Shown: piece by piece, positions 1 through 64,000 of the stretch
Layout: each line of letters opens with the position of its first letter
How positions within the stretch are numbered: the stretch's first letter is position 1
Source of the DNA: Candidatus Omnitrophota bacterium
Lineage (GTDB): Bacteria > Omnitrophota > Gorgyraeia > Duberdicusellales > 4484-171
Direction: 5' to 3'
Assembly (NCBI GenBank): GCA_020343495.1
Contig: CP070797.1
Coordinates: 1,510-65,509, forward strand
Length of the DNA: 64,000 nt
The notes under the pieces: model-generated
What the model was told of the DNA's origin: nothing
The model's input: the letters and a program-made list of their open reading frames with translations, nothing else
Databases searched by the model: none
Translations under genes and position numbers: made by a program

Positions 1-2062
1 CTTCTTTTTTCATCTTTTCTTTCTCCGCCGCCTCTTTGCTATCCATAATTTCAAAAACATTATCTGATGAATCATAAACAGACGTATCATTTGCATCGGA
101 CACTTTCATTTTAACTTCTGATGAAGAAAGTATATCTAGGGGAACCTGCCATAGAAACTGCCCTGTATTTTTTGTTTTTTCAACAATAGTGTTAAAACTC
201 TGGCCGTTATCAAGGGAATACTCTAACTTTATATCGTAGCTGTCTTCGTAATCCAGGGCTGACCACATTATTTCTTTTTCAATTCCTTTCTGCCAAAGTT
301 CTCCGCCGTTAGGAACAATCATACTAATAATACCCGGTGAACCGCTTAAAGTTAACTCTTCTAACCTTGAAGCTTGCGGGTCTCTTCTGTCAGGAGATAA
401 GTAAACGTTAGCTAAAATATTTTTTCCCGGAACAAAATCCCCTAAAGACGCATAGTAGTAAGCGCCGTTAACGCAACTCTTCTTAAAGTTAACGCCGTCG
501 TCAGCCGATACGTCCAGGGAGACATTTGTTCCTTTCCAGTCGGTAATTAAAATTCGCACATCAAACATAGCCCGTATCTTAACGGGAATGTAAAGACCTT
601 CTCTACTCTTATCATCCAACACAACGTCACCCTTTAAATCAATAACAGTATTTATGAACTGCGGCATCTCTACTTCTTCCTGTTTTTGAGCCTTGGTATC
701 CTTTAAAACCTGCGGTTCGGAGGGGGCGTATCGGCGCACTCTAACCCAATCATAACAGGCTTTGTTGTGGCCGGTCCCTATGGTTGAACGTAACCCCACA
801 TACCCTTGCTCAATGCCAAAAACGTCGCTAAAACTTACCTCTGCCTGCTTCTTGTCAAAGGCGTCACTATACCTTGCGAAAGTTAAATTCGGGCCGTCGG
901 CAATAACTCTATAATTGTATTTGGTATCTGTTGAAATTGGGCGTTTATCATTAACTTTTATATTGTCACCAACTACTATACAATGCTCTGCTTTTTCATA
1001 AACAGACGAATAAGCAATCAAACTTCTATCTTTACTCTCATCAAAGGTATCTTCGCCTCTTACAATAAACTCAATCTTTCTGCCTCTCTTAAGGGCTGCT
1101 GAATACTCAACTATACCGTCCCTAAGTTCATACGTTTTAGAAACAACGGTTGCGTCATCCAGTTCCAACTGCGAATCTAAAACAGCGTAGCTACCGTCTT
1201 TGCCACGTTTTATTTCCCACTTTTCAGTATCTAACTGTGCGCTGGAGAAATCATCAAAGAAATCAAACACCTCTTCCCCGCAAGATAAGTCTTGAGCGTC
1301 GGGATTGCCGTAATAAATGTAAATCTCTATTCCTGCCGGAGAGATTTGCGGGATTTTTACCCAGGCTACAGCTAACCGGTTGGGCTTGGTACCTTCTATC
1401 TTCTCAATGTAATGAGGAAGGATTGTCTCTTCGTCTAAACAAACGAACCGAACATCAGCAAAATCCGCCAGGATATTTCCTTCACAATGAAAGTCTGCTC
1501 CTTTAGTGCGCCGGGATTCACCCACTTTAAGTTCCATCTGATAATTAAACAAAGATTCATACAGCGGGTTATGGTTTATCTGAATCTTTTTTCTGTATTT
1601 AAACCCGCTTAGCTGCTGACTTCCAAAGGTTGCACCTACTCCGGTTTTATCCGTATAAGAAATCTTTACCTCAATAAGCTCGCTTGCCGGCCCAACATCT
1701 GCTTTCCATTTTAGACCTCTGCCGGTCTTAAAAAAATCCGTAGTTAAAGGCACGCCGTTAATTACAGAGGCGTACGTATCTCCATTATCAGCACTCACCT
1801 TTAACGTTACCTGGCCGCTAAACTGCCAGCTTGCAGTTATACTGGTTATATCGCCCTCGGTATAGATAACTTCTCGGGATTTATATTCTTCTGCGGATAA
1901 ACCTTTAGGCAGCAGATAATCTCCTTGCCCGTCTGTCCGCCAGACTACGGGAGATTTAAAAATCGTAACGTCACAAAAGGCGTATGATAAAGAAAACAGC
2001 CCTACTATTGCCGCTATTATTCCTACTTTAACTCCTGTTTTAATACCCTTACTCATCATCAT
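1..2062 (-). CDS. Partial CDS (first 687 codons, continues past the left edge). Secreted protein whose N-terminal head (signal peptide, beta-sandwich, DUF2341-like, ConA/LamG-like, Ig-like) is paralogous to the first ~690 aa of the giant protein upstream.
   Basis: Not in the ORF track because no stop lies in the window. Hand translation of the minus strand from three consecutive ATGs (2054-2062; GAGG 4-10 nt upstream) gives MMMSKGIKTGVKVGIIAAIVGLFSLSYAFCDVTIFKSPVVWRTDGQGDYLLPKGL...GFKYRKKIQINHNPLYESLFNYQMELKVGES...LAVAWVKIPQISPAGIEIYIYYGNPDAQDL...YDWVRVRRYAPSEPQV...MIVPNGGELWQKGIEKEIMWSALDYEDSYDIKLEYSLDNGQSF...SDNVFEIMDSKEAAEKEKMKKE. The frame stays open to nt 2 and is colinear by eye with giant-protein residues 1-690. 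Confidence 0.8.
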   Translation of the reverse strand, partial: MMMSKGIKTGVKVGIIAAIVGLFSLSYAFCDVTIFKSPVVWRTDGQGDYLLPKGLSAEEYKSREVIYTEGDITSITASWQFSGQVTLKVSADNGDTYASVINGVPLTTDFFKTGRGLKWKADVGPASELIEVKISYTDKTGVGATFGSQQLSGFKYRKKIQINHNPLYESLFNYQMELKVGESRRTKGADFHCEGNILADFADVRFVCLDEETILPHYIEKIEGTKPNRLAVAWVKIPQISPAGIEIYIYYGNPDAQDLSCGEEVFDFFDDFSSAQLDTEKWEIKRGKDGSYAVLDSQLELDDATVVSKTYELRDGIVEYSAALKRGRKIEFIVRGEDTFDESKDRSLIAYSSVYEKAEHCIVVGDNIKVNDKRPISTDTKYNYRVIADGPNLTFARYSDAFDKKQAEVSFSDVFGIEQGYVGLRSTIGTGHNKACYDWVRVRRYAPSEPQVLKDTKAQKQEEVEMPQFINTVIDLKGDVVLDDKSREGLYIPVKIRAMFDVRILITDWKGTNVSLDVSADDGVNFKKSCVNGAYYYASLGDFVPGKNILANVYLSPDRRDPQASRLEELTLSGSPGIISMIVPNGGELWQKGIEKEIMWSALDYEDSYDIKLEYSLDNGQSFNTIVEKTKNTGQFLWQVPLDILSSSEVKMKVSDANDTSVYDSSDNVFEIMDSKEAAEKEKMKKE

Positions 2063-2083
2063 ATAACCTCGTCTTTTTTAAAT

Positions 2084-2124
2084 GGCGAGTGATTAGTGAC
2101 TAGTAGCTAATCTCAAAACTCGCC
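2084..2124 (-). promoter_or_regulatory. Imperfect intercistronic stem-loop between the giant gene and its downstream paralog
   Basis: Plus strand: ggcgagt+gattag (2084-2096), loop tgactagtag, ctaatc (2107-2112), 5-nt bulge tcaaa, actcgcc (2118-2124). That is 7+6 bp. On the sense strand it is followed by AUUUAAAAAA, not a U-tract, so it is not a canonical intrinsic terminator. Confidence 0.4.
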
Positions 2125-2160
2125 ACTTACCACTTGCCACTTACCACTCGCCACTTACCA
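2119..2160 (-). repeat. Three tandem 14-nt units (sense TGGTAAGTGGCRAG), equivalent to six TGGNNAG heptamers. The array starts 1 nt after the giant-gene stop codon.
   Basis: Plus strand: ctcgccacttacca (2119-2132), cttgccacttacca (2133-2146), ctcgccacttacca (2147-2160). The stop TGA is tca at 2162-2164. The last sense unit forms the 5' arm of the stem-loop at 2084-2124. Confidence 0.85.
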
Positions 2161-2161
2161 A

Positions 2162-5100
2162 TCACCTGAATTCAAACCAAACCTGAGTAACCGGTTTATT
2201 AGCAACGTTCTCAATCATCTTCTTAGATAAATCCATGGTTGCTTTCAGCTCTTCAGTCTTATTCTTTAAATAGGTCATGTCTTCTTTCTTTTCTTTAGAG
2301 ACCTCGTATACTTTTTCTAAATCAATATCTTCGGTAGCACCTAATGCTTTAATCTGTTTACTGATATGACTCAATTGCGTAAATATGTACTCTATCGCTT
2401 CTTCCATCTCGCTGATGTCTTCATCTACTCCCACGCCCTTCTCAAGGTTAATAATCTGAGCCAAGGCGCTCTCAATCATATTAATTTGACTCTCTATACC
2501 TTCCGCTGCTTGAGCAAACTCACTCAAACGGGAAGTCGTTCCTAAAATCGCAGCCGTAGTAGAAGCAACGTCGGCAATATCATACTCGCTTGCAGTAATA
2601 ACCATTGCATCCGTAGTCCCGAGAGTTTCTTCCGCACAGATAATACTAAAATCTCCTATCCCCCACTGGGTTAAAAACTCTACGTCAAATTCATAAATTC
2701 CGCTTCCCGGCGTTGTCTCTTTCATTATACCCTTAGAAACCACAGCTTTATTCATAGCATCATAAACATCTATACTGGGAACCAGGCCTGTCTTTGTGCG
2801 GTAACGAACAGCCAAACTACCTCCGCTTCTTACAGTGGTCTCCCGATTCAAAATCCCTGACTTAATGTGCGGCTGGACACCGCTGACTACCGTCTCAGTA
2901 ATAAAAGAAGGCAACGTCTCTGTAGTAGCAGTCAGAATCTCAGCCGTATCAACTTTTATCTCCTCAGCTTTGGAAACAACCGTGCTCTTTACCTCTTCTG
3001 CCTCCTCCTCTACAACTTCTCTAGTAACCTCTTCTTCCTGTCTTATCGTTTCTCTAGTAACCTCTGATTCTGCGGTTACGTGCTCTCTAACGCCAATAAC
3101 TTCCTCTTTTATCTCATCACTCACTTCTTCAATCTTATCGGTAACTTCCTTCAGCTTTTCAGTAACAGTAATGGTAAAAGTCGTGCCGGAATAATATGTT
3201 ACTTTATCACCGGAAGTACCACCGTAACCGATACTGCAGCGGGCAAAATAGGTCTTACCGCTAACCAGCATCTGGTTTAAACCCTGAGGTGGCAGGCCAT
3301 CAATACCTTCAACTACGTTCTCAACCCTATACCAATAATTGCCTTGCTCATCTGCCTCGGGGTCGGTAAGAGTACCTATTAATGTATCGCCGTCATAGAT
3401 TAATACCGTGGCCAGGCCTAAGGCGTTTATATCACTGGTGACAATCTGCTGGCCTCTCTTCTCCAGCCGCATTGTTGCAGTTAAGGTATCACTTCGTTCA
3501 TCATAAGCAAAGTCAGACAACACGCGATAATCCGCTAACGACTCGGCAACAGACATTACAAATATGGTCCAGCTTATCTTATTATCATATTTTCCGTCGA
3601 CTCCGTCAGCGCTAACGCCAACTAACTTTTCAATCTGGGTAGGAACATATGCGTCTTTGACAAAATTAAAGGTATACTTTCCATAGGGCAGAAAGAGTTC
3701 AAAGGGTTCCTCGCCTTGACGTTCAATAGTATCAAGTTTGATTTTACCCTGGATAATCTCCAGCTTAATCTCTATAAGCGGGTTTCCAAAGACTGAATCG
3801 CGGGCTTCCCAGGTAACGCTATAGCCCGACTCTACCACTATATTGCCTGAGGGGACAGTAGAGTCCAATCCCACAGATGAGCCGACTATTGTAAGAGACG
3901 CAGTAGCTTCAGGATAAGTTATGTTAGAGAACCTGGCCAATCCGTTTACTGCTGTTACCTTAGTAGTGGCGTCTGCTCCAAACGACCCTGCTGAAGGCTC
4001 TACTGTTACTTCGTCGCTTGCGGAACTCAAGTTTCCGTAAGCATCGCTTACTTTAATAACAAAAGGCGCCCAAATAGCATTGACAGCAGTAATACTCTTT
4101 GGCAGATTATCCGCATCCCAGGAAAGCTTACTTCCCACACCCCCGTAAACTACCACATCCAAATCCGTCGTTGAACGGGTTTTAACTACCCCTTCTTCGG
4201 CTTGGACACTTGTAGTTTCCGCTTTGTATAAGCGGATAATGGTAGTGGTAACTCCCCTAACAAATGTGAGAATAGTCCCTTGATTGAAGGGTACCTGAAC
4301 TTGGGTATTATTCTCGGCAGTAGGGGGAATTTCCTGGTCATCAGGAGAAGATCCAGGCCCATTAAATTTAAGAGTTTTATCGCCTTCGTAGTCAGTAACC
4401 ACGTTATTATATTGGTCATAAGTAGTAATAGTTATTGTTTTGGTGTCGCCGGCCTTCATTGTAGAGGTGTCCGCCGTGATTCCGAAGTAATTTTCAACTG
4501 CCGGCATAACCGTGATATCATCCGAGGCGTCGTCTATACCATCGTCGCCATCAGCCGGAACAGCGTCGGATACTGTAATCGTCCAGTAGCCAGGCTCTTC
4601 CCTGCTGGTCTTTTCATCATAATACCAGAAGTCAACGGTGCTTGAACCGTTCTGTATTGACCTGGTAGTCACAACATTTCCTTCAGTATCTTTAAATGAA
4701 GCAGCTGTTCCGTCGGAAGTGGTGTATAAATATACTCTATCCTCATCAATTGTTTGCGGGTTAAGGTAAGCGTCGTATCTGGTTAGAGTATATTTAACAC
4801 TTGTTCCGGCAACAATATAATCAATATCCTCAGGCGAAGTTAATAAAGCAAAACTATCCGTTAGACCAGAGGACACACTAATATCTATGTTACGAGTCTC
4901 ATCTCCTATAGTAGTTACAACTCCCTGGGTAACTTCCAGAGAAACATCCTCAACATTATAGCAAACCAATGTTAACGCTCCTGCGTCAGATACGCCTTGC
5001 GTAAAATTAACGCTGCCCACTGAAGCCGAACCATCAACAAACTCTACACCCTTTATTGTAGGGATAGCTCCCGAAGGAGAATTAGCCGGCCCCGATGTAA

Positions 5101-8100
5101 ATGTCAAGGCCTTTGGCCCTTCATATACTGTGGCTACGTTATGGAACTCATCATAAGCGGTTACTTGTAACTCATTGGTTTCTGTTGCTCTCATTGTATT
5201 GTCGCCGCCGGTAAACCTAAAATATTCAGCAGGAGCAGCAGTAACGCTAATATCTTCCTGAGTATCAGTTAACATAGGTTGTTCAGTATCAACGACAGTA
5301 ACCCTATGTTGTGAGTCTGTTGTTGTTGTTCTAAACGTTATGCCGCCGCTGAAAGTGTGTGAACCGGCATCTGCCATCACAAAAGTATAATTTAGCGGTA
5401 ACGTCGCTTTAGCATCGCTGCACTCAAACCTCACTGTGCCGCTGTAACCGCTGGCTCTGTTATCATGCTGGTCATATAAGGTAACAGTAATATCGTTAGG
5501 AGCGCCGGCAGTTATGGATTGGCTAAGGTCGCTAATCTGGAGTTTTACCGCATCGTCAGGTTTAACAGTGAAAGTATAAGAACCTGCTTCTAACGAATCT
5601 CCGCTGCTTCTGATAGCAGTAATAGTAGTTTTTTCTGGTTTGAGGTCACTGGCTTCGGTATCGCTATAATAGAACGGCGCACTCTGGCTCTCACCCACTA
5701 AAATTTCAATCTGGATAGTAGGATTCATGCCAAAGGGGTCACGGTAAAACATCTTTTCATCCGAACCAGAATCAGAATCAAGTATAAACGCAGTTTCACT
5801 ACTTACAGTTGCGTCGTTAGTTCCCGGGTCTTGAGCAATTATATAAAACGGCCCGGAAATAACTCCTGCATCTATAGTTTCAGGACCGGTAATCCTTACG
5901 TCTACTGCTACACCAGCTATAACCTCTAAATCAAGGTCGCGATCCTCACTGGCAAAGGAATTTACAGTTCCGTCAGAAACATCCACAGTAGTGATCTCTG
6001 CTTTGTAAGCGATTAAGGTTGCTCCACCCGCAACAGAGACGCCATTACTAAACATTATCGGCGTGGGCGTCCCTAACGGCACACCTTCCACTTCAGGGAC
6101 TGCCGCAGGGGCTGGGTTAGGCCCGGAGAATGTCAACTGTTTCTCGTCGGTATAATTGTTAGGGCCTGAGTCCACTAAATTGTCCAACACATCATAAGCC
6201 CTGATAGTCAATTCGTTTTCGCTTCCCGCAGCCATTGAGCTGTTACCGGTTACAATAAGGTAACTGGCAGGAGCAGGAACAATTGTTTCGGTCTGTGTAT
6301 CTGAAGTTAATCCCGGCACTGCCGTATCACTAACGGTAATTAGAGGTGTTCCCGGGTCATCATCATAATAATCAAAGGAAACTGTGTCTACTCCGGAATC
6401 GATATTAATCATACCCAGGCCTCCCGGTGGAGAAGTAGTGCCTGTATTGTAAAAAATCCCATTAGAGCTGGTCTCCAACTCAATGGTATATAATCCCAGC
6501 GCTTGAGGGTTATCAAACCTATCCTGGACCTGGACGCTCATAGTTCCCGGTTCACCGGCATTTAGGGTAAGCGCAGGATTCGTGATAACCAGTTTTTCTG
6601 CATCCGCAGGAATAACCGTCTGGGCCTGCTCATGGGAGTCTAAATCTCCTGCGGCATCGGTTACGGTTATTGCGGGGCTGCCTGCCTTTTCATCGTAGTA
6701 ATCAACAGTGACGGAACTGACTCCATCAGGGATAGCAATACTACTATCAGCAAGTTCGGTTTGCGTGCCGGTCTGATAGAAATGGTACTCTTGTTCCGGA
6801 GGGGTTGCCTGAGAGTCACTGCTTAGATTAACCTCTACAAACCCTTCTGACTGCGGACTTCCGAATGTATCCTGAACCTCAACAGTTATCGTTCCCTGTG
6901 TTCCGGCAGTTAAAGTAAACGCTGAAGATATAATGCGAAGTCTTGACGCTGTAGCAGGGATGATTGTATGAACCTGTTCATCAGAAGTAAGACCTGCTGC
7001 CTGGACAATAACCTTGGGCGTTCCCGGCTCCTCATCATAATAATCAAAGCGCACATAACTTTCTCCATTAAGGGCAGTCTTGCTGTTCATTGGGGTAGTG
7101 GTACCCTCTTCATAGAAATAATTGAAATCCGGTAATGGATATTCTCTGGCTGGAACAACAAGATAAATACCCTGCGGTTGAGGGTTGCCAAAACCATCCT
7201 GTATTTCAACATTCATTGTCCCCGGCAGGCCTGCTTCAAGACTGAGCGGGTCGGTAGTTATAACCAGTTTTTCTGCATCCGCAGGGATAATCGTCTGGGC
7301 CTGCTCATAGGGGTCTAAATTTCCTGCGGCATCGGTTACGGTTATTGTGGGATTACCTGCCTTTTCATCGTAGTAATCAACAGCGACGGAACTAGTTCCA
7401 GCAGGGATAGTAATACTGGTAGTGGCGGTTTGCGTCCCGGTTTGATAGAAATGGTATTCTTGCGGGTCAACTGCCTGGGAGTTACTTGCCAAATTAACTG
7501 TAAATGAGCCGTCCGACTGAGGGTTACCATGAATATCCTGGACTTCTACGGTAATTGCTCCCTGGACGCCTGCTGCCTGATTTAAAGCGTCAGAAGTAAT
7601 CTGCAACTGTGCTGCATCAGCCGGAGTAACGGCAATGCTATACGAATCATATCCTAAATCTTCGTCCCCTCCGCTTATCCATTTAGCAGTCACGGAAGGA
7701 CTTGCTACCTTTGTATCTTTGTAATAAAAAGTTGCTGTACCTGTTCCCGCATACATTGTTACGGTAGTAGCCTCTACCATTCCTCCGGCATCTAAATAAA
7801 ACAACTCCTCGCCTTGAGAATCTGAAGAAAGTTCAAACAGTTCATCGTTTTCCACGAGAGTGTCATTACTAACAATATCCTGGGCAGTTATTATAAAGGC
7901 GCCGGATACTTCATCCACAACAACTGCTGCCGGCCCGCTAAGTTCTATTATTGCAGCAGGCCCGGGTTTGGTGGTAATAGGGTCACTGTATCCCCTAACG
8001 CCGTTATCGTCCTTAGCTATTATCGTAATTGTTTCAGCAACGTTATTTTTAACATAAACCGTAGCTACGCCATCAATTAATCCGTACCTGGCAGGAGTCT

Positions 8101-11100
8101 TAAGTTGAAGATAGCTCTCATCTATATAGAACTGGGCATTACCCTCATTACCCTCGTTATCCTCGTTACTCATAATTACTTCGGTCTCAGAGTCAGTTGT
8201 CACTATGTTGCCGTAAGGGTCATAAGCAGTAACTGTAACCTCCCATCCGGTACCGGCATCCTGGTCGGTGTCGCAAGTTACCTCATAACGCTTAATAACA
8301 GAAGAAGGGCCAACCGTAATTGGGTCTGGATTGTGAAGACCGCTAATCTCGTTTTCCGGATCTTCTACAGTGACCGATTGCTCGCCTACGGTTTTTAGAA
8401 TTACTCCGTTACCTTTTGAGACGCTGAAGGTTACATACCCCGCTCCTAAACAATCAGCAGTCTGATAATGTATGGTTACGTCTTTTAACGTAGGCGTAAT
8501 TGTATTATCAGCGCTTGTCATAATTGCCTGATATTTGATATACTTATGGTTATTGTGGACGCTGGATATATCCTGGCCGGAAATGGTGTAGTAAAGGCCA
8601 GATACATCAGTTCCAACTTCACCTGCTGCTAAGTCTTCAATCTCATCAGGAGTTACTGCGCGGTTAAATATAGCCACTTCATCTACACTCCCAACATTTT
8701 GACTATCGGTATGATTGCCAATCCTACTTAAATCCTGTGTTATTTGTGTATTGGCTGTACTTACATAATTACCATCAATATAAAATTTTGTTGTCCCTCC
8801 CGAACTTATAGCTGCGATATGGTGCCAGCCTGCCGATAAAGAGTTGGTATTATATCCGCTCGAAGACCAACTATTGTTATAACATCCTATATTTCCGGAA
8901 GAATCCCATATAATATGATGATAAGTTCCCCCTTGCCGCTGGAATAAAGTTCTCCATCCCTGTGCTGTTGTGGGAAGCGGAAACTTAACCCATGCTGCCA
9001 TTGTTCTATCACCATTCATATTTATTGGTGAGATATTTACATAATCTGAAGTACCATCAAAATTCAATGCCCTTCCAAATTTGCCGGCAATCCAGACAGG
9101 AGTATTTACCAGTGTTCCTGTATTATTGCTAGGTGAACTATCTTGCGCACTCATGCCGCTACCTTCATTAAAATGCCATAACCCCACCAATCCTGGAATG
9201 AGGTCGGTCTGAGCGTCCCCTTCCCCCGGCCCCACAAACTCTGTCCAGCCGGTATCCGGGAGGGTTGAAGAAGCAATCAGGAATTTGATGCTTGTATCTT
9301 CAGGCACATCAGCATTCCAGGATATGCCGGAAAACCACGCCGGCTGCTCTAAATTCTTTATTGAGGAAGTAAACGTACCAGAAGTGCTATACAGCGTTTT
9401 ACTTTCCCACCAGGCAATGTCCCTGGCGTAATACGCCGACCCTAAGATATCTGTATCTCCATCGCTATCTATATCGGCGGCGTAGATACCCCAAGTATGA
9501 TCAAAACCTCCATCGATTACGTGTTTAGTAAAGCTTTGCATACCGTCGTTCTCATACCATGCCACGTCATCAGCATAAGCAGCCGAACCTAAAACATCAA
9601 TATCTCCGTCTCCATCTATATCTGTGGCATAGACGTCAATAGCGCCGTCAAAACCTCCATCAATTGTGTGTTTGGTGAAACTTTGCGCGCCGTTATTCTC
9701 CCACCAGGCAATGGCATCGTGGTAAAGCGCTGCACCTAACACATCAATATCGCCATCTCTATCTACATCAGTAGCGTAGATGCTGTAACCACAATCAAAA
9801 TACGTATCAATATTATGTTTGGTGAAACTCTGGTTACCGTCATTCTCATACCAGGCAATGTCATCCCAACCCTCTGATACACCTAAAACATCAATGTCGC
9901 CATCTTTATCTACATCTATAGCATAGACATCACGAACATAATAAAAATATGAATCAACAAAGTGTTTGGTAAAGTTCTGCTCCCCGTCATTCTCATACCA
10001 GGCAATGTCATGGTCGTAGACCGCTGCACCTAAAACATCCATATCTCCGTCGCTATCCACATCTATGGCATATACACTACAAGCATAATTAAAATTTCCA
10101 TCAATTACGTGCTTGGTAAAATTCTGCAGGCCATCATTCTCCCACCAGGCGATGTCATCAGTATTAGCTGCTGCACCCAAGACATCCATATCGCCATCAC
10201 TATCTACATCAACAGCATACACGCTATGGGCACCATCAAAACCTCCATCAATTATGTGCTTGGTAAAGTTCTGCGCGCCGTCATTCTCCCACCAGGCGAT
10301 GTCATCAGCTTCACGTGCTGCACCTAAAACATCCATATCTCCATCGCTATCCACATCTGCGGCGTAGACGTCAATAGCACCAACAAACTCTCCATCGATT
10401 ACATTTTTGGTAGTAGGGATAGCCACAGAATAAAGCGACAGTTCCGCTGCCTCGCCTGTTCCCCGCACTTGCGTACCTAAAGCCGGGCCGCTTGCGCCGC
10501 TTTTGAATTCCGTATCAGAACTCTGCCTCCATTCTTCAGGAACAACAAACCAGTAATTCTCAGGTAACACTGCTTGAGCATCTGTTGAAGAAAACTGGAT
10601 TTTACCGGTATAGTTCGCCGTAATATTGTTACTGGCATCCAATGCCGTTACTGTTATATCACTGGGCGTGCCGGCATTTATCGAGGACGGGATTCCTTCT
10701 ACTTTTAAACTTACTACTTCTTCGCCGCTGCCAACCACAATAGGAGAAGAGGCGCCCGAATAGTCGTAATCAGTAACGCTTATCGTAATAATTTCCGGCG
10801 TAGCGTCTTTAGCAAAAACAGTGGCAGTGCCTCCGGAAAGATTATAAAACACTGCTATCGTATCGTAGCTATCGTTGGTATAAAATTGCGCATCACCGTT
10901 GCTAGAAGGAGCAATTGCCACGGCTGCGCTGGCAACTGTATTGCCGTATTTATCTTTAGCTGTAACTGTCTCCTGCCAGCCAACACCTATGGTCTGAGGA
11001 GTGTGCGTGGTTACTTCATAATAACTGATATCGCCGGCTTCTACAGAGATGTATCCTGTGCTTGCCGTTATGTCATCTTTATCTTCAATCGTCAGGAAAA

Positions 11101-24963: not shown

Positions 24964-25035
24964 CAAAAAAGAGGAGATATTATTGAGGTTGACAGACTTT
25001 ATCACGGTTCCAACCTTGAATAGACCTCAATAATC
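24964..25035 (-). terminator. Putative terminator or long inverted repeat downstream of the parvulin-like gene
   Basis: Sense: ATTATTGAGGT (24979-24989 on plus) and ACCTCAATAAT (25024-25034 on plus) form an 11-bp stem with a 34-nt loop. They are followed by ATCTCCTC and then TTTTTT. The 8-nt gap before the U-tract and the large loop make it non-canonical. Confidence 0.35.
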
Positions 25036-25064
25036 GCCAAGACTGGCTTTAACTTTCTCAGGTA

Positions 25065-25961
25065 TTACCGAGATTGAACCTCGATATTTCGGATGACTTT
25101 ATCTTCGTAAAGTTCAACTTTCTCCTGGGAAAATGTCTGAGTAATCAACTCATTAATAATCCGGTCCCTCTGGCGCCTAGTATATTCAAACTCCACTTGC
25201 TGACGCACCTGCTTAAAAGGCTTATCCTGAGCAGGTTCTTTCTCGTTAATATGAAAGACGTAAAATTCATCCTTTATCTTAAGTACGTCAGTTACCTCGC
25301 CCTTATTAAGTTGAAAAATCTTATCTAACACCTGCGATGACAATATTTCTTCTAATTCGGGAGCAAAAGGTGCATCTTTTGAAATCCAGCTATCTATCCT
25401 GGTGATATTTCTTCCGCCGACTTTCTCAAAATTTCTGCCTTTATTCAATTGGTGGACTATTCTGTCTGCCTCCTTTTTGCTTTTTGATTTAACATAACTG
25501 AGCTTCACTTTTTCTTTTATGCGATATTTTTCTTTATTCTGCTCATAATATTTGCGCAAATCTTCTTCGCTGATTTTGAGTTTGGTGAATTCGTCAGCCA
25601 CCAACTTCTCAGCTAAAATCCCTCTCCTGGCGCGCTCTATCTCATGGATTACATCTGCTTCTCTGTCAAGTCCCTGACGCTTTGCCCTTTTAGCCAGGGC
25701 GAGGGTGGCAATATACTTACGGAAAAAATCCAGGCGCCAGGTTTTGCTCGTCTGGAAGTTCTCTTTAAGAAACCGGTTAAGTTTCTCTGATTCCCGCTCT
25801 AACTCCGAGAAGTATATCTTCTCTTTACCTATCGTTGCTATAATAAGGTCTTTGGCTGCCTCCTCTTCCTTAGACTCAGAAAAAACACTAGCCGTAACTA
25901 CAATCGTCATTACCGCCATCATTGGAACCAACAATTTTATTTTCATCATCCGCCTCTCCAT
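25065..25961 (-). CDS. Secreted PpiC/parvulin-type (SurA/PrsA-like) chaperone; the rotamase domain looks degenerate
   Basis: Signal-like MKIKLLVPMMAVMTIVVTASVFS. SurA-N-like helical region. Parvulin-like C-half: KVKLSYVKSKSKKEADRIVHQLNKGRNFEKV...LNKGEVTDVLKIKDEFYVFHINEKE. The true start is probably the internal ATGATG after GGAGAGG (M5/M6). Confidence 0.6.
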   Translation of the reverse strand: MERRMMKIKLLVPMMAVMTIVVTASVFSESKEEEAAKDLIIATIGKEKIYFSELERESEKLNRFLKENFQTSKTWRLDFFRKYIATLALAKRAKRQGLDREADVIHEIERARRGILAEKLVADEFTKLKISEEDLRKYYEQNKEKYRIKEKVKLSYVKSKSKKEADRIVHQLNKGRNFEKVGGRNITRIDSWISKDAPFAPELEEILSSQVLDKIFQLNKGEVTDVLKIKDEFYVFHINEKEPAQDKPFKQVRQQVEFEYTRRQRDRIINELITQTFSQEKVELYEDKVIRNIEVQSR

Positions 25962-25979
25962 ACCCGGTGTACGTTGGGT

Positions 25980-26615
25980 TTATTCTATAAGTTTATGTTG
26001 AACGGCATACTTTATAAGTTCTGACGTCTTATGAAGCCCCAGTTTTTTAAGGAGATTATTCTTATAGTTTTCTACGGTCCTGCGGCTAATAAAAAGGACT
26101 TCGGCTATTTCTTTTGCGGTTTTTCCTTCTACTATGAGGCGTAAGATATCAGCCTCCCGTTCAGTAAGGATTTCTTCAGCCGGTCCCTTGCCCTCACGGG
26201 TAACTTTTTCTATCATATACCGGGAAACCTGAGGGCTCATATACACCTCTCCCTTAGAAACATTACGTAAAGCCGGCAAGAGTTCCTCAACAACGTTCTC
26301 CTTATGAAGATACCCTTTAACGCCTAACTTCAATGCTTTTGCTATATAAATATTTGCCCGGTGCACTGTAACCATAATGACTTTTGTATTCGGCGAAAGA
26401 TAACGAATTTGCTCAATTACATCAAGGCCGCTCTTTTTAGGCATTGTAATATCCAGGAGAATGATATCCGGTTTAAGATTTTCTGTATTGCGAATAACTT
26501 CTTCTCCGTCTACAGCCTCACCCACCACTTTATACTCTGCCTGATTACGTAATATACTCTTGATTCCTTCACGAATAACGTCGTGATCGTCAGCAATCAA
26601 TACTTTCACCGCCAT
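25980..26615 (-). CDS. NarL/FixJ-family response regulator (REC + LuxR-type HTH)
   Basis: VLIADDHDVIREG...DIILLDITMPKKSGLDV...LTEREADILRLIVEGKTAKEIAEVLFISRRTVENYKNNLLKKLG. Confidence 0.9.
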   Translation of the reverse strand: MAVKVLIADDHDVIREGIKSILRNQAEYKVVGEAVDGEEVIRNTENLKPDIILLDITMPKKSGLDVIEQIRYLSPNTKVIMVTVHRANIYIAKALKLGVKGYLHKENVVEELLPALRNVSKGEVYMSPQVSRYMIEKVTREGKGPAEEILTEREADILRLIVEGKTAKEIAEVLFISRRTVENYKNNLLKKLGLHKTSELIKYAVQHKLIE

Positions 26616-26629
26616 TTCTTGTCTCCTTC

Positions 26630-27967
26630 TTACACTACCAATTCCACACTAATCTTAGTTCCTTTACTCACCTGGCTCTTAATATCCAACTTACCGCCTA
26701 AGAGCTCTATCCTTTCCCTTAACCCCTGTAAGCCCAGCTTCAACTTATCTTCACGTCGGCGCCGCGGCCGAGTGAGAAACTGCTGGTAATCAAACCCTTT
26801 ACCGTCGTCGCTAACGCTAAGATACACGGTGCGGTCTTTTTTCTGAAGGGATACCGTAACATTTCTTGCGTCAGCGTGTTTAATAACATTGGTTAAACAC
26901 TCCTGCACTACGCGGTAAAGAGCAAGGCTGTATTCGGGAGCGAGTTTTAAATCATAAGCCGGCTTATAATAGCGGTACTTACAATGCATTAGTTTCTGGT
27001 GTTCCGACACTAAAGCAGCGATACTTTCTACCAACCCTAAATCATCCAACTCCGGCGGCCGCAACAACTCAGAAATATTATGCCCTCTATAAATTAAGCT
27101 GTCTAATATCCCTTTACTTTTCTCAATCTTTTCTCTCTGCTCAAGGTTTTTGCCCTCTATATTTTTCTCAATAAGTTCTAAATAAATCTTTAATGCGCTT
27201 AAGTCCTGGCTTAACTGGTCGTGAATTTGACGGGAAAGGTTTTTACGTTCCTCCTCTTCCAGGCGAATCATTTTGCGGACAAGCCATTCCCGTCTCGTGC
27301 GTTCCTCTTCAAGGCTCTTATACACAAAAACAGCGATAGTTACTCCCAAAAGGATACTAAAAACCAAACTCACTAATAAAATAGCTGTAGAAACGTCCTT
27401 CTGTCTATAAGTTAACTTTAACTGCCGCTCAATATCTTTAAGATTGTTTTTACTTAACGTATTGGCCAGGAGGTCATCAATGCGGTAAAACTTATTTTCA
27501 AAAGAAATAAGAAATCTATTTACTTTTTCGCTGTCTTCGGCAGCGCTGTCTACTAACTCAATAAGTTTTTTACCGGTTTCTTCCAATCCTTTAGCTAATT
27601 CCTCAATAATTTTAAGCCAGTTCTCCTCTTGCTGTGAATCTGCCAGTAAATAATATTGCTTAATATAGTCTTTAAACTTAGCAGAGGATTTCTCAATAAA
27701 GTTCATATCGGAAGCAACTGAGGCAGCGTGCAGATACTTAGAAATACGCCAGGACACGTAATTGCGGACCCCCATGGAGTAAAAAGTGTTTTCAATTTTC
27801 ATCTCTAAAATTACCCTCTCTTTGGGTAAATACTTCTGCTCAAAATTCTCAATGGCTTTAGTCAAAACGTTAATTTGCAGCAGCCCCATAATGCCAATAC
27901 TTACGGTAAGGACAAGAAATAAACCAAACCCGATTAATAGCCTTTTTTCTCTAAAATATACTTTCAT
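26630..27967 (-). CDS. Sensor histidine kinase, HisKA_3/NarX-LiaS type, with a ~160-aa extracytoplasmic helical region
   Basis: TM1 at residues ~10-30 and TM2 at ~193-216. H-box RQIHDQLSQDLSALK. HATPase motifs ECLTNVIKHA, VSDDGKGFD, GLQGLRERIELLGG. Confidence 0.9.
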   Translation of the reverse strand: MKVYFREKRLLIGFGLFLVLTVSIGIMGLLQINVLTKAIENFEQKYLPKERVILEMKIENTFYSMGVRNYVSWRISKYLHAASVASDMNFIEKSSAKFKDYIKQYYLLADSQQEENWLKIIEELAKGLEETGKKLIELVDSAAEDSEKVNRFLISFENKFYRIDDLLANTLSKNNLKDIERQLKLTYRQKDVSTAILLVSLVFSILLGVTIAVFVYKSLEEERTRREWLVRKMIRLEEEERKNLSRQIHDQLSQDLSALKIYLELIEKNIEGKNLEQREKIEKSKGILDSLIYRGHNISELLRPPELDDLGLVESIAALVSEHQKLMHCKYRYYKPAYDLKLAPEYSLALYRVVQECLTNVIKHADARNVTVSLQKKDRTVYLSVSDDGKGFDYQQFLTRPRRRREDKLKLGLQGLRERIELLGGKLDIKSQVSKGTKISVELVV

Positions 27968-27988
27968 TGTCTCTGTTAACGATATAAT

Positions 27989-28729
27989 CTATTGGGAATA
28001 TTTTCCTTCAGGGAAAACCTGCTGATAAACCACGTCCTTAAGCCGGTTTATCCAGTTTAAGACTTCTTGCTTATCGGATGCCTCAGGTTTAAGTTCTAAA
28101 TATTTCTGATAATGAAGGATAGCTTTCTCCGGCTCTAAATTAAAGTTTTCATACAAAAGGCCTAAATTATAATGTGCCTCAGCATTCTTTGGTTCAAAAC
28201 TTAAAGATTTCTCATAGGCCTCAACAGCTTTACTGAAAAGCTTAGCCTGAACATAGGATACTCCTAAATTATAATAGTAGAATCCTCTTTCTTTTCTTAA
28301 AGTCTCTTCTAAAGTTACTACTTTCGCTTTAAGCTCGCTGTGTTCTTTAGCTAAAACATCCTGCTTCTCGTCTTTGGCTTCCGTTTCTTTAGTCATCTGG
28401 CTCTTTAATAATTCCAGCTGGCTACTTAAATTTTCTATATTTATATCTTTTCCTTCTACTGAGGATTTTAACTTTTTAATCTCTTCTTGCAACTGAGTAG
28501 TAAACTTTGTATAGTAAACCGCGTCAGCCTGAAACTCCTGGTTTTCCTCAAGTATTGTTTTCTTCTCTTTCTCCAAACGCTTAATATCTTCTTTTAGTTT
28601 CTCTGCTAGCTGGTCCGACTGGTCTAACTGCATCTGAAAAGAACTACCTTTTAAATAGAAACTTACCGCTACTGCAGCTATTGATATACTCCAAATTACA
28701 AGAATCGCGACCAAAATTTTCTGCGTCAT
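27989..28729 (-). CDS. Membrane-anchored coiled-coil + TPR protein
   Basis: N-terminal TM ILVAILVIWSISIAAVAVSFYL. About 110 aa of heptad-rich KE/LE sequence. C-terminal TPR-like region: YYNLGVSYVQAKLFSKAVEAYEKSLSFEPKNAEAHYNLGLLY. Confidence 0.7.
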   Translation of the reverse strand: MTQKILVAILVIWSISIAAVAVSFYLKGSSFQMQLDQSDQLAEKLKEDIKRLEKEKKTILEENQEFQADAVYYTKFTTQLQEEIKKLKSSVEGKDINIENLSSQLELLKSQMTKETEAKDEKQDVLAKEHSELKAKVVTLEETLRKERGFYYYNLGVSYVQAKLFSKAVEAYEKSLSFEPKNAEAHYNLGLLYENFNLEPEKAILHYQKYLELKPEASDKQEVLNWINRLKDVVYQQVFPEGKYSQ

Positions 28730-28751
28730 CTGCTACTACCGATTACAGGCG

Positions 28752-28765
28752 AGGGGCCTTCCCCT
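28752..28765 (-). other. Small GC-rich hairpin between the two TPR genes
   Basis: Sense AGGGG-AAGG-CCCCT (5-bp stem, 4-nt loop). No U-tract follows. Confidence 0.3.
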
Positions 28766-28766
28766 T

Positions 28767-29777
28767 TTACTGTAGAATATTTATCAGGTCTCTTGCTTTT
28801 TCGTTATATTTACCGTAAGGCTCCAACTCCAGATACTCGCGAAAACATTCTACGGCTATTTTAGAATCTTTTCTTTGATATTGATACAACAGCCCCAGGT
28901 AATAATATATAAGAGGGTCATCTGCCCTCAGGGTTAAAGATTTCTTATACGCTTCTATCGCTTCATTATACAACTTTGCCTTAACATAAGAAGCTGCTAA
29001 CTGTGCATAAAGAGCTGACTTTTCTTTTTTATTCTTTTCTTTCTCTTTAGATAAAGCTTGGGAAAACGCCGCCAGTTTCTCTTCTAAAGCCTTATTCTTA
29101 GCTTCAACTTCAGACACGCCAGCCGCAAATGCAGCTAATTTATCCTTAGAATCTTTCTCATCTTGCTTTTGTCCCTCATCTGATTTAGCTTTGGCTGCCC
29201 TTTTTATATCACGTTCAAACTTATCCAGGACTTCGTCTAACTCACTCCTGGTGTAACTTTTTCCTGTCAGCGGCGCTGCCTTCCTTCCCACATCTTCTAC
29301 GGATACGCCCAGTTTAGCGGCTATATCTGCAAGATGTTGTTGTGCTTTATCTGTCCAGGGATCACTTTTCTCTCCCAACTTTATTCTCCTCCTCCAGTAA
29401 TAGGCAGATTCCTGATAATCGCCTTTCTCTTCATAAAGCAAGGCTAAATTAGAATATGCGCTTATACATTTGGGGTCTTTCTCTATACATTTTAAATAAT
29501 ACCGGGCTGCTTCTTGAGGCTGGCCCTTTGCTTCATATATAACTCCTATATCATTATAGAGAATAAAATAGGCGGGGTCTAAAGTTAAAGCTCGCTGGTA
29601 AAAACTCATTGCAGCATCTATATCGCCTTTTTTCTGAGAGGCGTACCCTTTATTTCGAAGTTCTCTTGCACTTTGCTGTAATGCCGTCAATTGCCCGGCT
29701 TCTAAATAAGGAACATAGATAAAAACTGCTATTAAAAAAGACAGAACTCCAAACTTTAATCCCAAACATCTCATCAA
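28767..29777 (-). CDS. Secreted TPR / coiled-coil / TPR protein
   Basis: Signal-like LKFGVLSFLIAVFIYVPYLEA. TPR units: AMSFYQRALTLDPAYFILYNDIGVIYEAKGQPQEAARYYLKCIEKDPK and more. A central charged coiled coil, then C-terminal TPRs. Confidence 0.7.
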   Translation of the reverse strand: MMRCLGLKFGVLSFLIAVFIYVPYLEAGQLTALQQSARELRNKGYASQKKGDIDAAMSFYQRALTLDPAYFILYNDIGVIYEAKGQPQEAARYYLKCIEKDPKCISAYSNLALLYEEKGDYQESAYYWRRRIKLGEKSDPWTDKAQQHLADIAAKLGVSVEDVGRKAAPLTGKSYTRSELDEVLDKFERDIKRAAKAKSDEGQKQDEKDSKDKLAAFAAGVSEVEAKNKALEEKLAAFSQALSKEKEKNKKEKSALYAQLAASYVKAKLYNEAIEAYKKSLTLRADDPLIYYYLGLLYQYQRKDSKIAVECFREYLELEPYGKYNEKARDLINILQ

Positions 29778-29828
29778 TTTATTGTATCCTAAAAACAGTA
29801 AAAACTAAAGACTTAAAATAAAAAATTA

Positions 29829-31583
29829 CTATTTTAGATCTTTTGTTCCTTTAATTTTTTTCTGAATATCGGATTCTTTTTGTTCTTTTGCCTCTTTGGT
29901 TTTTCTTAAAACCAATTCTTCTACGGGATGGCCGACTTTTTTGACTTCTATTTTTTCTATTTCTTCTAAAACTATTCTATCTTTCATATGAGACGTCATA
30001 ACTTCCTTAGGAACAACCTTCTCAATTTCTGCTCCTGATAAAGCTTTCACTCCCGGCGTAATTCTCGGAGTAAGAAATATAACTGTTTCGGTCTTTTTAA
30101 GGCGGCGGTCGCGGTTAGAAAATAACCCGCTTATAAGAGGGATTTTTGCAAGAAGGGGGTTACCGGAAATAGTTTCTCTATCTTCATCTTTAATTAACCC
30201 CGCAACCATAATTGTAGTGCCGTCTTTTATCTTTACTACGGTTTCGGCTTCTGCCGTATCTACAATAGGGATTTCACTGCCTAAAGATGTCTCAAGAGTT
30301 GTCCTGACAGAGCTTACCTCGGGTTTTATCTTCATAGTAATAAACCCTTCTTTATTTATTGTAGGCACAACGTTTAATTTAACGCCTACGTCAATAAACT
30401 CAACTGCCTCAGCAGTAACGGTAGTGGTTCCCTGGCTTTGCGTTTGGCTTACGTAAGCTTCCCTTGACCCTACGAGAATTTTTGCTTCTTCACCGCTTAC
30501 TACACAGAGCCGCGGACGTGACAAGATTTTTACGTCGGTATATTCCTGTAAATACTGTACCACCGCCTTATAGCCGTCAGAGGCGACTGTGCCTACGCTT
30601 AACTGCTGATATGAAGACAAACTGCTTACGGAAAATTCACCCGTCAAATCCAGGCCGTGAAAATTTTCCCGGTTAAACAGTTTCTCCCAATCAATCCCTC
30701 TTCTGAAACGGTCATCCAGAGTAATTTCTAAGATTTCTGCTTCAATAAAAACCTGTCGGGATTCCTCATCAAAAGCTTGGAGCATCTTCTCTACTTCAAC
30801 CAGTTTTTGCGGCAAATCCGAAACAAACACTTTACTGCTTCTTTCGTCTACAACAACCTCTCCCGTATCAGCGGTTACGACATTAGTTAAACTCGTCTTA
30901 ATATCTTCGGCTTTTGAATAATTCAAATCAAACACTGCTGTCTGAAGCGGTTTATCTAAGTTTTCAATAGTTTCCTCCATTAAAGCTAAATTCTGGGGCG
31001 TATCAAGGATGACAATAACCCCTGAGGCTTTATCAACAATAACTTTACCTATATCAGACTTTACACTTCCCAACGCAGAAAATATATTCTCAGGATTGGC
31101 ATACTTTAGCTTAAAACTCTTAAACGCTCTCTTCTCAATATAATCCCGGCCGTACTGAGCCTTGTACTCCTTGGCAGTCATTACAAAAATGACTCTATCT
31201 TTCTCTTCAACAGCAAGCCCCTGGCTGACGAGAATAACGTCAATAGCATCTTGGAAAGTAACCTTGTTCAAGAAAATATTAATGCGGCCTCTAACATTCT
31301 TGCTGGGAACAATAGTTTTGTCTGTTTTTATAGACAATACCCTAAAAAGGTCTGTAATATCAACGCCTTTCAAGTCTAAAGATATCTCCTCTCCATCCAC
31401 ATTAACGTCTCCATCTTCAACGTTGCTAGTTTTCCCTGGCGCAGAAGCTTCCTGAGATTTGGGAGCCTGCGGGGAAACAGGCAATTCTGTAGATGCAGAA
31501 TTTTCCTGGGCGCAGGTAAAAGTCATATTACCCAACACCAAACAAATCACAAAAAAAGGCGTAAAAAGGATTTTTCCTGTCAT
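29829..31583 (-). CDS. Secretin family protein (GspD/PilQ/MshL-like), paralog 2
   Basis: N0/STN-like region: ISLDLKGVDITDLFRVLSIKTDKTIVPSKNVRGRINIFLNKVTFQDAIDVIL. C-terminal secretin core: ILSRPRLCVVSGEEAKILVG...GVKLNVVPTINKEGFITMKIKPEVSS...GNPLLAKIPLISGLFSNRD...TETVIFLTPRI. It ends in an ~80-aa charged tail. Confidence 0.85.
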   Translation of the reverse strand: MTGKILFTPFFVICLVLGNMTFTCAQENSASTELPVSPQAPKSQEASAPGKTSNVEDGDVNVDGEEISLDLKGVDITDLFRVLSIKTDKTIVPSKNVRGRINIFLNKVTFQDAIDVILVSQGLAVEEKDRVIFVMTAKEYKAQYGRDYIEKRAFKSFKLKYANPENIFSALGSVKSDIGKVIVDKASGVIVILDTPQNLALMEETIENLDKPLQTAVFDLNYSKAEDIKTSLTNVVTADTGEVVVDERSSKVFVSDLPQKLVEVEKMLQAFDEESRQVFIEAEILEITLDDRFRRGIDWEKLFNRENFHGLDLTGEFSVSSLSSYQQLSVGTVASDGYKAVVQYLQEYTDVKILSRPRLCVVSGEEAKILVGSREAYVSQTQSQGTTTVTAEAVEFIDVGVKLNVVPTINKEGFITMKIKPEVSSVRTTLETSLGSEIPIVDTAEAETVVKIKDGTTIMVAGLIKDEDRETISGNPLLAKIPLISGLFSNRDRRLKKTETVIFLTPRITPGVKALSGAEIEKVVPKEVMTSHMKDRIVLEEIEKIEVKKVGHPVEELVLRKTKEAKEQKESDIQKKIKGTKDLK

Positions 31584-31597
31584 ACTTTATAATTTTA

Positions 31598-31644
31598 TCA
31601 CAGAAAATTAAAAAACAGAAGAATTTGACTACGATTTTCTGTGA
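31598..31644 (-). promoter_or_regulatory. 11-bp inverted repeat between the two secretin genes, with a competing terminator-like pairing
   Basis: Plus strand tcacagaaaat (31598-31608) pairs with attttctgtga (31634-31644). On the sense strand the 5' arm ACAGAA (31637-31642) can instead pair with TTCTGT (31615-31620), which is directly followed by TTTTT. Confidence 0.4.
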
Positions 31645-31648
31645 ACTT

Positions 31649-33265
31649 TCAATATTCTTTTATACCTTTCAACTTTGACCAAAGTTCTTCGCCTAAATCT
31701 GGAGGTTGGACAACTTCTGCTTCTATCTCCGACAGTTTTGTATCAACTTCATCGTCTCCTAACTTCACCAAAACATCCTCATCCAAAGCTCCCGTAACAA
31801 TCCTGGGAGTAAGAAAAACAATAAACTCTGTCCGTTTCTTAAGGACATCCCGCTTACTAAAAATGCCGCCAATAATAGGAATTTTAGCTAAACCCGGTAT
31901 CCCGTAAACCGTATCGTCGTCCCTGTCCTTTACTAATCCGGCGACCATAAGAGTTGTTCCGTCTTTAACTTTCACTATGGTTTCGGCTTCGGAAGTATCA
32001 ACAATAGGAATAGTGCTGCCTTCAGCAGTCGTAAGAGTTCCGCTTATTGAACTTACTTCCGGCTTAATCTTCATAGTAATAAACCCTTCCTTATTAATTG
32101 TGGGTGTAACGTTCAACTTAATTCCTATATCAACAAATTCTATAGCTTCTGCGGTAACAATTGTCTCTTCTGACTGGCTTTGAGTCTGCGACACGTAAGG
32201 CTGCCGCGTTCCCAGCAAAAACTTTGCCTCCTCGTTATTCACTACTACAATTTGCGGCTGAGACAGCGTTCTTACCTCGCCCTGAGTCCTTAAAAAATCT
32301 AACAATACATAGTATTCATCATCTGCTACTGCCCCTATATTAATCCTGCCAAAAGCAGTTAAACTTTCCTCAAAACTTGACCTTAAAGTAAAATGGCCGA
32401 TCCTGCGCCAGTCAATGCCGCGCTGGGTCCGGTCAGTAAACGTAACCTCAACAATCTTTGTCGCGATAGCAACCTGACGGCTGCCTTCGTCAAATGCAGA
32501 AACCAACTGAGTAATCGTCCTTATCCTCTCCTGAAGGTCAGAAACTACCACTTTAGAAGTGCGCTCGTCAATAACCACTCTCCCTACGTTAGGCGTAAGA
32601 AAGTTATCTAAATACTCTTTTACGTCAGCCGGTTTTGCATAGTTTAAGTCAAAAACTATTGTTCTTAACGGTTTATCCAACTCACTAACTGCCTGCGTCA
32701 TTAATTCCAAAACATCCGGCGCATCAACAACCAAAAAAGTCCCTGAAGTTTCGTCAGTAATAACTTTCCCGATCTCAGACTTCAGCTCCTTCAATACGGC
32801 AGCAACATTACTTGGTTTAGCATATTTAAGTTTAAAACTTTTAAATTCTCTTCTTTCATTAAACTTGACGCCAAAAAGGCCTGAGTACTCAGATGCGCTC
32901 ATAATAGTAATAATATTGCCTTTTTTCTCATAAGCTAAATCCTGACTAAGCAAAATTACATCTAAAGCGTCATCAAAACTAACTTTGTCTAAAAAAATAT
33001 TCATCCGGCCCTTTACCTCTTTACTGGGCATAATCGTAAGCCCGCTTTTAATAGCTAGTATCTTAAACAATTCTCTGATATCTACATTTTTTAAATCTAA
33101 AGATATTAATTCTTCTTCCGATTCAGACTCTACTAAACCAGATGCGTCCGTATCAATCTCTTCCTGAGCCCAGGAGAATAATTCAAAATTAAATTTTGCC
33201 CCTACCATAAGGCCCAGACTAACTGCGGCTAACCCTATTATAAAAAGCCTCTTTACTCTTCTCAT
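31649..33265 (-). CDS. Secretin family protein (GspD/PilQ/MshL-like), paralog 1
   Basis: Same architecture as 29829-31583. N0/STN-like: ISLDLKNVDIRELFKILAIKSGLTIMPSKEVKGRMNIFLDKVSFDDALDVIL. Secretin core: LSQPQIVVVNNEEAKFLLG...GIKLNVTPTINKEGFITMKIKPEVSS...GIPGLAKIPIIGGIFSKRD...TEFIVFLTPRI. Confidence 0.85.
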   Translation of the reverse strand: MRRVKRLFIIGLAAVSLGLMVGAKFNFELFSWAQEEIDTDASGLVESESEEELISLDLKNVDIRELFKILAIKSGLTIMPSKEVKGRMNIFLDKVSFDDALDVILLSQDLAYEKKGNIITIMSASEYSGLFGVKFNERREFKSFKLKYAKPSNVAAVLKELKSEIGKVITDETSGTFLVVDAPDVLELMTQAVSELDKPLRTIVFDLNYAKPADVKEYLDNFLTPNVGRVVIDERTSKVVVSDLQERIRTITQLVSAFDEGSRQVAIATKIVEVTFTDRTQRGIDWRRIGHFTLRSSFEESLTAFGRINIGAVADDEYYVLLDFLRTQGEVRTLSQPQIVVVNNEEAKFLLGTRQPYVSQTQSQSEETIVTAEAIEFVDIGIKLNVTPTINKEGFITMKIKPEVSSISGTLTTAEGSTIPIVDTSEAETIVKVKDGTTLMVAGLVKDRDDDTVYGIPGLAKIPIIGGIFSKRDVLKKRTEFIVFLTPRIVTGALDEDVLVKLGDDEVDTKLSEIEAEVVQPPDLGEELWSKLKGIKEY

Positions 33266-33266
33266 A

Positions 33267-33908
33267 TTACCTTAATTCTAATTCGCTGCCTTCTACGTCT
33301 ATCATAACTCTATTCTTATAAATCTTTTTTATCGTTATAACTCCCAACTGGTCTCCTTCCGACAAAAGATATGTTTTTTCTTCCTGTTCGTCTTCAATCA
33401 TAACCTCAGGGTTAATCTTTGACCATATAATCCCCACCAATTTTATCCCCTCAATAAGCTTTAAAACGTCTCTTTCTGTTATCTCTTCTCCTTTTTCCAC
33501 TTTTTCTTCTTTCGGAAGAGTAAAACTGAATACATTGCGTTTCTTCGCCTGGGAGATACTTTCTTCTAAACTTACGTCTAAATAAGCTTTGCTTTCCTTA
33601 AATATATTAAAGTCAGCGCTTACGGTTTCAACGGCTGCCACTCTACTCACCCATTTAACTCTGGAATAATAAAAATAAACCGCCCAAAAAACTGTTATGC
33701 CAACACATACCCCCACTAATATTTTATTAATTGTCCGCAGTTTAAACGCCTCTAGAATCTTTTTTCCTTTGCGAAGCTGCTGGATATTTAACTTAGTTTT
33801 CAGATGGTCAGCTTTTCTCTTAAAAAAGGAAAAGTGTTTTTCTGCGGCGGAAGGATTTTCTATTATCTTAAGCAATTTATCTTCGGGAGTCATCTTATCC
33901 TTTTCCAT
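33267..33908 (-). CDS. Bitopic membrane protein with a PilP/GspC-HR-like C-terminal beta domain (possible secretin-docking component)
   Basis: One TM: ILVGVCVGITVFWAVYFYY. C-terminus: IKLVGIIWSKINPEVMIEDEQEEKTYLLSEGDQLGVITIKKIYKNRVMIDVEGSELEL. Only one nucleotide (33266) separates its stop from the secretin start. The assignment is by pattern only. Confidence 0.4.
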   Translation of the reverse strand: MEKDKMTPEDKLLKIIENPSAAEKHFSFFKRKADHLKTKLNIQQLRKGKKILEAFKLRTINKILVGVCVGITVFWAVYFYYSRVKWVSRVAAVETVSADFNIFKESKAYLDVSLEESISQAKKRNVFSFTLPKEEKVEKGEEITERDVLKLIEGIKLVGIIWSKINPEVMIEDEQEEKTYLLSEGDQLGVITIKKIYKNRVMIDVEGSELELR

Positions 33909-33936
33909 TATTTTAACTCCTTCTTAATATATTTCT

Positions 33937-34779
33937 TTAGCGGACTCCCTCTAAATCGCTCATCATCTCTCTGGCAATTAACCCCTTGATAGTTTCTGAC
34001 CCTACAACCGGCTGGCTATCCATTACCAAACATTTTAAAGCGTTATGGCATACCATAGCAATACGCCGGGGATACCCTTGAGTATATTTGTAGATTTCTT
34101 TTACTGCCTCATCAGTAAAAAACTTAGGGCCGTAATTGTAACCTGCTTTTCTTAATCTAAACTCAATCATTTCCTTTGTTTCCTTCTCATCTAAGGGGTT
34201 TAACATATACCTTAAACTTATCCGGTCCCATAAATTCTTTATCTGGTGCAAACGGGGAAGAAGCTCCAGCTGCCCCATAATAATCAATTGAAGCAATTTA
34301 TACTCGTTTGTCTCATAATTTAATAATACCCTTAAAATTTCTAAAGGAAGCTGGTTTAATTTTTGAGCTTCGTCAATCAACAAAACAACTGTTTTATTAT
34401 TCTCTATTCCCATTTTAAAAAGATAATTTTTTATCGCTTCTTTAAAATCTAAAATACTGGGATTGGGCTTTTTCATTTCTATATTAAAAGTCCTGATTAA
34501 TGAATCCAGGAAAAGCTCTTCCGTATCATAAGTGGGGTCAAGAATCATATGAAAAATTATATCCTCGCGGGCCCGCAACATCTGAAAAAGCTTTCTTGAG
34601 AGAGTGGTTTTGCCGGTTCCCACATCGCCTAGAACTATGCTTAAGCCTCTCTTTAAGCGTATTTCTATCATTATCCGCATCAATGCGGCATGGTGTTCCT
34701 GCGATTCATAAAAAAAATCGGGATCCGGGCTTGTAGAAAACGGTTCGCGTTCTAAACCTAAAATATTATAGTAACTCAT
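33937..34779 (-). CDS. ExeA/GspA/MshM-like AAA ATPase (no peptidoglycan-binding extension)
   Basis: YYNILGLEREPFSTSPDPDFFYESQEHHAAL. Walker A GDVGTGKTT. Walker B VVLLIDEAQ. YTQGYPRRI. At 280 aa its length resembles MshM more than full-length ExeA. Confidence 0.8.
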   Translation of the reverse strand: MSYYNILGLEREPFSTSPDPDFFYESQEHHAALMRIMIEIRLKRGLSIVLGDVGTGKTTLSRKLFQMLRAREDIIFHMILDPTYDTEELFLDSLIRTFNIEMKKPNPSILDFKEAIKNYLFKMGIENNKTVVLLIDEAQKLNQLPLEILRVLLNYETNEYKLLQLIIMGQLELLPRLHQIKNLWDRISLRYMLNPLDEKETKEMIEFRLRKAGYNYGPKFFTDEAVKEIYKYTQGYPRRIAMVCHNALKCLVMDSQPVVGSETIKGLIAREMMSDLEGVR

Positions 34780-34849
34780 TATTAAAATATCCCAATTTTA
34801 CTCTTAGAATATTAGTATAACCAAATATTCATATATTACTATAAAAAAG

Positions 34850-34879
34850 TTATTTATTCTCAATTTATAGAATAAATAA
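34850..34879 (-). terminator. AT-rich hairpin plus U-tract directly after the MerR-like gene (alternatively an operator palindrome)
   Basis: Plus strand: ttatttattct (34850-34860), caatttat, agaataaataa (34869-34879). This is a perfect 11-bp inverted repeat 3 nt after the TAG stop. On the sense strand it is followed by CTTTTTTAT. Confidence 0.45.
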
Positions 34880-34881
34880 TT

Positions 34882-35112
34882 CTATACTCCGATTATTTTT
34901 TTACGAATTAAATTCAAAGGATACCCTTTTTTACTTAACGTAAAAATCCTGTTTAACCGCCGGCGGATGACTTGCGCATCATACATTCTTTGGTTGCCTT
35001 CTTTCCTTAAAAGAGGCAACAATCCTATAGTTGTATAATAATTTACGGTATGATACGGGATGTTAAATCTCTTAACGATATCCTGTGCAGAAATGGCTTT
35101 GCCTTTCATCAT
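34882..35112 (-). CDS. Small MerR-family HTH protein (76 aa)
   Basis: ISAQDIVKRFNIPYHTVNYYTTIGLLPLLRKEGNQRMYDAQVIRRRLNRIFTLSKKGYPLNLIRKKI fits the MerR-type HTH/wing pattern (YYxxxGLL...R.Y). Confidence 0.65.
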   Translation of the reverse strand: MMKGKAISAQDIVKRFNIPYHTVNYYTTIGLLPLLRKEGNQRMYDAQVIRRRLNRIFTLSKKGYPLNLIRKKIIGV

Positions 35113-35176
35113 ACTCCTACAACCTTTCTTAGTTAAAGTAACTACTATAACTACTAAAACATTCTTACCTACTACA

Positions 35177-35204
35177 ACTATAGCATATACTATACTTTTG
35201 TCAA
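35177..35204 (-). promoter_or_regulatory. Predicted sigma70-type promoter of the MerR-like gene
   Basis: Sense: TTGACA (35199-35204), 16-nt spacer, TGcTATAGT (-10 at 35177-35182). The 8-mer TAGTAGTT occurs three times nearby (plus-strand aactacta at 35140, 35149 and 35203), and one copy abuts the -35. Confidence 0.55.
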
Positions 35205-35291
35205 CTACTAAATATTTCTTGTCATTTAAAAATTAAAAAGAAAAAGGTGGGATTCTTTCAAAAAACAAAAACGTTGCCTCTCTACCACAAT

Positions 35292-35903
35292 TCAATACAT
35301 ATTGATAATAAAAATTATTCCTTTTCTTACCATCATAACCGCAATAGCAGCCAGTAGCAGGCTCATAACTTTTGATAATGCTTTAGAACCGGATTCGCCT
35401 AAAATTCTAATCAATATTCTTGATGATGAGAAAATAATGCCCGCTAATATAATGTTTGATAAAACAGCTATTATAGTTGCTACCATACCGTATTCTTGTA
35501 ATATTACCAGTGACGTCGTTAATACCGCCGGGCCAACAATTAAAGGCGTGCCTATGGGAACAGCCCCCACTTCTCTACTGGGGATACGGCGGCGTTTACC
35601 GGGATTAATTATATCCATTATACCAATACAGAACAGTATTATTCCTCCTGCCACCATAAAATCATACATAGTTATGTTAAGAAGCCTGAATACGCCCCTG
35701 CCTAAAAATATAAAAACTAAAGCTAAACATATTGCCGTTATTACTGATTGAAGTATAACTTTTGACCTTTTATCTTTTTTTACCCCTTCGGTAAGAGATA
35801 CAAAAATAGGTAAAACCCCTACTGCATCAACAGCTACAAATACAGGAATGAATGCCAGGCAAATTGCTCTAAATAGACTCATATTTAAACTTACGTCGCC
35901 CAA
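35292..35903 (-). CDS. MarC-family (UPF0056) integral membrane protein
   Basis: Six hydrophobic segments. Motif [25 protein letters not shown]. Confidence 0.7.
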
Positions 35904-36439
35904 AACCTATTTTTGCGGCCTATGACGCCGTCAATAACCATATGTTTATCCGGCGCCATTTTTAAAGATTCGTTAACGTGCTTATTAAAGGTATAAAGTT
36001 CAACCTGCTTGCCGTGACGTTCTTTTATTTCATAAATTAACTCTGCAAAATCCGAATCCCCTGAAATAAGGGCGGCGGTATCATACTGGTTCATAAATGC
36101 TTTAGACAACATATCCACGGCAATCTTTACGTCAATTCCTTTCTGCATCCAAACTTTGCCGATGCGCATAAGCCGTCCGAGCTTAAACTCAAAATAAGGA
36201 ATGTTAAGTTTAATATTCTTCAGATAGGCGTGTTGTTCCTGATAAGTCTGCGGGTTCTCGTCTCTACTAAGGGCAGCGGAATAATAATAACATCTTATTA
36301 ACTGGCGGCCGTCTCTTATCCAATTTATAATGTTATCCCATCTAATATCTTTTAACCGGACACTTCCTCTGGCCCCCCTTAAATCTTTCATGCTCTGGAT
36401 AACATATTCAGCGTCAATAAAAATCATCACTCTGTTCAT
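35891..36439 (-). CDS. NYN/LabA-like (PIN-fold) domain protein
   Basis: [10 protein letters not shown]...[10 protein letters not shown]...[33 protein letters not shown]. Confidence 0.75.
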
Positions 36440-36509
36440 CTGCTATCTCCTTTTGTTGCTATATTATACCAAACTATATCAATGAATAAAACTAAAATAT
36501 CCTAAAATA

Positions 36510-36965
36510 CTAAAGTTTTTCTTTATGCGCGCCGATTGTTACCCATTTACCCTTTTGTTTTATTAAAAAATCCGTATAACGGAACTCTGAATCAAAGGGT
36601 TTGCCGCTATTGGTGTTACCGCGGGTATTACAAAAATAGTGCACTACAGCTGTATCGTCTTCTATTATGATGGAAACGGGTTCAATGACGTAGAAAGAAA
36701 AATTTACCGTTTCAATTACACTATTTCCGCCCTGTTCTAATATGGTTTTATTAATGGGTAAGGCCCGCCAATTGACAAAGCCCCTAAATTCCGGGTGGAA
36801 ATCTTTTACAAATCCTTTCAGATTCTTTTTATTTATTAAGTTATCCCAGCGTTGCTCAATAACCTTCCAGACCTGCATTTGCTGTTTAGACCATTCTTGA
36901 GCAAACACAAAAGAAGAAAAAAAAGACAAAATAACCAATAGTGCTAAGATTATTATCTTTTTCAT
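36510..36965 (-). CDS. Secreted NTF2/SnoaL-like fold protein
   Basis: Signal KKIIILALLVILSFFSSFVFA. About 130 aa with an alpha+beta cone pattern, ending GKWVTIGAH. Confidence 0.5.
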   Translation of the reverse strand: MKKIIILALLVILSFFSSFVFAQEWSKQQMQVWKVIEQRWDNLINKKNLKGFVKDFHPEFRGFVNWRALPINKTILEQGGNSVIETVNFSFYVIEPVSIIIEDDTAVVHYFCNTRGNTNSGKPFDSEFRYTDFLIKQKGKWVTIGAHKEKL

Positions 36966-37036
36966 CTTACCTCCTTTCGCTTTTTGTTTCTAACGACTCG
37001 AATCAGCCCGATCCAGATTGATCTGTTAGGCTTCCA

Positions 37037-37528
37037 TTAGATTTTTTTATATTTCTTTGCCTCTTTGATGAACTTTAGATCGTCCCGGTCTCTAGGACGG
37101 CTGCTCTTTTTTTTCATTGTTTCAATATCCTTAAGAGAAGCCACTCTAATTGTAGTGGTTCTATCGTTCTTTTGCTGCGAATTAATATAGAGTTTATTGA
37201 ATTCCTTTTCACTGGCGAAAAAGACATCTAGAATATCTTGCCCTTTATAAGAGAAACAAATCCATTGATTTACGAATAAATTTGGCAAATGGCTAATTTT
37301 GAGTATGTCTTTTTGTTCAGTTTTCAAACCCAAAAAATCTGCAATTTTAAAAAGCTTATTTAAAACCTCTTCTTTAGCAGGGACATAAATATCAATATCT
37401 ATGGTACTTTTTGGTAGGCCATGAATGACTAAAGCTGCTCCTCCAACTAAGACATAATTTAACTCTGTTTCATTTAATTTATTAATTATTTTATACCAAA
37501 TTTTAGGGTCTGAAATATTTTTTGCCAT
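37037..37528 (-). CDS. Minimal nucleotidyltransferase-fold protein
   Basis: YVLVGGAALVIHGLPKSTIDIDIYV matches the GG...H...DxD pattern of small NTases. Confidence 0.45.
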   Translation of the reverse strand: MAKNISDPKIWYKIINKLNETELNYVLVGGAALVIHGLPKSTIDIDIYVPAKEEVLNKLFKIADFLGLKTEQKDILKISHLPNLFVNQWICFSYKGQDILDVFFASEKEFNKLYINSQQKNDRTTTIRVASLKDIETMKKKSSRPRDRDDLKFIKEAKKYKKI

Positions 37529-37679
37529 TTCTACGGATAATTTTATTTATTTTTTTTGCTTCGGCATCCATGAAACGCGAAAGAAATTGCCTTTGGGAAA
37601 AAGCCCAAGCTAAACGGTCATATAAGCTTAATTTAGCAAATGAGCGTATATGGTGTTTTCGCAATTGATTGCTTTTCAT
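37503..37679 (-). CDS. Candidate 58-aa ORF overlapping the NTase gene start by 26 nt
   Basis: Below the track cutoff; hand-translated as MKSNQLRKHHIRSFAKLSLYDRLAWAFSQRQFLSRFMDAEAKKINKIIRRNGKKYFRP. The 177 nt are in frame (ATG at 37677-37679, TAA at 37503-37505). I recognise no homology. Confidence 0.3.
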   Translation of the reverse strand: MKSNQLRKHHIRSFAKLSLYDRLAWAFSQRQFLSRFMDAEAKKINKIIRRNGKKYFRP

Positions 37680-37727
37680 ATTAAATAATTATTATCCTTA
37701 CTTCCGCAAAAAATGTCAATATTTTCT

Positions 37728-38945
37728 CTATAATTGCCTCTTTCTCCAGATAAACACCTTATCTTTCGGTTTTACAATAATGGGCAGCTTTACTCCGACT
37801 TTCTCTCCTTTTACTGCTTCCTTTATAAACTGGTGGTTTATCTGAAGTTCCTCTATTCTTGCAAACTGTGCCGGTCCTCTTCCCACAAACAAAACCTCAT
37901 CACCGACTTTTAGGCTCCCGTTCTTTATTAAGACTTCCGCCACCTTAATTTTTTTATAAACTTTGCCTACCTCCCCTAAAAAAACCTTCTGGTATCTGTT
38001 CTCTAACTCCCTGCTTACTGCATCCTGCGGCACCCCAAAATAAAAACCGCTTGATGCGCCCCTGTTATAAACTTTTGCAAGTTCGTTTTTTAATTCCTTT
38101 TTTAATCCTTCATCTAGCTTGCCTTCAAAAAACGCATCAATGGCTTTTCTGTAGTTGGCTGTTACTACTCTTAAATACTCCGGGGAGCGGTTTCTTCCTT
38201 CAATCTTGAAGGCATTAATACCTGCCTCTATTAACTCATCAATAAAATCAACTGCGCATAAATCTTTGGGGCTCAAGAGGTAATCCTTTCCTAAAACATA
38301 CTGGGAATCGCCCTGCGTATCTGTAATAAGAAACTGCCGGCGGCAAGGCTGCAGGCACTTTCCTCTGTTGGCAGACTTAGCAAACGCCATCTCTGAAAGA
38401 AAACACCTTCCGGAAATACTTAGGCACATCGCTCCGTGAATAAAAGTCTCAATTTCGCAATTAACTTTCTCTTTTTTTATTTTCTCTATTATATTCTTTA
38501 TATCGGAAAGCGTACATTCCCTTGCTAAAACAATCCGCTCTGCTGCCTGCGATGCATAAAACTTTACTGCCTCAAAGTTTGAGACACTGGCCTGCGTTGA
38601 TAAATGTATCTTTAGCCCTGTATCTTTTGCTAACGAAAATACCGCCCCGTCCCAAAGGATAACAGCGTCAACTCCTGCCTGTTTTGCTTCCTTTAAAATC
38701 CTTTTTACTTTTTCTGTTTCTCTATCAAAAACAATTACGTTTAACGCTAAATACCCCCGCCTTTTACGCTGATGCAAAAAACTCATTACCTTTTTTATCT
38801 CTAAAATGTCAAAGTTAGCTGCTAAATGGCGCATATTTATGTCTTTGGCGCCAAAATATACGCTGTCAGCGCCTGCTTCTACAACACTGTGTAACGCTGG
38901 CCAGTCTCCGGCAGCAGATACCAGTTCAGGTTTCTTCTCTATCAT
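37728..38945 (-). CDS. Peptidase U32 family protein
   Basis: PELVSAAGDW...GADSVYFG...ETFIHGAMCLSISGRCFLS...FKIEGRNRSPEY. Confidence 0.85.
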   Translation of the reverse strand: MIEKKPELVSAAGDWPALHSVVEAGADSVYFGAKDINMRHLAANFDILEIKKVMSFLHQRKRRGYLALNVIVFDRETEKVKRILKEAKQAGVDAVILWDGAVFSLAKDTGLKIHLSTQASVSNFEAVKFYASQAAERIVLARECTLSDIKNIIEKIKKEKVNCEIETFIHGAMCLSISGRCFLSEMAFAKSANRGKCLQPCRRQFLITDTQGDSQYVLGKDYLLSPKDLCAVDFIDELIEAGINAFKIEGRNRSPEYLRVVTANYRKAIDAFFEGKLDEGLKKELKNELAKVYNRGASSGFYFGVPQDAVSRELENRYQKVFLGEVGKVYKKIKVAEVLIKNGSLKVGDEVLFVGRGPAQFARIEELQINHQFIKEAVKGEKVGVKLPIIVKPKDKVFIWRKRQL

Positions 38946-39001
38946 ATTAAAAACTGCCTCTTCCCTAAATTTATAGTGGGTTTTTGTTTAATAAAGACTG
39001 G

Positions 39002-39259
39002 TTATTTGGATTTATAAAATAAGACGGAACACGCTACCACGCAGCTGAATAATATCAGGTTAATAATACTAAACGTCCTCCACACAATATCTGTAGACGA
39101 TACTGCCGCAGGAAACATAATCAACAAACAAACCCATACGCCGAACACCCAGTAAAGGCTTATGTCTTTTGAGGATTTACGCTTTACTATCCGCATAATA
39201 AGCGGTATGTTCCACAAAGGTAAAACCACTGCCGCAACTAAAGCAATCTTGTGTATCAT
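39002..39259 (-). CDS. Small three-TM membrane protein (possibly PQ-loop/SemiSWEET-like)
   Basis: 85 aa with three hydrophobic helices and IPLIMRIVKRKSSKDISLYW after TM1. Weak resemblance only. Confidence 0.35.
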   Translation of the reverse strand: MIHKIALVAAVVLPLWNIPLIMRIVKRKSSKDISLYWVFGVWVCLLIMFPAAVSSTDIVWRTFSIINLILFSCVVACSVLFYKSK

Positions 39260-39315
39260 AACTTAACTCCCCTCTGTATTTTAACTATACTCTTACGTTT
39301 GTCAAGCAACTATAC

Positions 39316-40479
39316 TCAATTTTTAACTCTATCTAAATACTCCCTAAAACAGGCCTTTTCAATATCTACTAAATTCGCAAACGCGTCTTTAAAGTCTCTC
39401 TTTCCAACGGTAAAAAGGCCGTGGCCGTACACAATTGCTCCTCTCTTACCTTTAACTGCCGCGGGCAGCGTCTTACAAAGCCCGTAGGGCCCTGTGCCTA
39501 CTTCTCCGGGAACAATAGGTATATCAGCTATACTGCGTTTCTTAGGACATTTTATATGGCAGAGCCCTCTGCTCTTGCATTCTTTCTCATTGCAAACCAT
39601 AGACATTATCACAGAAAACTTGGGGTGTCCGTGTAAAATAGCCAGAGCTTGCGTAGTTAAGAAAATATCGCGGTGGGCAACGTACTCGCTGGAAGCAGTA
39701 GCTCCCGCGCAGGAAGACTCATCTAAGGGGCAGGGGTCAATACAACCGGCTAACTCATCTAAAGAACTGGCAGTCTGGCTGACGTATATTGTGTCAGCTA
39801 ACCGGTAAGAAATGTTTCCGAAAAAAGAGTCAACCATCCTGCTGTCAACGGTAAATTTAGCTGCTTCTATCATTGCTTTTATAACTACTTCTGCACTATC
39901 AAAAGGCCCCTCATAAGAAGGGACAAACTTAATCTTCTGCAGGAAATCTTCATAAACTTTAACAGCGTTCAGGAAAATATCCTGCTGCGTGCTGTCAACT
40001 TTGTTTTCTCTTACGGCATAAAGAAAGTCGGTAAAAAACTTAACAAAAGCAGCAAAACATACTGAACTATAAACAATAAACGCCTGCTCTACGCTTACTA
40101 TTCCAAAAGTTACAATTCCCCTGTCTCTGACAACTATGCTTTTTCTCCTTTTTAACGCCTCTATAATTTTATCTGCATCCAACTCTACAGCAACGGGAAT
40201 ATCATGCAGAAAAGTCCTGGTCTCACAATCCTGAGGGTAAATTGCGCCAGGCTTATCTTTAGTAAGGTAATTTAGTATGGAAAAGTAACCTCTAGACGGC
40301 TTTGCAAAAAGGAGGCTGTTAATATTTAAGGAAGCTACAACTTCTTCTAAAATACTGCATAAAGGGTCGCTGCGGTTCCACACCAAGTTATCGTCTAACC
40401 CGCAAATAAGGGGCTGGCCTTCTTCACATAACCCCTGTTCCACTAACTTATCGTTATACTTTTTTAAAAGTTTATCCAT
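39316..40479 (-). CDS. Two-domain protein with a C-terminal class II aldolase/adducin-like domain
   Basis: ASSEYVAHRDIF...AILHGHPKFSVI...GAIVYGHGLFTVGKRDFKDAF. It overlaps the AOR gene by 16 nt. Confidence 0.5.
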   Translation of the reverse strand: MDKLLKKYNDKLVEQGLCEEGQPLICGLDDNLVWNRSDPLCSILEEVVASLNINSLLFAKPSRGYFSILNYLTKDKPGAIYPQDCETRTFLHDIPVAVELDADKIIEALKRRKSIVVRDRGIVTFGIVSVEQAFIVYSSVCFAAFVKFFTDFLYAVRENKVDSTQQDIFLNAVKVYEDFLQKIKFVPSYEGPFDSAEVVIKAMIEAAKFTVDSRMVDSFFGNISYRLADTIYVSQTASSLDELAGCIDPCPLDESSCAGATASSEYVAHRDIFLTTQALAILHGHPKFSVIMSMVCNEKECKSRGLCHIKCPKKRSIADIPIVPGEVGTGPYGLCKTLPAAVKGKRGAIVYGHGLFTVGKRDFKDAFANLVDIEKACFREYLDRVKN

Positions 40480-42221
40480 TCAATTCCTAACTCTCCACAT
40501 TTCTGCCGCAGGGGCATACCCTCTCGGTCTAACCCGCGAATTTTATAATAAGCCCGGCGCGCGGTGAGGAACTCTTCTCTATTAATAGGGTTTACGGTTA
40601 TACTCTCGCCGCTGCTTCCTGCTTGAGAAAAAAACCTCGGCGGTAAATCGTCATCTCTGCTGCCAAACCCGCAGGCAGCGTTCATCAGGCGCTCGTTATA
40701 AAAAATTCGTTCGCCGGCTTTAAGTAAATCCTGGGCGCTTGTCTTAACTGCTGTTACACCGTAAAACGCGCGGCTGTATTCTTCTAAACTGGCGGCAAAG
40801 AACAAAAACTTGCAAGCTGTCAAGGAATCAACTACGGCGTTTAAATCTTCGCCTATCTTTATTATCCGCGCCTTTCCGCTAAAAGTAAACCTGTCGGTAG
40901 CAACGGGTTTCCTTAAAATCTCATGGGAAATAGGGTAGGCGCGCAAATGGCAGCCTCCCCGCGTTGACACCGCATAAGCTAATGCCATGCCTAAGGCGCC
41001 TCTGGGGTCGTAAGCAGGCAGTTCCTGTTTCTTTACTGTCATAGAAAGATGAACGCACCCTTTACTTTCAGCGTAGCGGTAAGAGCCAAGTTTTAAGTAT
41101 TGGCCCTCATCCCTGCTATAGGCAATGTCAGAAAGTAACTTAATAATTTTGGGGGGAGTGAGTTTAATACGGGAAATTTCTGCGTAACAGGCAAGCGTCG
41201 CGGCAGCGGAAATCGTGTCCATACCTGTCTCGTTACATATCCTGTTAGCTTCAACAACAACGTCTAAATCCGTGTTGTCAATTAAGGCGCTAAAATGCGA
41301 CATTGTTTCAAACTCAGGAATTAGCCTCCTATCCTGAGCCTGTTTCTTGCACAATATATGACATCCAAAACATCCCTTCTTTTTAGGCTGGTACTTTTGT
41401 TTATACTGCCAGGCGTTCATCGCCGGCGCTGATTTAAAGTAAGTTGCCTTAAAATTACTTGTCGGCATCATTCTGCGGGTGTGCATAAGGTCGTATAAGG
41501 CAGGAGTGCCGTAATTTGAAATGCCAAATGAGCCGGTCAATATCGGCGATGCCGCGGTAAGACGCAAAATTTCCTCTCGGGCTAAATTAAGTTCGTCCTT
41601 ACTATAAACAGTTGTTTTAGACGTACCCCCAACTTTAAGGTATTTTAAATTTTTTGACGCCATAACAAGGCCCAGGCCGCCGCGTCCGGAAAAAAAGTGG
41701 CCGTCAATGCTTATACAGGAAAACAATACTCCTGCCTCTGCAGCCGGGCCCACTATGGCAACTGAGGAACCTTTCTCTACTAAAACACTCATCACATCAC
41801 TAATCTCTTTTGCTTTCAACGAAGAAGCCTCAACTATTTCTACTTTTGAATCGCAAATACAAATACCGCACAACTGCGGGTTTTTTCCCGTAACAACGAT
41901 ACCGTCGTAACCTGCTCTTTTTATCTGCACTCCTAACCGGCCGCCGACAGAAGTGTCACAAACTGTCCCTGTTAATGGCGAACGGCTCATTACAGTCATG
42001 CGTCCTGAAGCAGGTGAAGGGGTATCAACTAACGGCCCGGTAAAAAACAATAAAGGCATCCGGGCAGAGCAGGGTGATTCTTTAACAAAATTTCTTAGAT
42101 AATACCCCGCCAGGCCTCTGCCGCCAATATATTTCTTATATATCTCTAAACAAGGGGTCTGGATAGAGTGCTTCTTAGTGGTAAGATCTATATGCAGTAT
42201 TTTACCTTGCCAACCATTCAT
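40464..42221 (-). CDS. Aldehyde:ferredoxin oxidoreductase family (tungstopterin enzyme)
   Basis: N-terminal GKILHIDLTTKK...GGRGLAGYYL. About 585 aa with AOR-family motifs (GLDTISAAATLA-like GMDTISAAATLACYAE; CKF). Confidence 0.85.
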   Translation of the reverse strand: MNGWQGKILHIDLTTKKHSIQTPCLEIYKKYIGGRGLAGYYLRNFVKESPCSARMPLLFFTGPLVDTPSPASGRMTVMSRSPLTGTVCDTSVGGRLGVQIKRAGYDGIVVTGKNPQLCGICICDSKVEIVEASSLKAKEISDVMSVLVEKGSSVAIVGPAAEAGVLFSCISIDGHFFSGRGGLGLVMASKNLKYLKVGGTSKTTVYSKDELNLAREEILRLTAASPILTGSFGISNYGTPALYDLMHTRRMMPTSNFKATYFKSAPAMNAWQYKQKYQPKKKGCFGCHILCKKQAQDRRLIPEFETMSHFSALIDNTDLDVVVEANRICNETGMDTISAAATLACYAEISRIKLTPPKIIKLLSDIAYSRDEGQYLKLGSYRYAESKGCVHLSMTVKKQELPAYDPRGALGMALAYAVSTRGGCHLRAYPISHEILRKPVATDRFTFSGKARIIKIGEDLNAVVDSLTACKFLFFAASLEEYSRAFYGVTAVKTSAQDLLKAGERIFYNERLMNAACGFGSRDDDLPPRFFSQAGSSGESITVNPINREEFLTARRAYYKIRGLDREGMPLRQKCGELGIEWINF

Positions 42222-42239
42222 TATTGACGTTATAAATCC

Positions 42240-42288
42240 TGTAGGGATGTGTATTTTATTATCAGACAGGTCGCAACCTGTCCCTACA
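42240..42288 (-). other. Nested stem-loop overlapping the cupin stop codon, in the AOR leader
   Basis: Sense: outer stem TGTAGGGA/TCCCTACA (8 bp; 42281-42288 with 42240-47 on plus). It encloses GACAGGT-TGCG-ACCTGTC (7 bp, tetraloop). No U-tract follows. Confidence 0.45.
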
Positions 42289-42643
42289 TTATTTGTTCAT
42301 CTTCTGCTTTCCAGGCAGGGTCAACAATACAGAGAAACACCAAATCCGCGCTGCCGGTGTTCTTAATATACTGGACTGCGCCCGGCGGAATATAAACAAC
42401 TTCTAAAGGGCCTACCTGATGTTCTTCTGCATCAATACACATAAGGCCCCTGCCTTCTAAAATATAATAAACTTCGCAAGACTTCAGTTTATGCGGCTTG
42501 GTTACCTGCCCCTGCCTTACAGTGGCGTGAGCTAAACTATAGTTAATCCTTAAATCTTCTTTGCCGGGATTCAGGTATTCACGAAGAATAGAATTATCCC
42601 CGGCTAAAAACTGCCGGCAATCTTTTAATCGTTTTATAAGCAT
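42284..42643 (-). CDS. Cupin domain protein
   Basis: KPHKLKSCEVYYILEGRGLMCIDAEEHQVGPLEVVYIPPGAVQYIKN. Confidence 0.75.
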   Translation of the reverse strand: MLIKRLKDCRQFLAGDNSILREYLNPGKEDLRINYSLAHATVRQGQVTKPHKLKSCEVYYILEGRGLMCIDAEEHQVGPLEVVYIPPGAVQYIKNTGSADLVFLCIVDPAWKAEDEQIM

Positions 42644-42649
42644 CCTTAA

Positions 42650-43966
42650 CTAAAATTTTCCCAGCAAAACAGAGCCGTTTGTAAAAAACACACCGGCAAC
42701 AGCTGCTGTTAATAAACAGGCGAGGCTGGCAGCAACCAAAGCCCTGGGGCCTACCTTTGCTATCAGCTGCCTCTTAGCCGGTACAAGAGCAGCTACTCCC
42801 CCAACAAAAATAGCCATTGACGCAACGTGAGCAAACCCGCATAAAGCATAGGTTGCAATAACAGCTGACCTGCTCTCTGTTATCAGGCCCTTTCCTAAAA
42901 CAGCGGCTAAATCCTGGTACGCTGTCACTTCCGTCAAAACCAGCCGTTCTCCGATAATCTTAGAAATTATACCTGCGTCTTGCGGCGGTATGCCTAAAAT
43001 TAAAGTGAAGGGGTAGAAAATGTAGCCTAAAATTCCTTTTAACGACCAGTCAACCCCTAGACTAAAAACCGCGTTAATTTTAGAGCCTATGCCGCCGATA
43101 AACAAATCAAGCAACGCCACTAACCCTAATACCGCAATCAATAACGCAACAATACCGACAATTACTTTAACGCCGGTGTTGGCGCCGTTAATAACTGCCT
43201 CAAAAAAACTTGATTCTTTCTCATAATGAGGATGAATATTCTGGCCTAAAGTCTTGGGAGTATCTTTCTCCGGCAAGATAATTTTTGACATCATAACAGC
43301 AGCCGGCGCTGACAGAAGAGACGCTGAAATAAGGTGACCGGCTATGTTAGGAAACACATCCTTTAAACTAAAAACATAAATTGCTAAAACGTTGGAAGCA
43401 ACCGTAGCCATACCCGCGGTTAAAACCGTGCATAACTCCGAAGGCGTCATCTCTTTTAAATGAGGCCTGACTGTTAATGCCGATTCAATGCCGACAAAAA
43501 TGTTGCTGGCAGCAACCAACGATTCTGCGCCGGAAATTTTCATCAGCCGGCTGAATACGGAAGCAAACCACCTTATAATAACAGGCATAATGTTAAAGAA
43601 ATATAAAATTGACATTAACGCGGAAAAAAATATTATTGTAGGAAATGCCTGAAAGGCAAGAATAAACCCTAAAGAAGATTCTCCTGTCTGGCTGACTGCG
43701 CCCGGTGGCAGCGCTAACCTGCCGAAAATGAATTTTGACCCTGCTGATGCACAATCTAGGATTTTTATTACAAAATCGTTCATAAACAGAAATACTCTTG
43801 AGCCGGCAGGAAAAACAAAAAGGAATACCGCAATCCCCATCTGCAACGCCAGCGCCCACCCGATAAGGGGCCAGTTCATCTTCTTCTTACTGGAAGAGAA
43901 CAGCCAGGCAACGCCAATCAACACAAATATCCCTAAAAAACTAACCAGGTTATAAACCCCCATCAT
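42650..43966 (-). CDS. NupC/CNT-family nucleoside transporter
   Basis: About 438 aa and polytopic. Motifs GSKFIFG, AFQAFPTIIFFSALMSILYF, NEFVAY-like LTEVTAY. Confidence 0.8.
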   Translation of the reverse strand: MMGVYNLVSFLGIFVLIGVAWLFSSSKKKMNWPLIGWALALQMGIAVFLFVFPAGSRVFLFMNDFVIKILDCASAGSKFIFGRLALPPGAVSQTGESSLGFILAFQAFPTIIFFSALMSILYFFNIMPVIIRWFASVFSRLMKISGAESLVAASNIFVGIESALTVRPHLKEMTPSELCTVLTAGMATVASNVLAIYVFSLKDVFPNIAGHLISASLLSAPAAVMMSKIILPEKDTPKTLGQNIHPHYEKESSFFEAVINGANTGVKVIVGIVALLIAVLGLVALLDLFIGGIGSKINAVFSLGVDWSLKGILGYIFYPFTLILGIPPQDAGIISKIIGERLVLTEVTAYQDLAAVLGKGLITESRSAVIATYALCGFAHVASMAIFVGGVAALVPAKRQLIAKVGPRALVAASLACLLTAAVAGVFFTNGSVLLGKF

Positions 43967-44023
43967 CCCCTTTCCTTCAAATATACATTTTAAGCGCCGC
44001 TTGATTTGTATAATCAGGTATCT

Positions 44024-44434
44024 TTAATCGCCGTAAATAAGAGCAATTACTGCTCCCTCTAATAAACCAAAAACTAAAAAACTAATTATCCAATAACCTA
44101 TTACCGTGGGATTAATTACCGTAAACAGGCCTAACATAAAATTCCCTGGCAACGAGCATGCCAGCCACAGAAATAACCCGAATAAAAGGCCTCTGACCGC
44201 ACCTTTTCCCGGAATACCTTTATAAATAATCGCATATACCAGCACCAACAAAAATGCAGCGATAAAATTAGCAACGTTCATTAACATAAGCGGCATCTGC
44301 TCAACCGGCTTCCAAACTTCTGTAGGCATTAAACTATAAACCCAGTTAAACAACCACCCGCAAGTTAACCATGCCCAAACATTTGCCAAAACACCTACTA
44401 CAACAGTCGCCAACACAATCTTACCCCACTTCAT
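44024..44434 (-). CDS. Four-TM membrane protein of unknown function
   Basis: Hydrophobicity pattern only. Confidence 0.5.
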   Translation of the reverse strand: MKWGKIVLATVVVGVLANVWAWLTCGWLFNWVYSLMPTEVWKPVEQMPLMLMNVANFIAAFLLVLVYAIIYKGIPGKGAVRGLLFGLFLWLACSLPGNFMLGLFTVINPTVIGYWIISFLVFGLLEGAVIALIYGD

Positions 44435-44468
44435 AACAACACCTCCTTTTTAAAGTAAACCTTACCCC

Positions 44469-45659
44469 TCAAACAAACATTCTCTTATCTGCCAGATACT
44501 CTTTCTGGACATTCAATACCTCTGTCAACTGTTCCTGCTTTACAAACCCAAGCTCTTTTAAAATTTCTCCTAACATAATCCCTCTCTTCCAATGAATCTT
44601 TAAAACATCTTCAAGCTGCTGGAAAGAAATAATCTTTCTCTCAACCAAAAGCTGGCCTATCGGCCGGTAAGAATTCAGTTCTTCTTTTTTATAAACGTGC
44701 GGGCCGGCGCCTTTACTCTTTACGCCGTTCCTGCGGTCATCCATAAATTTGCTCCCCTCTATATTTTTAAGGTACTGCTTAATTTCAACAATCCGCTCGT
44801 TTATCTCTATAAAATTCTTAAAGTCGGCAGAATCTTTTCTGCTTACCACGGCAATTGATACGCTCATTAACGCAAGCTTTTTTAACTTATGTGTCCTGTC
44901 TCTGGCTACAATAAAGCCCTGTTTCCTATCTTGCAGGGAATAATGAAAAGGAATTATTTTATCAAACATAAGTATAAACTGCTGACATATTTGCTCTTTC
45001 TTATCCGGGGTGGTAATAAACACAAAATCATCGCCGCCGATATGTCCTATAAAGTCATCGGGGTTGCCGAATTTCTTTATAACTCTATAGAGAATGTAAG
45101 CGCTCTGCATAATTACGCGGTCACCTTTTAAATAGCCGTAAACGTCATTGAAATATTTAAACCTGTCTATATCAACGTACCCGAAAGAAAAAGGCGTATT
45201 CTTTTTAACTTTTTCGCCGACAATCTCTTCAATAAGCCTTGCTCCCGGCAGGCCGGTTAATGGTGTAGCGTAAAAACTGTATTGCGACCTTTTTATCGCC
45301 ATCTCTACCCTGATTCTTAAATCAAGAGGGTCAGGCGGTTTTATTAAATAGTCGTCTACTCCCTGTTTAAGGTTTAGCAGATGCGACCTTAACTGCCTCT
45401 TATTTATAAGGGTAATTACCGGTATGAAAGAAGTGGTAAAATCGTCTTTGAGCAGCTGGCATATGTGCAGCTGGTTGCGGTGCGCTGAATACACGTCGGC
45501 GACAATAACGTTAGGAGAAATTTTTTTGATAGGCGTTATATCGTGGACCGGCGCCTCCCATAAGAAAACCTCATATCCCCAGCCGTCAAAACAAAAATTT
45601 AATACGTCTTTTAAATTCTTATCCGAAGATATGATTAGAATTTTCTTTACTTTATCCAT
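44469..45659 (-). CDS. REC-like + GGDEF (GGDDF variant) + C-terminal MshEN/T2SSE_N-like domain
   Basis: - REC: ILIISSD...VIVADV...DDYLIKP.
- GGDEF: LTGLPG...VDIDRFKYFNDVYGYLKGDRV...HIGGDDFVFI.
- C-terminus: PIGQLLVERKIISFQQLEDVLKIH and MLGEILKELGFVKQEQLTEVLNVQ. Both fit the tandem 24-residue MshEN motif. Confidence 0.75.
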   Translation of the reverse strand: MDKVKKILIISSDKNLKDVLNFCFDGWGYEVFLWEAPVHDITPIKKISPNVIVADVYSAHRNQLHICQLLKDDFTTSFIPVITLINKRQLRSHLLNLKQGVDDYLIKPPDPLDLRIRVEMAIKRSQYSFYATPLTGLPGARLIEEIVGEKVKKNTPFSFGYVDIDRFKYFNDVYGYLKGDRVIMQSAYILYRVIKKFGNPDDFIGHIGGDDFVFITTPDKKEQICQQFILMFDKIIPFHYSLQDRKQGFIVARDRTHKLKKLALMSVSIAVVSRKDSADFKNFIEINERIVEIKQYLKNIEGSKFMDDRRNGVKSKGAGPHVYKKEELNSYRPIGQLLVERKIISFQQLEDVLKIHWKRGIMLGEILKELGFVKQEQLTEVLNVQKEYLADKRMFV

Positions 45660-45688
45660 CTATCTCCGAGAGCTAACCCTTCAACGAA

Positions 45689-47905
45689 TTAAAGACGGGA
45701 CGTCAATATCTGATAAAACTTGTCATTCTTATTACAAGACAACACTTTCTCACGGTTTTCTTTATCCATAAAAAACTTTGAAATTTCAGCCATAAACTGT
45801 AAATACGGTTTTGACGACTTTACCGGCGATACTGTAAGAATAAATATTTTGGATAACTGTTTATCCAGAGAATCAAAATCTAAGCCTTCCTTCTTTAACC
45901 CGATAGCGCAAATAGGCTTATTAACAGCTTCTGATTTAGCGTGAGGCAAAGCAATACCGTCCTGCATACCGGTAGACATGGTTGTTTCCCGGTCAAGTAA
46001 GTCTGCCAAAGCCTGCTTTCGTTTTGAAGGAATAAGCTGGCCTGCTCTGATTAAAATATCTAAGAGTTCCTCAATGATTGCCTGTTTGTTCGTCCCTTTA
46101 AGGACAACCTCAACCGCTAACGGCGAAACTACCTGCGTGATTTTTAGTTTTTCAACAGGCACGCCGTTTCCGGCATCAAAAATCTTTCTGCCAATTTTTT
46201 CTTTGTCAGTGAGGGTCTGTAAATGTTTCATTGTGCGTTCAAGGTCAGCTAACACTTCATAAAAAAGCGTGCGGACAAACGCTTCGTCTCTTTCTAAACA
46301 ATCAAACACTAACTTTTCCGGAGTAAATTTCATGGCGATGAACGTCTGTTCCTTACGAATCTGATAAAGGTTTTGTTCCATATCCAGGAGGTGAACAAAA
46401 AACCCTTCATTCTCAAAATCGGCAATTACGTTGCCTAAAATAAGCTTTGCCGTTTCAGGGTTAGGCATGCCGTAGACAATGTGTTTATACTCTTTCCTAA
46501 CGGGTTTCTGGCGCCTTAGGCCGGACTCTTCATCAAGGGCCTTAGCCAACAGAGGAGGGGCAAAAATCGTGGTTACAAACGTCATAATAATAGCGATAGC
46601 AAACGCGTCATGGCCTAAAAACCCCATGGAAAGGCCTATCCCTGCAATAATTAAAGCTACTTCTCCCCGGGGAATCATTCCCAGCCCCACTCTTAAAGCG
46701 CCTCTTAAATTAAAATTCAAGAAAAGAGCCGGCACACTACAGCCCAAAACCTTTCCTAAGATGGCAACGACTACATAAATCATCCCAAAGATAACAATCT
46801 TTCCAGACGCTATTTCACCAAAGTTAACCAGCATTCCCATCACACAGAAGAAAATAGGGACAAAGAATCTATAAAGAATATTTAAGTTCTCCTGAATAAC
46901 AAAAGAAAGGTCGGTCTTAGACAAAGAAAGCCCCATAACGTAGGCACCGATAATTAATGCAAGCCCGGACCTCTCAAACACTCCTGCCAACAACATCGCC
47001 AGGGCAAAACTCATAACAGCTATGGTTGCTTTATCTCTGAACTTTTTCAAGAAGTCGCTTAAGTAGCGAGAAGAGTATAACCCCAAGGCAGTCAGCCCAA
47101 GCCATATACCAATGGCTTTAAGAGAAATTAACCCCACCTGTTTCCAAGCAACGTGGCCGCTTTTAATAATGCCGATAACTACGGCAAGAAGCACGATACC
47201 GAGCACATCATCTATAACCGCGCCCGATAAAATAGTTACTCCTTCGGCAGAATCCATCTTCTTTCTTTCAGAAAGAATTCTTGCGCTAATACCTACGGAG
47301 GTAGCAGTGGATATCACTCCCAGAAATAAGGGAATAGGATGGGTAAACCCGTAATGCAGGCCAAAGACGTATTTTGAAAAAACAACTGCTGCTAAATCGC
47401 CTAAAATGAAACTGACAACCACTCCTCCAATACCTACTACTGAACCTGCCAGGGAAAAACTTAAGAAAGTCTCTATATTGGTTTCCAGGCCAACAAGAAA
47501 AAGAAGCACGATAGAGGCTATTGTAGCAAAACTATACAGCTCGCTGGATACAGGAAACCCTTCTTTAAAGGGGAACAACCCTGCCTCCAAGCCCGGTAAA
47601 GAAATCCCGCCTAACAAATAAGGCCCTATGATAATCCCGGCAACCAACTCTCCTAAAACCGCCGGTAAATGAATCTTCTCAAAAATCCTGCCACCCAGGC
47701 GCGCGGCAAAAAGGATTACGCTCAACTGAAAAACCAGAATCGCCATTTTGCCGACCAAATCTGACTCAAATCCCCCTGCCTGAGCGTAAAGGTTAAAAAA
47801 GGGAGTAATTAAGAGAAAAGCTAATAGTATAAAGGCAAATTTCTGCCGGGGCGCTTTCTTAATCAAGGAGAAAAAATCTCTTATTTTGACTGCATATTTC
47901 TTCAT
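45689..47905 (-). CDS. CPA2 (Kef-type) cation:proton antiporter fused to a PTS EIIA(Ntr/Fru)-type domain
   Basis: About 12 TM with LPAVLGELVAGIIIGP. C-terminal EIIA_2-like region: STGMQDGIALPHAKSEAVNKPICAIGL. Confidence 0.8.
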   Translation of the reverse strand: MKKYAVKIRDFFSLIKKAPRQKFAFILLAFLLITPFFNLYAQAGGFESDLVGKMAILVFQLSVILFAARLGGRIFEKIHLPAVLGELVAGIIIGPYLLGGISLPGLEAGLFPFKEGFPVSSELYSFATIASIVLLFLVGLETNIETFLSFSLAGSVVGIGGVVVSFILGDLAAVVFSKYVFGLHYGFTHPIPLFLGVISTATSVGISARILSERKKMDSAEGVTILSGAVIDDVLGIVLLAVVIGIIKSGHVAWKQVGLISLKAIGIWLGLTALGLYSSRYLSDFLKKFRDKATIAVMSFALAMLLAGVFERSGLALIIGAYVMGLSLSKTDLSFVIQENLNILYRFFVPIFFCVMGMLVNFGEIASGKIVIFGMIYVVVAILGKVLGCSVPALFLNFNLRGALRVGLGMIPRGEVALIIAGIGLSMGFLGHDAFAIAIIMTFVTTIFAPPLLAKALDEESGLRRQKPVRKEYKHIVYGMPNPETAKLILGNVIADFENEGFFVHLLDMEQNLYQIRKEQTFIAMKFTPEKLVFDCLERDEAFVRTLFYEVLADLERTMKHLQTLTDKEKIGRKIFDAGNGVPVEKLKITQVVSPLAVEVVLKGTNKQAIIEELLDILIRAGQLIPSKRKQALADLLDRETTMSTGMQDGIALPHAKSEAVNKPICAIGLKKEGLDFDSLDKQLSKIFILTVSPVKSSKPYLQFMAEISKFFMDKENREKVLSCNKNDKFYQILTSRL

Positions 47906-47937
47906 ATAGACCTATTTTAACCTTCTTTTTTATTCCG

Positions 47938-48408
47938 TCAATATTGTTGTTCTGCCTCTAAAAACTTAGCTAAATCCTGGTAAACGAATTTCTCCTGTTG
48001 AGGCGTAAACCCAACTAGAGGGTGTTTATCTTCCACTAACCTGACCGCATCAGCAATACTGCTGCCACTATCTGCCAAGACAGCTACTGCTACTAACGGC
48101 GCGCGGCCGCAGCTGTTCTGACAATGCAGAAGAACCTTCTTATTATTCCTTAATAAGGGCCTAACAAATTCCATTATTTGCCTAAGTTGCGAAAAAGTAG
48201 GCGCGTAACAGTCATCTATATCAACATGCAGAAACGCTATACTGTTATCCTTAATAAGCCGGGCGTCATCGCAATCTTCCGACCTTAAATCTACGATGGC
48301 GGCAATTGCCTCCCTTTTTATATAACCAATGTCTCCAGATAAAAAGGCCCCGCTTACAGCAATCTGATCAGTAATCCAGCTGATACTAACCATCTTTCTT
48401 CTATTCAA
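47938..48408 (-). CDS. Dual-specificity/Cys-based protein phosphatase
   Basis: CX5R loop VLLHCQNSCGRAP. Confidence 0.75.
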   Translation of the reverse strand: MNRRKMVSISWITDQIAVSGAFLSGDIGYIKREAIAAIVDLRSEDCDDARLIKDNSIAFLHVDIDDCYAPTFSQLRQIMEFVRPLLRNNKKVLLHCQNSCGRAPLVAVAVLADSGSSIADAVRLVEDKHPLVGFTPQQEKFVYQDLAKFLEAEQQY

Positions 48409-48809
48409 TACCTATTGAAATAATGAAATCTGATTACTCTTCCTTCGTCAAAAGCTTTTCTTATCTTTTTCTTAATATAAACTTTTATTAAATCCCTGAA
48501 AAAAGGTATAAGTAAAAACAACCCCACTAAATCCGTGAGTACTCCCGGCGTAATAAGAAGCAGGCCCCCGCAAAGAATCAATAAGGCGTCAAACAAAGCA
48601 TCTTGCGGCATAACGCCTGCTGCCAAATCCTGGTTTATCCTGTTAAAAACTTTCAATCCTTGAGACCTTGCTAACATAGCGCCGCCGGCACCGGTTATAA
48701 CTACAATAGCTATAGTAAGGGAAGCGCCGATAACCTGGCCTATTTTTATAAGTAAGGCAAGCTCAAGAAGAGGAACCGTTGTAAACAATAAAATTAGATA
48801 ACCTAACAT
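48405..48809 (-). CDS. fxsA: FxsA family membrane protein
   Basis: LLELALLIKIGQVIG...GAGGAMLARSQG...PGVLTDLVGLFLLIP. Confidence 0.8.
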   Translation of the reverse strand: MLGYLILLFTTVPLLELALLIKIGQVIGASLTIAIVVITGAGGAMLARSQGLKVFNRINQDLAAGVMPQDALFDALLILCGGLLLITPGVLTDLVGLFLLIPFFRDLIKVYIKKKIRKAFDEGRVIRFHYFNRY

Positions 48810-48863
48810 ATTAATAAACTCCTTCTCTTTTTTCTCCTTCTTAAAACAGTTTGGTTGGCAGAT

Positions 48864-49571
48864 TTACTTTTTTATCTTTCTAACCTCGTATGCCAGCACT
48901 ATAGCTTGGGCAATCTCTTTCATGGAAACACGCCTATCCATACTTGACTTCCTAATTAAGGTATAGGCTTCTTCTTCGCTAATACCCTGTTCTTTCATCA
49001 ATATCCCTTTTGCTCTCTCAACTTTTTTACGCGCCGCCAGTTCCTCCTGAATTACCCTGGTTTTAACCATAAGCCTGGTGTTTTCTATTGCCACGGCAGC
49101 CTGGTTTGCTACCGCGCTTAACAAATCTATATCGCTCTTTGTAAATTTGTAAGGGGCGACGGTGTAACAATTAATCACTCCATATACGTTTTTTTTTATC
49201 ATCATAGGCGCACTAAGCATTGAAACTAACCCTTCCTTCCTTGCTAGCATCTTCTCTTTATACTTCTTATCCTTCAGGACGTCGCAAATTACTATGGGCT
49301 TTTTTTCTTTAGCTACCAGGCCGACAATTCCCTCGCCTAACTTTATCGTTCTTTCCTTAAGGTAATCTTTGCTCATTGCCTGGGTTGCTCTAATTTTTAA
49401 TTCTTTACTTTTCTCGTCTATAAGCCAGAGAGAACATATCTTTGCTCTCATAACATTCGCAGTTAAAGTAACTATGAGTTTGAGAACATCCTCAATATAC
49501 AAATCAGAAGTTATCGCATTGCTTATTTTATTTAATGCCGTAATATACTCTTTATAAGAGAATTTTTTCAT
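48864..49571 (-). CDS. GAF + ANTAR RNA-binding antiterminator-type regulator
   Basis: GAF: ICSLWLIDEKSKELKIRA...GEGIVG. ANTAR: ELAARKKVERAKGILMKEQGISEEEAYTLIRKSSMDRRVSMKEIAQAIV. Confidence 0.85.
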   Translation of the reverse strand: MKKFSYKEYITALNKISNAITSDLYIEDVLKLIVTLTANVMRAKICSLWLIDEKSKELKIRATQAMSKDYLKERTIKLGEGIVGLVAKEKKPIVICDVLKDKKYKEKMLARKEGLVSMLSAPMMIKKNVYGVINCYTVAPYKFTKSDIDLLSAVANQAAVAIENTRLMVKTRVIQEELAARKKVERAKGILMKEQGISEEEAYTLIRKSSMDRRVSMKEIAQAIVLAYEVRKIKK

Positions 49572-49631
49572 AATTATTTTTAGGAAATTAGATTTTAAGA
49601 AACAAAAAGAGAAATATCAGTTGCCTTGCGT

Positions 49632-51008
49632 CTATAAAACTGGCAGATATGCCGTTATCTCATAATTATGAACTTGTTTTCTATATTCGTCCCACTCAAT
49701 TTTTTTACTCATAATAAGGTTGCTAAAAATATGCTCCCCTAAAGTTTCTCTAAGAAACTTGCTGTTTTCAGAAATCTCAATTGCTTCAATCAGACTTCCC
49801 GGAAGGCAGTCAATACCGAAATCTTTCATTTCTTGGGGAGTAAGGTTATAAACGTCCCGTTCCAAAGGTTGCCCCAGAGAATAATTTTGGTTTATTCCTT
49901 TTAGACCGGCAGCAAGCATACAAGCAAAGGCCAAATAGGGGTTACACGCCGGGTCCGGGGAACGGAACTCAACCCTGGTTGCTTTCTCTTTGCCGGGTTT
50001 ATACATCGGGACCCTTACTAAAGCGCTTCTGTTACGGCTTCCCCAGCATATATAAACAGGTGCTTCGTAACCGGGAACAAGCCGTTTATAAGAATTTACC
50101 CATTGGTTACATACCAGGGTTATTTCTCTGGCATGCCGCAGTATCCCTGCTATGTAAGCCTTGCCTTTATCAGACAAATGATACTTATCATTCTCATCAA
50201 AAAAGATGTTACTCTTGCCGTCAAACAAAGACTGATGAGTGTGCATTCCCGACCCATTTACCCCGAACACCGGCTTTGGCATAAATGTTGCGTAAAGCCC
50301 GTGTTTTTGCGCGACTTCTTTCACAACCATTCTATACAACATAACAATATCTGCCATTGTTATTGCATCGGTATAGCGTAAATCAATCTCATGCTGAGAA
50401 GGCGCAACTTCATGATGAGAATACTCTACCTGAATCCCCATCTGTTCTAAAGTCAAAATAATTTCACGCCTTACTTCGTTTCCCGCATCTAACGTAGTAA
50501 TATCAAAATAACCGCCTTCATCTAAAATCTGGGTGGATTTTTCGTCTTTAAAGATAAAAAATTCCAGCTCCGGCCCGATATAAAAAGTAAGCCCTTCCTC
50601 TTTTGCTTTACCTAATACTTTCTTTAAGATATACCGTGAATCGCCCTGGTAAGGAGTCCTGTCCGGATTCAGGATATCACAAAGCATTCCTGCAACTGCC
50701 TTTTCTTTCTCGTGATACGGCAAAATAATAAATGTAGTGGGGTCGGGCATAGCAATCATATCTGACTCATCAATCCGGGCGAACCCTTTGATAGAAGAGC
50801 CGTCAAACCCCATGCCGTCTTCCAGGGCGTCTTCTAATTCTTGACGCGTAATGGAGAACCCTTTCATTTGTCCGGTAATGTCGGCAAACCACAACCTTAC
50901 AAATTTAACGTCTTTTTCTTTAGCGATTTTTAAAACATCTTTTCTCGTCAAATTTTTATCGTTCATACCCTCTCCTTTCTTTCCTAAAAAGTTACTAATA
51001 AACTTCAT
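49632..51008 (-). CDS. glnA: Glutamine synthetase type I
   Basis: FMPKPVFGVNGSGMHTHQSL and NRSALVRVP. The likely true start is ATG at 50964-50966 (MNDKNLTRKDV...), preceded by AAAGGAGAGGGT. The track start at 51008 adds 14 aa. Confidence 0.9.
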   Translation of the reverse strand: MKFISNFLGKKGEGMNDKNLTRKDVLKIAKEKDVKFVRLWFADITGQMKGFSITRQELEDALEDGMGFDGSSIKGFARIDESDMIAMPDPTTFIILPYHEKEKAVAGMLCDILNPDRTPYQGDSRYILKKVLGKAKEEGLTFYIGPELEFFIFKDEKSTQILDEGGYFDITTLDAGNEVRREIILTLEQMGIQVEYSHHEVAPSQHEIDLRYTDAITMADIVMLYRMVVKEVAQKHGLYATFMPKPVFGVNGSGMHTHQSLFDGKSNIFFDENDKYHLSDKGKAYIAGILRHAREITLVCNQWVNSYKRLVPGYEAPVYICWGSRNRSALVRVPMYKPGKEKATRVEFRSPDPACNPYLAFACMLAAGLKGINQNYSLGQPLERDVYNLTPQEMKDFGIDCLPGSLIEAIEISENSKFLRETLGEHIFSNLIMSKKIEWDEYRKQVHNYEITAYLPVL

Positions 51009-51169
51009 ATTAAATATTTTATATAACAGTTTCTATTCTAACAGGGTTTTTTTGTTAAATCAACAGGATAAAACCATACTTAAATATGCTTATTTTAACA
51101 AAAAAAATAAAGGCAGGCTAGCGACTATCTTATCTTGGAAATATATTACTTAATAATTTTTATATCTTA

Positions 51170-52498
51170 TCAAACTACTCCCTGCTCCAGCATGGCATCA
51201 GCAACCTTCACAAACCCGCCGATATTGGCGCCGTTGACGTAATTAACGAAGCTTTCTTGCCTGCCGTACTTAACACAGCTATCGTGTATTCTAACCATAA
51301 TTTGTTGAAGCTTCTCGTCTACTTCTTCGCTGCTCCAGGATAACCTCTGGCTGTTCTGGCTCATTTCTAAACCGCTTACAGAAACCCCGCCGGCATTAGC
51401 AGCTTTGCCCGGGCCGTAAAGAACCTGTTGTTTCAAAAATACGTTTACTGCCTCGGGAGTGCTTGGCATATTTGCTCCTTCAGAAACGCAAATGCATCCG
51501 CCTTTAACAAGGGTTTGGGCGTCTTTAGCGTCAATCTCATTCTGGGTAGCTGAAGGAAAAGCAACATTACACTCTATAGACCAGGGCCTCCTTCCTTCAA
51601 AATATTTACAGTTATACTTCTGGGCATATTCTTTGATTCTGCCGCGCCTTAGATTTTTCAACTCTTTAACAAACTCTAACTTCTGCTCAGAAATGCCTTG
51701 GGAGTCGTAAATAAATCCTCCTGAATCAGACAACGTAACACACTTGCCTCCTAACTGATTTACCTTTTCCACTGTATACTGGGCAACATTTCCCGAACCG
51801 GACACTGCACATACTTTACCGTTAAGGGATTCTCCCCTGGTTTTTAACATTTCCTGGGCAAAATATACACAGCCGTAGCCGGTTGCTTGCGGCCGAATCA
51901 AACTGCCGCCCCAGTTAAGCCCTTTACCGGTAAGAACGCCGCTAAATTCATTGCGCAACCGTTTATACTGCCCAAACAAATACCCGATTTCACGGCTGCC
52001 TACGCCGATATCGCCGGCGGGAACGTCTGTGTCCGGGCCGATGTGCCGCTGTAATTCCGTCATAAAACTCTGGCAGAATTTCATCACTTCGTTATCGGAC
52101 TTTCCCTTAGGGTCAAAATTAGCCCCTCCCTTGCCTCCTCCCATGGGAAGCGTAGTTAAACTATTCTTAAAGACCTGCTCAAACGCCAGGAACTTTAAAA
52201 TACTTAAATTCACACTGGGATGAAACCGCAAGCCCCCTTTATACGGCCCGATAGCACTGTTCATTTCAATACGGTAACCTCTGTTTACCTGAATTTGGCC
52301 TTTATCGTCTATCCAGGGGACACGAAACATAATCACTCTCTCCGGCTCCACCAGGCGCTCTAATATGTTAGCCTCCTGATACTTAGGGTTTGCTTTGATA
52401 AACGGTATTACTGACGATACCACTTCATTAACTGCCTGATGGAACTCAACTTCCCCGGGATTTCTTTCAACGACCTTTTTCATAAATTGTTGCGGCAT
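51170..52498 (-). CDS. gdhA: NADP-type glutamate dehydrogenase
   Basis: [43 protein letters not shown]. Confidence 0.9.
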
Positions 52499-52517
52499 AC
52501 TACCCTCCTTGTTTTAC

Positions 52518-53918
52518 TTAACTACTAACTTTACTACTAACGAGAAACTCCTTTATAGCCTGCGCCGCATTTTTTGCCTGCGCAATAGCACTTATTACTG
52601 TTGCTGACCCGCTGACAATATCGCCGCCGGCAAAAATATCAGGTATAGACGTCTGACAATTCTCATTAACTTTTATATACCCCTTAGAAGTTAACTTTAA
52701 CCCTTCAATCGTAGAAATTAATAACGGATTAACCCCGCTGCCTACGGCAACAATTACTGTATCCAAATCAATAGTGAACTGCGAACCTTTTATGGGAACC
52801 GGTGAGCGCCTGCCGGAAGAGTCAGGGTCTCCCAGCATATTTTTAATACAGCGGACCGCTCTTACATTTCCTCCTCCATCGGAAAGTATTTCTTTGGGAG
52901 AAACAAGCAAGTTAAACTTAACCCCCTCCTGTTGAGCGTTTTCAATTTCTTCCTCTCTCGCCGGCATTTCATCCCGCGTCCGGCGGTAAATAATGGAAAC
53001 TTGCTCTGCTCCTAATCTTAAAGCGCAGCGGGCACAATCAAAAGAAACATTGCCCGCTCCAAACACGCCGATTTTTCTGCCGATTTTTACCGGCGTATCA
53101 TATTCAGGGAACCTGTAACTTTTCATCAAATTCACCCGTGTAAGAAACTCATTCGCTGAATACACTCCGTTTAAGTTCTCGCCGGGTATGTTTAAAAACC
53201 GCGGAAGGCCGGCGCCTACACCGATAAAAAAAGCAGCGAACCCTTCCTGCCTTAAATCCTGTATAGTTTTGGTCCTTCCCGCTACAAAATCAGTAATAAC
53301 TTTTACTCCCAAACTCTTTATATAACCAACTTCTTTCTCAACAATAATTTTAGGAAGCCTGAATTCAGGGATTCCGTAAACAAGCACCCCGCCTGCCTTG
53401 TGCAACGCCTCAAACAAATATACGTCAAACCCTTCTTTAGCCAAATCAGCCGCGCAGCTAAGCCCTCCCGGGCCAGACCCGATAACCGCAACTTTTACTG
53501 CTTTTAAGTCTTTGCTGCCTGCCTTAGCTTTAGTCGTTTGTCCAGAGCCTTTCTGCAATTCCCAATCGGCAACGTATCTTTCTAAATAACCAATCTTAAT
53601 CGCCTTACCTTTTTTATCTAAAATGCAAGAGACCTGACACTGGTCTTCCTGAGGGCACACTCTGCCGCATACGCCGGGAAGATTATTGGTCTCTTTAATC
53701 TTTTTTATAGCACCGCAATAATCTTTATCTGTAATTAACCGTATGAACTCTTTAATATCAATTCCTGCCGGGCACCCTTCTCTACAAGGAGGGTTCTTGC
53801 ACTGCAAGCATCTGCGAGCTTCAATTAACGCCTCTTCTTGGGTAAACCCCAGAGAAACTTCTCTAAAGGTGCGTTTTCTCTCTTCCAACGGTATTTTTGT
53901 TATTTTACCTTCCCTCAT
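52518..53918 (-). CDS. GltD/NfnB/SudA-type NADPH-dependent FAD/Fe-S oxidoreductase (glutamate synthase small-subunit-like)
   Basis: CLQCKNPPCREGCPAGIDI, VAVIGSGPGGLSCAADLAKEGFDVYLFE, IFAGGDIVSG. Confidence 0.8.
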   Translation of the reverse strand: MREGKITKIPLEERKRTFREVSLGFTQEEALIEARRCLQCKNPPCREGCPAGIDIKEFIRLITDKDYCGAIKKIKETNNLPGVCGRVCPQEDQCQVSCILDKKGKAIKIGYLERYVADWELQKGSGQTTKAKAGSKDLKAVKVAVIGSGPGGLSCAADLAKEGFDVYLFEALHKAGGVLVYGIPEFRLPKIIVEKEVGYIKSLGVKVITDFVAGRTKTIQDLRQEGFAAFFIGVGAGLPRFLNIPGENLNGVYSANEFLTRVNLMKSYRFPEYDTPVKIGRKIGVFGAGNVSFDCARCALRLGAEQVSIIYRRTRDEMPAREEEIENAQQEGVKFNLLVSPKEILSDGGGNVRAVRCIKNMLGDPDSSGRRSPVPIKGSQFTIDLDTVIVAVGSGVNPLLISTIEGLKLTSKGYIKVNENCQTSIPDIFAGGDIVSGSATVISAIAQAKNAAQAIKEFLVSSKVSS

Positions 53919-53940
53919 TTACATCCTCACAAACTTTTAA

Positions 53941-54813
53941 TCAGCCGGTATTATCTAAGCGGCACTTATGCCCTTTATCTTTAAATTTCCCTAAAGAACG
54001 CTTCTCTTCATTGATAAAGCGGTCCTGCCTCTGCATTAACTCATCAAAATCAACTAAATGCCCGTCAAACTCCGGGCCGTCCACACAACAAAACTTAACT
54101 TTGCCTGCCTCAATCAAGCGGCAGCCTCCGCACATTCCTGTTGCGTCCAGCATTATAGCGTTTAAACATACCGTTGTTTTTATATTGTAAGGCTTGGTTA
54201 TCTGCGAAACTACTTTCATCATAGGAAGCGGGCCCACACAGTAAACCAACCCGAAATCTTTCTCTTTTCGTAAGACTCTTTCTAAAATATCACTTACAAA
54301 CCCTTTTTCTCCTAAACTGCCGTCATCAGTGCTAACATATAATTTATCGCAATACTTGCCTATCTCATCTTTTAGAATCAGCAACTCTTTAGTCTTTGCT
54401 CCCAAAATAGAATAAATCAGGCAGCCTCCCTCTTTCAATGACTTCACTAACGGTAAAGCTTCGGCAATGCCGACGCCGCCGGCTACGACAAAAACTTTAC
54501 CGTAATTCTTTACTAGAGTGGGATGGCCCAGCGGCCCTACCAAAGAATATAAAGAGTCCCCTTGCTTCAACGTCCCTAGGAGTTTGGTGGAATACCCTAT
54601 TTCCTGAAAAATAAGGGTAATCGTCCCCTTATTCTGATTTTTATCTACAATAGTTAAAGGAATTCTCTCACCGGTTTGCTTTACCATTAAGACGATGAAC
54701 TGGCCGGGTTGGGCTTTTGCGGCAATTACCGCTGCCTCAACGTCAATTCTAACAATCCTGGTATCTGCTGTTTCAGCTAAAACTACCTTATTTACTATCT
54801 TCATTGCTCTCAC
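53941..54813 (-). CDS. PyrK/NfnA/SudB-type FAD/NAD-binding [2Fe-2S] subunit
   Basis: ERIPLTIV, VVAGGVGIAEALP, C-terminal GMCGGCRL...KFCCVDGPEF. The likely start is ATG at 54802-54804 (MKIVNKV). The track uses GTG at 54813. Confidence 0.75.
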   Translation of the reverse strand: MRAMKIVNKVVLAETADTRIVRIDVEAAVIAAKAQPGQFIVLMVKQTGERIPLTIVDKNQNKGTITLIFQEIGYSTKLLGTLKQGDSLYSLVGPLGHPTLVKNYGKVFVVAGGVGIAEALPLVKSLKEGGCLIYSILGAKTKELLILKDEIGKYCDKLYVSTDDGSLGEKGFVSDILERVLRKEKDFGLVYCVGPLPMMKVVSQITKPYNIKTTVCLNAIMLDATGMCGGCRLIEAGKVKFCCVDGPEFDGHLVDFDELMQRQDRFINEEKRSLGKFKDKGHKCRLDNTG

Positions 54814-54815
54814 TC

Positions 54816-54864
54816 AAAATAAAAAAGCGCCCTTCCTATGTTCATCCATTTATAGAAAGGACGC
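54816..54864 (-). terminator. Strong intrinsic-terminator structure ending ~12 nt before the nfnA-like start codon (leader attenuator)
   Basis: Sense: GCGTCCTTTCTAT (54852-54864 on plus), 12-nt loop, ATAGGAAGGGCGC (54827-54839 on plus). That is 13 bp including 2 G-U pairs. It is followed by TTTTTTATTTTG, then GAGTGAGAGCA and ATG. Confidence 0.7.
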
Positions 54865-54878
54865 CCTTGTCCATTCCA

Positions 54879-54907
54879 AATATATCATAGCCAAATAGAA
54901 TTGTCAA
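54879..54907 (-). promoter_or_regulatory. Predicted sigma70-type promoter upstream of the leader terminator
   Basis: Sense: TTGACA (54902-54907), 17-nt spacer, TGaTATATT (-10 at 54879-54884). A transcript would start only ~10 nt before the terminator stem. Confidence 0.6.
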
Positions 54908-54942
54908 GAACCTCAGCCTTTCCTTTCTCTATTACTGCTCAT

Positions 54943-55470
54943 CTAATACTCTATTCCCCTGCGGGCGCAAATCCCTTTATCAAAAGGGTGTTTTACTTTT
55001 TTAATAAGGCTTACGTAATCTGCCAATTTAATTAAATCCGAAGGAGCGCGTCTGCCGGTCAAAATAATTTCTATTGATGCGCCTTTCTTTATTATTCGTT
55101 TCAAAACGGCCTTGGGGCAGGCCCTTAGCCCTACCGCATTCAGTATTTCATCTAAAACTATAAGGTCAAACTTCTTTTGATTAATATAACCTTCAATTTT
55201 CAGTAAAGCCTTCCGGATTGACTCTTTTAGCTTTTTTGCATCGGCCTTTTCCCCTTTTTTTAAAAACATAGGATGAATCTGGCCCCTAAAACGTTCAATC
55301 ACAACAGATGTTTTTACTCTTTTAACAAACTCTATTTCTCCACTGACCCTTTTTACATCTTTTAAAAATTGCCCAATATAAGCTTTTTTATTAAACCCAG
55401 CCAGGCGCAACGCCAGGCCTAAGGCAGCGGTAGTTTTACCTTTGCCGTCTCCTATATAAAAATGCACCAT
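54943..55470 (-). CDS. cobO: Cob(I)yrinic acid a,c-diamide / cob(I)alamin adenosyltransferase (CobO/BtuR type)
   Basis: VHFYIGDGKGKTTAALGLALR...LIVLDEI. Confidence 0.85.
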   Translation of the reverse strand: MVHFYIGDGKGKTTAALGLALRLAGFNKKAYIGQFLKDVKRVSGEIEFVKRVKTSVVIERFRGQIHPMFLKKGEKADAKKLKESIRKALLKIEGYINQKKFDLIVLDEILNAVGLRACPKAVLKRIIKKGASIEIILTGRRAPSDLIKLADYVSLIKKVKHPFDKGICARRGIEY

Positions 55471-55919
55471 AACTTAACCAGCCCCATACTTCCTAAAGTT
55501 ACGAAAATTGCTGCTAACAAAACACCCAGAGATATTGCTACGATTGCTTTCTTCATGCGAAAATTAAACAAAGTTGCCGCCACGCTGCCGGTCCAAGCAC
55601 CTGTTCCGGGAAAAGGAATGGAAACGAAAAAAACCAGCCCCCAAAAACCGTAAGTCTCTACTATTTTAGATTTTTTCTCTACTCTCCTAAACCACCACTT
55701 AAATATTTTTTCTATCGGCCTTAGATGCTCCAGCCTAGTTACCACCCACCTGAAAAAAAGAAGCAGCAAGGGAATGGGCAGGAGATTACCTGCCAGGGCA
55801 AAAACAAAAACTTTACCTAAACTTAATCCTTTAGCAATACCTATAGGAATAGCTCCTCTCAATTCAACAACGGGAGAAGCTGAAACCAGAAAAATTAATA
55901 ATTCGTTATTTATATCCAT
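55452..55919 (-). CDS. Small membrane protein (COG2426-type putative small multidrug export protein)
   Basis: Four TM; ASPVVELRGAIPIG... pattern. Confidence 0.5.
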   Translation of the reverse strand: MDINNELLIFLVSASPVVELRGAIPIGIAKGLSLGKVFVFALAGNLLPIPLLLLFFRWVVTRLEHLRPIEKIFKWWFRRVEKKSKIVETYGFWGLVFFVSIPFPGTGAWTGSVAATLFNFRMKKAIVAISLGVLLAAIFVTLGSMGLVKLWCIFI

Positions 55920-56544
55920 ATTCTCCTAACAAAGGAACGAACATACATGCACAAACAACCTCTTTATCAATTTTACTCACAGAGATTTTCTTAACCACGG
56001 TTAACTCCTGCTGCAGGGGCCCGCCAAGAGGGATAACCATCCGCCCCTCTACTTTAAGCTGTTCTATCCAGCAAGGAGAAACAGCCGGAGAAGCTGCCGT
56101 AACAATTATTCTGTCATAAGGAGCGTTTTGCGGCCAACCTAACGTGCTGTCGCCTGCCTTTACCTCTACCTTACATTTCAGGGAATCCAGCAGCAGTTTT
56201 GCTTTCTGCGCCAAAGCAGGGACTCTTTCAATGCTGTACACGCTTGCTCCCAGATAAGAAAGAATTGCTGCCTGATACCCGCTTCCCGTGCCAACTTCTA
56301 ATACTTTTTGAGACTCCCCTACTTCTAAATGCTGCGTCATCAACGCCACAATGTAAGGCTGCGAAATAGTCTGATTTTCTCCGATAGGAAGGGGGTAATC
56401 CTCATAGGCAAATTTTCTATTTTGCTCGCTGACAAAAAGATGGCGCTCAACAGCCCTGAAAGCCTCCAATATTTTTGGCTCCTCAATACCGCGCTGTAAA
56501 ATCTGTTCAGAAACCATTCTCTCTCTAAGGGCGTCAAAATCCAC
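55906..56544 (-). CDS. pcm: Protein-L-isoaspartate O-methyltransferase
   Basis: PLPIGENQTISQPYIVALM, VLEVGTGSGYQAAIL. Confidence 0.9.
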   Translation of the reverse strand: MDFDALRERMVSEQILQRGIEEPKILEAFRAVERHLFVSEQNRKFAYEDYPLPIGENQTISQPYIVALMTQHLEVGESQKVLEVGTGSGYQAAILSYLGASVYSIERVPALAQKAKLLLDSLKCKVEVKAGDSTLGWPQNAPYDRIIVTAASPAVSPCWIEQLKVEGRMVIPLGGPLQQELTVVKKISVSKIDKEVVCACMFVPLLGEYGYK

Positions 56545-56558
56545 AATATAACCTTAAC

Positions 56559-57272
56559 TTAAGGATTCAACCTCTCTTCTCTGTCCAACTCTAAAATAAA
56601 CCTTACAAACCTTATTGTATCTACAAAAGGGCTTATTTTACTTCTCTGGTTTTTAAAATAAATACTCTTTACGGGAATACTCTTTATAAAAAACCCGCGT
56701 CGGGCGGCTTTAATGAGAATCTCTGACTCTATTTCAAACTTATTTGTCCGTATTCTTATCCCTTCCAACACATCTCTTTTAATCAGGCGAAACCCGCACT
56801 GAGTATCAGGAATCTTTTGCTTTGCTATTCTGGAAATAAACCAAGACATAGCTTTATTAGTAATGACCCTCAAGGCAGGCATACCCCCGGGATTACCCAT
56901 TCTATCTCCCACGACAAAAGACGCCCCTTTTTCTGCTTCATTCAAAAAACTGTCCAGGTCAGAAGGACAGTGCTGGCCGTCAGCGTCCATGGTAATAATA
57001 TAATCAAAACTCTCGTTCTGCAAAAGATAAGCTACTGCTTTCTTTAAAGCCATGCCCTTGCCGAGGTTCGCTCTATTCTTAATTACTATATGCGCCTCTC
57101 TTTTTACTATATCAAAAGTATTGTCGCTGGAGCCGTCATCAATAACAAGAGTGGATAATCCCCTTGTTTTAAGCTCACTAAGAAGCGCACTTAAGGACCT
57201 CTGTGAAGCAGAAAGGCCGCCAGCGGTGTCATATCCTTCATTATATGCGGGAATTACTACCCAGACTTTCAT
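56559..57272 (-). CDS. Family 2 glycosyltransferase (polyprenyl-phosphate sugar transferase-like)
   Basis: VVIPAYNE...VIDDGSSD...TMDADGQH. Confidence 0.8.
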   Translation of the reverse strand: MKVWVVIPAYNEGYDTAGGLSASQRSLSALLSELKTRGLSTLVIDDGSSDNTFDIVKREAHIVIKNRANLGKGMALKKAVAYLLQNESFDYIITMDADGQHCPSDLDSFLNEAEKGASFVVGDRMGNPGGMPALRVITNKAMSWFISRIAKQKIPDTQCGFRLIKRDVLEGIRIRTNKFEIESEILIKAARRGFFIKSIPVKSIYFKNQRSKISPFVDTIRFVRFILELDREERLNP

Positions 57273-58134
57273 AATCTTTCACCCAATATTTCTCAAACAT
57301 ATACCATTGTTCAGGATACATCCTTAAATATTTCTCTAATATCAAAATATAATTCTTTATTACGGCTGCCTGAGCCTCTTCAGTTAAAAGAGATGAAGCG
57401 TCAGTTGCCTCCCAGATAGGTTTCTCAAAAATCAAACGGTAAAACTTCTTATTCTGGCGGACAAAAAAAGAAGGCACGATAGCAGCTCCTGTTCTCATCG
57501 CAAAGTAGAACGCTCCCCGGGGAATGTTTGCCCTTCTGGAAAACATCTCAGCTTCTATGCCTGCTCCGGCGGTAAAATCCCTGTCTCCAAGGAAAGCAAT
57601 CATTGCTCCCTTTTTTAGAACGGAAAAACACTGCTTAACGCTAACGCCGGTAGGAATAACACCGATACCAACCCTGCGGCGGTGACGGTTAAAAAACTCA
57701 TTTGTCCGCTTGTCTTTATGAGGTAAAGCAACCGCATAAATTGGGTATCCTAAGAGCGCGACCACTGCTCCGCCTAACTCATAATTGCCTAAATGAGCGG
57801 TGAGAGAAACAACGCCTTTCTTCTTAGAAAGAGATTCTTGGAGAAAATTTATCCCTTCCACTTTAACGTACTTCTTAATAAAATTTTGATCTAACTTTGA
57901 ATACCTGAAAAAATCAACCAAATAATAAGAAAAATTAACGAACACCTGATGCGTACTCCTGGTGCACCTTTTTTCATCTTCCACAATAGGAGAAAGATTA
58001 TATTTAACGGCGTCTCTGTCTTTCTTGGAAAGATAGAAATGAACCGTAGCCAAAATTTTTGCAAGAAAATAGCACCATTGCCTAGGAAATATTAAACAAA
58101 GTATTTTGCCTAAAATAAAAAGATAATACATCAT
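57241..58134 (-). CDS. LpxL/HtrB-family lysophospholipid/lipid A acyltransferase
   Basis: N-terminal TM. VSLTAHLGNYELGG (HX4-like acyltransferase block). PEQWYMF. Confidence 0.7.
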   Translation of the reverse strand: MMYYLFILGKILCLIFPRQWCYFLAKILATVHFYLSKKDRDAVKYNLSPIVEDEKRCTRSTHQVFVNFSYYLVDFFRYSKLDQNFIKKYVKVEGINFLQESLSKKKGVVSLTAHLGNYELGGAVVALLGYPIYAVALPHKDKRTNEFFNRHRRRVGIGVIPTGVSVKQCFSVLKKGAMIAFLGDRDFTAGAGIEAEMFSRRANIPRGAFYFAMRTGAAIVPSFFVRQNKKFYRLIFEKPIWEATDASSLLTEEAQAAVIKNYILILEKYLRMYPEQWYMFEKYWVKDYESLGSNSRI

Positions 58135-58149
58135 AAAAAAGACTATAGT

Positions 58150-59271
58150 CTAGCCGCTAATTATCTCTCCGGAAATCAAGTCTACTATCCGCAAAGAAGA
58201 ATCAATAAATGAATTCTCTCTTGCTTTTTCTTTAAGATAAAACATCCTCTTCCTATCGCGCATGAGCCCTTTTACCGCCTCTCCTATTAAAGAAGTATTA
58301 TCAACTTTAACAACCGCTCCCCGGTAGAGAAGGTAATTTACGTTTCTCTCCTCCTGCCCGGGAATAGGATTGACAATAATGATGCATAAGCTTTTAGCTA
58401 ACGCTTCCGATACGGTTATGCCTCCTGCTTTGGTAATAATTATATCGGAGAAATCCATGATTTTATGGACAAAATCAATGTAGCCAAAACAGAAAATTGG
58501 TTTCTTGAAATCTTTTTTGTTCTTCTCAAACCAATTATAAAGAGTCTTATTCTTACCGCACACCACGACAATCTGGAAGTTACTATCTAAAGAATCGAGC
58601 TGCTGGGCTATCTTCTTAATAGGGCCTATGCCTAAGCCGCCGCCCATAATCAATACCGAATCCCGCTTGCTTGCGAAGTTTAAATTATCACATACTTCCT
58701 GCCTTGAGTAAGCTTTTAAAAATTCTACCGATATGGGGATACCTAAAACTTTTATTTTTTCTTCTCCCACGCCTTCTCTAACCAGAGTTTCTTTCGCTTC
58801 TTTACATGCAACAACGTATTTATCTATGCAGGGATGAATCCAAAAACGGTGAGGATAATAATCAGTAACTACTGCTACGAGGGGGATTTTTAACCCGAAC
58901 TTTTGTTTGAAATCAGCGACCAGGCCGCAGGGAAACGCCTGGGTAGTTACAAAACAGGTGGGCTTAAAATCATTTATAAGCCGCGATAACTTCTTAAAAG
59001 TTATTCTGTTTACAAACCTGCGGCAAGGAGTAAGAAATTTTACCACTCTCCTGCGGTCGTAAAGGCCTCCCCACAGGTCAGGGATATACTTTATTAGAAG
59101 CGTATATAAAAAATCAACAACTTTTTCCCAATAAGGATAAAAATGCCCAAAACCGTTTATACTTAAAACTTCCGCCTCGGGCTCCTTATACCTGAAAGCT
59201 TCTTTTATATTCTCGGCAGCTTTGCTGTGGCCGCCAAAATCAGAAATATAAAAAATAAGTATTCTTTTCAC
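58150..59271 (-). CDS. MGDG-synthase/GT28-type diacylglycerol glycosyltransferase
   Basis: ILIFYISDFGGHSKAAENI...DIIITKAGGITVSEALA. Confidence 0.7.
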   Translation of the reverse strand: MKRILIFYISDFGGHSKAAENIKEAFRYKEPEAEVLSINGFGHFYPYWEKVVDFLYTLLIKYIPDLWGGLYDRRRVVKFLTPCRRFVNRITFKKLSRLINDFKPTCFVTTQAFPCGLVADFKQKFGLKIPLVAVVTDYYPHRFWIHPCIDKYVVACKEAKETLVREGVGEEKIKVLGIPISVEFLKAYSRQEVCDNLNFASKRDSVLIMGGGLGIGPIKKIAQQLDSLDSNFQIVVVCGKNKTLYNWFEKNKKDFKKPIFCFGYIDFVHKIMDFSDIIITKAGGITVSEALAKSLCIIIVNPIPGQEERNVNYLLYRGAVVKVDNTSLIGEAVKGLMRDRKRMFYLKEKARENSFIDSSLRIVDLISGEIISG

Positions 59272-59273
59272 TT

Positions 59274-60431
59274 TTAATATTTATATGCCTTTAAGAAAGC
59301 ATCTACTACACCAGCAAGAAATTGTTTCCCCTTGTTTTTCTTTATCTGTCTGATTGCTTCTTTGGGAGAAAGCGCCTTTCTGTACGGCCGGCCCACGGTC
59401 ATTGCATCAAAAGCGTCTGCGATAGCGATAACAGAAGCATTAAGGGGTATTTGTCTGCCCTTCAAACCGCAAGGGTAGCCTCCCCCGTCAGGCCTTTCGT
59501 GATGATGCTTAACACCTAACAAAACTTCGCCGAACTCTTCAATATGGTTTAAAATTTCTGCGCCGGTTAAAGGGTGCCGCTGGATGACTTCTCTCTCTTT
59601 TTGCGTTAAAGACCCTTTCTTATTTAGAATTTTTTCTGAAATGCCAATTTTTCCTATGTCGTGCAGTAATGCCGCTATCCTTAAATTTTCTCTAAATTTT
59701 GGCCAATCAGCTATGCTTTTGTCTTTCTTTAAATGCTCCACGATAACCAGACAGTGTTTCATAACCCTTTCGGTATGGCCAACGGTATATTTATCTTTAG
59801 CTTCTATACTTGAAGTTAACGCCGAGACCGTCTGCAGAAACAGGCGTTTATTTATATGCAGCTGCTTACCGATATCTTCAATCAGCCAAGTATTCTTTAT
59901 CGCCATAACAATGTTGGAAGCAAGCACGGTCAAAAACCCGACCTCTTCGTCGCCAAACTTCTTATTATTTATTTTTTCTCCCAGAAACAGGACCCCGATT
60001 AAATCTTTTCTAAAAAATCCGGGGATACAAATTTCTGCCTGATACAGAGAAAGGTTATTTTTAAGGTCAACCAGAAATTCTCTAAGCTTTAAATTACTCT
60101 TTACCGGCCCGGATTTAAACCAATCGTCTATTTTCCTCAAAAGAAGGACACCCGAAGGCAAACCTACATTTTTATCCGTAAAATAGCGTATTAAGGGATT
60201 AACTTTTCCTATCTTAACAAACCCCGTAGGGATTTTAAAGTCAGCATACCCCCGCGATACTTCTAAGACATACTCTTCCTTATCCTTATCATAGAGAAAA
60301 ATCCCTGCGTGTTTTACTTTGATATTATTTACGATCATTCTTAAAATCAGCTTGATGAGAATGTCTGTGCGATGAATAAGAATTGTCTGGCGCGCTGCTC
60401 TTTCTAAACTCTTTCTATATGAGACCTTCAT
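59274..60431 (-). CDS. GAF-like + HD-GYP domain phosphodiesterase
   Basis: AALLHDIGKIG...HHERPDGGGYP. Confidence 0.85.
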   Translation of the reverse strand: MKVSYRKSLERAARQTILIHRTDILIKLILRMIVNNIKVKHAGIFLYDKDKEEYVLEVSRGYADFKIPTGFVKIGKVNPLIRYFTDKNVGLPSGVLLLRKIDDWFKSGPVKSNLKLREFLVDLKNNLSLYQAEICIPGFFRKDLIGVLFLGEKINNKKFGDEEVGFLTVLASNIVMAIKNTWLIEDIGKQLHINKRLFLQTVSALTSSIEAKDKYTVGHTERVMKHCLVIVEHLKKDKSIADWPKFRENLRIAALLHDIGKIGISEKILNKKGSLTQKEREVIQRHPLTGAEILNHIEEFGEVLLGVKHHHERPDGGGYPCGLKGRQIPLNASVIAIADAFDAMTVGRPYRKALSPKEAIRQIKKNKGKQFLAGVVDAFLKAYKY

Positions 60432-60569
60432 CTACTTTACCTAACAGATATTTGTGTTAACCCCTTCTTTAAGGCAGAACTACTCTCTTTGTTCATCTTG
60501 ACTAAAAACATCAAAACAAACTCGCCTTACGAATAAAAAATGGCTCTTAGACAAATTATATTTGCGCAA

Positions 60570-60929
60570 CTAAAGAATATATTCTTCTACTTTTTTACTC
60601 AACTCGCTTAAATCCAAAGGCTTAGTTATATAATCAATTGCTCCTAACTGTTGCGCTTTCTCCCGAAACTCTTTATCGTCTCTGCCTGTAATCATAATGA
60701 CTTTTAAAGAATCGTCTATTTCCCGTAATTCTTTAAGCACAGTTATACCATCTTTACCCGGCATCTGGATATCTAAAAATATAAAGTCCGGATTATGCAG
60801 ATGGTAAAAATCAAACGCCTGCTTTCCTTCATTGGCTTTTATAACCGAGATATCGAACCGCATTAAAAACCTCTCTAAAAAATCGGTAATTTCTTTCTCG
60901 TCGTCAACAACTAACACTTTTTTCTTCAC
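60570..60929 (-). CDS. Single-domain CheY-like response regulator
   Basis: KVLVVDDE...FIFLDIQMPGKDGI...DYITKP. GTG start after AAGGAGG. Confidence 0.9.
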   Translation of the reverse strand: MKKKVLVVDDEKEITDFLERFLMRFDISVIKANEGKQAFDFYHLHNPDFIFLDIQMPGKDGITVLKELREIDDSLKVIMITGRDDKEFREKAQQLGAIDYITKPLDLSELSKKVEEYIL

Positions 60930-61089
60930 TCCTCATCCCTCCTTTCCTTAGTTGTCTTGGCACTATTGGCTAAGAATGCTCACCTGAAACTGCCTTATTT
61001 ACGAATAGAATATATCACAATTATCATACGGGGTAAATAAAATTTCGCAAGGATATATTTTTATAAATATTTAAGAGCAACGAACAAAG

Positions 61090-62259
61090 TTAAAAATACT
61101 CTCTGTACACTTTTAAAAACCGCTGCTTCAACGATTGTTTCCTTCTATTATGTTCAAGCTCAAGGAAACGATACGCACCGTATTTTAAACAACCGAAAGA
61201 ACAAGATTCGCTTCTATGCCCCAGCGGGGAGGTGGTTTTTATCTGGTAAGGAATAAATTCCTTAAGAAAACTATAAAATCCTTCCTTGCCGTTCAGCCTG
61301 CCGACAAAAGAAAGGATAAAGGTGCTTGCGCCTATTTTCTGCCTTATCCTCTCCAGGATAAAGTTAACTTCTCCCTTTATATACTCTCTCACAAATGAAT
61401 TTAGAGCCTGGGTACTTAAGTTCACATAAGTGTTTGCCTTCTTAATGCTTATCTCTTTATAATAAGGAACGTTTTTAAAAGAAATATATCTAGAAAACAC
61501 TTCTTGAGCCAACGCCGGAGAAAGAAGAAACCTCTTCTCTATTGCGCTGATAATCTTTCTTGCCCCAAAATCAAATTCTCCTCCAACCTCTAAAGCCCCT
61601 TCTTTATAAACTACAAAATGGCTGCTCTCGTAACCGGCATTAATCACGCAAAGGGTGTTTTTCTCATTTTTCCTCACATACCCTTCTGTAAAAGAAGCGG
61701 CTAAACTGCTGGCGTCAGAAGAAACAAACCCCCCAAAATTTCTATCTAAATTATCAAAAATATCCTCTACTTCCCTGTGCAGCTTATCTTTAACCCACAC
61801 CAGCAAGGATTTTAACTTTATCTTTTTAGCGGCAACTCCTAACGGTAAATTGCCGTAAAGATTACCTTCTATCTCGCAACCTAAAATAAAATTATGGACA
61901 CAGAAATCATCCCAATCTAAAAATATATCGGCAATTTGTTTCTTGGCAAAAACCAAATCAGCCGGTTTAACTTTTTTCCTTCTCCTTAAAGGAACGACGT
62001 CTTCAACCAGCCGTTTTTTTTCTAACTGCCGCGGCAGGTTAAGAAAAACTTTCTCAACTTTCAACGATAACCTTCTTTCCTCCTCTATTATTGCCTGATT
62101 TAAATTCTCTGAATTTTTTTTAAAATAATCTAAAAAGGCGCCGCAGCCTGCCGGCTCCAGCTCAATTTCCCTTAAAAAACCAATGCGGCCTCCTCGCAAA
62201 GATGCAAGAGAAATAAATACTTTATCTTTATTTATGTCTATACCGCAAATCCCCCGCAT
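61090..62259 (-). CDS. Divergent FtsA-like actin-fold protein at the ftsA position of the dcw cluster
   Basis: Synteny: ddl-ftsQ-this gene. FtsA-like order of elements: ICGIDINKDKVFISLAS; VHNFILGCEIEG...LPLGVAAKKIKL; LCVINAGYESSHFVVYKEG; FGARKIISAIEK. The phosphate-binding motifs are degenerate (DINKD instead of DIGT; INAGYESS instead of DIGGGTT). Confidence 0.5.
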   Translation of the reverse strand: MRGICGIDINKDKVFISLASLRGGRIGFLREIELEPAGCGAFLDYFKKNSENLNQAIIEEERRLSLKVEKVFLNLPRQLEKKRLVEDVVPLRRRKKVKPADLVFAKKQIADIFLDWDDFCVHNFILGCEIEGNLYGNLPLGVAAKKIKLKSLLVWVKDKLHREVEDIFDNLDRNFGGFVSSDASSLAASFTEGYVRKNEKNTLCVINAGYESSHFVVYKEGALEVGGEFDFGARKIISAIEKRFLLSPALAQEVFSRYISFKNVPYYKEISIKKANTYVNLSTQALNSFVREYIKGEVNFILERIRQKIGASTFILSFVGRLNGKEGFYSFLKEFIPYQIKTTSPLGHRSESCSFGCLKYGAYRFLELEHNRRKQSLKQRFLKVYREYF

Positions 62260-62283
62260 AATTTAGCTCTTACTTTTTACTTC

Positions 62284-63093
62284 TTATCTCTTATACCCTA
62301 AATAAACTTTTTTATACCTTAAATCTATGTACTTAACCGAAGCTAGGTTGCCTTCTAACTTTTCCTGCAAAACATTGCCAAAAAGATAGAGCTTGCGCTC
62401 AAAATTATCTTTGCCTATAATTACCTTTACTTGGCTGCCCCTGCTGGAATTATCTGCGACAATAAAATACATAGCCTCCGGATAAGTCGCATTTATCAAT
62501 TCCACGGAAAACCTATCAAAGAATTTTTCTTGCTTCAATACTCTCATTAAACCAAAAACATAATTTATCCGCTCATCATCATAAACGCTGCCCCTTCTCA
62601 AAGGTTTATCATAACCGCTAATCTCTACGGCAATAATGCCGACCATTTGGGTTGGCGTTCCGCTGTTAATAATAACTGCCTCTTCATCTATGGGGTAAAA
62701 CTTTTTTTTCCGTATCTGAACAAAAGGGGCTCTTTTCTCTGCTTCTATCTTCAAGAAAGAGGGAAACTCTTTGCGGACATAAATATTTTTGCATTCAGGG
62801 TAATTTTTTACGACGGCAGAGTGAATTGCGGCGGTATCCAGAGCAAATAACGACTGCCCAATAATTGTTCTTTTAAAATTATTGTCTAAATTTACGTCGG
62901 ATTTTACTTCTTTAACTTTAAAAATCGGGGACTCATATATAGCTTTGCCTAAATAGACAATACCGGCTAAAGACACCAGAGAAAAAAATAACATCCAAAT
63001 ATATTTGTTAGTAATCCTGAAGTCGTCTCTGCGCCACCTCAACTTAAAGTATTTACGCCTTCTTCTATATCTTCTTCGCCTGTATTTTCTCAT
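62284..63093 (-). CDS. ftsQ: FtsQ-like (POTRA) cell-division protein with a poly-Arg N-terminus
   Basis: MRKYRRRRYRRRRKYFKLRWRRDD, then TM IWMLFFSLVSLAGIVYLG, then POTRA-like FKVKEVKSDVNL... It follows ddl and overlaps it by 29 nt. Confidence 0.7.
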   Translation of the reverse strand: MRKYRRRRYRRRRKYFKLRWRRDDFRITNKYIWMLFFSLVSLAGIVYLGKAIYESPIFKVKEVKSDVNLDNNFKRTIIGQSLFALDTAAIHSAVVKNYPECKNIYVRKEFPSFLKIEAEKRAPFVQIRKKKFYPIDEEAVIINSGTPTQMVGIIAVEISGYDKPLRRGSVYDDERINYVFGLMRVLKQEKFFDRFSVELINATYPEAMYFIVADNSSRGSQVKVIIGKDNFERKLYLFGNVLQEKLEGNLASVKYIDLRYKKVYLGYKR

Positions 63094-63994
63094 TTAAACC
63101 TAACCTCACCATTTTTAAAACCAACTCATCAAACCCTATGCCGCAACATTTCGCTGAAAGGGGAAGAAGGCTGTGCGAAGTTAACCCCGGGATTGAATTA
63201 ACTTCCAGCACAAAAGGATTGCCTAAAGCATCTAACACCAAATCCACTCTGGAGGAATGGCGGCACCCTAAAACACAATGCGCTGCCAGACCTTGCGCCT
63301 GAATTTTTTCATAAAGGCTTCTCTTTAACTGCGGGTCTGTTTTTAACTGAACTGCCCCCTCTCTATATTTAGAATTAAAATCAAAAAATCCTTCCTTAGG
63401 GACAATTTCTACCACCCCTAAAGGTTTATTATCCAAAATCCCTACGGTGAATTCTCTGCCTTCAATATACTCCTCCAAAAATATTTTAGTCTGTAAAGAC
63501 GAGGCTGATTTTAACGCTTCCTGCAGCTGGCGTTGGTCTCTTACAACAGAAACTCCCAAACTGGAACCGCCGCAACACGGTTTTACTACGAGGGGATACT
63601 TAATGTCCGCAGGGACATCTTGCCATAAATAATACGCGGCGGTGGCAATACCTTCTCTTAAGAATATCTCTTTAGAAGAAACCTTATTGGCTGCCAGAGA
63701 ACTTGCCTGCGGCCCTGACCCGGTGTAAGGAAGCTCTAACTCTTCTAGAATCTGCTGGATTTGACCATCCTCTCCAAATTCGCCGTGAAGAGCAATAAAC
63801 GCCACATCAATATTATGTTGGCAAATCAGCTCTTTTACCTTTTCTTTCTGCGAAGTAAAAATATCTATAAAAACTACCGCAACGCCATTCCTTTCTAAAG
63901 ATTTAACCACTTCTCCCGCTGAAATAAAAGAGATTTCCCTTTCAGGCGAAACCCCTCCGCCTAACACCCCTACTTTAATATCTTTTACTGCCAT
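63065..63994 (-). CDS. ddl: D-alanine--D-alanine ligase
   Basis: KVGVLGGGVSPEREISFISA...ALHGEFGEDGQIQ...PLVVKP...GSSLGVS...LEVNSIPGLT. Confidence 0.9.
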   Translation of the reverse strand: MAVKDIKVGVLGGGVSPEREISFISAGEVVKSLERNGVAVVFIDIFTSQKEKVKELICQHNIDVAFIALHGEFGEDGQIQQILEELELPYTGSGPQASSLAANKVSSKEIFLREGIATAAYYLWQDVPADIKYPLVVKPCCGGSSLGVSVVRDQRQLQEALKSASSLQTKIFLEEYIEGREFTVGILDNKPLGVVEIVPKEGFFDFNSKYREGAVQLKTDPQLKRSLYEKIQAQGLAAHCVLGCRHSSRVDLVLDALGNPFVLEVNSIPGLTSHSLLPLSAKCCGIGFDELVLKMVRLGLNEKIQAKKI

Positions 63995-64000
63995 CTACGG

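What the first reader, a model, noticed from the sequence alone, without database searches (positions are those of the whole stretch)
1..2062. A second giant-family gene starts 99 nt downstream and shares a ~690-aa N-terminal head with the first
**Seen in the sequence**
- An open frame missed by the ORF track runs from 2062 to the window edge.
- It is colinear with the head of the giant protein: signal peptide, DVTIFKSPVVWRTDGQGDYLLPK, sandwich, KYRKKI...IYIYYGN (DUF2341-like), ConA-like, second sandwich, Ig-like PNGGE...W...EYSLD.GQ.., then a charged linker.
- No terminator separates the two genes.

**Inference**
- They form a tandem, co-transcribed family.
- The conserved head may be the part recognised by the export/assembly machinery or anchored at the cell, while the distal parts diversify.
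Basis: partly seen in the sequence, partly recalled or inferred. Interest (0 to 1): 0.65.

Follow-up and report, generated by a model that had tools for sequence, protein, structure and literature searches.

The report
Shared-head neighbour is not giant
The gene next to the 7,444-residue giant does share its ~680-residue five-domain head, but it is an ordinary 1,000-residue member of a widespread Omnitrophota surface-protein family that sits beside a conserved outer-membrane secretin gene set, so the giant is the unusual long form.

Summary
The sequence observation holds. A minus-strand frame is open from 2062 to base 1. It starts 99 nt after the giant's stop. It aligns colinearly with the giant's N-terminus at 43% identity over ~672 residues of globular domains.

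The label "second giant" does not hold. The full product (P0001, 100% identical) is 1,000 aa. It ends 313 residues past the window edge in a Gly-rich beta-helix-like tail unrelated to anything in the giant.

The head defines a family of mostly 650-1,100-aa "DUF2341 domain-containing" proteins from Omnitrophota MAGs. The N-terminal sandwich and DUF2341 domains are the most conserved parts. C-terminal tails vary.

- In 13 of 18 independent loci the head gene follows a histidine kinase and LuxR regulator.
- In all 9 loci that reach far enough upstream, one or two secretins precede these, usually with TPR proteins, a GspC-like protein and an MshM/ExeA-like ATPase.
- The window has the same set.

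The giant belongs to a rarer long subfamily; P0118 and P0168 are colinear with it over 1,350-1,700 aa.

The two heads are old paralogues (66% nt identity). Co-transcription is unproven because a strong hairpin fills the spacer. The idea that the head is the machinery- or envelope-facing constant module fits the data but remains inference.

The parts
1..2062 (-). Codons 1-687 of a 1,000-aa gene (P0001). It has a signal peptide (aa 1-29) and an N-terminal beta-sandwich (aa 30-145, nt 1628-1975). A DUF2341 sandwich (aa 146-262, nt 1277-1627) and a ConA-like domain (aa 263-450, nt 713-1276) follow. Then come a second sandwich (aa 451-577, nt 332-712), an Ig-like domain (aa 578-673, nt 44-331) and a K/E-rich helical linker. 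The remaining 313 aa (Gly-rich beta-helix-like tail) lie left of the window.
2063..2161 (-). 99-nt spacer between the giant's stop and the next start. Three 14-nt tandem repeats (GTAAGTGGCGAGTG, 2117-2158) form the 5' arm of an ~80-nt hairpin (about 2079-2157). An A-run, a GAGG Shine-Dalgarno sequence and ATGATGATG follow.
   Evidence: The hairpin has dG -43.9 and z -6.1. There is no T-run and no promoter-like site.
2162..24496 (-). Giant gene of 7,444 aa. It consists of the head, an acidic linker, a post-head module, then LamG, FG-GAP, propeller and Ig arrays, and a C-terminal sandwich/coiled-coil region. Residues 1-1625 and 6875-7444 are unique. Residues 1626-6875 are internally repeated modules. 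The only hydrophobic segment is aa 19-42.
22427..24496 (-). Head of the giant (aa 1-690), the paralogue of the head of the downstream gene.
24503..24799 (-). Small Trp-rich ORF (98 aa) ending 6 nt before the giant's start. It is conserved as a protein in L001 and L006, upstream of head genes.
24835..24843 (-). Extended -10-like element TGGTATAAT in the AT-rich gap upstream of the small ORF, also present in L006. It is a candidate start of the small ORF-giant(-gene 2) transcript.
   Evidence: read from the sequence and alignment; not flagged by the two-hexamer scan
25065..25961 (-). PpiC-type peptidyl-prolyl isomerase (Rotamase_2) with an N-terminal signal or anchor.
   Evidence: The same domain is reported upstream of Omnitrophota giant genes (10.1101/2023.11.21.568195).
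25980..27967 (-). Two-component pair: histidine kinase (26630-27967; HisKA_3 and HATPase_c; two TM segments) and LuxR/GerE response regulator (25980-26615).
   Evidence: Present upstream of the head gene in 13 of 18 independent loci.
27989..29777 (-). Two TPR proteins with N-terminal hydrophobic segments.
29829..33265 (-). Two tandem secretins (Secretin plus Secretin_N; nearest to the GspD, PilQ and MshL models but below their cut-offs).
33267..33908 (-). 213-aa bitopic protein (TM at aa 59-82) with a weak match to the GspC HR region.
   Evidence: (E 0.0086, far below cut-off). It is syntenic in L002, L004, L007, L015 and L023 at E<=1e-8, with a weaker match in L020 (25% identity).
33937..34779 (-). 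AAA_22 ATPase of the ExeA/MshM/PEP-CTERM-ATPase type (280 aa, no TM).
   Evidence: TIGR03015: 179 bits, cut-off 324.5
34882..35112 (-). 76-aa ORF at the head of the locus, in the position held by MerR_1 genes in L002, L020 and L023. Its assignment as MerR-like rests on that position and on reading the sequence.
   Evidence: Not scanned against Pfam here.

Best explanation
**What the gene is (shown)**
The ORF at 1-2062 is the 5' two-thirds of a complete, ordinary-sized gene of 1,000 aa. It has a Sec-type signal peptide and a conserved five-domain head (sandwich, DUF2341, ConA-like lectin fold, sandwich, Ig-like). A short K/E helix and a ~310-aa Gly-rich beta-helix-like tail follow.

**What family it belongs to (shown)**
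It belongs to a family found almost only in Omnitrophota MAGs. The members listed are mostly 650-1,100 aa. In this family the head is constant and the C-terminal tail is swappable: absent, ~170 aa, a ~315-aa beta-helix, or kilobases of LamG and repeat arrays. The neighbouring 7,444-aa giant is an old paralogue from the long-form subfamily. Between the shared head and a conserved C-terminal region it carries ~5,000 aa of internally repeated modules.

**Where the genes sit (shown)**
Both genes lie at the distal end of a conserved locus. Its order is MerR-like ORF, MshM/ExeA-like ATPase, GspC-like bitopic protein, two secretins, TPR proteins, histidine kinase, LuxR-type regulator, (PpiC isomerase, 98-aa protein), then the head proteins.

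**Proposed mechanism (inferred)**
1. The kinase and regulator switch on the head-protein genes.
2. The products cross the inner membrane via Sec. The periplasmic isomerase helps the long beta-rich chains to fold.
3. The co-encoded secretin gate takes them to the cell surface.
4. The most conserved part of the head (N-sandwich plus DUF2341) is the constant, machinery- or envelope-facing module that docks every family member to the same partner.
5. The variable tails, and the giant's LamG/FG-GAP/Ig arrays, are the outward-facing, diversifying adhesion parts used on host or prey surfaces.
For: **Gene length and tail**
- Full length 1,000 aa, with the tail sequence in hand. The tail is unrelated to the giant.

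**Head architecture**
- Pfam DUF2341 in both proteins. The AlphaFold2 model has pLDDT 87.7, with ConA-like fold matches.
- Each protein has a single N-terminal hydrophobic segment and no other TM.

**Family**
- 73 homologues, named 'DUF2341 domain-containing protein [Candidatus Omnitrophota]' where a name exists.
- Tail classes A to D.
- Among the top 150 library hits, ~75 match the full head in one stretch. They are 608-1,350 aa except P0167 (4,237 aa) and P0168 (2,776 aa).
- P0118 and P0168 are colinear with the giant's first 1,350-1,700 aa at 47-50% identity.

**Conservation**
- Conservation is highest in the N-sandwich and DUF2341 domains (58% each between the two window copies). These domains also have the most family-wide near-invariant columns.

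**Synteny**
- HK and RR lie directly upstream of the head gene in 13 of 18 independent loci.
- Secretin(s) lie upstream in all 9 independent loci that reach far enough. TPR proteins, the 213-aa protein and the AAA_22 ATPase are also there where the sequence extends and the match passes threshold.
- In the closest relative (P0002, 58% identity) and in L002, the 1,000-aa form directly follows the regulator.

**The giant as an expanded frame**
- Its C-terminal 770 aa are 37% identical to the C-terminus of the 2,051-aa gene that follows a head gene in L001.
- L026 encodes head plus post-head, and 5 nt later a 305-aa homologue of giant residues 7118-7444.
- Internal repeats are confined to residues 1626-6875.

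**Age of the duplication**
- 66% nucleotide identity, with a longest shared word of 14 nt. Head 2 groups with P0002 and not with the giant.

**Literature**
- T2SS-like genes and a Rotamase_2 isomerase upstream of Omnitrophota giant genes are reported in 10.1101/2023.11.21.568195.
- DUF2341 proteins are encoded in archaeal type IV pilus loci (PMC4858521). One in the epd pilus-gene region of Methanococcus maripaludis was hit repeatedly in a screen for transformation defects (PMC10133366).
Against: - No interaction between head and secretin was tested. The link is by gene neighbourhood only.
- The 62 kb of the window upstream of gene 2 hold no GspE/PilB ATPase, GspF/PilC platform or pseudopilin genes. 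A working type II-like pathway would need parts encoded elsewhere.
- The head is ~650 aa with a lectin fold. That is more typical of a ligand-binding module than of an export tag.
- Head-only members exist as complete genes (P0021, 681 aa, L021), so the head does something on its own.
- Five of 18 loci lack the HK/RR/secretin context within the sequence available (L001 second copy, L017, L018, L021, L026).
- The NJ tree is star-like and resolves little.
- The length distribution is biased. That search returned nothing above ~1,100 aa even though longer relatives exist.
- A stable hairpin separates the two genes, so they may not be expressed together.
Confidence: 0.5

Rival explanations
1. The head is itself the distal ligand-binding adhesin, a lectin-type module that binds a common host or prey glycan. 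The tails and the giant's C-terminus are stalks or cell-proximal anchors. On this reading the neighbouring secretin set is just the export route and does not recognise the head.
For: - The head contains a ConA-like lectin/CBM fold. Its flanking sandwiches and Ig-like domain are typical of carbohydrate-binding exoproteins.
- Head-only proteins exist.
- The Ig-like domain is a common repeat of other giant surface proteins.
- The literature treats LamG- and discoidin-rich Omnitrophota giants as adhesins (PMC10066038).
Against: - The ConA-like domain is less conserved than the N-sandwich and DUF2341 domains.
- A prey-binding tip would be expected to diversify. Here the head is the constant part and the tails vary.
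- In one locus a diversity-generating retroelement targets the downstream CLec-type genes, not the head gene.
- No anchor (TM, lipobox or known sorting signal) was found at either C-terminus.
Confidence: 0.28
2. The head proteins are structural parts of the secretin-associated apparatus and not its cargo. They could form a surface cap, a platform or a fibre-tip component. This would be analogous to the DUF2341 proteins encoded in archaeal type IV pilus loci and to PilY1-like tip adhesins.
For: - DUF2341 proteins are encoded in archaeal Epd-pilus loci, are proposed there as tip adhesins, and one was hit repeatedly in a transposon screen for transformation defects (PMC4858521; PMC10133366).
- One head gene sits at a fixed position after the regulator in most loci.
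- Downstream partner genes begin with a beta-helix similar to the tail of the 1,000-aa form, which hints at a heteromeric assembly.
Against: - There is no prepilin (class III) signal, only a Sec-type signal peptide.
- No pilin, PilB/PilC or PilY1 (Neisseria_PilC) domains were found in the window.
- Copy number varies (two in the window, two in L001), and so does tail type. That is unusual for a fixed structural subunit.
Confidence: 0.15
3. One reading: a second giant gene of the same family follows the first, and the two form a co-transcribed tandem array of giants.
For: Within the window the ORF is open to the edge and shares the head. No canonical terminator or promoter was found in the spacer.
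Against: - The product is 1,000 aa.
- Orthologues with the same beta-helix tail are 990-1,094 aa and are complete genes with a following gene.
- A strong hairpin lies in the spacer.
Confidence: 0.02
4. The similarity reflects a recent tandem duplication, gene conversion or an assembly artefact that copied the head.
For: The two copies are adjacent and in the same orientation.
Against: - Only 43% amino-acid identity and 66% nucleotide identity, with a longest shared exact word of 14 nt.
- Each copy has closer or equally close relatives in other metagenomes (P0002 at 58% for gene 2; P0118 and P0168 colinear with the giant).
Confidence: 0.01

Closest known systems
[quoted passage not shown]
   Same: Both window proteins contain a DUF2341 domain well above threshold. 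Like the archaeal proteins, they are large extracytoplasmic proteins encoded next to secretion or pilus-type genes.
   Different: The window proteins come from a diderm bacterial phylum. They have a Sec signal peptide, not a class III signal. DUF2341 is embedded in a fixed five-domain head. The neighbours are secretins, an MshM-like ATPase and a two-component system, not pilins or PilB/PilC.
Omnitrophota giant ORFs next to type II/IV secretion-like loci (West-Roberts et al. 2023, 10.1101/2023.11.21.568195; Seymour et al. 2023, PMC10066038; Nielsen & Lui 2026, 10.64898/2026.06.07.730766)
   Same: Same phylum. The 22.3-kb ORF is rich in LamG and repeat domains. It is preceded by gspD-type secretins and a Rotamase_2 isomerase. 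It fits the 'tandem-repeat scaffold' class and the >20 kb definition of Seymour et al.
   Different: The giant here has one N-terminal hydrophobic segment only, with no multiple TM helices and no SecA or C39 domains. At 7.4 kaa it is below the 10-kaa catalogue threshold. No gspE/gspF lies nearby. Those papers' main texts do not use the term DUF2341 (full-text search), and the passages read here mention no head shared with ordinary-sized paralogues. The gene in the finding itself is only 1,000 aa.
MSHA-pilus / type II secretion secretin-assembly module (MshL secretin, MshM/ExeA AAA+ ATPase, MshN TPR protein, GspC)
   Same: The combination of an ExeA/MshM-type AAA_22 ATPase, secretin and TPR proteins, together with a bitopic protein that weakly resembles the GspC HR region.
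   Different: All matches are below the curated cut-offs. There are two secretins in tandem. The window has no MshE/G/F, pilins or pseudopilins. A histidine kinase and LuxR regulator are embedded in the module.
Exoprotein families with a conserved N-terminal module and variable C-terminal cargo (two-partner secretion TpsA/CdiA; N-terminal retention module of RTX giant adhesins such as LapA and MpIBP). This analogy is from general knowledge.
   Same: The logic is the same: a constant N-terminal domain tied to a dedicated outer-membrane channel, followed by a long repeat extender and variable distal parts.
   Different: No TPS (Haemagg_act) domain, no TpsB/POTRA partner and no RTX or T1SS components were detected. 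The channel here is a secretin. The resemblance is functional analogy only.

Membership tests
DUF2341 (PF10102) domain-containing proteins | Match to the PF10102 profile above the gathering score (23.4 bits) | tested here: met
   Gene 2 scores 81.9 bits at aa 200-284. The giant scores 79.9 bits at aa 209-293. P0001 scores 80.3 bits.
Omnitrophota five-domain 'head' family (defined here) | One colinear match over signal peptide, sandwich, DUF2341, ConA-like, sandwich and Ig-like (~650 aa) | tested here: met
   Gene 2 aligns with the giant at 43% identity over 672 aa. It aligns with 68 database proteins at 36-58% identity, 54 of them over at least 90% of the query. About 75 single-stretch full-profile hits were found.
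Omnitrophota five-domain 'head' family (defined here) | Position downstream of the secretin(s)-TPR-HK-LuxR RR gene set | tested here: met
   Window genes at 25980-34779. The same order occurs in L002, L004, L006, L007, L014, L015, L020, L022 and L023, with a truncated version in L024. Exceptions are L017, L018, L021 and L026.
Giant genes/proteins of Omnitrophota | Length: ORF >20 kb (Seymour 2023), gene >=25 kb (West-Roberts 2023) or protein >=10,000 aa (Nielsen & Lui 2026) | tested here: not met
   Gene 2 is 1,000 aa, or 3 kb. The neighbouring giant (22.3 kb, 7,444 aa) meets only the >20 kb definition.
Giant genes/proteins of Omnitrophota | Numerous transmembrane regions, often with SecA DEAD or C39 domains (West-Roberts 2023) | tested here: not met
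   The hydropathy scan finds only the N-terminal segment in both proteins. Pfam finds no SecA or C39 domains.
Type II secretion system substrate | Sec/Tat export followed by secretin-dependent release, with a complete GspC-M/GspE/F/pseudopilin set | not testable with these tools
   A signal peptide-like N-terminus is present and secretins are adjacent. No GspE, GspF or pseudopilin gene lies in the window. The rest of the genome was not available.
MSHA-type secretin module (MshL/MshM/MshN) | Matches to TIGR02519 (MshL) and ExeA/MshM-type ATPase models above the curated cut-offs | tested here: not met
   TIGR02519 scores 147.7 and 172.6 bits against a cut-off of 250.2. TIGR03015 scores 179.3 against 324.5. 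The module is related but not a member by the curated thresholds.
Two-partner secretion TpsA exoproteins | N-terminal TPS (Haemagg_act) domain and a TpsB (POTRA plus ShlB) partner | tested here: not met
   Neither protein has such a Pfam hit. No neighbour in the locus has one either.
Type IV pilus tip adhesin (PilY1-like) or minor pilin | Class III (prepilin) signal or a PilY1/Neisseria_PilC beta-propeller domain | tested here: not met
   The N-terminus is a Sec-type h-region followed by SYA/VYA, with no G-F/M-T-L-x-E motif. Pfam finds no PilC/PilY1 domain.

The most novel reading that the evidence does not exclude
The five-domain DUF2341 head could be a portable docking and addressing module. 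It would couple structurally unrelated cargos to a dedicated twin-secretin gate in Omnitrophota. The cargos range from a 310-aa beta-helix to multi-thousand-residue LamG/FG-GAP arrays. The gate has MshM-like and GspC-like helpers and its own two-component switch. This would be a previously undescribed substrate-recognition or retention logic for secretin-based export. It would explain how at least one class of giant surface proteins is delivered and held at the cell surface.
Probability: 0.25. Interest if true: 0.75.

Novelty: new variant of a known kind. Interest (0 to 1): 0.42.

Why it matters
Giant proteins of Omnitrophota are thought to mediate attachment to host or prey cells. How they are exported, and which part faces the cell, is unknown.

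This result shows that one 7.4-kaa giant shares a well-folded ~650-aa head with a common 650-1,100-aa family. That family is fixed next to a secretin and two-component gene set. This gives a small, tractable handle.

- The head, and especially its N-sandwich and DUF2341 domains, can be expressed, solved and tested for binding to the secretin N-domains, the GspC-like protein or envelope glycans.
- The head can also serve as a sequence marker for finding such loci in fragmented metagenomes, where the giant genes themselves are usually cut by contig ends.

For the finding as written, the practical outcome is a correction. The second gene is not a giant.

Tried and rejected
1. **Extending the contig to the left.** The look-up of encoding contigs had no record for P0001. 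The genome contigs and metagenome-contig scans did not recover the source contig. The genes downstream of the 1,000-aa gene in this genome therefore remain unseen. The full protein sequence came from the protein database instead.
2. **Locus scans with broad alignments.** A 3-sequence alignment worked but returned only 9 and 7 loci.
3. **Similarity of the tail to the giant.** None was found.
4. **PDB sequence search with the family profile.** Nothing significant came back.
5. **Foldseek of the whole model.** It gave only ConA-like domain matches and no analogue of the whole head.
6. **AlphaFold2 of the giant's conserved C-terminal 772 aa, using 6 sequences.** Mean pLDDT was 48, so the model was not used for fold search. 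Only the secondary-structure pattern (sandwiches plus long helices, no TM) is noted.
7. **Homology search with that C-terminus.** It gave only 9 hits, all at or below 1,060 aa. This shows that the word-indexed search does not return long proteins, so the length distribution cannot be taken at face value.
8. **NJ tree of 73 heads.** It is star-like. It shows only that head 2 pairs with P0002 and that a clade of Ig-less heads carries long extensions.
9. **Rfam scan of the window.** There were no hits, so the spacer hairpin is not a known RNA family. The 14-nt repeat is absent from all 27 related loci.
10. **Canonical promoter and terminator scans of the spacer.** No terminator-like site and no promoter-like site lies in the spacer. 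The one promoter-like match (2043-2016) lies inside gene 2.
11. **Recent duplication or gene conversion.** Rejected.
12. **Lipoprotein anchoring.** The Cys at residue 30 of gene 2 is not in a lipobox context (YAFC), and it is absent in P0002 and in the giant. This was read from the sequences.
Full report
**1. Checking the observation**

Translating window 2062->1 on the minus strand gives 687 sense codons that reach the window edge. The ORF lister did not report the frame because it omits ORFs that run off the source. The giant gene is 2162..24496(-), 7,444 aa. Its stop codon occupies 2162-2164 and the next gene starts at ATG 2062, preceded by GAGG, so the spacer is 99 nt as stated.

BLASTP of the two N-termini gives one colinear alignment: 301/692 identities (43%), 61% positives, E=0. 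It runs from the signal peptide to residue ~672 of the new gene and ~682 of the giant. Identity by domain is:

| Domain | Identity |
|---|---|
| N-terminal sandwich | 58% |
| DUF2341 domain | 58% |
| ConA-like domain | 41% |
| Second sandwich | 31% |
| Ig-like domain | 43% |

These figures show that the similarity is not confined to low-complexity sequence.

Both proteins hit Pfam PF10102 (DUF2341) at ~80 bits against a cut-off of 23.4. An AlphaFold2 model of the full protein is confident (mean pLDDT 87.7). Foldseek against the PDB matches the jelly-roll to legume lectins, ERGIC-53, CBM66 and GH16 glucanases at E~1e-6, but finds no analogue of the head as a whole.

**2. The gene is not a giant**

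The database search with the 687-aa fragment returned P0001. It is 100% identical over 100% of the query, is flagged as the window's own product, lies on a 1.52-Mb contig, and is 1,000 aa long. After the head and a K/E-rich linker, its sequence continues for ~310 residues of Gly-rich repeats (GGAGGS.YL...) that the model builds largely as beta-helix-like rungs. The only family hit for this tail is a far sub-threshold match to the AgmC N-terminal model.

This tail has no significant similarity to the remaining 6,744 residues of the giant (best E 0.085). So 'shares the head' stands and 'second giant' falls.

**3. What the family looks like**

Seventy-three further proteins match. Nearly all of those that carry a name are 'DUF2341 domain-containing protein' from Candidatus Omnitrophota/Omnitrophica MAGs. 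A few are assigned to other bins. By what follows the head they fall into four classes:

- **A:** head only, ~650-700 aa. P0021, for example, is a complete 681-aa gene.
- **B:** head plus ~160-190 aa.
- **C:** head plus the ~315-aa beta-helix tail, 990-1,094 aa. This is the window's gene. Its closest relative is P0002 at 58%.
- **D:** heads lacking the Ig-like domain, followed by long extensions that are cut by contig ends (L004, L005, L006, L015 and L017, each over 1,240 aa and still open).

The word-indexed search returned nothing above ~1,100 aa in two searches, although longer relatives exist. Its length distribution is therefore biased.

The exhaustive profile search gives a better picture. 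Many of its top hits were unrelated giants that only repeat the Ig-like domain. About 75 of the top 150 hits match the full head in a single stretch. These are 608-1,350 aa, except P0167 (4,237 aa) and P0168 (2,776 aa). P0118 and P0168 are colinear with the giant's first 1,350-1,700 residues at 47-50% identity. The giant therefore belongs to a recurrent long-form subfamily (head, acidic linker, post-head module, LamG) and is not a one-off fusion.

**4. Anatomy of the giant**

Internal repeats (30-75% identity) are confined to residues 1626-6875. Residues 1-1625 and 6875-7444 are unique. Pfam finds LamG and FG-GAP arrays in the repeated part.

The C-terminal 770 aa are 37% identical (E 2e-139) to the C-terminus of a 2,051-aa protein encoded right after a class-C head gene in L001. 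In L026 a head-plus-post-head gene is followed 5 nt later by a 305-aa homologue of giant residues 7118-7444. The giant therefore reads as a conserved N-terminal and C-terminal frame with ~5,000 aa of repeat expansion in between.

Neither the giant nor P0001 has any hydrophobic segment other than the N-terminal one. This differs from the TM-rich giants described by West-Roberts et al.

**5. Age of the paralogy**

The two heads share 66% nucleotide identity over the best 730 nt, and no exact word longer than 14 nt. In an admittedly star-like NJ tree, head 2 pairs with P0002 and not with the giant's head. This is an old duplication or an independent acquisition. It is not a recent tandem copy, a conversion tract or an assembly artefact.

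**6. Genomic context**

All genes from 35112 down to base 1 are on the minus strand. In order they are:

| Coordinates | Gene |
|---|---|
| 34882-35112 | 76-aa ORF in the position of the MerR_1 genes of related loci |
| 33937-34779 | AAA_22 ATPase of the ExeA/MshM/PEP-CTERM-ATPase type |
| 33267-33908 | 213-aa bitopic protein with a weak GspC-HR match |
| 31649-33265, 29829-31583 | Two secretins |
| 28767-29777, 27989-28729 | Two TPR proteins |
| 26630-27967 | HisKA_3 kinase |
| 25980-26615 | LuxR/GerE response regulator |
| 25065-25961 | PpiC (Rotamase_2) isomerase |
| 24503-24799 | 98-aa Trp-rich protein |
| 2162-24496 | Giant |
| 1-2062 | 1,000-aa gene (first 687 codons) |

The rest of the window (35-64 kb) is housekeeping. 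It contains no GspE/F, PilB/C or pilin genes.

The same order recurs elsewhere. Among 18 independent loci with usable upstream sequence, 13 have HK-RR directly upstream of the head gene. All 9 independent loci that extend far enough also have the secretin(s). TPR proteins, the 213-aa protein, the AAA_22 ATPase and in three cases MerR are there too, where the sequence extends and the match passes threshold. The exceptions are L017, L018, L021, L026 and the second copy in L001.

In the closest relatives the 1,000-aa form sits immediately after the regulator (L024 and L002). So the window looks like the standard locus with PpiC, the 98-aa gene and the giant placed between the regulator and the standard head gene.

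What follows the head gene elsewhere varies:

- LamG-rich giants (5,552 aa in L020; 2,051 aa in L001).
- Beta-helix-led large proteins (L025, L002).
- FGE-sulfatase/C-type-lectin-fold proteins. In L022 these come with bAvd and a reverse transcriptase, which together form a diversity-generating retroelement cassette.

**7. The spacer and expression**

No canonical terminator or promoter-like site lies in the 99-nt spacer. The spacer does contain three 14-nt tandem repeats that form one arm of an ~80-nt hairpin. The hairpin has dG -43.9 kcal/mol and z = -6.1, and none of 200 shuffles folds as well. It is unique in the window, absent from the 27 related loci, and matches no Rfam family. It lacks a U-run. 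It could stabilise the 3' end of the giant's message, attenuate read-through, or do nothing. Co-transcription is therefore possible but not shown.

Upstream of the 98-aa ORF lies an extended -10-like TGGTATAAT (24843-24835). It is conserved in the closest related locus, L006, and is a candidate start for the transcript.

**8. How it most likely works**

*Shown:*
- The head is constant, the tails are swappable, and the head gene is tightly linked to a secretin/HK/RR set.
- There is a Sec-type N-terminus and no other membrane segment.
- Conservation is highest in the N-sandwich and DUF2341 domains.

*Inferred:*
- The kinase and regulator control the head genes.
- The products are exported by Sec, folded with help from the periplasmic isomerase, and passed to the surface through the co-encoded secretins.
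- The conserved N-terminal part of the head is the module that meets a constant partner, either the secretin complex or the cell's own envelope. The tails and repeat arrays are the diversifying, outward-facing adhesion parts.

*Main rival:* the lectin-like head is itself the distal binding tip. Head-only genes and the ConA-like fold favour this. Constancy of the head against variable tails argues against it.

*Third possibility:* the head proteins are structural parts of the apparatus, by analogy with DUF2341 proteins of archaeal pilus loci (PMC4858521, PMC10133366).

None of these can be separated without localisation or interaction data.

**9. Relation to what is known**

Omnitrophota giant ORFs next to type II/IV secretion-like genes and a Rotamase_2 isomerase are already described (10.1101/2023.11.21.568195; 10.64898/2026.06.07.730766). 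So are LamG-rich adhesin-like giants (PMC10066038). The giant here meets only the >20 kb definition. It lacks the multiple TM regions those papers emphasise.

A full-text search found DUF2341 in only nine papers, none about Omnitrophota. I found no description of this head family, of its link to a twin-secretin/MshM-like/HK-RR set, or of a giant sharing its head with ordinary-sized paralogues. I therefore rate it a new variant of a known kind. For the finding as worded, the main result is a correction: the second gene is a normal-sized family member.

Noticed in passing
window 24503-24799 (-); L001 9349-9645; L006 6062-6373: A 98-aa ORF with five Trp-centred repeats (xW[IVM][FVL][DN]P) and a conserved MFVILKLFHFPSWD start ends 6 nt before the giant's start codon. 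It is conserved as a protein (54-66% identity, with synonymous-type DNA changes) in two other loci, in each case upstream of a head gene (directly in L001; three further ORFs lie between in L006). It has no Pfam or NCBIfam match.
   Followed up: partly
window 2079-2160: Three 14-nt tandem repeats (GTAAGTGGCGAGTG) form one arm of an ~80-nt hairpin (dG -43.9, z -6.1) directly after the giant's stop codon. The hairpin has no U-run, is unique in the window, is absent from the related loci and matches no Rfam family.
   Followed up: partly
L022 13359-19792 (JGI Ga0247841_10000831): In a related locus the head gene is followed by two FGE-sulfatase (C-type-lectin fold) genes, bAvd genes and a reverse transcriptase. 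This is a diversity-generating retroelement cassette inside the same surface-protein locus.
   Followed up: no
window 29829-33265 (-): Two full-length secretin genes lie in tandem, about 47-50% identical to the pairs in L002, L022 and L023. In some relatives the second secretin is fused to a TPR domain. Several other relatives (for example L004, L007, L015 and L020) have a single secretin.
   Followed up: partly
window 2165-4480 (-) = giant aa 6673-7444; L001 1570-7725; L026 5598-6515; L027 22-1947: The giant's C-terminal ~770 aa (sandwich domains plus long helices, ending ...VTQVWFEFR) is a conserved module. It also occurs at the end of a 2,051-aa protein and as separate or truncated ORFs elsewhere. 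The AlphaFold2 model was too poor (pLDDT 48) to identify it.
   Followed up: partly
one search hits P0075-P0117 and others: The Ig-like domain at the end of the head (PNGGE...W...YSLD.G, profile positions ~574-669) is repeated up to 58 times in unrelated 2,000-7,000-aa proteins in public metagenomes. It probably accounts for much of the 41,907 profile hits.
   Followed up: no
L006 6750-9888; L005 5960-9361: In two loci that carry long-form head genes, three extra ORFs with signal-peptide-like starts (~190, ~310-360 and ~450-510 aa) sit between the regulator or 98-aa gene and the head gene. They are absent from the window.
   Followed up: no
window 34882-35112 (-): A 76-aa ORF sits upstream of the ATPase, in the position held by MerR_1 genes in L002, L020 and L023. 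This suggests a second regulator for the secretin module.
   Followed up: partly
tool behaviour: The word-indexed protein search returned no protein longer than ~1,100 aa in two searches, although 2,051-aa and 7,444-aa relatives exist. Length distributions taken from it under-represent long proteins.
   Followed up: yes

What the first reader, a model, noticed from the sequence alone, without database searches (positions are those of the whole stretch)
2162..24496. 22.3-kb uninterrupted ORF encoding a 7,444-aa secreted mosaic protein with no recognisable catalytic or anchoring domain
**Seen in the sequence**
- One open frame of 22,335 nt.
- An N-terminal signal/anchor helix.
- A DUF2341-like/ConA-like head and six LamG-type domains.
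- Four beta-propellers and dozens of Ig-like domains.
- A C-terminal ~700 aa containing a carboxypeptidase-regulatory-like beta unit and acidic coiled coils.

**Not seen**
- Any hydrolase or lyase signature I recognise.
- Any LPXTG, PEP-CTERM, T9SS or autotransporter C-terminus.
- About 500 aa (encoded ~20750-22270) and the tail (2162-4200) are unassigned.

**Inference**
- This is a surface or extracellular binding/adhesion fibre.
- Its export and function are not explained by known sorting signals.
- Giant ORFs next to secretion genes have, to my recollection, been noted in metagenomic Omnitrophota genomes, but no mechanism is established.
Basis: partly seen in the sequence, partly recalled or inferred. 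Interest (0 to 1): 0.8.

Follow-up and report, generated by a model that had tools for sequence, protein, structure and literature searches.

The report
Giant secreted adhesin-like fibre of Omnitrophota
This is a real 7,443-residue gene of an uncultured Omnitrophota bacterium: an unusually long member of a phylum-wide family of secreted lectin/Ig-domain fibres with a conserved "head" and "tail", next to outer-membrane secretin genes, so giant genes of this kind are known but the family's export and anchoring parts have not been described.

Summary
The ORF is real: 2162..24496 on the minus strand, 7,444 codons with no stop. It is already in GenBank as UCD15472.1, "DUF2341 domain-containing protein", from a 1.52-Mb Candidatus Omnitrophota MAG contig.

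- one N-terminal Sec-type signal peptide, the only hydrophobic segment
- a DUF2341 head
- five LamG domains, four 7-bladed beta-propellers and about 30 Ig-like domains
- a coiled-coil-rich C-terminus
- no catalytic domain or known sorting signal detected

New here:
- **Head** (aa 42-685): a conserved Omnitrophota family. In 12 of 15 assessable species loci it follows the cassette AAA+ ATPase, GspC/PilP-like protein, secretin(s), TPR protein, histidine kinase, LuxR regulator. The window has this cassette.
- **Tail** (last 480-650 aa, ending ...KPVTQVWFEFR): a Pfam-less C-terminal module with 613 cluster representatives, many 2,000-6,600 aa long.
- **Partner gene**: in 73 of 80 metagenome loci the tail gene is followed at once by a small C-terminally membrane-anchored protein, which is sometimes fused to the tail.

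Best reading: a Sec-exported, secretin-dependent, tail-tethered adhesion fibre. The route, the anchoring and the ligand are inferred. The partner gene is not visible in this window. Residues 742-1270 remain unassigned.

The parts
2162..24496 (-). Giant ORF (7444 codons from GTG). The GenBank CDS starts at the ATG at 24493: UCD15472.1, 7443 aa, locus tag inferred as JSV34_00015.
24374..24496 (-). Signal peptide (aa 1-41; ...ITAVYA|DPDTV). It is the only hydrophobic segment of the protein.
   Evidence: An AxA-type site is conserved across the head family alignment.
22442..24373 (-). Conserved 'head' (aa 42-685): beta-sandwich, DUF2341 (aa 209-293), ConA-like region, beta-sandwich, Kre9/KNH-like Ig domain.
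   Evidence: 98 homologues at 35-48% identity, almost all Omnitrophota. Pfam results.
20687..22273 (-). Unassigned 'mid' region (aa 742-1270). It is conserved at 48-60% identity in four other sequences but has no profile, PDB or usable structure-model match.
4103..20620 (-). Repetitive body (aa 1293-6798): 5 LamG, 4 propellers, 4 split jelly-rolls, about 30 Ig-like domains, arranged as propeller / jelly-roll(+LamG) / Ig supermodules.
2165..4099 (-). Conserved 'tail' (aa 6800-7444): beta-sandwich, ~80-aa helix, beta-sandwich, helical region.
   Evidence: Family size: 613 representatives.
2165..2197 (-). Terminal motif KPVTQVWFEFR-COOH. It is near-invariant at the exact C-terminus of family members and disordered in the model.
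1..2062 (-). 5' part of a tandem paralogue (UCD15471.1, 1000 aa): the same head (~44% identity) followed by a Gly-rich beta-helix-like C-terminus. It runs off the window end.
24503..24799 (-). 98-aa ORF (UCD15473.1) with a strong Shine-Dalgarno sequence, ending just upstream of the giant gene's start. It contains a 7-aa / 21-nt repeat, xW(I/V)(F/V)DPx.
25065..25949 (-). Secreted SurA-like PPIase (Rotamase_2), UCD15474.1.
25980..27967 (-). Two-component system: LuxR-type response regulator (25980-26615) and HisKA_3 histidine kinase with two TM segments (26630-27967).
   Evidence: Conserved in related loci.
27989..29777 (-). Two TPR proteins with an N-terminal signal or anchor. Best sub-threshold matches are PilW/Tgl/PilF-type secretin pilotins.
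29829..33265 (-). Two tandem secretins (GspD/PilQ/MshL-like; UCD15479.1, UCD15480.1).
33267..33908 (-). Bitopic inner-membrane protein (TM at aa 59-80) with a periplasmic C-terminal region resembling GspC-HR/PilP.
   Evidence: (TIGR01713, E=0.0086, weak). Conserved next to the secretin in related loci.
33937..34779 (-). Cytoplasmic AAA_22 ATPase of the GspA/ExeA/MshM type (best match TIGR03015, below cut-off).

Best explanation
The ORF is a genuine gene of an Omnitrophota bacterium. It encodes an extreme-length member of a phylum-specific family of extracytoplasmic fibre proteins.

**Build of the family**
- a Sec signal peptide
- a conserved ~640-aa head (DUF2341 plus lectin-like beta-sandwiches)
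- a variable string of LamG lectin, beta-propeller and Ig-like domains
- a conserved 480-650-aa tail ending in ...KPVTQVWFEF(R/K)

Typical complete head-to-tail members are about 2,070 aa. This one is 3.6 times longer because it carries four propeller / jelly-roll / LamG / Ig supermodules.

**Proposed mechanism**
1. The protein is exported by Sec.
2. It leaves the periplasm through the secretin module encoded just upstream: an AAA+ GspA/MshM-like ATPase, a GspC/PilP-like protein, two secretins and two TPR pilotin-like proteins.
3. It stays tethered to the cell by its tail. In relatives the tail is encoded beside, or fused to, a small type-I membrane protein.
4. It uses its lectin and propeller domains to bind glycans on another cell or particle.
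5. The intervening histidine kinase and LuxR regulator control expression.

**Shown:** gene integrity, domain content, membership of the head and tail families, and the synteny statistics.
**Inferred:** the outer-membrane route, the tethering, the orientation of the fibre and the ligand.
For: **Gene and architecture**
- The ORF and its public annotation.
- A single N-terminal hydrophobic segment.
- LamG, FG-GAP and DUF2341 with no catalytic profile or motif.
- Domain map.

**Head family and secretin cassette**
- The head has 98 homologues of 640-1230 aa, nearly all Omnitrophota.
- Of 15 assessable GTDB species loci with enough upstream sequence, 12 show the order AAA_22, ~220-aa protein, secretin(s), TPR, HisKA_3 kinase, LuxR regulator, head gene, on one strand.
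- The head occurs in three arrangements: alone; directly followed by a separate giant LamG/Ig gene (L007, L008, L021, L027, L001); or fused to one (window, L004, L011, L014, L016, L022).

**Tail family and partner gene**
- The tail has 613 cluster representatives at E<=1e-3, many 2,000-6,600 aa long. In most of the listed ones the match runs to the last residue, and 18 of 19 close homologues end on the motif.
- A ~254-aa gene (signal peptide, beta domain, coiled coil, C-terminal TM) follows the tail gene at a median gap of 39 nt in 73 of 80 metagenome loci.
- In P0117, P0139 and L084 this small protein is fused to the tail. In P0117 and P0139, whose sequences were read, the join is exactly at its mature N-terminus.
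- Complete head-plus-tail ORFs of 2,065-2,132 aa exist.

**Envelope type**
- Markers of a two-membrane envelope are in the window: secretins, a SurA-like PPIase and a lipid A acyltransferase.
Against: - No experiment links any secretin to any protein of this family.
- The window contains no GspE/F, pseudopilin or pilin genes. The secretin module could belong to a type IVa pilus encoded elsewhere and merely be a neighbour.
- The small membrane-protein gene is not in this window. Downstream lies a head paralogue, then the window ends.
- In some complete ~2,070-aa head-plus-tail loci the 3-5 kb upstream holds a diversity-generating retroelement, not the cassette. L003 and L011 also lack the cassette.
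- No precedent is known to me for a ~800-kDa protein passing a secretin.
- Residues 742-1270 are conserved but unassigned, so an enzymatic role is not excluded.
- Fold search of the tail found only generic Ig/macroglobulin-type sandwiches.
Confidence: 0.5

Rival explanations
1. Type IVa pilus-associated adhesin. The secretin/TPR/PilP-like module is the outer-membrane part of a T4aP machine. The DUF2341 head (or the tail) docks the giant protein onto the pilus, much as PilY1/PilC sit at pilus tips, so the fibre is displayed on a retractile pilus rather than threaded on its own.
For: - Makarova et al. 2016 (PMC4858521) proposed that large DUF2341 proteins in archaeal T4P loci are tip adhesins.
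- NCBIfam best matches of the secretins include PilQ, and those of the TPR proteins include PilW/Tgl.
- In related loci the tail gene lies a few kb upstream of F-type ATPase genes and a MshEN/T2SSE ATPase (L046).
- L003 has T2SSJ/K and PilM-PilN genes 8 kb from a head gene.
- L011 has a MshEN-type ATPase upstream.
Against: - No pilin, PilB/C or PilMNO gene lies in the 64-kb window.
- No PilC/PilY1 domain was detected.
- The protein has a Sec-type, not a prepilin-type, leader.
- The conserved small partner protein has a C-terminal, not an N-terminal, TM helix, so it is not pilin-like.
Confidence: 0.17
2. Released type II secretion substrate or coat protein. The protein is pushed out through the secretin and released, or is loosely bound as an extracellular matrix or cell 'coat', without a dedicated anchor.
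For: - A Sec signal plus a neighbouring GspD-like secretin and a GspC-like protein.
- West-Roberts et al. report T2SS-like loci, including a Rotamase_2 PPIase, upstream of Omnitrophota giant genes.
- A coat role was proposed for the V. archaeovorus giant protein.
Against: - The near-invariant C-terminal module, its adjacent or fused membrane-anchored partner in relatives, and the fused forms that end in a TM helix all argue for tethering.
- No GspE/F/G-K genes lie in the window.
Confidence: 0.13
3. Surface 'leg' of an F1-like-ATPase-driven attachment or gliding apparatus. The giant fibre would be anchored in the inner membrane through the small partner protein and mechanically coupled to the non-respiratory F-type ATPase encoded downstream in relatives. 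This would be analogous to Mycoplasma mobile Gli349/Gli521 and its type-2 F1-like ATPase.
For: - In 28-34 of 80 tail loci the order is tail gene, small TM protein, Peptidase_MA_2, RR-GGDEF, F-ATPase epsilon, b/delta, alpha, gamma, beta.
- Seymour et al. relate these 'symbiotic' Omnitrophota F-ATPases to the Mycoplasma gliding ATPases and find them co-located with T4aP genes.
Against: - No F-ATPase gene is visible in this window.
- The link rests on adjacency only.
- In a cell with two membranes, force would have to be transmitted across the periplasm and outer membrane.
- No sequence relation to Gli proteins was tested.
Confidence: 0.08
4. Cell-wall- or polysaccharide-degrading enzyme carrier. 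The conserved unassigned region (aa 742-1270) would be a cryptic glycan-active catalytic domain, with the LamG, propeller and Ig domains acting as carbohydrate-binding and spacer modules, in line with the predation hypothesis for Omnitrophota giant proteins.
For: - The mid region is conserved at 48-60% identity in L004, L011, L014 and P0123, with many invariant acidic and aromatic residues.
- West-Roberts et al. argue for cell-wall degradation by giant proteins.
Against: - There is no Pfam, NCBIfam or PDB-profile hit, even at E<=1-10.
- There is no HExxH or similar motif.
- The structure model was unusable (pLDDT 32), so this is untested rather than supported.
Confidence: 0.08
5. Artefact: an assembly chimera or decaying pseudogene that happens to stay open.
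For: None found. Reads could not be examined.
Against: - 7,444 open codons.
- Every part has protein-level relatives or recognisable domains.
- The N-terminal 1,720 aa are colinear with L014 and L004, and L011 matches in two colinear blocks.
- Head-plus-tail ORFs exist elsewhere.
- Internal DNA repeats reach at most 84% identity.
Confidence: 0.02

Closest known systems
Giant ORFs of Omnitrophota (Seymour et al. 2023, PMC10066038; West-Roberts et al. 2023, bioRxiv 10.1101/2023.11.21.568195; Nielsen & Lui 2026, bioRxiv 10.64898/2026.06.07.730766)
   Same: - Same phylum.
- ORF longer than 20 kb.
- Laminin_G_3 and adhesion-type domains.
- Secretion/pilus genes and a Rotamase_2 PPIase nearby.
- Fits the 'tandem-repeat scaffold' class that includes PF13385 carriers.
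   Different: - The 'Archaeovorin' and 'Dockerin-type' proteins are >30,000 aa with many TM helices, SecA_DEAD, C39/S8 peptidase or dockerin/TSP3 domains. This protein has one signal peptide and none of those.
- At 7.4 kaa it falls below the 10-kaa cut-off of the 2026 catalogue.
- A term search of those three papers found no 'DUF2341' or 'secretin', and their giant-ORF and context sections that I read do not describe the head family, the tail family, the small TM partner or the AAA_22 / GspC-like / secretin / TPR / two-component cassette.
Type I-secreted giant RTX adhesins (LapA, SiiE, MpIBP). Comparison from my own knowledge.
   Same: - A several-thousand-residue string of Ig-like spacers with ligand-binding modules.
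- A conserved terminal module proposed to retain the fibre in the envelope while the rest is outside.
   Different: - Those lack a Sec leader, carry C-terminal RTX repeats and a T1SS signal, and are retained by an N-terminal plug in a TolC-like pore.
- Here there is a Sec leader, no RTX repeat, no ABC/MFP/TolC neighbours, and the conserved candidate retention module is C-terminal.
PilY1/PilC pilus-tip adhesins and the large DUF2341 proteins of archaeal type IV pilus loci (Makarova et al. 2016, PMC4858521)
   Same: - Sec-exported large adhesin candidates encoded with type IV pilus / secretin genes.
- DUF2341 is the shared domain with the archaeal proteins.
   Different: - No PilC/PilY1 propeller domain was detected.
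- No pilin genes lie in the window.
- It is 6-7 times longer.
- It has its own conserved tail and partner protein.
Surface-retained type II secretion substrates (PulA, SslE/YghJ). Comparison from my own knowledge.
   Same: - A Sec signal and a GspD-type secretin next door.
- The protein may stay on the cell surface.
   Different: - Those are lipoproteins of at most about 1,500 aa, secreted by a complete Gsp machine.
- Here there is no lipobox, the protein is five times larger, and only secretin-side components lie nearby.
Mycoplasma mobile gliding proteins Gli349/Gli521 with a type-2 F1-like ATPase. Comparison from my own knowledge and from the discussion in PMC10066038.
   Same: - Multi-thousand-residue surface proteins.
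- Relatives of this gene lie just upstream of a non-respiratory F-type ATPase operon.
   Different: - No sequence similarity was tested.
- Mycoplasma has a single membrane.
- No ATPase operon is visible in this window.

Membership tests
Omnitrophota DUF2341-head protein family (defined here) | Signal peptide followed by a ~640-aa head alignable end to end with family members | tested here: met
   35-48% identity over ~90% of the 741-aa query to dozens of Omnitrophota proteins, E down to 3e-195. Alignments.
Omnitrophota DUF2341-head protein family (defined here) | Upstream cassette on the same strand: AAA_22, ~220-aa bitopic protein, secretin, TPR, HisKA_3 kinase, LuxR regulator | tested here: met
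   The window has all of these, with the secretin and the TPR duplicated. The same order is seen in 12 of 15 assessable species loci.
WFEF-tail giant protein family (defined here) | C-terminal ~480-650-aa module ending ...KPV(T/V)Q(T/V)W(F/Y)E(F/Y)(R/K) at the very end of the protein | tested here: met
   (36-48% identity to most homologues, full length in most; 18 of 19 end at the motif); 613 representatives, 309 of them at E<=1e-30.
WFEF-tail giant protein family (defined here) | A small gene (signal peptide + C-terminal TM) immediately downstream of the tail gene | tested here: not met
   tblastn finds none in the window. A head paralogue follows the giant gene and then the window ends. The gene is present in 73 of 80 related loci. 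The rest of this genome could not be read.
Type I-secreted RTX adhesins | C-terminal GGxGxD nonapeptide repeats and T1SS signal; no Sec leader; ABC/MFP/TolC genes nearby | tested here: not met
   No GGxGxD motif and no HemolysinCabind hit. A Sec leader is present. No such neighbours.
Type V secretion (autotransporter / two-partner) | C-terminal beta-barrel translocator or N-terminal TPS domain | tested here: not met
   No such Pfam or NCBIfam hit. The tail model is beta-sandwich plus helices.
T9SS, LPXTG and PEP-CTERM cargo | A T9SS C-terminal domain, or a C-terminal motif followed by a TM helix and a basic tail | tested here: not met
   No profile hit. The only hydrophobic segment is N-terminal. 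The two LPxTG strings are internal.
Archaeovorin / Dockerin-type giant proteins (West-Roberts et al.) | >30,000 aa, many TM helices, SecA_DEAD, C39/S8 peptidase, glycosyltransferases or dockerin/TSP3 repeats | tested here: not met
   7,444 aa, one hydrophobic segment, none of these domains. Definitions taken.
Type II secretion substrate | Sec/Tat export plus dependence on a Gsp machine (GspD, C, E, F, pseudopilins) | tested here: inconclusive
   A Sec leader, GspD-like secretins and a weak GspC-like protein are present. GspE/F and pseudopilins are absent from the window. Dependence is not testable in silico.
PilY1/PilC pilus-tip adhesins | PilC/PilY1 C-terminal propeller domain; encoded with minor pilins | tested here: not met
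   No such Pfam hit. No pilin genes in the window.

The most novel reading that the evidence does not exclude
The gene would be the visible part of an undescribed, Omnitrophota-wide sorting and anchoring system for giant surface fibres.

**Proposed system**
- A conserved C-terminal domain ending in WFEF(R/K) docks onto a small type-I inner-membrane protein.
- The fibre is threaded through a dedicated secretin.
- The DUF2341 lectin-like head sits at or near the distal end.
- In effect this is a single-polypeptide 'pilus'.

**Lower-probability extension**
The fibre would be mechanically or regulatorily coupled to the Mycoplasma-type F1-like ATPase / type IVa pilus locus that lies just downstream in many relatives.
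Probability: 0.3. Interest if true: 0.78.

Novelty: new member of a known kind. Interest (0 to 1): 0.55.

Why it matters
Omnitrophota are ultra-small, uncultured and apparently host-dependent bacteria. Their giant genes are suspected to mediate attachment or predation, but how such proteins leave the cell, stay attached and are controlled is unknown.

This locus, read together with about 120 related loci, breaks one class of these proteins into testable parts:
- a conserved head tied to a secretin module and a two-component system
- a Pfam-less C-terminal module present in hundreds of giant proteins
- a small membrane protein that almost always follows that module, or is fused to it

These give concrete targets for interaction modelling, antibodies, cryo-electron tomography and new profile models. 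They would also let giant adhesin genes be recognised in fragmented metagenomes from their ends alone.

Tried and rejected
**Led nowhere**
- Looking up the source contig by exact protein failed for two window proteins. The source was identified through cluster look-ups instead.
- Rfam and tRNA scans of the window found nothing.
- AlphaFold2 of aa 731-1270 with a 4-sequence alignment failed (pLDDT 32), so no fold search was run on it.
- Searches with that region found nothing: a PDB profile built from 5 sequences and Pfam at E<=1.
- The PDB profile search with the head found nothing. With the tail it found only coiled-coil look-alikes.
- Foldseek of the tail model gave only generic Ig/macroglobulin sandwiches.
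- Promoter and terminator scans around both ends of the gene were at chance level.
- The first attempt to fetch related loci with a 21-sequence head alignment failed for lack of a conserved stretch. A 7-sequence alignment worked.

**Considered and rejected**
- That the 21-nt repeat upstream of the gene is a shared regulator-binding array. It lies inside an annotated 98-aa ORF, is not enriched window-wide (13 matches against 8.5 expected) and has no counterpart in related loci.
- That the SurA-like PPIase belongs to the conserved cassette. It was not found at that position in the other loci.
- RTX, LPXTG, PEP-CTERM, T9SS and autotransporter sorting.
Full report
**1.
The window has a single open frame at 2162..24496 on the minus strand, 7,444 codons, opening with GTG followed by ATG at codons 2 and 4. 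All but one of the 37 ORFs of at least 150 aa are on the same strand, and GC skew is uniformly negative. From the base composition a stop is expected about every 18 codons, so by my arithmetic an open run of this length has a chance probability near 1e-188. Internal DNA repeats, mainly propeller blades with 141-159-nt periods, share only 60-84% identity. The ORF is therefore not the kind of sequence that assemblers collapse or inflate, although reads could not be examined.

**2. Source.**
Exact-sequence look-ups show the window is the start of a 1,516,639-bp NCBI contig of a "Candidatus Omnitrophota bacterium" MAG (locus tags JSV34_). The giant protein is already deposited as one CDS: UCD15472.1, 7,443 aa, "DUF2341 domain-containing protein".

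**3. Anatomy.**
- Only one segment is hydrophobic enough for a membrane helix: aa 19-40, followed by VYA|D. This is a Sec-type signal peptide.
- Pfam detects DUF2341 (aa 209-293), Laminin_G_3 and FG-GAP repeats, and no enzyme family. NCBIfam detects nothing in the head, mid or tail.
- Self-comparison shows unique ends (aa 1-1500 and 6800-7444) around a repetitive core.
- Iterated HMMs built from the protein's own repeats resolve:
  - five LamG domains
  - two 7-bladed propellers of an unnamed "DSNDKVHISY" repeat
  - two FG-GAP propellers with 12 integrin-like DxDxDG loops
  - four split jelly-rolls, three carrying a LamG insert
  - about 30 Ig-like domains
- These are organised as repeated propeller / jelly-roll(+LamG) / Ig supermodules.
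- There is no HExxH motif, no RTX repeat, no C-terminal LPXTG or PEP-CTERM, and no autotransporter, TPS or T9SS profile.
Two details were not confirmed: the sixth "LamG" is an unverified ConA-like stretch in the head, and the "carboxypeptidase-regulatory-like" unit has no profile support.

**4. The head is a family of its own, tied to a secretin cassette.**
- The first 741 aa find 98 proteins, nearly all Omnitrophota. They share 35-48% identity over about 90% of the query and are 640-1,230 aa long.
- One of them (UCD15471.1, 1,000 aa) is encoded immediately downstream of the giant gene in this window. It is a tandem paralogue whose C-terminus is a Gly-rich beta-helix-like region.
- Family members share the head but differ after it: nothing, a ~150-aa domain, a beta-helix, or thousands of residues.
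- A scan of one genome per GTDB species returned 24 Omnitrophota loci. Searching their ORFs with the window's proteins shows a fixed same-strand order upstream of the head gene in 12 of the 15 loci with enough upstream sequence: AAA_22 ATPase, ~220-aa protein, one or two secretins, TPR protein, HisKA_3 kinase, LuxR regulator. One further locus is partial, and L003 and L011 lack the cassette.
- The window has exactly this cassette, with two secretins and two TPR proteins, plus a SurA-like PPIase and a 98-aa ORF before the giant gene.
- The ATPase is GspA/ExeA/MshM-like (best match TIGR03015, below cut-off).
- The ~220-aa protein is bitopic, with a periplasmic end resembling the GspC-HR/PilP secretin-binding domain. 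That match is weak (E=0.0086).
- The TPR proteins resemble PilW/Tgl pilotins.
- The inner-membrane parts of a type II system or a type IV pilus are absent from the 64 kb.

**5. Fusion patterns.**
- In L007, L008, L021 and L027, and in L001 after a toxin-antitoxin pair, an 840-1,000-aa head gene is directly followed by a separate giant LamG/Ig gene. In the first four the reading frames overlap.
- In the window and in L004, L011, L014, L016 and L022, the head is the N-terminus of the giant protein.
- L014 (at least 3,976 aa) and L004 are colinear with the first 1,720 and 1,344 residues here at 45-50% identity. L011 matches in two colinear blocks at 41% and 56%. This argues against a chimeric join in that part.

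**6. The tail is a large, undescribed C-terminal module.**
- The last 485 aa find 19 homologues with no Pfam domain. Almost all are C-terminal fragments, and 18 of the 19 end exactly at ...YLKNKTxELKA...KPVTQTWFEF(R/K).
- A profile search of 1.84 billion cluster representatives finds 613 proteins at E<=1e-3 and 309 at E<=1e-30. Many are 2,000-6,618 aa long. In most of the listed ones the match runs to the last residue. The exceptions carry an extension after the motif or match only part of the profile. None in the top 150 is as long as this protein.
- Their N-terminal parts are diverse, so the tail family is wider than the head family.
- The AlphaFold2 model of the tail (mean pLDDT 73.7) has a beta-sandwich, an ~80-residue helix, a second beta-sandwich, a helical region and a disordered last 11 residues.
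- Fold and sequence searches against solved structures give only generic Ig/macroglobulin sandwiches and coiled coils.

**7. A partner protein.**
- Two tail proteins (P0117, P0139) continue past the WFEF motif into ~190-230 further residues that end in a TM helix.
- The same sequence is a separate gene right after the tail gene in L019, L022, L045 and L046. There it starts with its own signal peptide. The fusions join the tail to its mature N-terminus.
- A metagenome scan returned 80 further tail loci. By clustering, the ~254-aa partner gene follows the tail ORF at a median gap of 39 nt on the same strand in 73 of the 80. By a stricter profile test it does so in 63 loci, plus one fusion, of 75 assessable.
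- The partner has no Pfam match.
- Complete ORFs carrying both head and tail are typically 2,065-2,132 aa. The window's protein is therefore an expansion of about 3.6-fold.
- Further downstream, many relatives carry Peptidase_MA_2 (37 loci), RR-GGDEF (32) and an F-type ATPase operon (28-34). In L046 a MshEN/T2SSE ATPase follows. This is the non-respiratory "symbiotic" F-ATPase / type IVa pilus locus described by Seymour et al..
- None of these downstream genes can be seen in this window. The head paralogue comes next, and then the window ends close to the start of the record.

**8. Mechanism.**
I commit to a Sec-exported, cell-tethered adhesion fibre.
- *Shown:* one Sec-type leader; a lectin/propeller/Ig composition; a conserved head in conserved synteny with a secretin module and a two-component system; a conserved tail whose gene is nearly always followed by, and sometimes fused to, a small membrane-anchored protein; markers of a two-membrane envelope in the window.
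- *Inferred:* the secretin is the outer-membrane conduit; the tail and its partner hold the C-terminus at the inner membrane, so that the fibre threads outward with the head distal; the ligands are glycans on host or prey cells. With about 55 globular domains of roughly 4 nm each, the fibre could span about 200 nm, on the order of these cells' own size.
- *Weak points:*
  - there is no experimental link
  - there is no precedent for so large a secretin passenger
  - the partner gene is missing from the visible window
  - some head-plus-tail loci have a diversity-generating retroelement, not the cassette, directly upstream
  - the secretin module may really belong to a type IVa pilus
- Rivals, with rough weights: pilus-associated adhesin (0.17), released type II substrate or coat (0.13), leg of an F1-like-ATPase apparatus (0.08), carrier of a cryptic enzyme in aa 742-1270 (0.08), artefact (0.02).

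**9. Comparison with what is known.**
- Giant ORFs with laminin_G_3 or discoidin domains and an adhesion role are reported for Omnitrophota.
- Type II/IV secretion genes and a Rotamase_2 PPIase upstream of giant genes are reported by West-Roberts et al. and confirmed by Nielsen and Lui. The kind is therefore known.
- This protein is not an "Archaeovorin" or "Dockerin-type" giant: it has one hydrophobic segment and no SecA_DEAD, C39/S8 or dockerin domain.
- It fails the defining features of type I RTX adhesins, type V systems, T9SS, LPXTG and PEP-CTERM cargo.
- DUF2341 proteins have been proposed as pilus-tip adhesins in archaea and noted in giant Patescibacteria proteins.
- A term search of the three Omnitrophota papers found no "DUF2341" or "secretin". 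The sections I read do not describe the head family, the WFEF tail, its partner protein or this particular cassette. A library-wide search for DUF2341 returned 9 papers, none on Omnitrophota.

**10. Verdict.**
The ORF is real and already annotated. It is a new, very long member of a known kind, the giant adhesin-like ORFs of Omnitrophota. Its interest lies less in its length than in the conserved ends and neighbours found here. These turn "how are these giants exported and anchored?" into a testable question.

Noticed in passing
window 24503-24799 (-): A 98-aa ORF (UCD15473.1) with a strong Shine-Dalgarno sequence ends just upstream of the giant gene's start. About eight tandem 21-nt units encode a heptad xW(I/V)(F/V)DPx. 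Five copies of TGGATTTTTGATCC-like sequence lie at spacings of 21 or 42 nt. There is no Pfam match and no counterpart in related loci.
   Followed up: partly
window 1-2062 (-): A tandem paralogue of the giant's head (UCD15471.1, 1000 aa) has a Gly-rich beta-helix-like C-terminus (GGxGGG repeats). Similar Gly-rich beta-helix stretches occur at the N-termini of several tail-bearing giants (P0134, P0143, P0153).
   Followed up: partly
L046 1994-5237; also L095, L107, L056, L062, L071, L093, L100 upstream of the tail-bearing giant gene: Diversity-generating retroelement parts recur directly next to giant tail-bearing genes: a bAvd-like protein, a reverse transcriptase, and 480-530-aa proteins that in L046 match FGE-sulfatase (a C-type-lectin-like fold). 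Pfam evidence exists for L046 only. In the other loci they were recognised from sequence read by eye.
   Followed up: no
L005 8455-9342, L007 8729-9622, L011 8903-9601, L095 1793-2638, L107 356-1210; L046 13780-14448: IS200/RAYT-like (Y1_Tnp-type, 'GG(I/V)YH(V)...') ORFs recur at the same position, between the LuxR regulator and the head gene, or near tail genes. Only the L046 ORF has Pfam support (Y1_Tnp). The others were read by eye.
   Followed up: no
L012 8145-8522, L015 5534-5956, L016 9658-9945, L020 6838-7155: A small (~100-aa) secreted protein with the motif ETIYTKDGxxIQAKIxEKTxDTxWYE lies just upstream of head genes in four species. It is not present in the window.
   Followed up: no
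L047-L126, 0.8-6 kb downstream of tail genes: The conserved downstream order is small TM protein, Peptidase_MA_2, RR-GGDEF, then F-type ATPase epsilon, b/delta, alpha, gamma, beta. This places this class of giant genes beside the 'symbiotic' F-ATPase / T4aP locus of Seymour et al. The passages of that paper returned by term searches do not link giant ORFs to that locus.
   Followed up: partly
L001 12657-13342: A nucleotidyltransferase/HepT-type toxin-antitoxin pair is inserted between the 843-aa head gene and the 3,457-aa giant gene. L046 has a ParE toxin next to its head gene.
   Followed up: no
window 1-64000: 36 of the 37 ORFs of at least 150 aa are on the minus strand. GC skew is negative in every 2-kb bin, so the whole window lies on one replichore with strict co-orientation.
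   Followed up: no
window 45689-47905 (-) and 47938-48408 (-): A Na+/H+ exchanger is fused to a PTS EIIA_2 domain. Next to it is a small dual-specificity phosphatase of the 'polymorphic toxin system' Tc-R-P type.
   Followed up: no

What the first reader, a model, noticed from the sequence alone, without database searches (positions are those of the whole stretch)
25065..34779. Nine-gene secretin-centred module lacking pilins, GspE/F ATPase-platform genes and a prepilin peptidase, placed directly upstream of the giant genes
**Seen in the sequence**
- A same-strand string with 1-65-nt gaps: ExeA/MshM-like ATPase, PilP/GspC-like protein, secretin, secretin, TPR/coiled-coil, TPR/coiled-coil, histidine kinase, NarL-type regulator, parvulin-like chaperone.
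- It is followed by a putative terminator and then the small ORF plus giant-gene unit.

**Established knowledge**
- In the Vibrio MSHA operon the secretin MshL is followed by MshM (ExeA-like ATPase) and MshN (TPR).
- In Aeromonas, ExeA/ExeB promote assembly of the secretin ExeD.

**Inference**
- This window contains only that secretin-assembly core plus a periplasmic chaperone. I see no pseudopilin, pilin, GspE/PilB, GspF/PilC or prepilin peptidase within 64 kb.
- It may be a secretin conduit dedicated to moving the Sec-exported giant protein(s) across the outer membrane.
- This is a hypothesis based on adjacency only.
Basis: partly seen in the sequence, partly recalled or inferred. Interest (0 to 1): 0.8.

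Follow-up and report, generated by a model that had tools for sequence, protein, structure and literature searches.

The report
Outer-membrane half of a secretion machine
This gene string is the outer-membrane (secretin) half of a type II secretion / type IV pilus-like machine in an uncultured Omnitrophota bacterium; its motor and pilin genes lie elsewhere, and it is conserved next to genes for very large sugar-binding surface proteins that it probably exports or displays.

Summary
No pilin, GspE/F or prepilin peptidase gene is in the 64 kb. A tenth gene, a small MerR regulator, leads the string.

The 'pilus-less secretin conduit' reading is probably wrong. The window comes from a Candidatus Omnitrophota MAG. 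The core (short GspA/MshM-like ATPase, GspB/C-like HR protein, one or two secretins, TPR proteins) is conserved in every related locus long enough to show it.
- In 5 of 31 informative loci it directly follows a full GspE-F-PilM/N-PilO-GspG-minor pseudopilin-GspK set.
- In three other genomes that set lies downstream, beyond a DUF2341/LamG giant gene and an F-type ATPase operon. In one of them the module is shown on the same contig. By synteny this would fall beyond the window's left edge.

The link to big surface proteins is real. 16 of 25 informative loci carry a DUF2341, Kelch or FG-GAP large gene after the module.

The giants share a C-terminal module ending in a near-invariant peptide, KPV(T/V)QTW(F/Y)E(F/Y)(K/R)-COOH. 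This may be a recognition signal.

Verdict: a new variant of a known kind. It is partly anticipated by published notes on secretion and pilus genes near Omnitrophota giant genes.

The parts
35177..35204 (-). Best sigma-70-like promoter match (TTGACA-16-TATAGT, TG extension), upstream of the MerR gene
   Evidence: 11 of 12 matches, the best site in the region. This is a consensus match only.
34882..35112 (-). 76-aa MerR-family HTH gene, probably the first gene of the string
   Evidence: Pfam MerR_1 E 2e-9, above its cut-off. A MerR_1 gene also precedes the ATPase in L001, L093 and L095.
33937..34779 (-). Short, cytoplasm-only GspA/ExeA/MshM-like AAA+ ATPase (280 aa)
   Evidence: AAA_22 E 4e-17. 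No TM segment. 58-88% identical across the 80 related loci kept of 562 confirmed matches, and 100% identical to an NCBI Omnitrophota protein.
33267..33908 (-). GspB/GspC-like protein: conserved cytoplasmic N-terminal motif (TPEDKLLKIIE), one TM segment (63-81), periplasmic HR domain (about 150-213)
   Evidence: A family profile hits the GspC HR domain in PDB 3OSS_C (E 2e-4) and 7OIO. 22 of 31 members hit T2SSC and 12 of 31 hit T2SSB. TM segment.
31649..33265 (-). Secretin 1 (538 aa; signal peptide, STN/N0, two Secretin_N, Secretin)
29829..31583 (-). Secretin 2 (584 aa), a tandem paralogue 51% identical to secretin 1
   Evidence: About twenty related loci have two secretins and the others have one.
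28767..29777 (-). Exported TPR / coiled-coil / TPR protein (336 aa)
   Evidence: TPR_1 E 1e-21. N-terminal hydrophobic segment. TPR genes follow the secretin in nearly all relatives long enough to show it. TPR repeats are fused to the second secretin in L093.
27989..28729 (-). Membrane-anchored coiled-coil and TPR protein (246 aa)
   Evidence: The most widely conserved accessory gene after the secretin.
26630..27967 (-). Sensor histidine kinase (two TM segments, 4HB-like sensor, HisKA_3, HATPase_c)
   Evidence: The HK-RR pair sits between the TPR genes and the DUF2341 gene in L001, L004, L041, L049, L051, L055, L069, L093 and L095.
25980..26615 (-). NarL/GerE-type response regulator
25065..25961 (-). 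Parvulin-type PPIase (SurA_N-like plus Rotamase_2) with a signal or anchor segment; a lineage-specific addition
   Evidence: No homologue lies within the module in any related locus, including the closest, L005.
24503..24799 (-). 98-aa Trp/Cys-rich small ORF preceded by a good Shine-Dalgarno sequence
   Evidence: Protein-level homologues lie directly upstream of DUF2341 genes in L005 and L092. No family hit.
22349..24496 (-). N-terminal module of the giant (aa 1-716: signal-like segment, beta-sandwiches, DUF2341, ConA-like lectin domain), equivalent to stand-alone 790-1000-aa DUF2341 proteins in relatives
   Evidence: 39-41% identity to the separate DUF2341 proteins of L092, L093 and L095. DUF2341 E 6e-22. 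AF2 model of the paralogue P0241 has pLDDT 85.8, with legume-lectin, ERGIC-53 and GH16 folds as best matches.
2162..24496 (-). Giant gene, 7444 aa (DUF2341, five Laminin_G_3, FG-GAP propellers, Ig-like repeats)
   Evidence: Residues 2957-7444 match the separately encoded LamG giant of L092, so here the two genes are fused.
2165..3700 (-). Conserved C-terminal module of the giant (two beta-sandwiches and long helices), ending in the peptide ANKPVTQVWFEFR-COOH (2165-2203)
   Evidence: 321 cluster representatives at E<=1e-3, nearly all matching at the extreme C-terminus of proteins of 2000-5700 aa. Peptide found in 100 of 150 by a strict pattern, with P, W and E 98-100% conserved. Present in all five complete giant C-termini held. 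The peptide is unstructured in the AF2 monomer model.
1..2062 (-). 5' two-thirds of a second DUF2341 gene (1000 aa in the NCBI record); it runs off the window
   Evidence: P0241 is 100% identical and sits on the 1,516,639-bp contig.

Best explanation
The string is the secretin-side sub-operon of a type II secretion / MSHA-like type IV filament machine that is conserved across Omnitrophota.

Proposed roles, inferred by homology unless marked otherwise:
- The cytoplasmic GspA/MshM-like ATPase pairs with the membrane-anchored GspB/C-like protein.
- That protein's periplasmic HR domain docks on the N0 ring of the secretin(s).
- The TPR proteins help assemble or stabilise the secretin, or act as a receptor at it.
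- The embedded MerR and HK-RR genes control expression of the neighbouring cargo genes.

The ATPase motor (GspE with an MshEN c-di-GMP domain), platform (GspF, PilM/N fusion, PilO/GspM-like) and pseudopilus (GspG, minor pseudopilins, GspK-like) are encoded elsewhere in the genome. By synteny with three relatives, they lie beyond the window's left edge, after the large genes and an F-type ATPase operon. This placement is inferred and was not seen.

The Sec-exported DUF2341 lectin-like proteins and the LamG/FG-GAP giant are the machine's payload. They leave the periplasm through the secretin(s), driven by the pseudopilus. The invariant C-terminal peptide of the giants is the recognition or docking element. 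It would be read either by the GspK-like tip pseudopilin (beta-strand addition, as proposed for PilY1 and MshQ) or by the TPR proteins. This last step is speculative.
For: Identity of the parts. Published work shows that the GspB HR domain binds secretin N0 and that short GspA forms exist (PMC9239104).

The module belongs to a complete machine:
- In 5 of 31 loci with at least 5 kb upstream, the same strand carries T2SSE+MshEN, T2SSF, a PilM/PilN fusion, T2SSM/PilO-like, T2SSG, N_methyl minor pseudopilins (one T2SSJ-like) and a GspK-like gene directly before the ATPase.
- L069 has all of this plus HK-RR and a DUF2341 gene within 20 kb.
- In contig Ga0265297_10000068 the module (L013) and the E-to-G set (L088) lie on one strand. 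They are bridged exactly by a 4408-aa Kelch/DUF2341 gene (73,428 to 60,202), and the whole cluster spans 33.7 kb.
- The same tail, giant then F-ATPase then gspE onward, occurs in L090 and L096.
- The L088 major pseudopilin passes NCBI's GspG equivalog cut-off (130 against 88.9). GspE, GspF, GspM and GspK are the best-scoring families for their genes.

Link to the payload:
- 16 of 25 informative contigs have a DUF2341, Kelch or FG-GAP large gene after the module.
- The reverse look-ups from DUF2341 proteins land directly after the module on all three contigs reached.
- Upstream neighbourhoods differ (AFOR/NYN, Bat operon, SerRS, ACCase), so the block moves as a unit.
- Two gene fusions support physical association: DUF2341 with the LamG giant in this window, and secretin with TPR in L093.
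- The giant has a signal-like N-terminus with VYA|D. It has no T1SS, T5SS or T9SS domain.
- The C-terminal peptide is conserved and disordered in the monomer model.
- DUF2341 is linked in the literature to type IV filament systems, and MshQ is predicted to dock on the PilK-type pilin through its C-terminus (PMC4858521, PMC11809585, PMC12918778).
Against: - The window genome's own gspE-to-K genes were not seen. Its contig is not in the look-up index, and it was not among the 120 GspE hits listed.
- Linkage to large genes is absent in 9 of 25 loci, mainly the most divergent ones.
- Everything about cargo rests on adjacency, fusions and conservation. There are no expression or localisation data.
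- T2SS substrates of about 0.8 MDa are unprecedented. A folded 7444-aa chain is far longer than the periplasm is wide.
- Secretin, GspE and GspF scores stay below NCBI equivalog cut-offs. Seymour et al. classify the same F-ATPase-linked gene set as T4aP, so the subclass is unsettled.
- No prepilin peptidase was seen in any locus.
Confidence: 0.65

Rival explanations
1. The secretins, with their ATPase, HR-protein and TPR helpers, form a stand-alone outer-membrane conduit for the giant proteins. No pseudopilus, GspE motor or platform is involved.
For: None of those genes is in the 64 kb. In 26 of 31 loci with enough upstream sequence the module is detached from them. The module has its own AAA+ ATPase.
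Against: - The orthologous module is contiguous with a complete E/F/L/M/G-K set in five loci.
- It is on the same contig and strand as that set in one detached case, and the same giant-to-gspE tail recurs in two more genomes.
- GspA-type ATPases are secretin-assembly factors, not translocation motors (PMC9239104).
- An HR-domain protein normally couples the secretin to an inner-membrane platform.
Confidence: 0.07
2. The module only builds the outer-membrane channel of a pilus or pseudopilus used for attachment, motility or secretion of ordinary proteins. The large genes are neighbours by descent and reach the surface by another route, or are simply co-regulated adhesins.
For: - 9 of 25 loci lack the large-gene neighbour.
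- Seymour et al. interpret the F-ATPase/T4aP loci as attachment and motility devices without invoking giants.
- Size argues against passage through a T2SS.
Against: - Linkage persists while flanks are reshuffled, and holds in both directions.
- The giant sits between the two halves of the machine in three genomes.
- An HK-RR pair is inserted between the secretin genes and the DUF2341 gene.
- No other secretion apparatus or sorting domain is near or in the giants.
Confidence: 0.2
3. The system is a retractile MSHA-type or T4a pilus rather than a secretion system. The DUF2341 proteins and giants are stably tip-mounted adhesins (MshQ/PilY1 analogues), not released cargo.
For: - The gene content mirrors MSHA: a MshE-type ATPase with an MshEN domain (c-di-GMP motif model passed, 51 against 38), a PilM/N fusion like MshI, a short MshM-like ATPase, TPR like MshN, and large DUF2341/LamG proteins like MshQ (own knowledge for MshI and MshQ domain content).
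- MshQ is predicted to insert its C-terminus into the PilK-type pilin.
- TXSScan-based work calls these loci T4aP.
- The secretin domain scores slightly higher against PilQ structures than against GspD.
Against: - The major subunit is GspG by NCBI's cut-off, and GspK/GspM/GspJ-like genes are present.
- No PilT is in any locus.
- The secretins have no AMIN domains.
- MshL scores are lower than PilQ or GspD scores.
This rival overlaps the best explanation. It differs only in filament dynamics and in whether the payload is released.
Confidence: 0.3

Closest known systems
GspA/GspB-GspD secretin-assembly unit of type II secretion systems (Aeromonas ExeA/ExeB-ExeD; short-GspA archetype of Alteromonas and Pseudoalteromonas; PMC9239104)
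   Same: An AAA+ ATPase gene lies next to a single-pass protein with a periplasmic HR domain, next to the secretin. HR-to-N0 docking is expected. The short GspA lacks a periplasmic peptidoglycan-binding part.
   Different: - Only one HR protein is present in the complete loci, so it may do the work of both GspB and GspC.
- The secretin is often duplicated.
- TPR proteins take the place of a GspS pilotin.
- The phylum is Omnitrophota, not Proteobacteria.
- All equivalog scores are sub-threshold.
Vibrio cholerae MSHA pilus locus (mshI-J-K-L-M-N-E-G-F and mshB-A-C-D-O-P-Q)
   Same: It shares a secretin, a short ExeA-like ATPase and a TPR protein. In relatives it also shares an MshEN-bearing ATPase, a PilM/N fusion, and a large DUF2341/LamG protein at the end of the locus.
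   Different: - The gene order differs.
- The major subunit is GspG-like, and GspK/M-like genes are present.
- The partner proteins reach 4000-7400 aa and carry a different conserved C-terminal module.
- The locus is split by an F-type ATPase operon.
[quoted passage not shown] 2023, PMC10066038)
   Same: The GspE-F-PilM/N-PilO-pilin set found here in relatives lies directly after an F-type ATPase operon, as that paper reports (57 of 66 contigs within 10 kb).
   Different: In the text I read, that paper does not mention the secretin/GspA/HR/TPR sub-operon, its HK-RR pair, or the DUF2341/LamG genes as parts of one cluster. It calls the system T4aP.
T2SS-like locus upstream of Omnitrophota giant genes (West-Roberts et al. 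2023, bioRxiv 10.1101/2023.11.21.568195; recapitulated in 10.64898/2026.06.07.730766)
   Same: Secretion genes (gspD, and a Rotamase_2 PPIase) lie next to giant genes in the same phylum. The idea is the same: the machine serves the giant proteins.
   Different: - Their locus has gspE, gspF and rcpC.
- Their giants are proteins of more than 30,000 aa with many TM segments and SecA-like domains.
- The paper has no mention of DUF2341, LamG, Kelch or FG-GAP, and its few mentions of C-termini concern C39 peptidase and SecA-related domains, not a conserved terminal peptide.
PilC/PilY1 tip adhesins of type IV pili (PMC12918778)
   Same: Large non-pilin proteins are encoded with the filament genes. 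A short, conserved extreme C-terminal peptide is proposed to add a beta-strand to the PilK-type minor pilin.
   Different: There is no PilY1 beta-propeller homology. The peptide sequence is unrelated as far as tested, and docking was not tested here.

Membership tests
Type II secretion system (Gsp) | Outer-membrane secretin GspD with N0, N-domains and a secretin domain | tested here: inconclusive
   Pfam Secretin, two Secretin_N and STN/N0 are all present. The NCBIfam GspD equivalog scores 206 and 215 bits against a cut-off of 351, and PilQ scores are similar.
Type II secretion system (Gsp) | HR-domain protein (GspC or GspB) that docks on secretin N0 | tested here: met
   The family profile hits GspC HR structures 3OSS_C (E 2e-4) and 7OIO. 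22 of 31 members hit T2SSC, best E 2e-8. The window protein alone is below the Pfam cut-off (17 against 27 bits).
Type II secretion system (Gsp) | GspE ATPase, GspF platform and GspL/M in the same system | tested here: inconclusive
   Absent from the window. Present and contiguous with the orthologous module in L062, L065, L068, L069 and L086. On the same contig as the module in L013/L088. The rest of the window's genome could not be read.
Type II secretion system (Gsp) | Major pseudopilin GspG and minor pseudopilins including GspK | tested here: inconclusive
   None in the window. In relatives, GspG passes NCBI's equivalog cut-off (130 against 88.9), and GspK-like and T2SSJ-like genes score below threshold.
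Type II secretion system (Gsp) | Prepilin peptidase GspO/PilD | tested here: not met
   No Peptidase_A24 gene in the window. None appeared among the Pfam-annotated genes of the related loci examined. It is often encoded elsewhere, so this is weak evidence.
Type II secretion system (Gsp) | Substrates cross the inner membrane by Sec or Tat, then leave through the secretin | not testable with these tools
   The giant and P0241 have signal-like N-termini. Export itself needs an experiment.
MSHA-type pilus | MshL secretin with MshM (short ExeA-like ATPase) and MshN (TPR) | tested here: inconclusive
   All three kinds of gene are present, but in the order M-HR-L-L-N-N. The MshL equivalog scores 148 and 173 bits against a cut-off of 250.
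MSHA-type pilus | MshE ATPase with a c-di-GMP-binding MshEN domain | tested here: inconclusive
   Met in relatives: PF05157 is present and NF053729 passes (51 against 38) in L065 and L088. Not seen for the window's own genome.
MSHA-type pilus | Large MshQ-like protein (DUF2341 plus LamG) encoded with the system | tested here: met
   DUF2341 and Laminin_G_3 are in the genes after the module. That MshQ has these domains is from my own knowledge. MshQ as a PilY1 analogue is from PMC12918778.
MSHA-type pilus | MshA-type major pilin | tested here: not met
   The major subunit in relatives is GspG-type.
Type IVa pilus (PilQ / PilMNOP / PilF) | PilQ with N-terminal AMIN domains, a lipoprotein PilP, and a PilT retraction ATPase | tested here: not met
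   No AMIN hit. PilQ subfamily scores 215 and 222 bits against a cut-off of 284. The HR protein has a TM anchor and no lipobox. Only one GspE-type Walker A gene was found per locus.
West-Roberts Omnitrophota giant-gene secretion locus | More than 10 subunits including gspD, gspE, gspF, rcpC and a Rotamase_2 PPIase, upstream of giants of more than 30,000 aa | tested here: not met
   gspD and Rotamase_2 are present. gspE, gspF and rcpC are absent. The giant is of a different class.

The most novel reading that the evidence does not exclude
Omnitrophota use a T2SS/MSHA-like filament as a launcher for giant lectin-type adhesins.
- The invariant C-terminal peptide KPV(T/V)QTW(F/Y)E(F/Y)(K/R)-COOH of proteins of 2000-7400 aa would insert by beta-strand addition into the GspK-like tip pseudopilin, or be captured by the secretin-associated TPR proteins.
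- The pseudopilus would then thread the giant through the (often duplicated) secretin and hold it at the cell surface, with the DUF2341 lectin module acting as adaptor or distal binding head.
- This would be a new sorting signal, and a way of exporting megadalton adhesins distinct from T1SS, T5SS and T9SS.
Probability: 0.25. Interest if true: 0.8.

Novelty: new variant of a known kind. Interest (0 to 1): 0.5.

Why it matters
Omnitrophota are ultra-small, uncultured, probably predatory or host-dependent bacteria. Their very large proteins are thought to mediate attachment to prey, but how such proteins reach the surface is unknown.

This analysis ties several elements into one conserved, sometimes split gene cluster:
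- a phylum-wide secretin/GspA/HR/TPR module;
- the F-ATPase-linked 'T4aP' genes already noted in the literature;
- a two-component system;
- a family of large DUF2341/LamG/Kelch proteins.

It also identifies an almost invariant C-terminal peptide on those proteins. That yields a concrete, testable export or display hypothesis, and a sequence tag for finding the cargo family in metagenomes. It also warns against reading 'no pilins or ATPase within 64 kb' as a new kind of pilus-independent secretin system.

Tried and rejected
1. Reading beyond the window. Look-ups of the window's own proteins (HR protein, P0001, P0241) found no indexed contig. The presence of gspE-to-K in this genome therefore remains inferred.
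2. The genome-contig scan with the HR-protein alignment returned only 3 loci because the patterns were too specific.
3. I looked for the 1,516,639-bp contig among the GspE homologues. It is not in the 120 listed. This is not evidence of absence, because thousands of hits were not listed.
4. PEP-CTERM/exosortase system. The ATPase's best NCBIfam hit is TIGR03015 and the PPIase weakly hits EpsD, both far below cut-off. No exosortase gene is in the window and the giant has no PEP-CTERM tail. Rejected.
5. Tad/Flp or T3SS secretin. RcpA and SctC scores are much lower than PilQ and GspD scores. Rejected.
6. PilY1-like fold in the DUF2341 protein or the giant's C-terminal module. Foldseek gives only ConA-like lectin and Ig/FnIII-like sandwiches.
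7. Intrinsic terminator after the PPIase. Not found by the consensus scan.
8. BLAST alone missed the Kelch-type large genes, which needed Pfam (against 36).
9. A literature search for MshQ alone returned a medical questionnaire.

Full report
**1. What is in the window**

All genes of interest are on the minus strand. ORF calling and Pfam/NCBIfam scans confirm the nine-gene string:
- 33937-34779: a 280-aa AAA_22 ATPase with no TM segment.
- 33267-33908: a 213-aa protein with one TM segment and a weak T2SSC hit.
- 31649-33265 and 29829-31583: two secretins, each with STN/N0, two Secretin_N and a Secretin domain. They are 51% identical to each other.
- 28767-29777 and 27989-28729: two TPR / coiled-coil proteins.
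- 26630-27967: a HisKA_3 kinase.
- 25980-26615: a NarL-type regulator.
- 25065-25961: a SurA_N/Rotamase_2 PPIase.

Gaps between the genes are 1-65 nt. A tenth gene, a 76-aa MerR_1 regulator (34882-35112), precedes the ATPase. The best promoter-like site of the region lies upstream of it.

Downstream come three further genes:
- a 98-aa ORF (24503-24799);
- the 7444-aa giant (2162-24496), with DUF2341, five Laminin_G_3 domains and FG-GAP repeats;
- a second DUF2341 gene, which is only 1000 aa in the NCBI record (P0241).

The rest of the window (35.3-64 kb) is housekeeping: MarC, NYN, U32 peptidase, AFOR, glutamine synthetase, glutamate dehydrogenase, Ddl and others.

No pilin, GspE, GspF or prepilin peptidase was found in the window. 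This rests on three tests: Pfam, motif scans, and tblastn with Omnitrophota T2SS proteins. The consensus scan finds no terminator after the PPIase.

**2. Origin and conservation**

The ATPase is 100% identical to a protein of a Candidatus Omnitrophota MAG on a 1,516,639-bp contig. It has thousands of homologues, and the listed ones are 72-88% identical.

A metagenome scan confirmed 562 related loci, of which 80 were fetched. In every locus long enough to show it, the order is ATPase, then the ~215-aa protein, then one or two secretins. TPR / coiled-coil genes follow in nearly all of them. An HK-RR pair often comes next, and an IS200-like Y1_Tnp gene is also common.

No PPIase homologue lies within the module in any relative.

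A profile of 31 of the ~215-aa proteins hits the GspC HR domain (PDB 3OSS_C at E 2e-4, and 7OIO). 22 of 31 members hit T2SSC and 12 of 31 hit T2SSB. Published work shows three relevant things (PMC9239104):
- the GspB HR domain has the GspC/PilP fold and binds secretin N0;
- gspB usually lies next to gspA;
- short GspA forms without a periplasmic part exist.

The first three genes are therefore a GspA / GspB-or-C / GspD unit.

**3. The module is half of a complete machine**

In 5 of 31 loci with at least 5 kb upstream (L062, L065, L068, L069, L086), the same strand carries a full set directly before the ATPase. The set is:
- a GspE-type ATPase with an MshEN domain;
- GspF;
- a PilM/PilN fusion;
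- a PilO/GspM-like gene;
- a T2SSG major pseudopilin (GFTLIEIMLVVIILGVLAAMVVP);
- N_methyl minor pseudopilins, one of them T2SSJ-like;
- a GspK-like gene.

L069 continues through the secretin, TPR and HK-RR genes to a 790-aa DUF2341 gene.

I then looked for detached modules whose contig also carries the E-to-K set.

On Ga0265297_10000068 the order along one strand is:
- ATPase, HR protein, secretin, TPR, Y1_Tnp;
- a 4408-aa Kelch/DUF2341 giant, whose coordinates 73,428 to 60,202 exactly bridge loci L013 and L088;
- a 275-aa gene, a Peptidase_MA_2 gene and an RR-GGDEF gene;
- an F-type ATPase operon;
- GspE, F, PilM/N, PilO-like, pseudopilins, K and G.

The whole cluster spans 33.7 kb. The same tail occurs in L090 (4995-aa giant) and L096 (4402-aa giant).

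NCBIfam places the L088 major subunit above the GspG equivalog cut-off. GspE, GspF, GspM and GspK are the best-scoring families for their genes, and the MshE-type c-di-GMP motif model is passed.

Seymour et al. (PMC10066038) describe what looks like the same gene set, a pilus-type cluster directly after an F-type ATPase operon. [quoted passage not shown]

By synteny, the window's missing components should lie beyond its left edge. I could not read that DNA.

**4. The link to the large proteins is real**

- Forward test: 16 of 25 contigs with enough downstream sequence carry a DUF2341, Kelch or FG-GAP large gene after the module. The exceptions are mostly the most divergent loci.
- Reverse test: look-ups from DUF2341 homologues reached three contigs (that of L001/L092, L093 and L095), and all have MerR-ATPase-HR-secretin(s)-TPR-HK-RR directly upstream. 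This holds although the farther neighbourhoods differ.
- Gene pair: relatives encode a DUF2341 protein of 790-1000 aa followed by a separate LamG giant (5552 aa in L095, 2051 aa in L092).
- Fusion: in the window the two are fused. Residues 1-716 match the stand-alone DUF2341 proteins at 39-41% identity. Residues 2957-7444 match the L092 LamG protein.
- Fold: an AF2 model of P0241 (pLDDT 85.8) shows stacked beta-sandwiches. A ConA-like lectin domain is closest to legume lectins, ERGIC-53 and GH16 glucanases.
- Literature on DUF2341: Makarova et al. find DUF2341 proteins in archaeal type IV pilus loci and propose that they sit at the pilus tip (PMC4858521). [quoted passage not shown] A 2026 preprint predicts that MshQ docks on the PilK-type pilin through its extreme C-terminus (PMC12918778).

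**5. A conserved C-terminal tag**

The last 512 residues of the giant match 321 cluster representatives at E<=1e-3, and 127 at E<=1e-30. Nearly all matches lie at the extreme C-terminus of proteins of 2000-5700 aa.

The chains end in [VI]-A-N-K-P-V-[TV]-Q-T-W-[FY]-E-[FY]-[KR]-COOH.
- A strict pattern matches 100 of 150 representatives.
- P, W and E are 98-100% conserved.
- In 86 cases exactly one residue follows E-[FY].
- Many of the rest are variants or truncated sequences.
- All five complete giant C-termini in my loci carry it.

In the AF2 model of this module (pLDDT 75.5), two confident beta-sandwiches and long helices are followed by the peptide as a low-confidence, unstructured tail. That is what one expects of a segment that folds on a partner. 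Foldseek gives only generic Ig-like matches.

I found no mention of this module or peptide in the papers searched.

**6. Mechanism proposed**

Shown:
- the parts and their families;
- conservation of the module;
- its contiguity with a complete T2SS-type set in some genomes;
- its co-linearity with that set, across a giant gene, in one other genome, and the same giant-to-gspE tail in two more;
- the two-way linkage with DUF2341 and giant genes;
- the fusions;
- the C-terminal peptide.

Inferred by homology:
- GspA plus the HR protein place and anchor the secretin;
- the TPR proteins assist the secretin;
- MerR and HK-RR regulate expression.

Inferred by context:
- the Sec-exported DUF2341 and giant proteins are the payload of this machine;
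- the peptide is read by the GspK-like tip pseudopilin or by the TPR proteins.

Main difficulties:
- the size of the cargo;
- the absence of direct data;
- the unsettled subclass (T2SS, MSHA or T4aP).

**7. Comparison and verdict**

The closest known systems are:
- the GspA/B-GspD unit of T2SS;
- the Vibrio MSHA locus, which has the same kinds of parts, including an MshQ-like partner;
- the Omnitrophota F-ATPase/T4aP loci.

West-Roberts et al. already noted T2SS-like genes, including a Rotamase_2 PPIase, upstream of Omnitrophota giant genes. Their locus has gspE/F/rcpC, and their giants belong to another class.

The finding is therefore not a new kind of pilus-free secretin conduit. It is a new variant of a known kind: a split T2SS/MSHA-like cluster that embeds regulators and very large lectin-type payload genes carrying a conserved C-terminal tag.

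Interest is moderate. The published context lowers the surprise. The supercluster and the peptide give a concrete, testable handle on how giant adhesins are exported or displayed.

Noticed in passing
window 24503-24799 (-); L005 13947-14255; L092 9349-9645: A 98-aa Trp/Cys-rich ORF (YWIFDPGCWIVDP...SGCWILNP...WVFSSGSWMFD) is conserved at protein level in three close relatives. Each copy lies directly upstream of a DUF2341 gene and has a good Shine-Dalgarno sequence. No family hit. It could be a small partner, leader peptide or regulator of the DUF2341 genes.
   Followed up: partly
L002 16820-17767; L004 17276-18163; L013 14859-15824; L025 16686-17801; L054 16563-17582: An IS200-like Y1_Tnp gene of about 295-370 aa sits at a conserved position between the TPR genes and the large DUF2341/Kelch gene in many Omnitrophota loci. 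This suggests a domesticated or position-locked transposase-like gene. It is absent from the window.
   Followed up: partly
window 2165-2203 (-) and about 100-125 of the 150 cluster representatives listed (P0314-P0463): A near-invariant extreme C-terminal peptide, ANKPV(T/V)QTW(F/Y)E(F/Y)(K/R)-COOH, ends a family of large proteins of 2000-5700 aa. It is a candidate new sorting or docking signal. I found no description of it in the papers searched.
   Followed up: partly
L093 5417-7636; L094 2365-4551: The second secretin is fused to TPR repeats in one polypeptide (739 and 728 aa). This gene fusion supports a direct secretin-TPR interaction.
   Followed up: no
L065 636-2060; L069 3-1385; L088 5084-9988; L090 4863-9959; L096 4739-9921: The GspE-to-GspK set always directly follows an F-type ATPase operon (epsilon, c, b/delta, alpha, gamma, beta). 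This matches the 'symbiotic F-ATPase/T4aP loci' of Seymour et al. The L088 alpha subunit nevertheless passes NCBI's ordinary F0F1 alpha cut-offs.
   Followed up: partly
window 44505-44660 (-), within ORF 44469-45659: The C-terminal ~50 aa of a response-regulator/GGDEF protein resemble the N-terminal MshEN-type region of the Omnitrophota GspE (42% over 52 aa, E 1e-6). This may be a c-di-GMP-binding motif on a cyclase-like protein. A GGDEF gene also lies upstream in the syntenic L001.
   Followed up: no
window 1-2062 (-): The second 'giant' of the finding is a 1000-aa DUF2341 protein in the NCBI record (P0241). It ends in a Gly-rich repeat (...GGGGGGRVYLKAPAG...GSLIVE) shared by one subgroup of DUF2341 proteins. 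Another subgroup ends in a Lys-rich tail.
   Followed up: partly
L065 10874-11245: A 23S rRNA intervening-sequence protein gene (PF05635) is inserted between the ATPase and the HR-protein gene in one relative.
   Followed up: no
window 35292-42221 against L001 2831-7992: The upstream neighbourhood (AFOR, class II aldolase, U32 peptidase, NYN) is syntenic with the JGI contig Ga0452209_002185. Other relatives have a BatA-D/MoxR aerotolerance operon or unrelated genes upstream of the module.
   Followed up: partly
L088 2464-4141; L090 3220-4832; L096 2916-3737: A conserved unannotated gene of 268-275 aa, often followed by a Peptidase_MA_2 gene and an RR-GGDEF gene, follows the giant gene's stop in three genomes, before the F-ATPase operon.
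   Followed up: no

What the first reader, a model, noticed from the sequence alone, without database searches (positions are those of the whole stretch)
54816..54907. Promoter-proximal intrinsic terminator directly in front of the nfnA-like/gltD-like/gdhA/glnA string, which ends with a GAF-ANTAR antiterminator gene
**Seen in the sequence**
- A near-consensus promoter: TTGACA, 17-nt spacer, TGaTATATT.
- Within ~10 nt comes a 13-bp GC-rich hairpin plus U6AU4.
- Only ~12 nt later is the ATG of the first gene, leaving no room for another promoter.
- So every transcript entering this block, from this promoter or by read-through from cobO, must pass the terminator.
- The 5' arm of the terminator can instead fold as GGAC-AAGGGC-GUCC (54859-54872), a small hairpin whose hexaloop has A at position 1 and G at position 4.

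**Established knowledge**
- ANTAR regulators (EutV, NasR, AmiR) bind paired hexaloop hairpins with A1/G4 that compete with a terminator.
- A GAF-ANTAR protein is encoded 5 kb downstream in the same gene string (48864-49571).

**Caveat**
- I found only one convincing hexaloop hairpin, not the canonical pair.
Basis: partly seen in the sequence, partly recalled or inferred. Interest (0 to 1): 0.6.

Follow-up and report, generated by a model that had tools for sequence, protein, structure and literature searches.

The report
One-hairpin ANTAR nitrogen-operon leader switch
The nitrogen-assimilation operon of this uncultured Omnitrophota bacterium starts with a small conserved RNA hairpin that competes with a transcription stop signal; the GAF-ANTAR protein encoded downstream most likely reads it, and it uses one recognition hairpin where published ANTAR switches have two.

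Summary
A near-consensus promoter is followed within 6 nt by the hairpin GGAC-AAGGGC-GUCC. Its 3' half forms the base of a 13-bp terminator with a U6AU4 tail, and the nfnA-like start codon lies 11 nt further on.

The layout is conserved. A covariance model finds it in 72 of 101 related genomes. Both alternative helices covary, and loop position 4 is G in 36 of 36 strong copies.

Copies precede nfnA-like, gltB-like, gdhA, purL, purF, purS, pyrG, carB and nagB-like genes, and often the GAF-ANTAR gene itself. The motif lies within 10 kb of that gene, on the same strand, in 26 genomes.

The hairpin is nearly identical to the published P2 of the Klebsiella nasF leader. The ANTAR domain keeps EutV's RNA-contact residues.

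In 31 of 36 copies a strong promoter ends 5-22 nt before the hairpin, which leaves no room for P1. Orthologous GAF-ANTAR/gltB loci in Thermodesulfobacteriota carry the canonical P1+P2 with the same P2.

Verdict: an ANTAR-type antiterminator of a P2-only form, a new variant of a known kind. This scan has noted similar one-hairpin leaders on other DNA.

The parts
54879..54907 (-). Sigma-70-type promoter: -35 TTGACA (54907-54902), 17-nt spacer, extended -10 TGaTATATT (54887-54879). The predicted transcription start is about 54875-54872.
   Evidence: 11 of 12 matches plus TG, the best site in 47500-58500; 31 of 36 orthologous or paralogous leaders have a promoter matching at least 10 of 12 at the same relative place, against 3% of shuffles.
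54859..54872 (-). Antiterminator hairpin, P2-like: stem GGAC/GUCC (54872-54869 with 54862-54859) and hexaloop AAGGGC (54868-54863). Loop position 1 is A and position 4 is G.
   Evidence: The stem is 100% paired across 14 aligned leaders, and 2 of 4 pairs covary. G at loop position 4 is found in 36 of 36 copies. The hairpin alone is worth -5.2 kcal/mol, against -22.7 for the terminator fold of the same 62 nt.
54827..54864 (-). Intrinsic terminator stem-loop: 5' arm 54864-54852, 12-nt loop 54851-54840, 3' arm 54839-54827. The six G/C-rich pairs at its base use loop positions 5-6 and the 3' stem of the hairpin.
   Evidence: -24.7 kcal/mol, z = -3.7; 98% of cells paired, and 7 of 12 pairs show compensatory changes.
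54816..54826 (-). U-tract U6AU4 of the terminator.
53941..54804 (-). First regulated gene: an NfnA/PyrK-like FAD/[2Fe-2S] subunit starting at ATG 54804.
   Evidence: Pfam DHODB_Fe-S_bind, NAD_binding_1. (orthologues start MKI...).
52518..53918 (-). GltD/NfnB-like subunit, 22 nt after the previous gene.
   Evidence: Fer4_20, Pyr_redox_2.
51170..52498 (-). gdhA, glutamate dehydrogenase.
49632..50965 (-). glnA, type I glutamine synthetase. It is preceded by a 204-nt spacer with its own promoter-like site (51063-51035) and no copy of the motif.
48864..49571 (-). GAF-ANTAR protein (235 aa), the proposed reader of the hairpin.
   Evidence: R181, K182, E185, K188, E199, Y203 and M211 align with EutV R142, K143, E146, K149, E160, Y164 and M172.

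Best explanation
This is a transcription attenuator of the ANTAR type in a minimal, one-hairpin form.

**Mechanism.** Transcription starts at the consensus promoter. The first 12-14 nt of the RNA can fold into GGAC-AAGGGC-GUCC. Left alone, this weak hairpin loses to the much stronger terminator that uses its 3' half, and RNA polymerase stops 11 nt before the nfnA-like start codon. When the GAF-ANTAR protein is in its RNA-binding state, it clamps the hexaloop hairpin, with G at position 4 stacking on the conserved aromatic Y203. This withholds the six G/C-rich pairs at the base of the terminator. Only a weak A/U stem remains, 6 nt away from the U-tract, so polymerase reads through.

**Regulon.** Read-through expresses the nfnA-like, gltD-like and gdhA genes, and probably glnA and the regulator itself. 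The same switch controls purL-purF-purM-purD-purE in this genome. In relatives it controls gltB-like, pyrG, carB, purS and nagB-like genes. Together these form a nitrogen and glutamine-amide regulon.

**What is shown and what is inferred.**
- Shown: the structures, their conservation and covariation, the regulon, the association with the GAF-ANTAR gene, and the absence of room for P1.
- Inferred: binding by this protein, the direction of the response, and the GAF ligand. The ligand is probably a nitrogen-status metabolite such as 2-oxoglutarate or glutamine, because the GAF domain is closest in sequence to those of PtsP/EI-Ntr.
For: **Structure.** The terminator folds at -24.7 kcal/mol, z = -3.7. 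In 14 aligned leaders the hairpin is 100% paired with 2 covarying pairs. The terminator is 98% paired with 7 of 12 covarying pairs. Alignment column 20 covaries with both of its partners. Six of the 36 hairpins have G.U at the outer pair and two have a wobble at another pair (8 in all), which fits RNA rather than a DNA palindrome.

**Loop.** Position 1 is A in 31 copies and G in 5. Position 4 is G in 36 of 36. This matches the published ANTAR loop consensus. The K. oxytoca nasF P2 is GGAU-AAAGGC-GUCC (Ramesh 2012 Fig. S1).

**Association with the regulator.**
- The motif is found in 72 of 101 relatives and ANTAR in 81 of 101.
- Of 40 genomes with a strict motif hit, 38 have ANTAR. The two exceptions are 61% and 87% complete.
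- The motif lies within 10 kb and on the same strand in 26 genomes, and within 1 kb in 18, often directly upstream of the regulator gene.
- All 26 hits in loci fetched by the regulator are on its strand.

**Regulon.** It is coherent for nitrogen metabolism.

**Protein.** EutV's RNA-contact residues are conserved (family alignment; residue roles from PMC8934654).

**One hairpin only.**
- In 31 of 36 copies a promoter matching at least 10 of 12 ends 5-22 nt before the hairpin.
- No consistent P1-like hairpin was found: 8 loose hits against 4.5 expected, at scattered positions and several of them overlapping promoter elements.
- Orthologous Thermodesulfobacteriota leaders, with a regulator 61-64% identical and the same gltB-like target, carry a clear P1 8-10 nt upstream of the same P2 in 6 of 6 cases.
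- Walshe et al. 2022 showed that an ANTAR dimer contacts one hexaloop at a time.
Against: - There are no binding, transcript or start-site data.
- For EutV and NasR, P1 is needed for efficient antitermination and for full affinity. NasR binds P2 alone at about 12 uM, against about 1 uM for the pair. A P2-only switch therefore contradicts what the studied systems need.
- Five motif-positive genomes showed no ANTAR gene, though all are incomplete MAGs and one hit is weak.
- Loop position 1 is G in 5 of 36 copies.
- The regulon mixes enzymes normally induced under opposite nitrogen states (GDH, GS, amidotransferases), so the logic and the signal are unclear.
Confidence: 0.78

Rival explanations
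1. A canonical dual-hairpin ANTAR target whose P1 was missed. Transcripts would really start upstream, for example by read-through from cobO, and a cryptic P1 would lie in the region read here as a promoter.
For: No terminator separates cobO from the leader. Two intra-operonic purL leaders, L032 and L061, lack an adjacent promoter and show weak P1-like hexaloop hairpins 15 and 7 nt upstream.
Against: TTGACA-16/17-TAnnnT is conserved as promoter hexamers, not as a helix, in 31 of 36 copies whatever gene lies upstream. The loose P1-like hits are near chance level, at inconsistent distances and A/U-rich. The same scan finds P1 in 6 of 6 Thermodesulfobacteriota controls at 8-10 nt.
Confidence: 0.06
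2. An attenuator read by something other than the GAF-ANTAR protein, such as another RNA-binding protein or a small ligand, or an unregulated partial terminator that merely damps a strong promoter.
For: Binding is untested. A few motif-positive MAGs show no ANTAR gene. There is no Rfam family to compare with.
Against: The most conserved positions, GAC plus loop positions 1-3, lie outside the terminator stem, so they are not needed for termination. A 14-nt hairpin is too small for a ligand pocket. The loop signature and the nasF P2 identity point specifically to ANTAR. There is tight linkage to, and frequent placement in front of, the ANTAR gene.
Confidence: 0.1
3. The inverted repeat GGAC-N6-GTCC is a DNA operator at +1 for a repressor, and the terminator is incidental.
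For: It is a perfect palindrome in the window and sits at the predicted start site. Watson-Crick covariation is equally expected for a DNA palindrome.
Against: Eight of 36 copies keep pairing only through G.U wobble. The asymmetric loop is conserved. Copies occur inside operons and in tandem without promoters, each with its own overlapping terminator. Column 20 also covaries with the terminator 3' arm.
Confidence: 0.03
4. The terminator of the upstream cobO unit combined with a 5'-terminal stabiliser hairpin, with no switching function.
For: The terminator follows cobO by about 80 nt. 5'-terminal hairpins are known mRNA stabilisers (general knowledge).
Against: The terminator lies downstream of the promoter and 11 nt from the next start codon. 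The layout is conserved with the downstream genes while the upstream neighbours differ: FAA hydrolase, the ANTAR gene, purB and others.
Confidence: 0.03

Closest known systems
NasR / nasF leader of Klebsiella oxytoca (NIT-ANTAR antitermination)
   Same: The P2 hairpin GGAU-AAAGGC-GUCC (Ramesh 2012 Fig. S1) matches the window's GGAC-AAGGGC-GUCC at 12 of 14 positions and one Omnitrophota copy (L067) at 14 of 14. In both, the 3' half overlaps an intrinsic terminator. Both use a one-component regulator with a ligand-sensing domain fused to ANTAR, and both serve nitrogen assimilation.
   Different: nasF has P1 plus P2, and NasR binds P2 alone about 12-fold more weakly (PMC7496416). Here there is no P1. 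The sensor is GAF rather than NIT. The targets are GDH, Nfn-like and purine genes rather than nitrate assimilation.
EutV / eut leaders of Enterococcus faecalis and Listeria (REC-ANTAR, dual hexaloop)
   Same: The hexaloop A1/G4 signature, and a P2 that competes with the terminator. The RNA-contact residues R142, K143, K149, E160, Y164 and M172 are conserved in the window's protein. The crystal structure shows the dimer gripping one hexaloop (PMC8934654).
   Different: EutV needs P1 as a recruitment hairpin with fixed spacing for antitermination. It is activated by phosphorylation. It serves ethanolamine use.
Predicted ANTAR nitrogen regulons of Ramesh et al. 2012 (Desulfotomaculum, Desulforudis, Carboxydothermus, Pelobacter)
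   Same: ANTAR-target leaders precede glutamate synthase, glutamine synthetase and the ANTAR gene itself, with several attenuators per regulon.
   Different: Those were found with, and described as, dual-hairpin motifs, mostly alongside REC-ANTAR regulators. They do not cover Omnitrophota, and purine, pyrimidine and amidotransferase genes are not among the target categories the paper's text lists.
GAF-ANTAR/gltB-like leaders in Thermodesulfobacteriota MAGs
   Same: The regulator is orthologous (61-64% identity), the target gene family is the same, and P2 (GAC-AAAGGC-GUC) and the terminator base are the same.
   Different: They carry a clear P1 with a 7-bp stem and an RANGNN hexaloop 8-10 nt upstream, a short 7-bp terminator, and no U-rich tract after P2.

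Membership tests
ANTAR-target antiterminator RNA (Ramesh et al. 2012) | Hairpin with a six-base loop carrying A at position 1 and G at position 4 | tested here: met
   The window's loop is AAGGGC. Across 36 copies position 1 is A in 31 and G in 5, and position 4 is G in 36. This matches the published loop consensus AAHGDV and the nasF P2.
ANTAR-target antiterminator RNA (Ramesh et al. 2012) | The 3' half of that hairpin (P2) overlaps the 5' arm of an intrinsic terminator | tested here: met
   Six nt are shared (54864-54859). Both helices are supported by covariation, and column 20 pairs with both partners.
ANTAR-target antiterminator RNA (Ramesh et al. 2012) | Two hexaloop hairpins, P1 and P2, at constrained spacing | tested here: not met
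   The -10 element ends 6 nt before the hairpin in the window and 5-22 nt before it in 31 of 36 copies. No consistent P1 was found, while the positive controls scored 6 of 6.
ANTAR-target antiterminator RNA (Ramesh et al. 2012) | An ANTAR-domain protein encoded in the genome, typically nearby | tested here: met
   The single GAF-ANTAR gene lies 5.2 kb downstream in the same gene string. Co-occurrence and co-localisation hold across relatives.
ANTAR-target antiterminator RNA (Ramesh et al. 2012) | Signal-dependent binding of the ANTAR protein to the RNA, with read-through of the terminator | not testable with these tools
   This needs EMSA or in vitro transcription.
ANTAR domain (Pfam PF03861) RNA-binding proteins | ANTAR three-helix domain with the RNA-contact residues defined in EutV | tested here: met
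   Pfam E = 1.6e-20. The alignment to 6WSH shows R, K, K, E, Y and M conserved. They are invariant in the family alignment, apart from Y/F at position 203.
Rfam families (any) | A match at or above the gathering score | tested here: not met
   No family reaches threshold. A canonical dual leader also finds nothing, so no usable ANTAR-target model turned up in Rfam and this result is uninformative.

The most novel reading that the evidence does not exclude
A single 12-14-nt hexaloop hairpin at the very 5' end of a transcript is sufficient for ANTAR-mediated antitermination in vivo. On this reading the P1 'recruitment' hairpin held to be essential in EutV, NasR and AmiR is dispensable. This lineage would compensate in three ways: by placing P2 at +1, by following it with a conserved U-rich tract (UUUCU) that may pause polymerase and lengthen the terminator, and by stacking two or three such modules in tandem where more gain is needed.
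Probability: 0.55. Interest if true: 0.65.

Novelty: new variant of a known kind. Interest (0 to 1): 0.55.

Why it matters
ANTAR antitermination is described in the literature, including a 2025 review, as requiring a dual-hairpin RNA. Searches for targets have been built on that model. A conserved P2-only attenuator would show three things.
- The minimal binding unit proposed from the EutV crystal structure, one hexaloop, is also a functional regulatory unit in nature.
- It supplies a natural pair of orthologous systems, one with P1 (Thermodesulfobacteriota) and one without (Omnitrophota), for testing what P1 contributes.
- Dual-hairpin searches miss part of the ANTAR regulon space.

It also provides the first concrete regulatory circuit proposed for nitrogen metabolism in Omnitrophota, an uncultured phylum. 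It assigns a target to a GAF-ANTAR protein, an architecture noted as uncharacterised in 2012. The predicted regulon links ammonium assimilation to glutamine-amide-consuming purine and pyrimidine synthesis.

Tried and rejected
- **Rfam scan of 16 kb around the site at E up to 10.** It gave only terminator-like noise. A canonical dual leader also gave nothing, so Rfam is uninformative here.
- **glnA leader (51169-50966).** There is no copy of the motif in the window or the genome, even at E up to 5. glnA instead has its own promoter-like site.
- **Generic genome-wide scan for any R..G.. hexaloop hairpin overlapping a terminator.** It found 29 hits with G at position 4, against 16-33 with other bases, which is background. 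Only the two model hits stand out.
- **Search for a hidden P1.** A strict scan found 1 of 36, inside a -35 element. A relaxed scan found 8 of 36 against 4.5 expected, at inconsistent positions.
- **Second hexaloop inside the terminator loop of the window (reading).** The candidates AAAUGG and GAUGAA lack the A1/G4 signature and are not conserved, because the terminator loops vary from 4 to 25 nt.
- **Fetching the EutV chain by its PDB label.** This failed. The phmmer alignment was used instead.
- **Structure prediction of the regulator.** Not run, because it would not decide ligand or binding.

Full report
**Observation.** The genes of this block lie on the minus strand. Reading that strand, the order of features is as follows.
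- cobO ends at 54943.
- A promoter follows: -35 TTGACA (54907-54902), a 17-nt spacer, and TGaTATATT (54887-54879). It matches 11 of 12 positions plus the TG, and is the best promoter-like site in 11 kb.
- Six nt later comes GGAC-AAGGGC-GUCC (54872-54859).
- A 13-bp stem (54864-54852 with 54839-54827, 12-nt loop) is followed by U6AU4 (54826-54816).
- The ATG of the NfnA/PyrK-like gene lies 11 nt further on, at 54804.

The leader folds at -24.7 kcal/mol, z = -3.7 against dinucleotide shuffles. On the 62-nt core, the small hairpin alone is worth -5.2 kcal/mol and the terminator fold -22.7.

Pfam confirms the gene string: NfnA-like, GltD/NfnB-like, gdhA, glnA and GAF-ANTAR (49571-48864). The GAF-ANTAR gene is the only ANTAR gene in the 1.5-Mb genome.

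**Conservation.**
- *First look.* I took the regions upstream of the orthologous nfnA-like gene in 30 related genomes. Thirteen (the window's own among them) show the same order: consensus promoter, hairpin, then an overlapping terminator with a U-run.
- *Covariation.* In an alignment of 14 such leaders, the 4-bp hairpin is paired in 100% of cells and two pairs covary (GC 7, AU 5, GU 2 at the outer pair). The terminator is 98% paired, with compensatory changes at 7 of 12 pairs. Column 20 covaries with its partner in the hairpin and with its partner in the terminator, which is the pattern expected of two mutually exclusive helices.
- *Positions outside the terminator.* The most conserved positions include GAC and the first loop bases. 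These lie outside the terminator stem, so they are not explained by termination alone.
- *Distribution.* A covariance model built from this alignment finds the element in 72 of 101 relatives, with up to 6 copies per genome. A sample of 150 genomes across the phylum gave strong hits only in the window's own class.
- *Loop and stem.* Across 36 strong copies, loop position 1 is A in 31 and G in 5, position 2 is A in 34, and position 4 is G in all 36. Eight stems pair only through G.U wobble. That favours an RNA helix over a DNA palindrome.

**What it controls.**
- *Own genome.* It has exactly two copies, even at E up to 5. One is the window's. The other lies between purB and purL-purF-purM-purD-purE.
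- *Relatives.* The genes directly downstream are nfnA-like (16 copies), a GltB-type glutamate-synthase domain protein (6), purL (4), pyrG (3), gdhA (2), a NagB-like deaminase (2), purF, purS and carB.
- *Reading.* This is a coherent set of ammonium-assimilating and glutamine-amide-consuming enzymes.
- *glnA.* The glnA leader in the window has no copy of the motif and instead has its own promoter-like site.

**Link to the GAF-ANTAR protein.**
- *Co-occurrence.* ANTAR is found in 81 of the same 101 genomes. Of 40 genomes with a strict motif hit, 38 have it. The two exceptions are MAGs that are 61% and 87% complete.
- *Co-localisation.* A motif lies within 10 kb of the ANTAR gene, on the same strand, in 26 genomes and within 1 kb in 18. 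In about eight genomes it sits directly upstream of the regulator gene, which implies autoregulation, and in about seven directly downstream.
- *Loci fetched by the regulator.* In 80 loci fetched with the regulator protein from named genomes, all 26 model hits are on the regulator's strand. Most of these genomes are Candidatus Omnitrophota MAGs, which identifies the lineage.
- *RNA side.* The hairpin is nearly the same as the experimentally studied P2 of the K. oxytoca nasF leader, GGAU-AAAGGC-GUCC (Ramesh et al. 2012, Fig. S1).
- *Protein side.* The residues that contact the hexaloop in the EutV-RNA crystal structure are Arg142, Lys143, Lys149, Glu160, Tyr164 (which stacks on G4) and Met172 (PMC8934654). 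They align with R181, K182, K188, E199, Y203 and M211. All are invariant in a 25-member family alignment, except for Y/F at position 203.
- *Sensor.* The GAF domain is closest in sequence to a Geobacter GAF protein and to the GAF domains of PtsP/EI-Ntr. That fits, but does not show, sensing of a nitrogen-status metabolite.

**One hairpin, not two.** Published ANTAR targets are dual hairpins (PMC3369931; PMC3369936; the 2025 review PMC12591593).
- *No room for P1.* In 31 of 36 copies a promoter matching at least 10 of 12 ends 5-22 nt (median 9) before the hairpin, against 3% of shuffled sequences. The hairpin therefore lies at about +1, and P1 cannot be in the transcript.
- *Scans for P1.* A strict scan for a P1-like hexaloop hairpin in the 60 nt upstream found one case, inside a -35 element. 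A relaxed scan found 8 of 36 against 4.5 expected, A/U-rich and at scattered distances, several of them overlapping promoter elements.
- *Positive control.* The relaxed scan recovers P1 in 6 of 6 leaders from Thermodesulfobacteriota/Syntrophaceae MAGs, always 8-10 nt upstream of P2.
- *The control loci.* They encode a GAF-ANTAR orthologue (61-64% identity), followed by a leader and then the same gltB-like gene. Their leader has a 7-bp P1 with an RANGNN hexaloop, then GAC-AAAGGC-GUC, then a 7-bp terminator.
- *Comparison.* The Omnitrophota element is thus the P2-terminator half of a canonical ANTAR leader, with the promoter moved up against P2.
- *Two further differences.* The P2-only leaders have a nearly invariant UUUCU right after the hairpin (5.1 U in 8 nt against 0.7) and longer, stronger terminators (mean -23 against about -16 kcal/mol). 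Some leaders also stack two or three complete hairpin-terminator modules in tandem.

**Mechanism proposed.** The nascent 5' hairpin is bound by the ligand-activated GAF-ANTAR dimer. This withholds GCGUCC from the terminator base. What remains is a weak UUUCUAU/AUAGGAA stem, 6 nt from the U-tract, so polymerase reads through. Without the protein the terminator wins by about 17 kcal/mol.

Walshe et al. showed that both ANTAR domains of a dimer grip a single hexaloop. They redefined the minimal binding motif accordingly, while keeping P1 as a kinetic recruitment site for EutV. NasR binds P2 alone about 12-fold more weakly than the pair. How this lineage manages without P1 is not known. The conserved U-rich tract may act as a hairpin-dependent pause that buys time, but this is my inference and is untested. 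The direction of the response and the ligand are also unknown.

**Rivals.**
- *A cryptic P1 supplied by read-through transcripts.* This is unlikely, given the conserved promoter hexamers and the varied upstream neighbours.
- *A DNA operator.* This is disfavoured by the wobble pairs, by the intra-operonic and tandem copies, and by the three-way covariation.
- *A plain cobO terminator.* This is excluded by the element's position downstream of the promoter and its conservation with the downstream genes.
- *Another reader protein.* This cannot be excluded without biochemistry.

**Novelty.** ANTAR control of nitrogen genes has been known since 2012, so the kind is known. I found no paper describing natural P2-only ANTAR attenuators, GAF-ANTAR targets, or ANTAR regulation in Omnitrophota. 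Earlier notes from this same scan report similar one-hairpin ANTAR leaders in Clostridia, Treponema and another Omnitrophota genome. Those notes are unpublished AI leads that agree with this reading, and they suggest the variant is widespread.

**Limits.** All genomes are MAGs and related to one another, so the counts are not independent. The promoter and +1 are predicted.

Noticed in passing
G000:C1:999668-999730 (minus strand; L032 7669-7731), outside the window: This is the genome's second copy of the switch (AGAC-AAAGGC-GUCU plus terminator). It lies between purB and purL-purF-purM-purD-purE with no adjacent promoter, so it would act on read-through from purB. A weak A/U-rich hexaloop hairpin (AGUUAA-GUUGAU-UUAGAU) lies 15 nt upstream, across the purB stop codon.
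   Followed up: partly
L063 6892-7113 (G005) and L140 about 10700-10886: Three complete hairpin-terminator modules stand in tandem in one leader. In G005 they precede a gltB-like gene, and in L140 they follow nfnA-gltD. Stacked single-hexaloop attenuators may provide gain in place of P1.
   Followed up: partly
L088, L098, L108, L110, L121, L099, L133 (Omnitrophota loci, about 40-60 nt upstream of the main motif): A second, related module reads aGC-RAWGAG-GCGUUC... and has its own short terminator. G at loop position 4 is kept, but the stem is only 2 bp plus a mismatch. It may be a degenerate or differently tuned variant.
   Followed up: no
36 Omnitrophota leaders compared with 6 Thermodesulfobacteriota leaders: UUUCU directly after the hairpin is nearly invariant in P2-only leaders and absent (A/G-rich) in dual-hairpin leaders. 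It lengthens the terminator and could also act as a hairpin-dependent pause.
   Followed up: partly
window 51035-51063 (minus strand): glnA has its own promoter-like site, TTGATT-17-TAGAAT with TG, in the 204-nt gdhA-glnA spacer. The likely glnA start is ATG 50965 after AAGGAGAGGG, not the ORF-track start at 51008.
   Followed up: partly
whole genome G000: No GltB-type glutamate-synthase domain gene was found in this genome by tblastn at E up to 1e-10, although relatives have one under the same switch. The NfnAB-like pair co-transcribed with gdhA may therefore supply NADPH to GDH rather than form a GOGAT.
   Followed up: partly
window 45689-47905 (minus strand): A Na+/H+-exchanger family membrane protein is fused to a PTS EIIA(Ntr)-type domain. 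It lies three genes downstream of the GAF-ANTAR gene, whose GAF domain is closest to those of PtsP/EI-Ntr. This hints at a nitrogen-PTS connection.
   Followed up: no
L123-L132: GAF-ANTAR orthologues at 61-64% identity, with the same P2 sequence, occur in Thermodesulfobacteriota/Syntrophaceae MAGs. This suggests horizontal transfer of the regulator-leader-gltB cassette between phyla. Several close relatives are labelled 'uncultured Planctomycetia' in TPA records but group with Omnitrophota MAGs by sequence.
   Followed up: no
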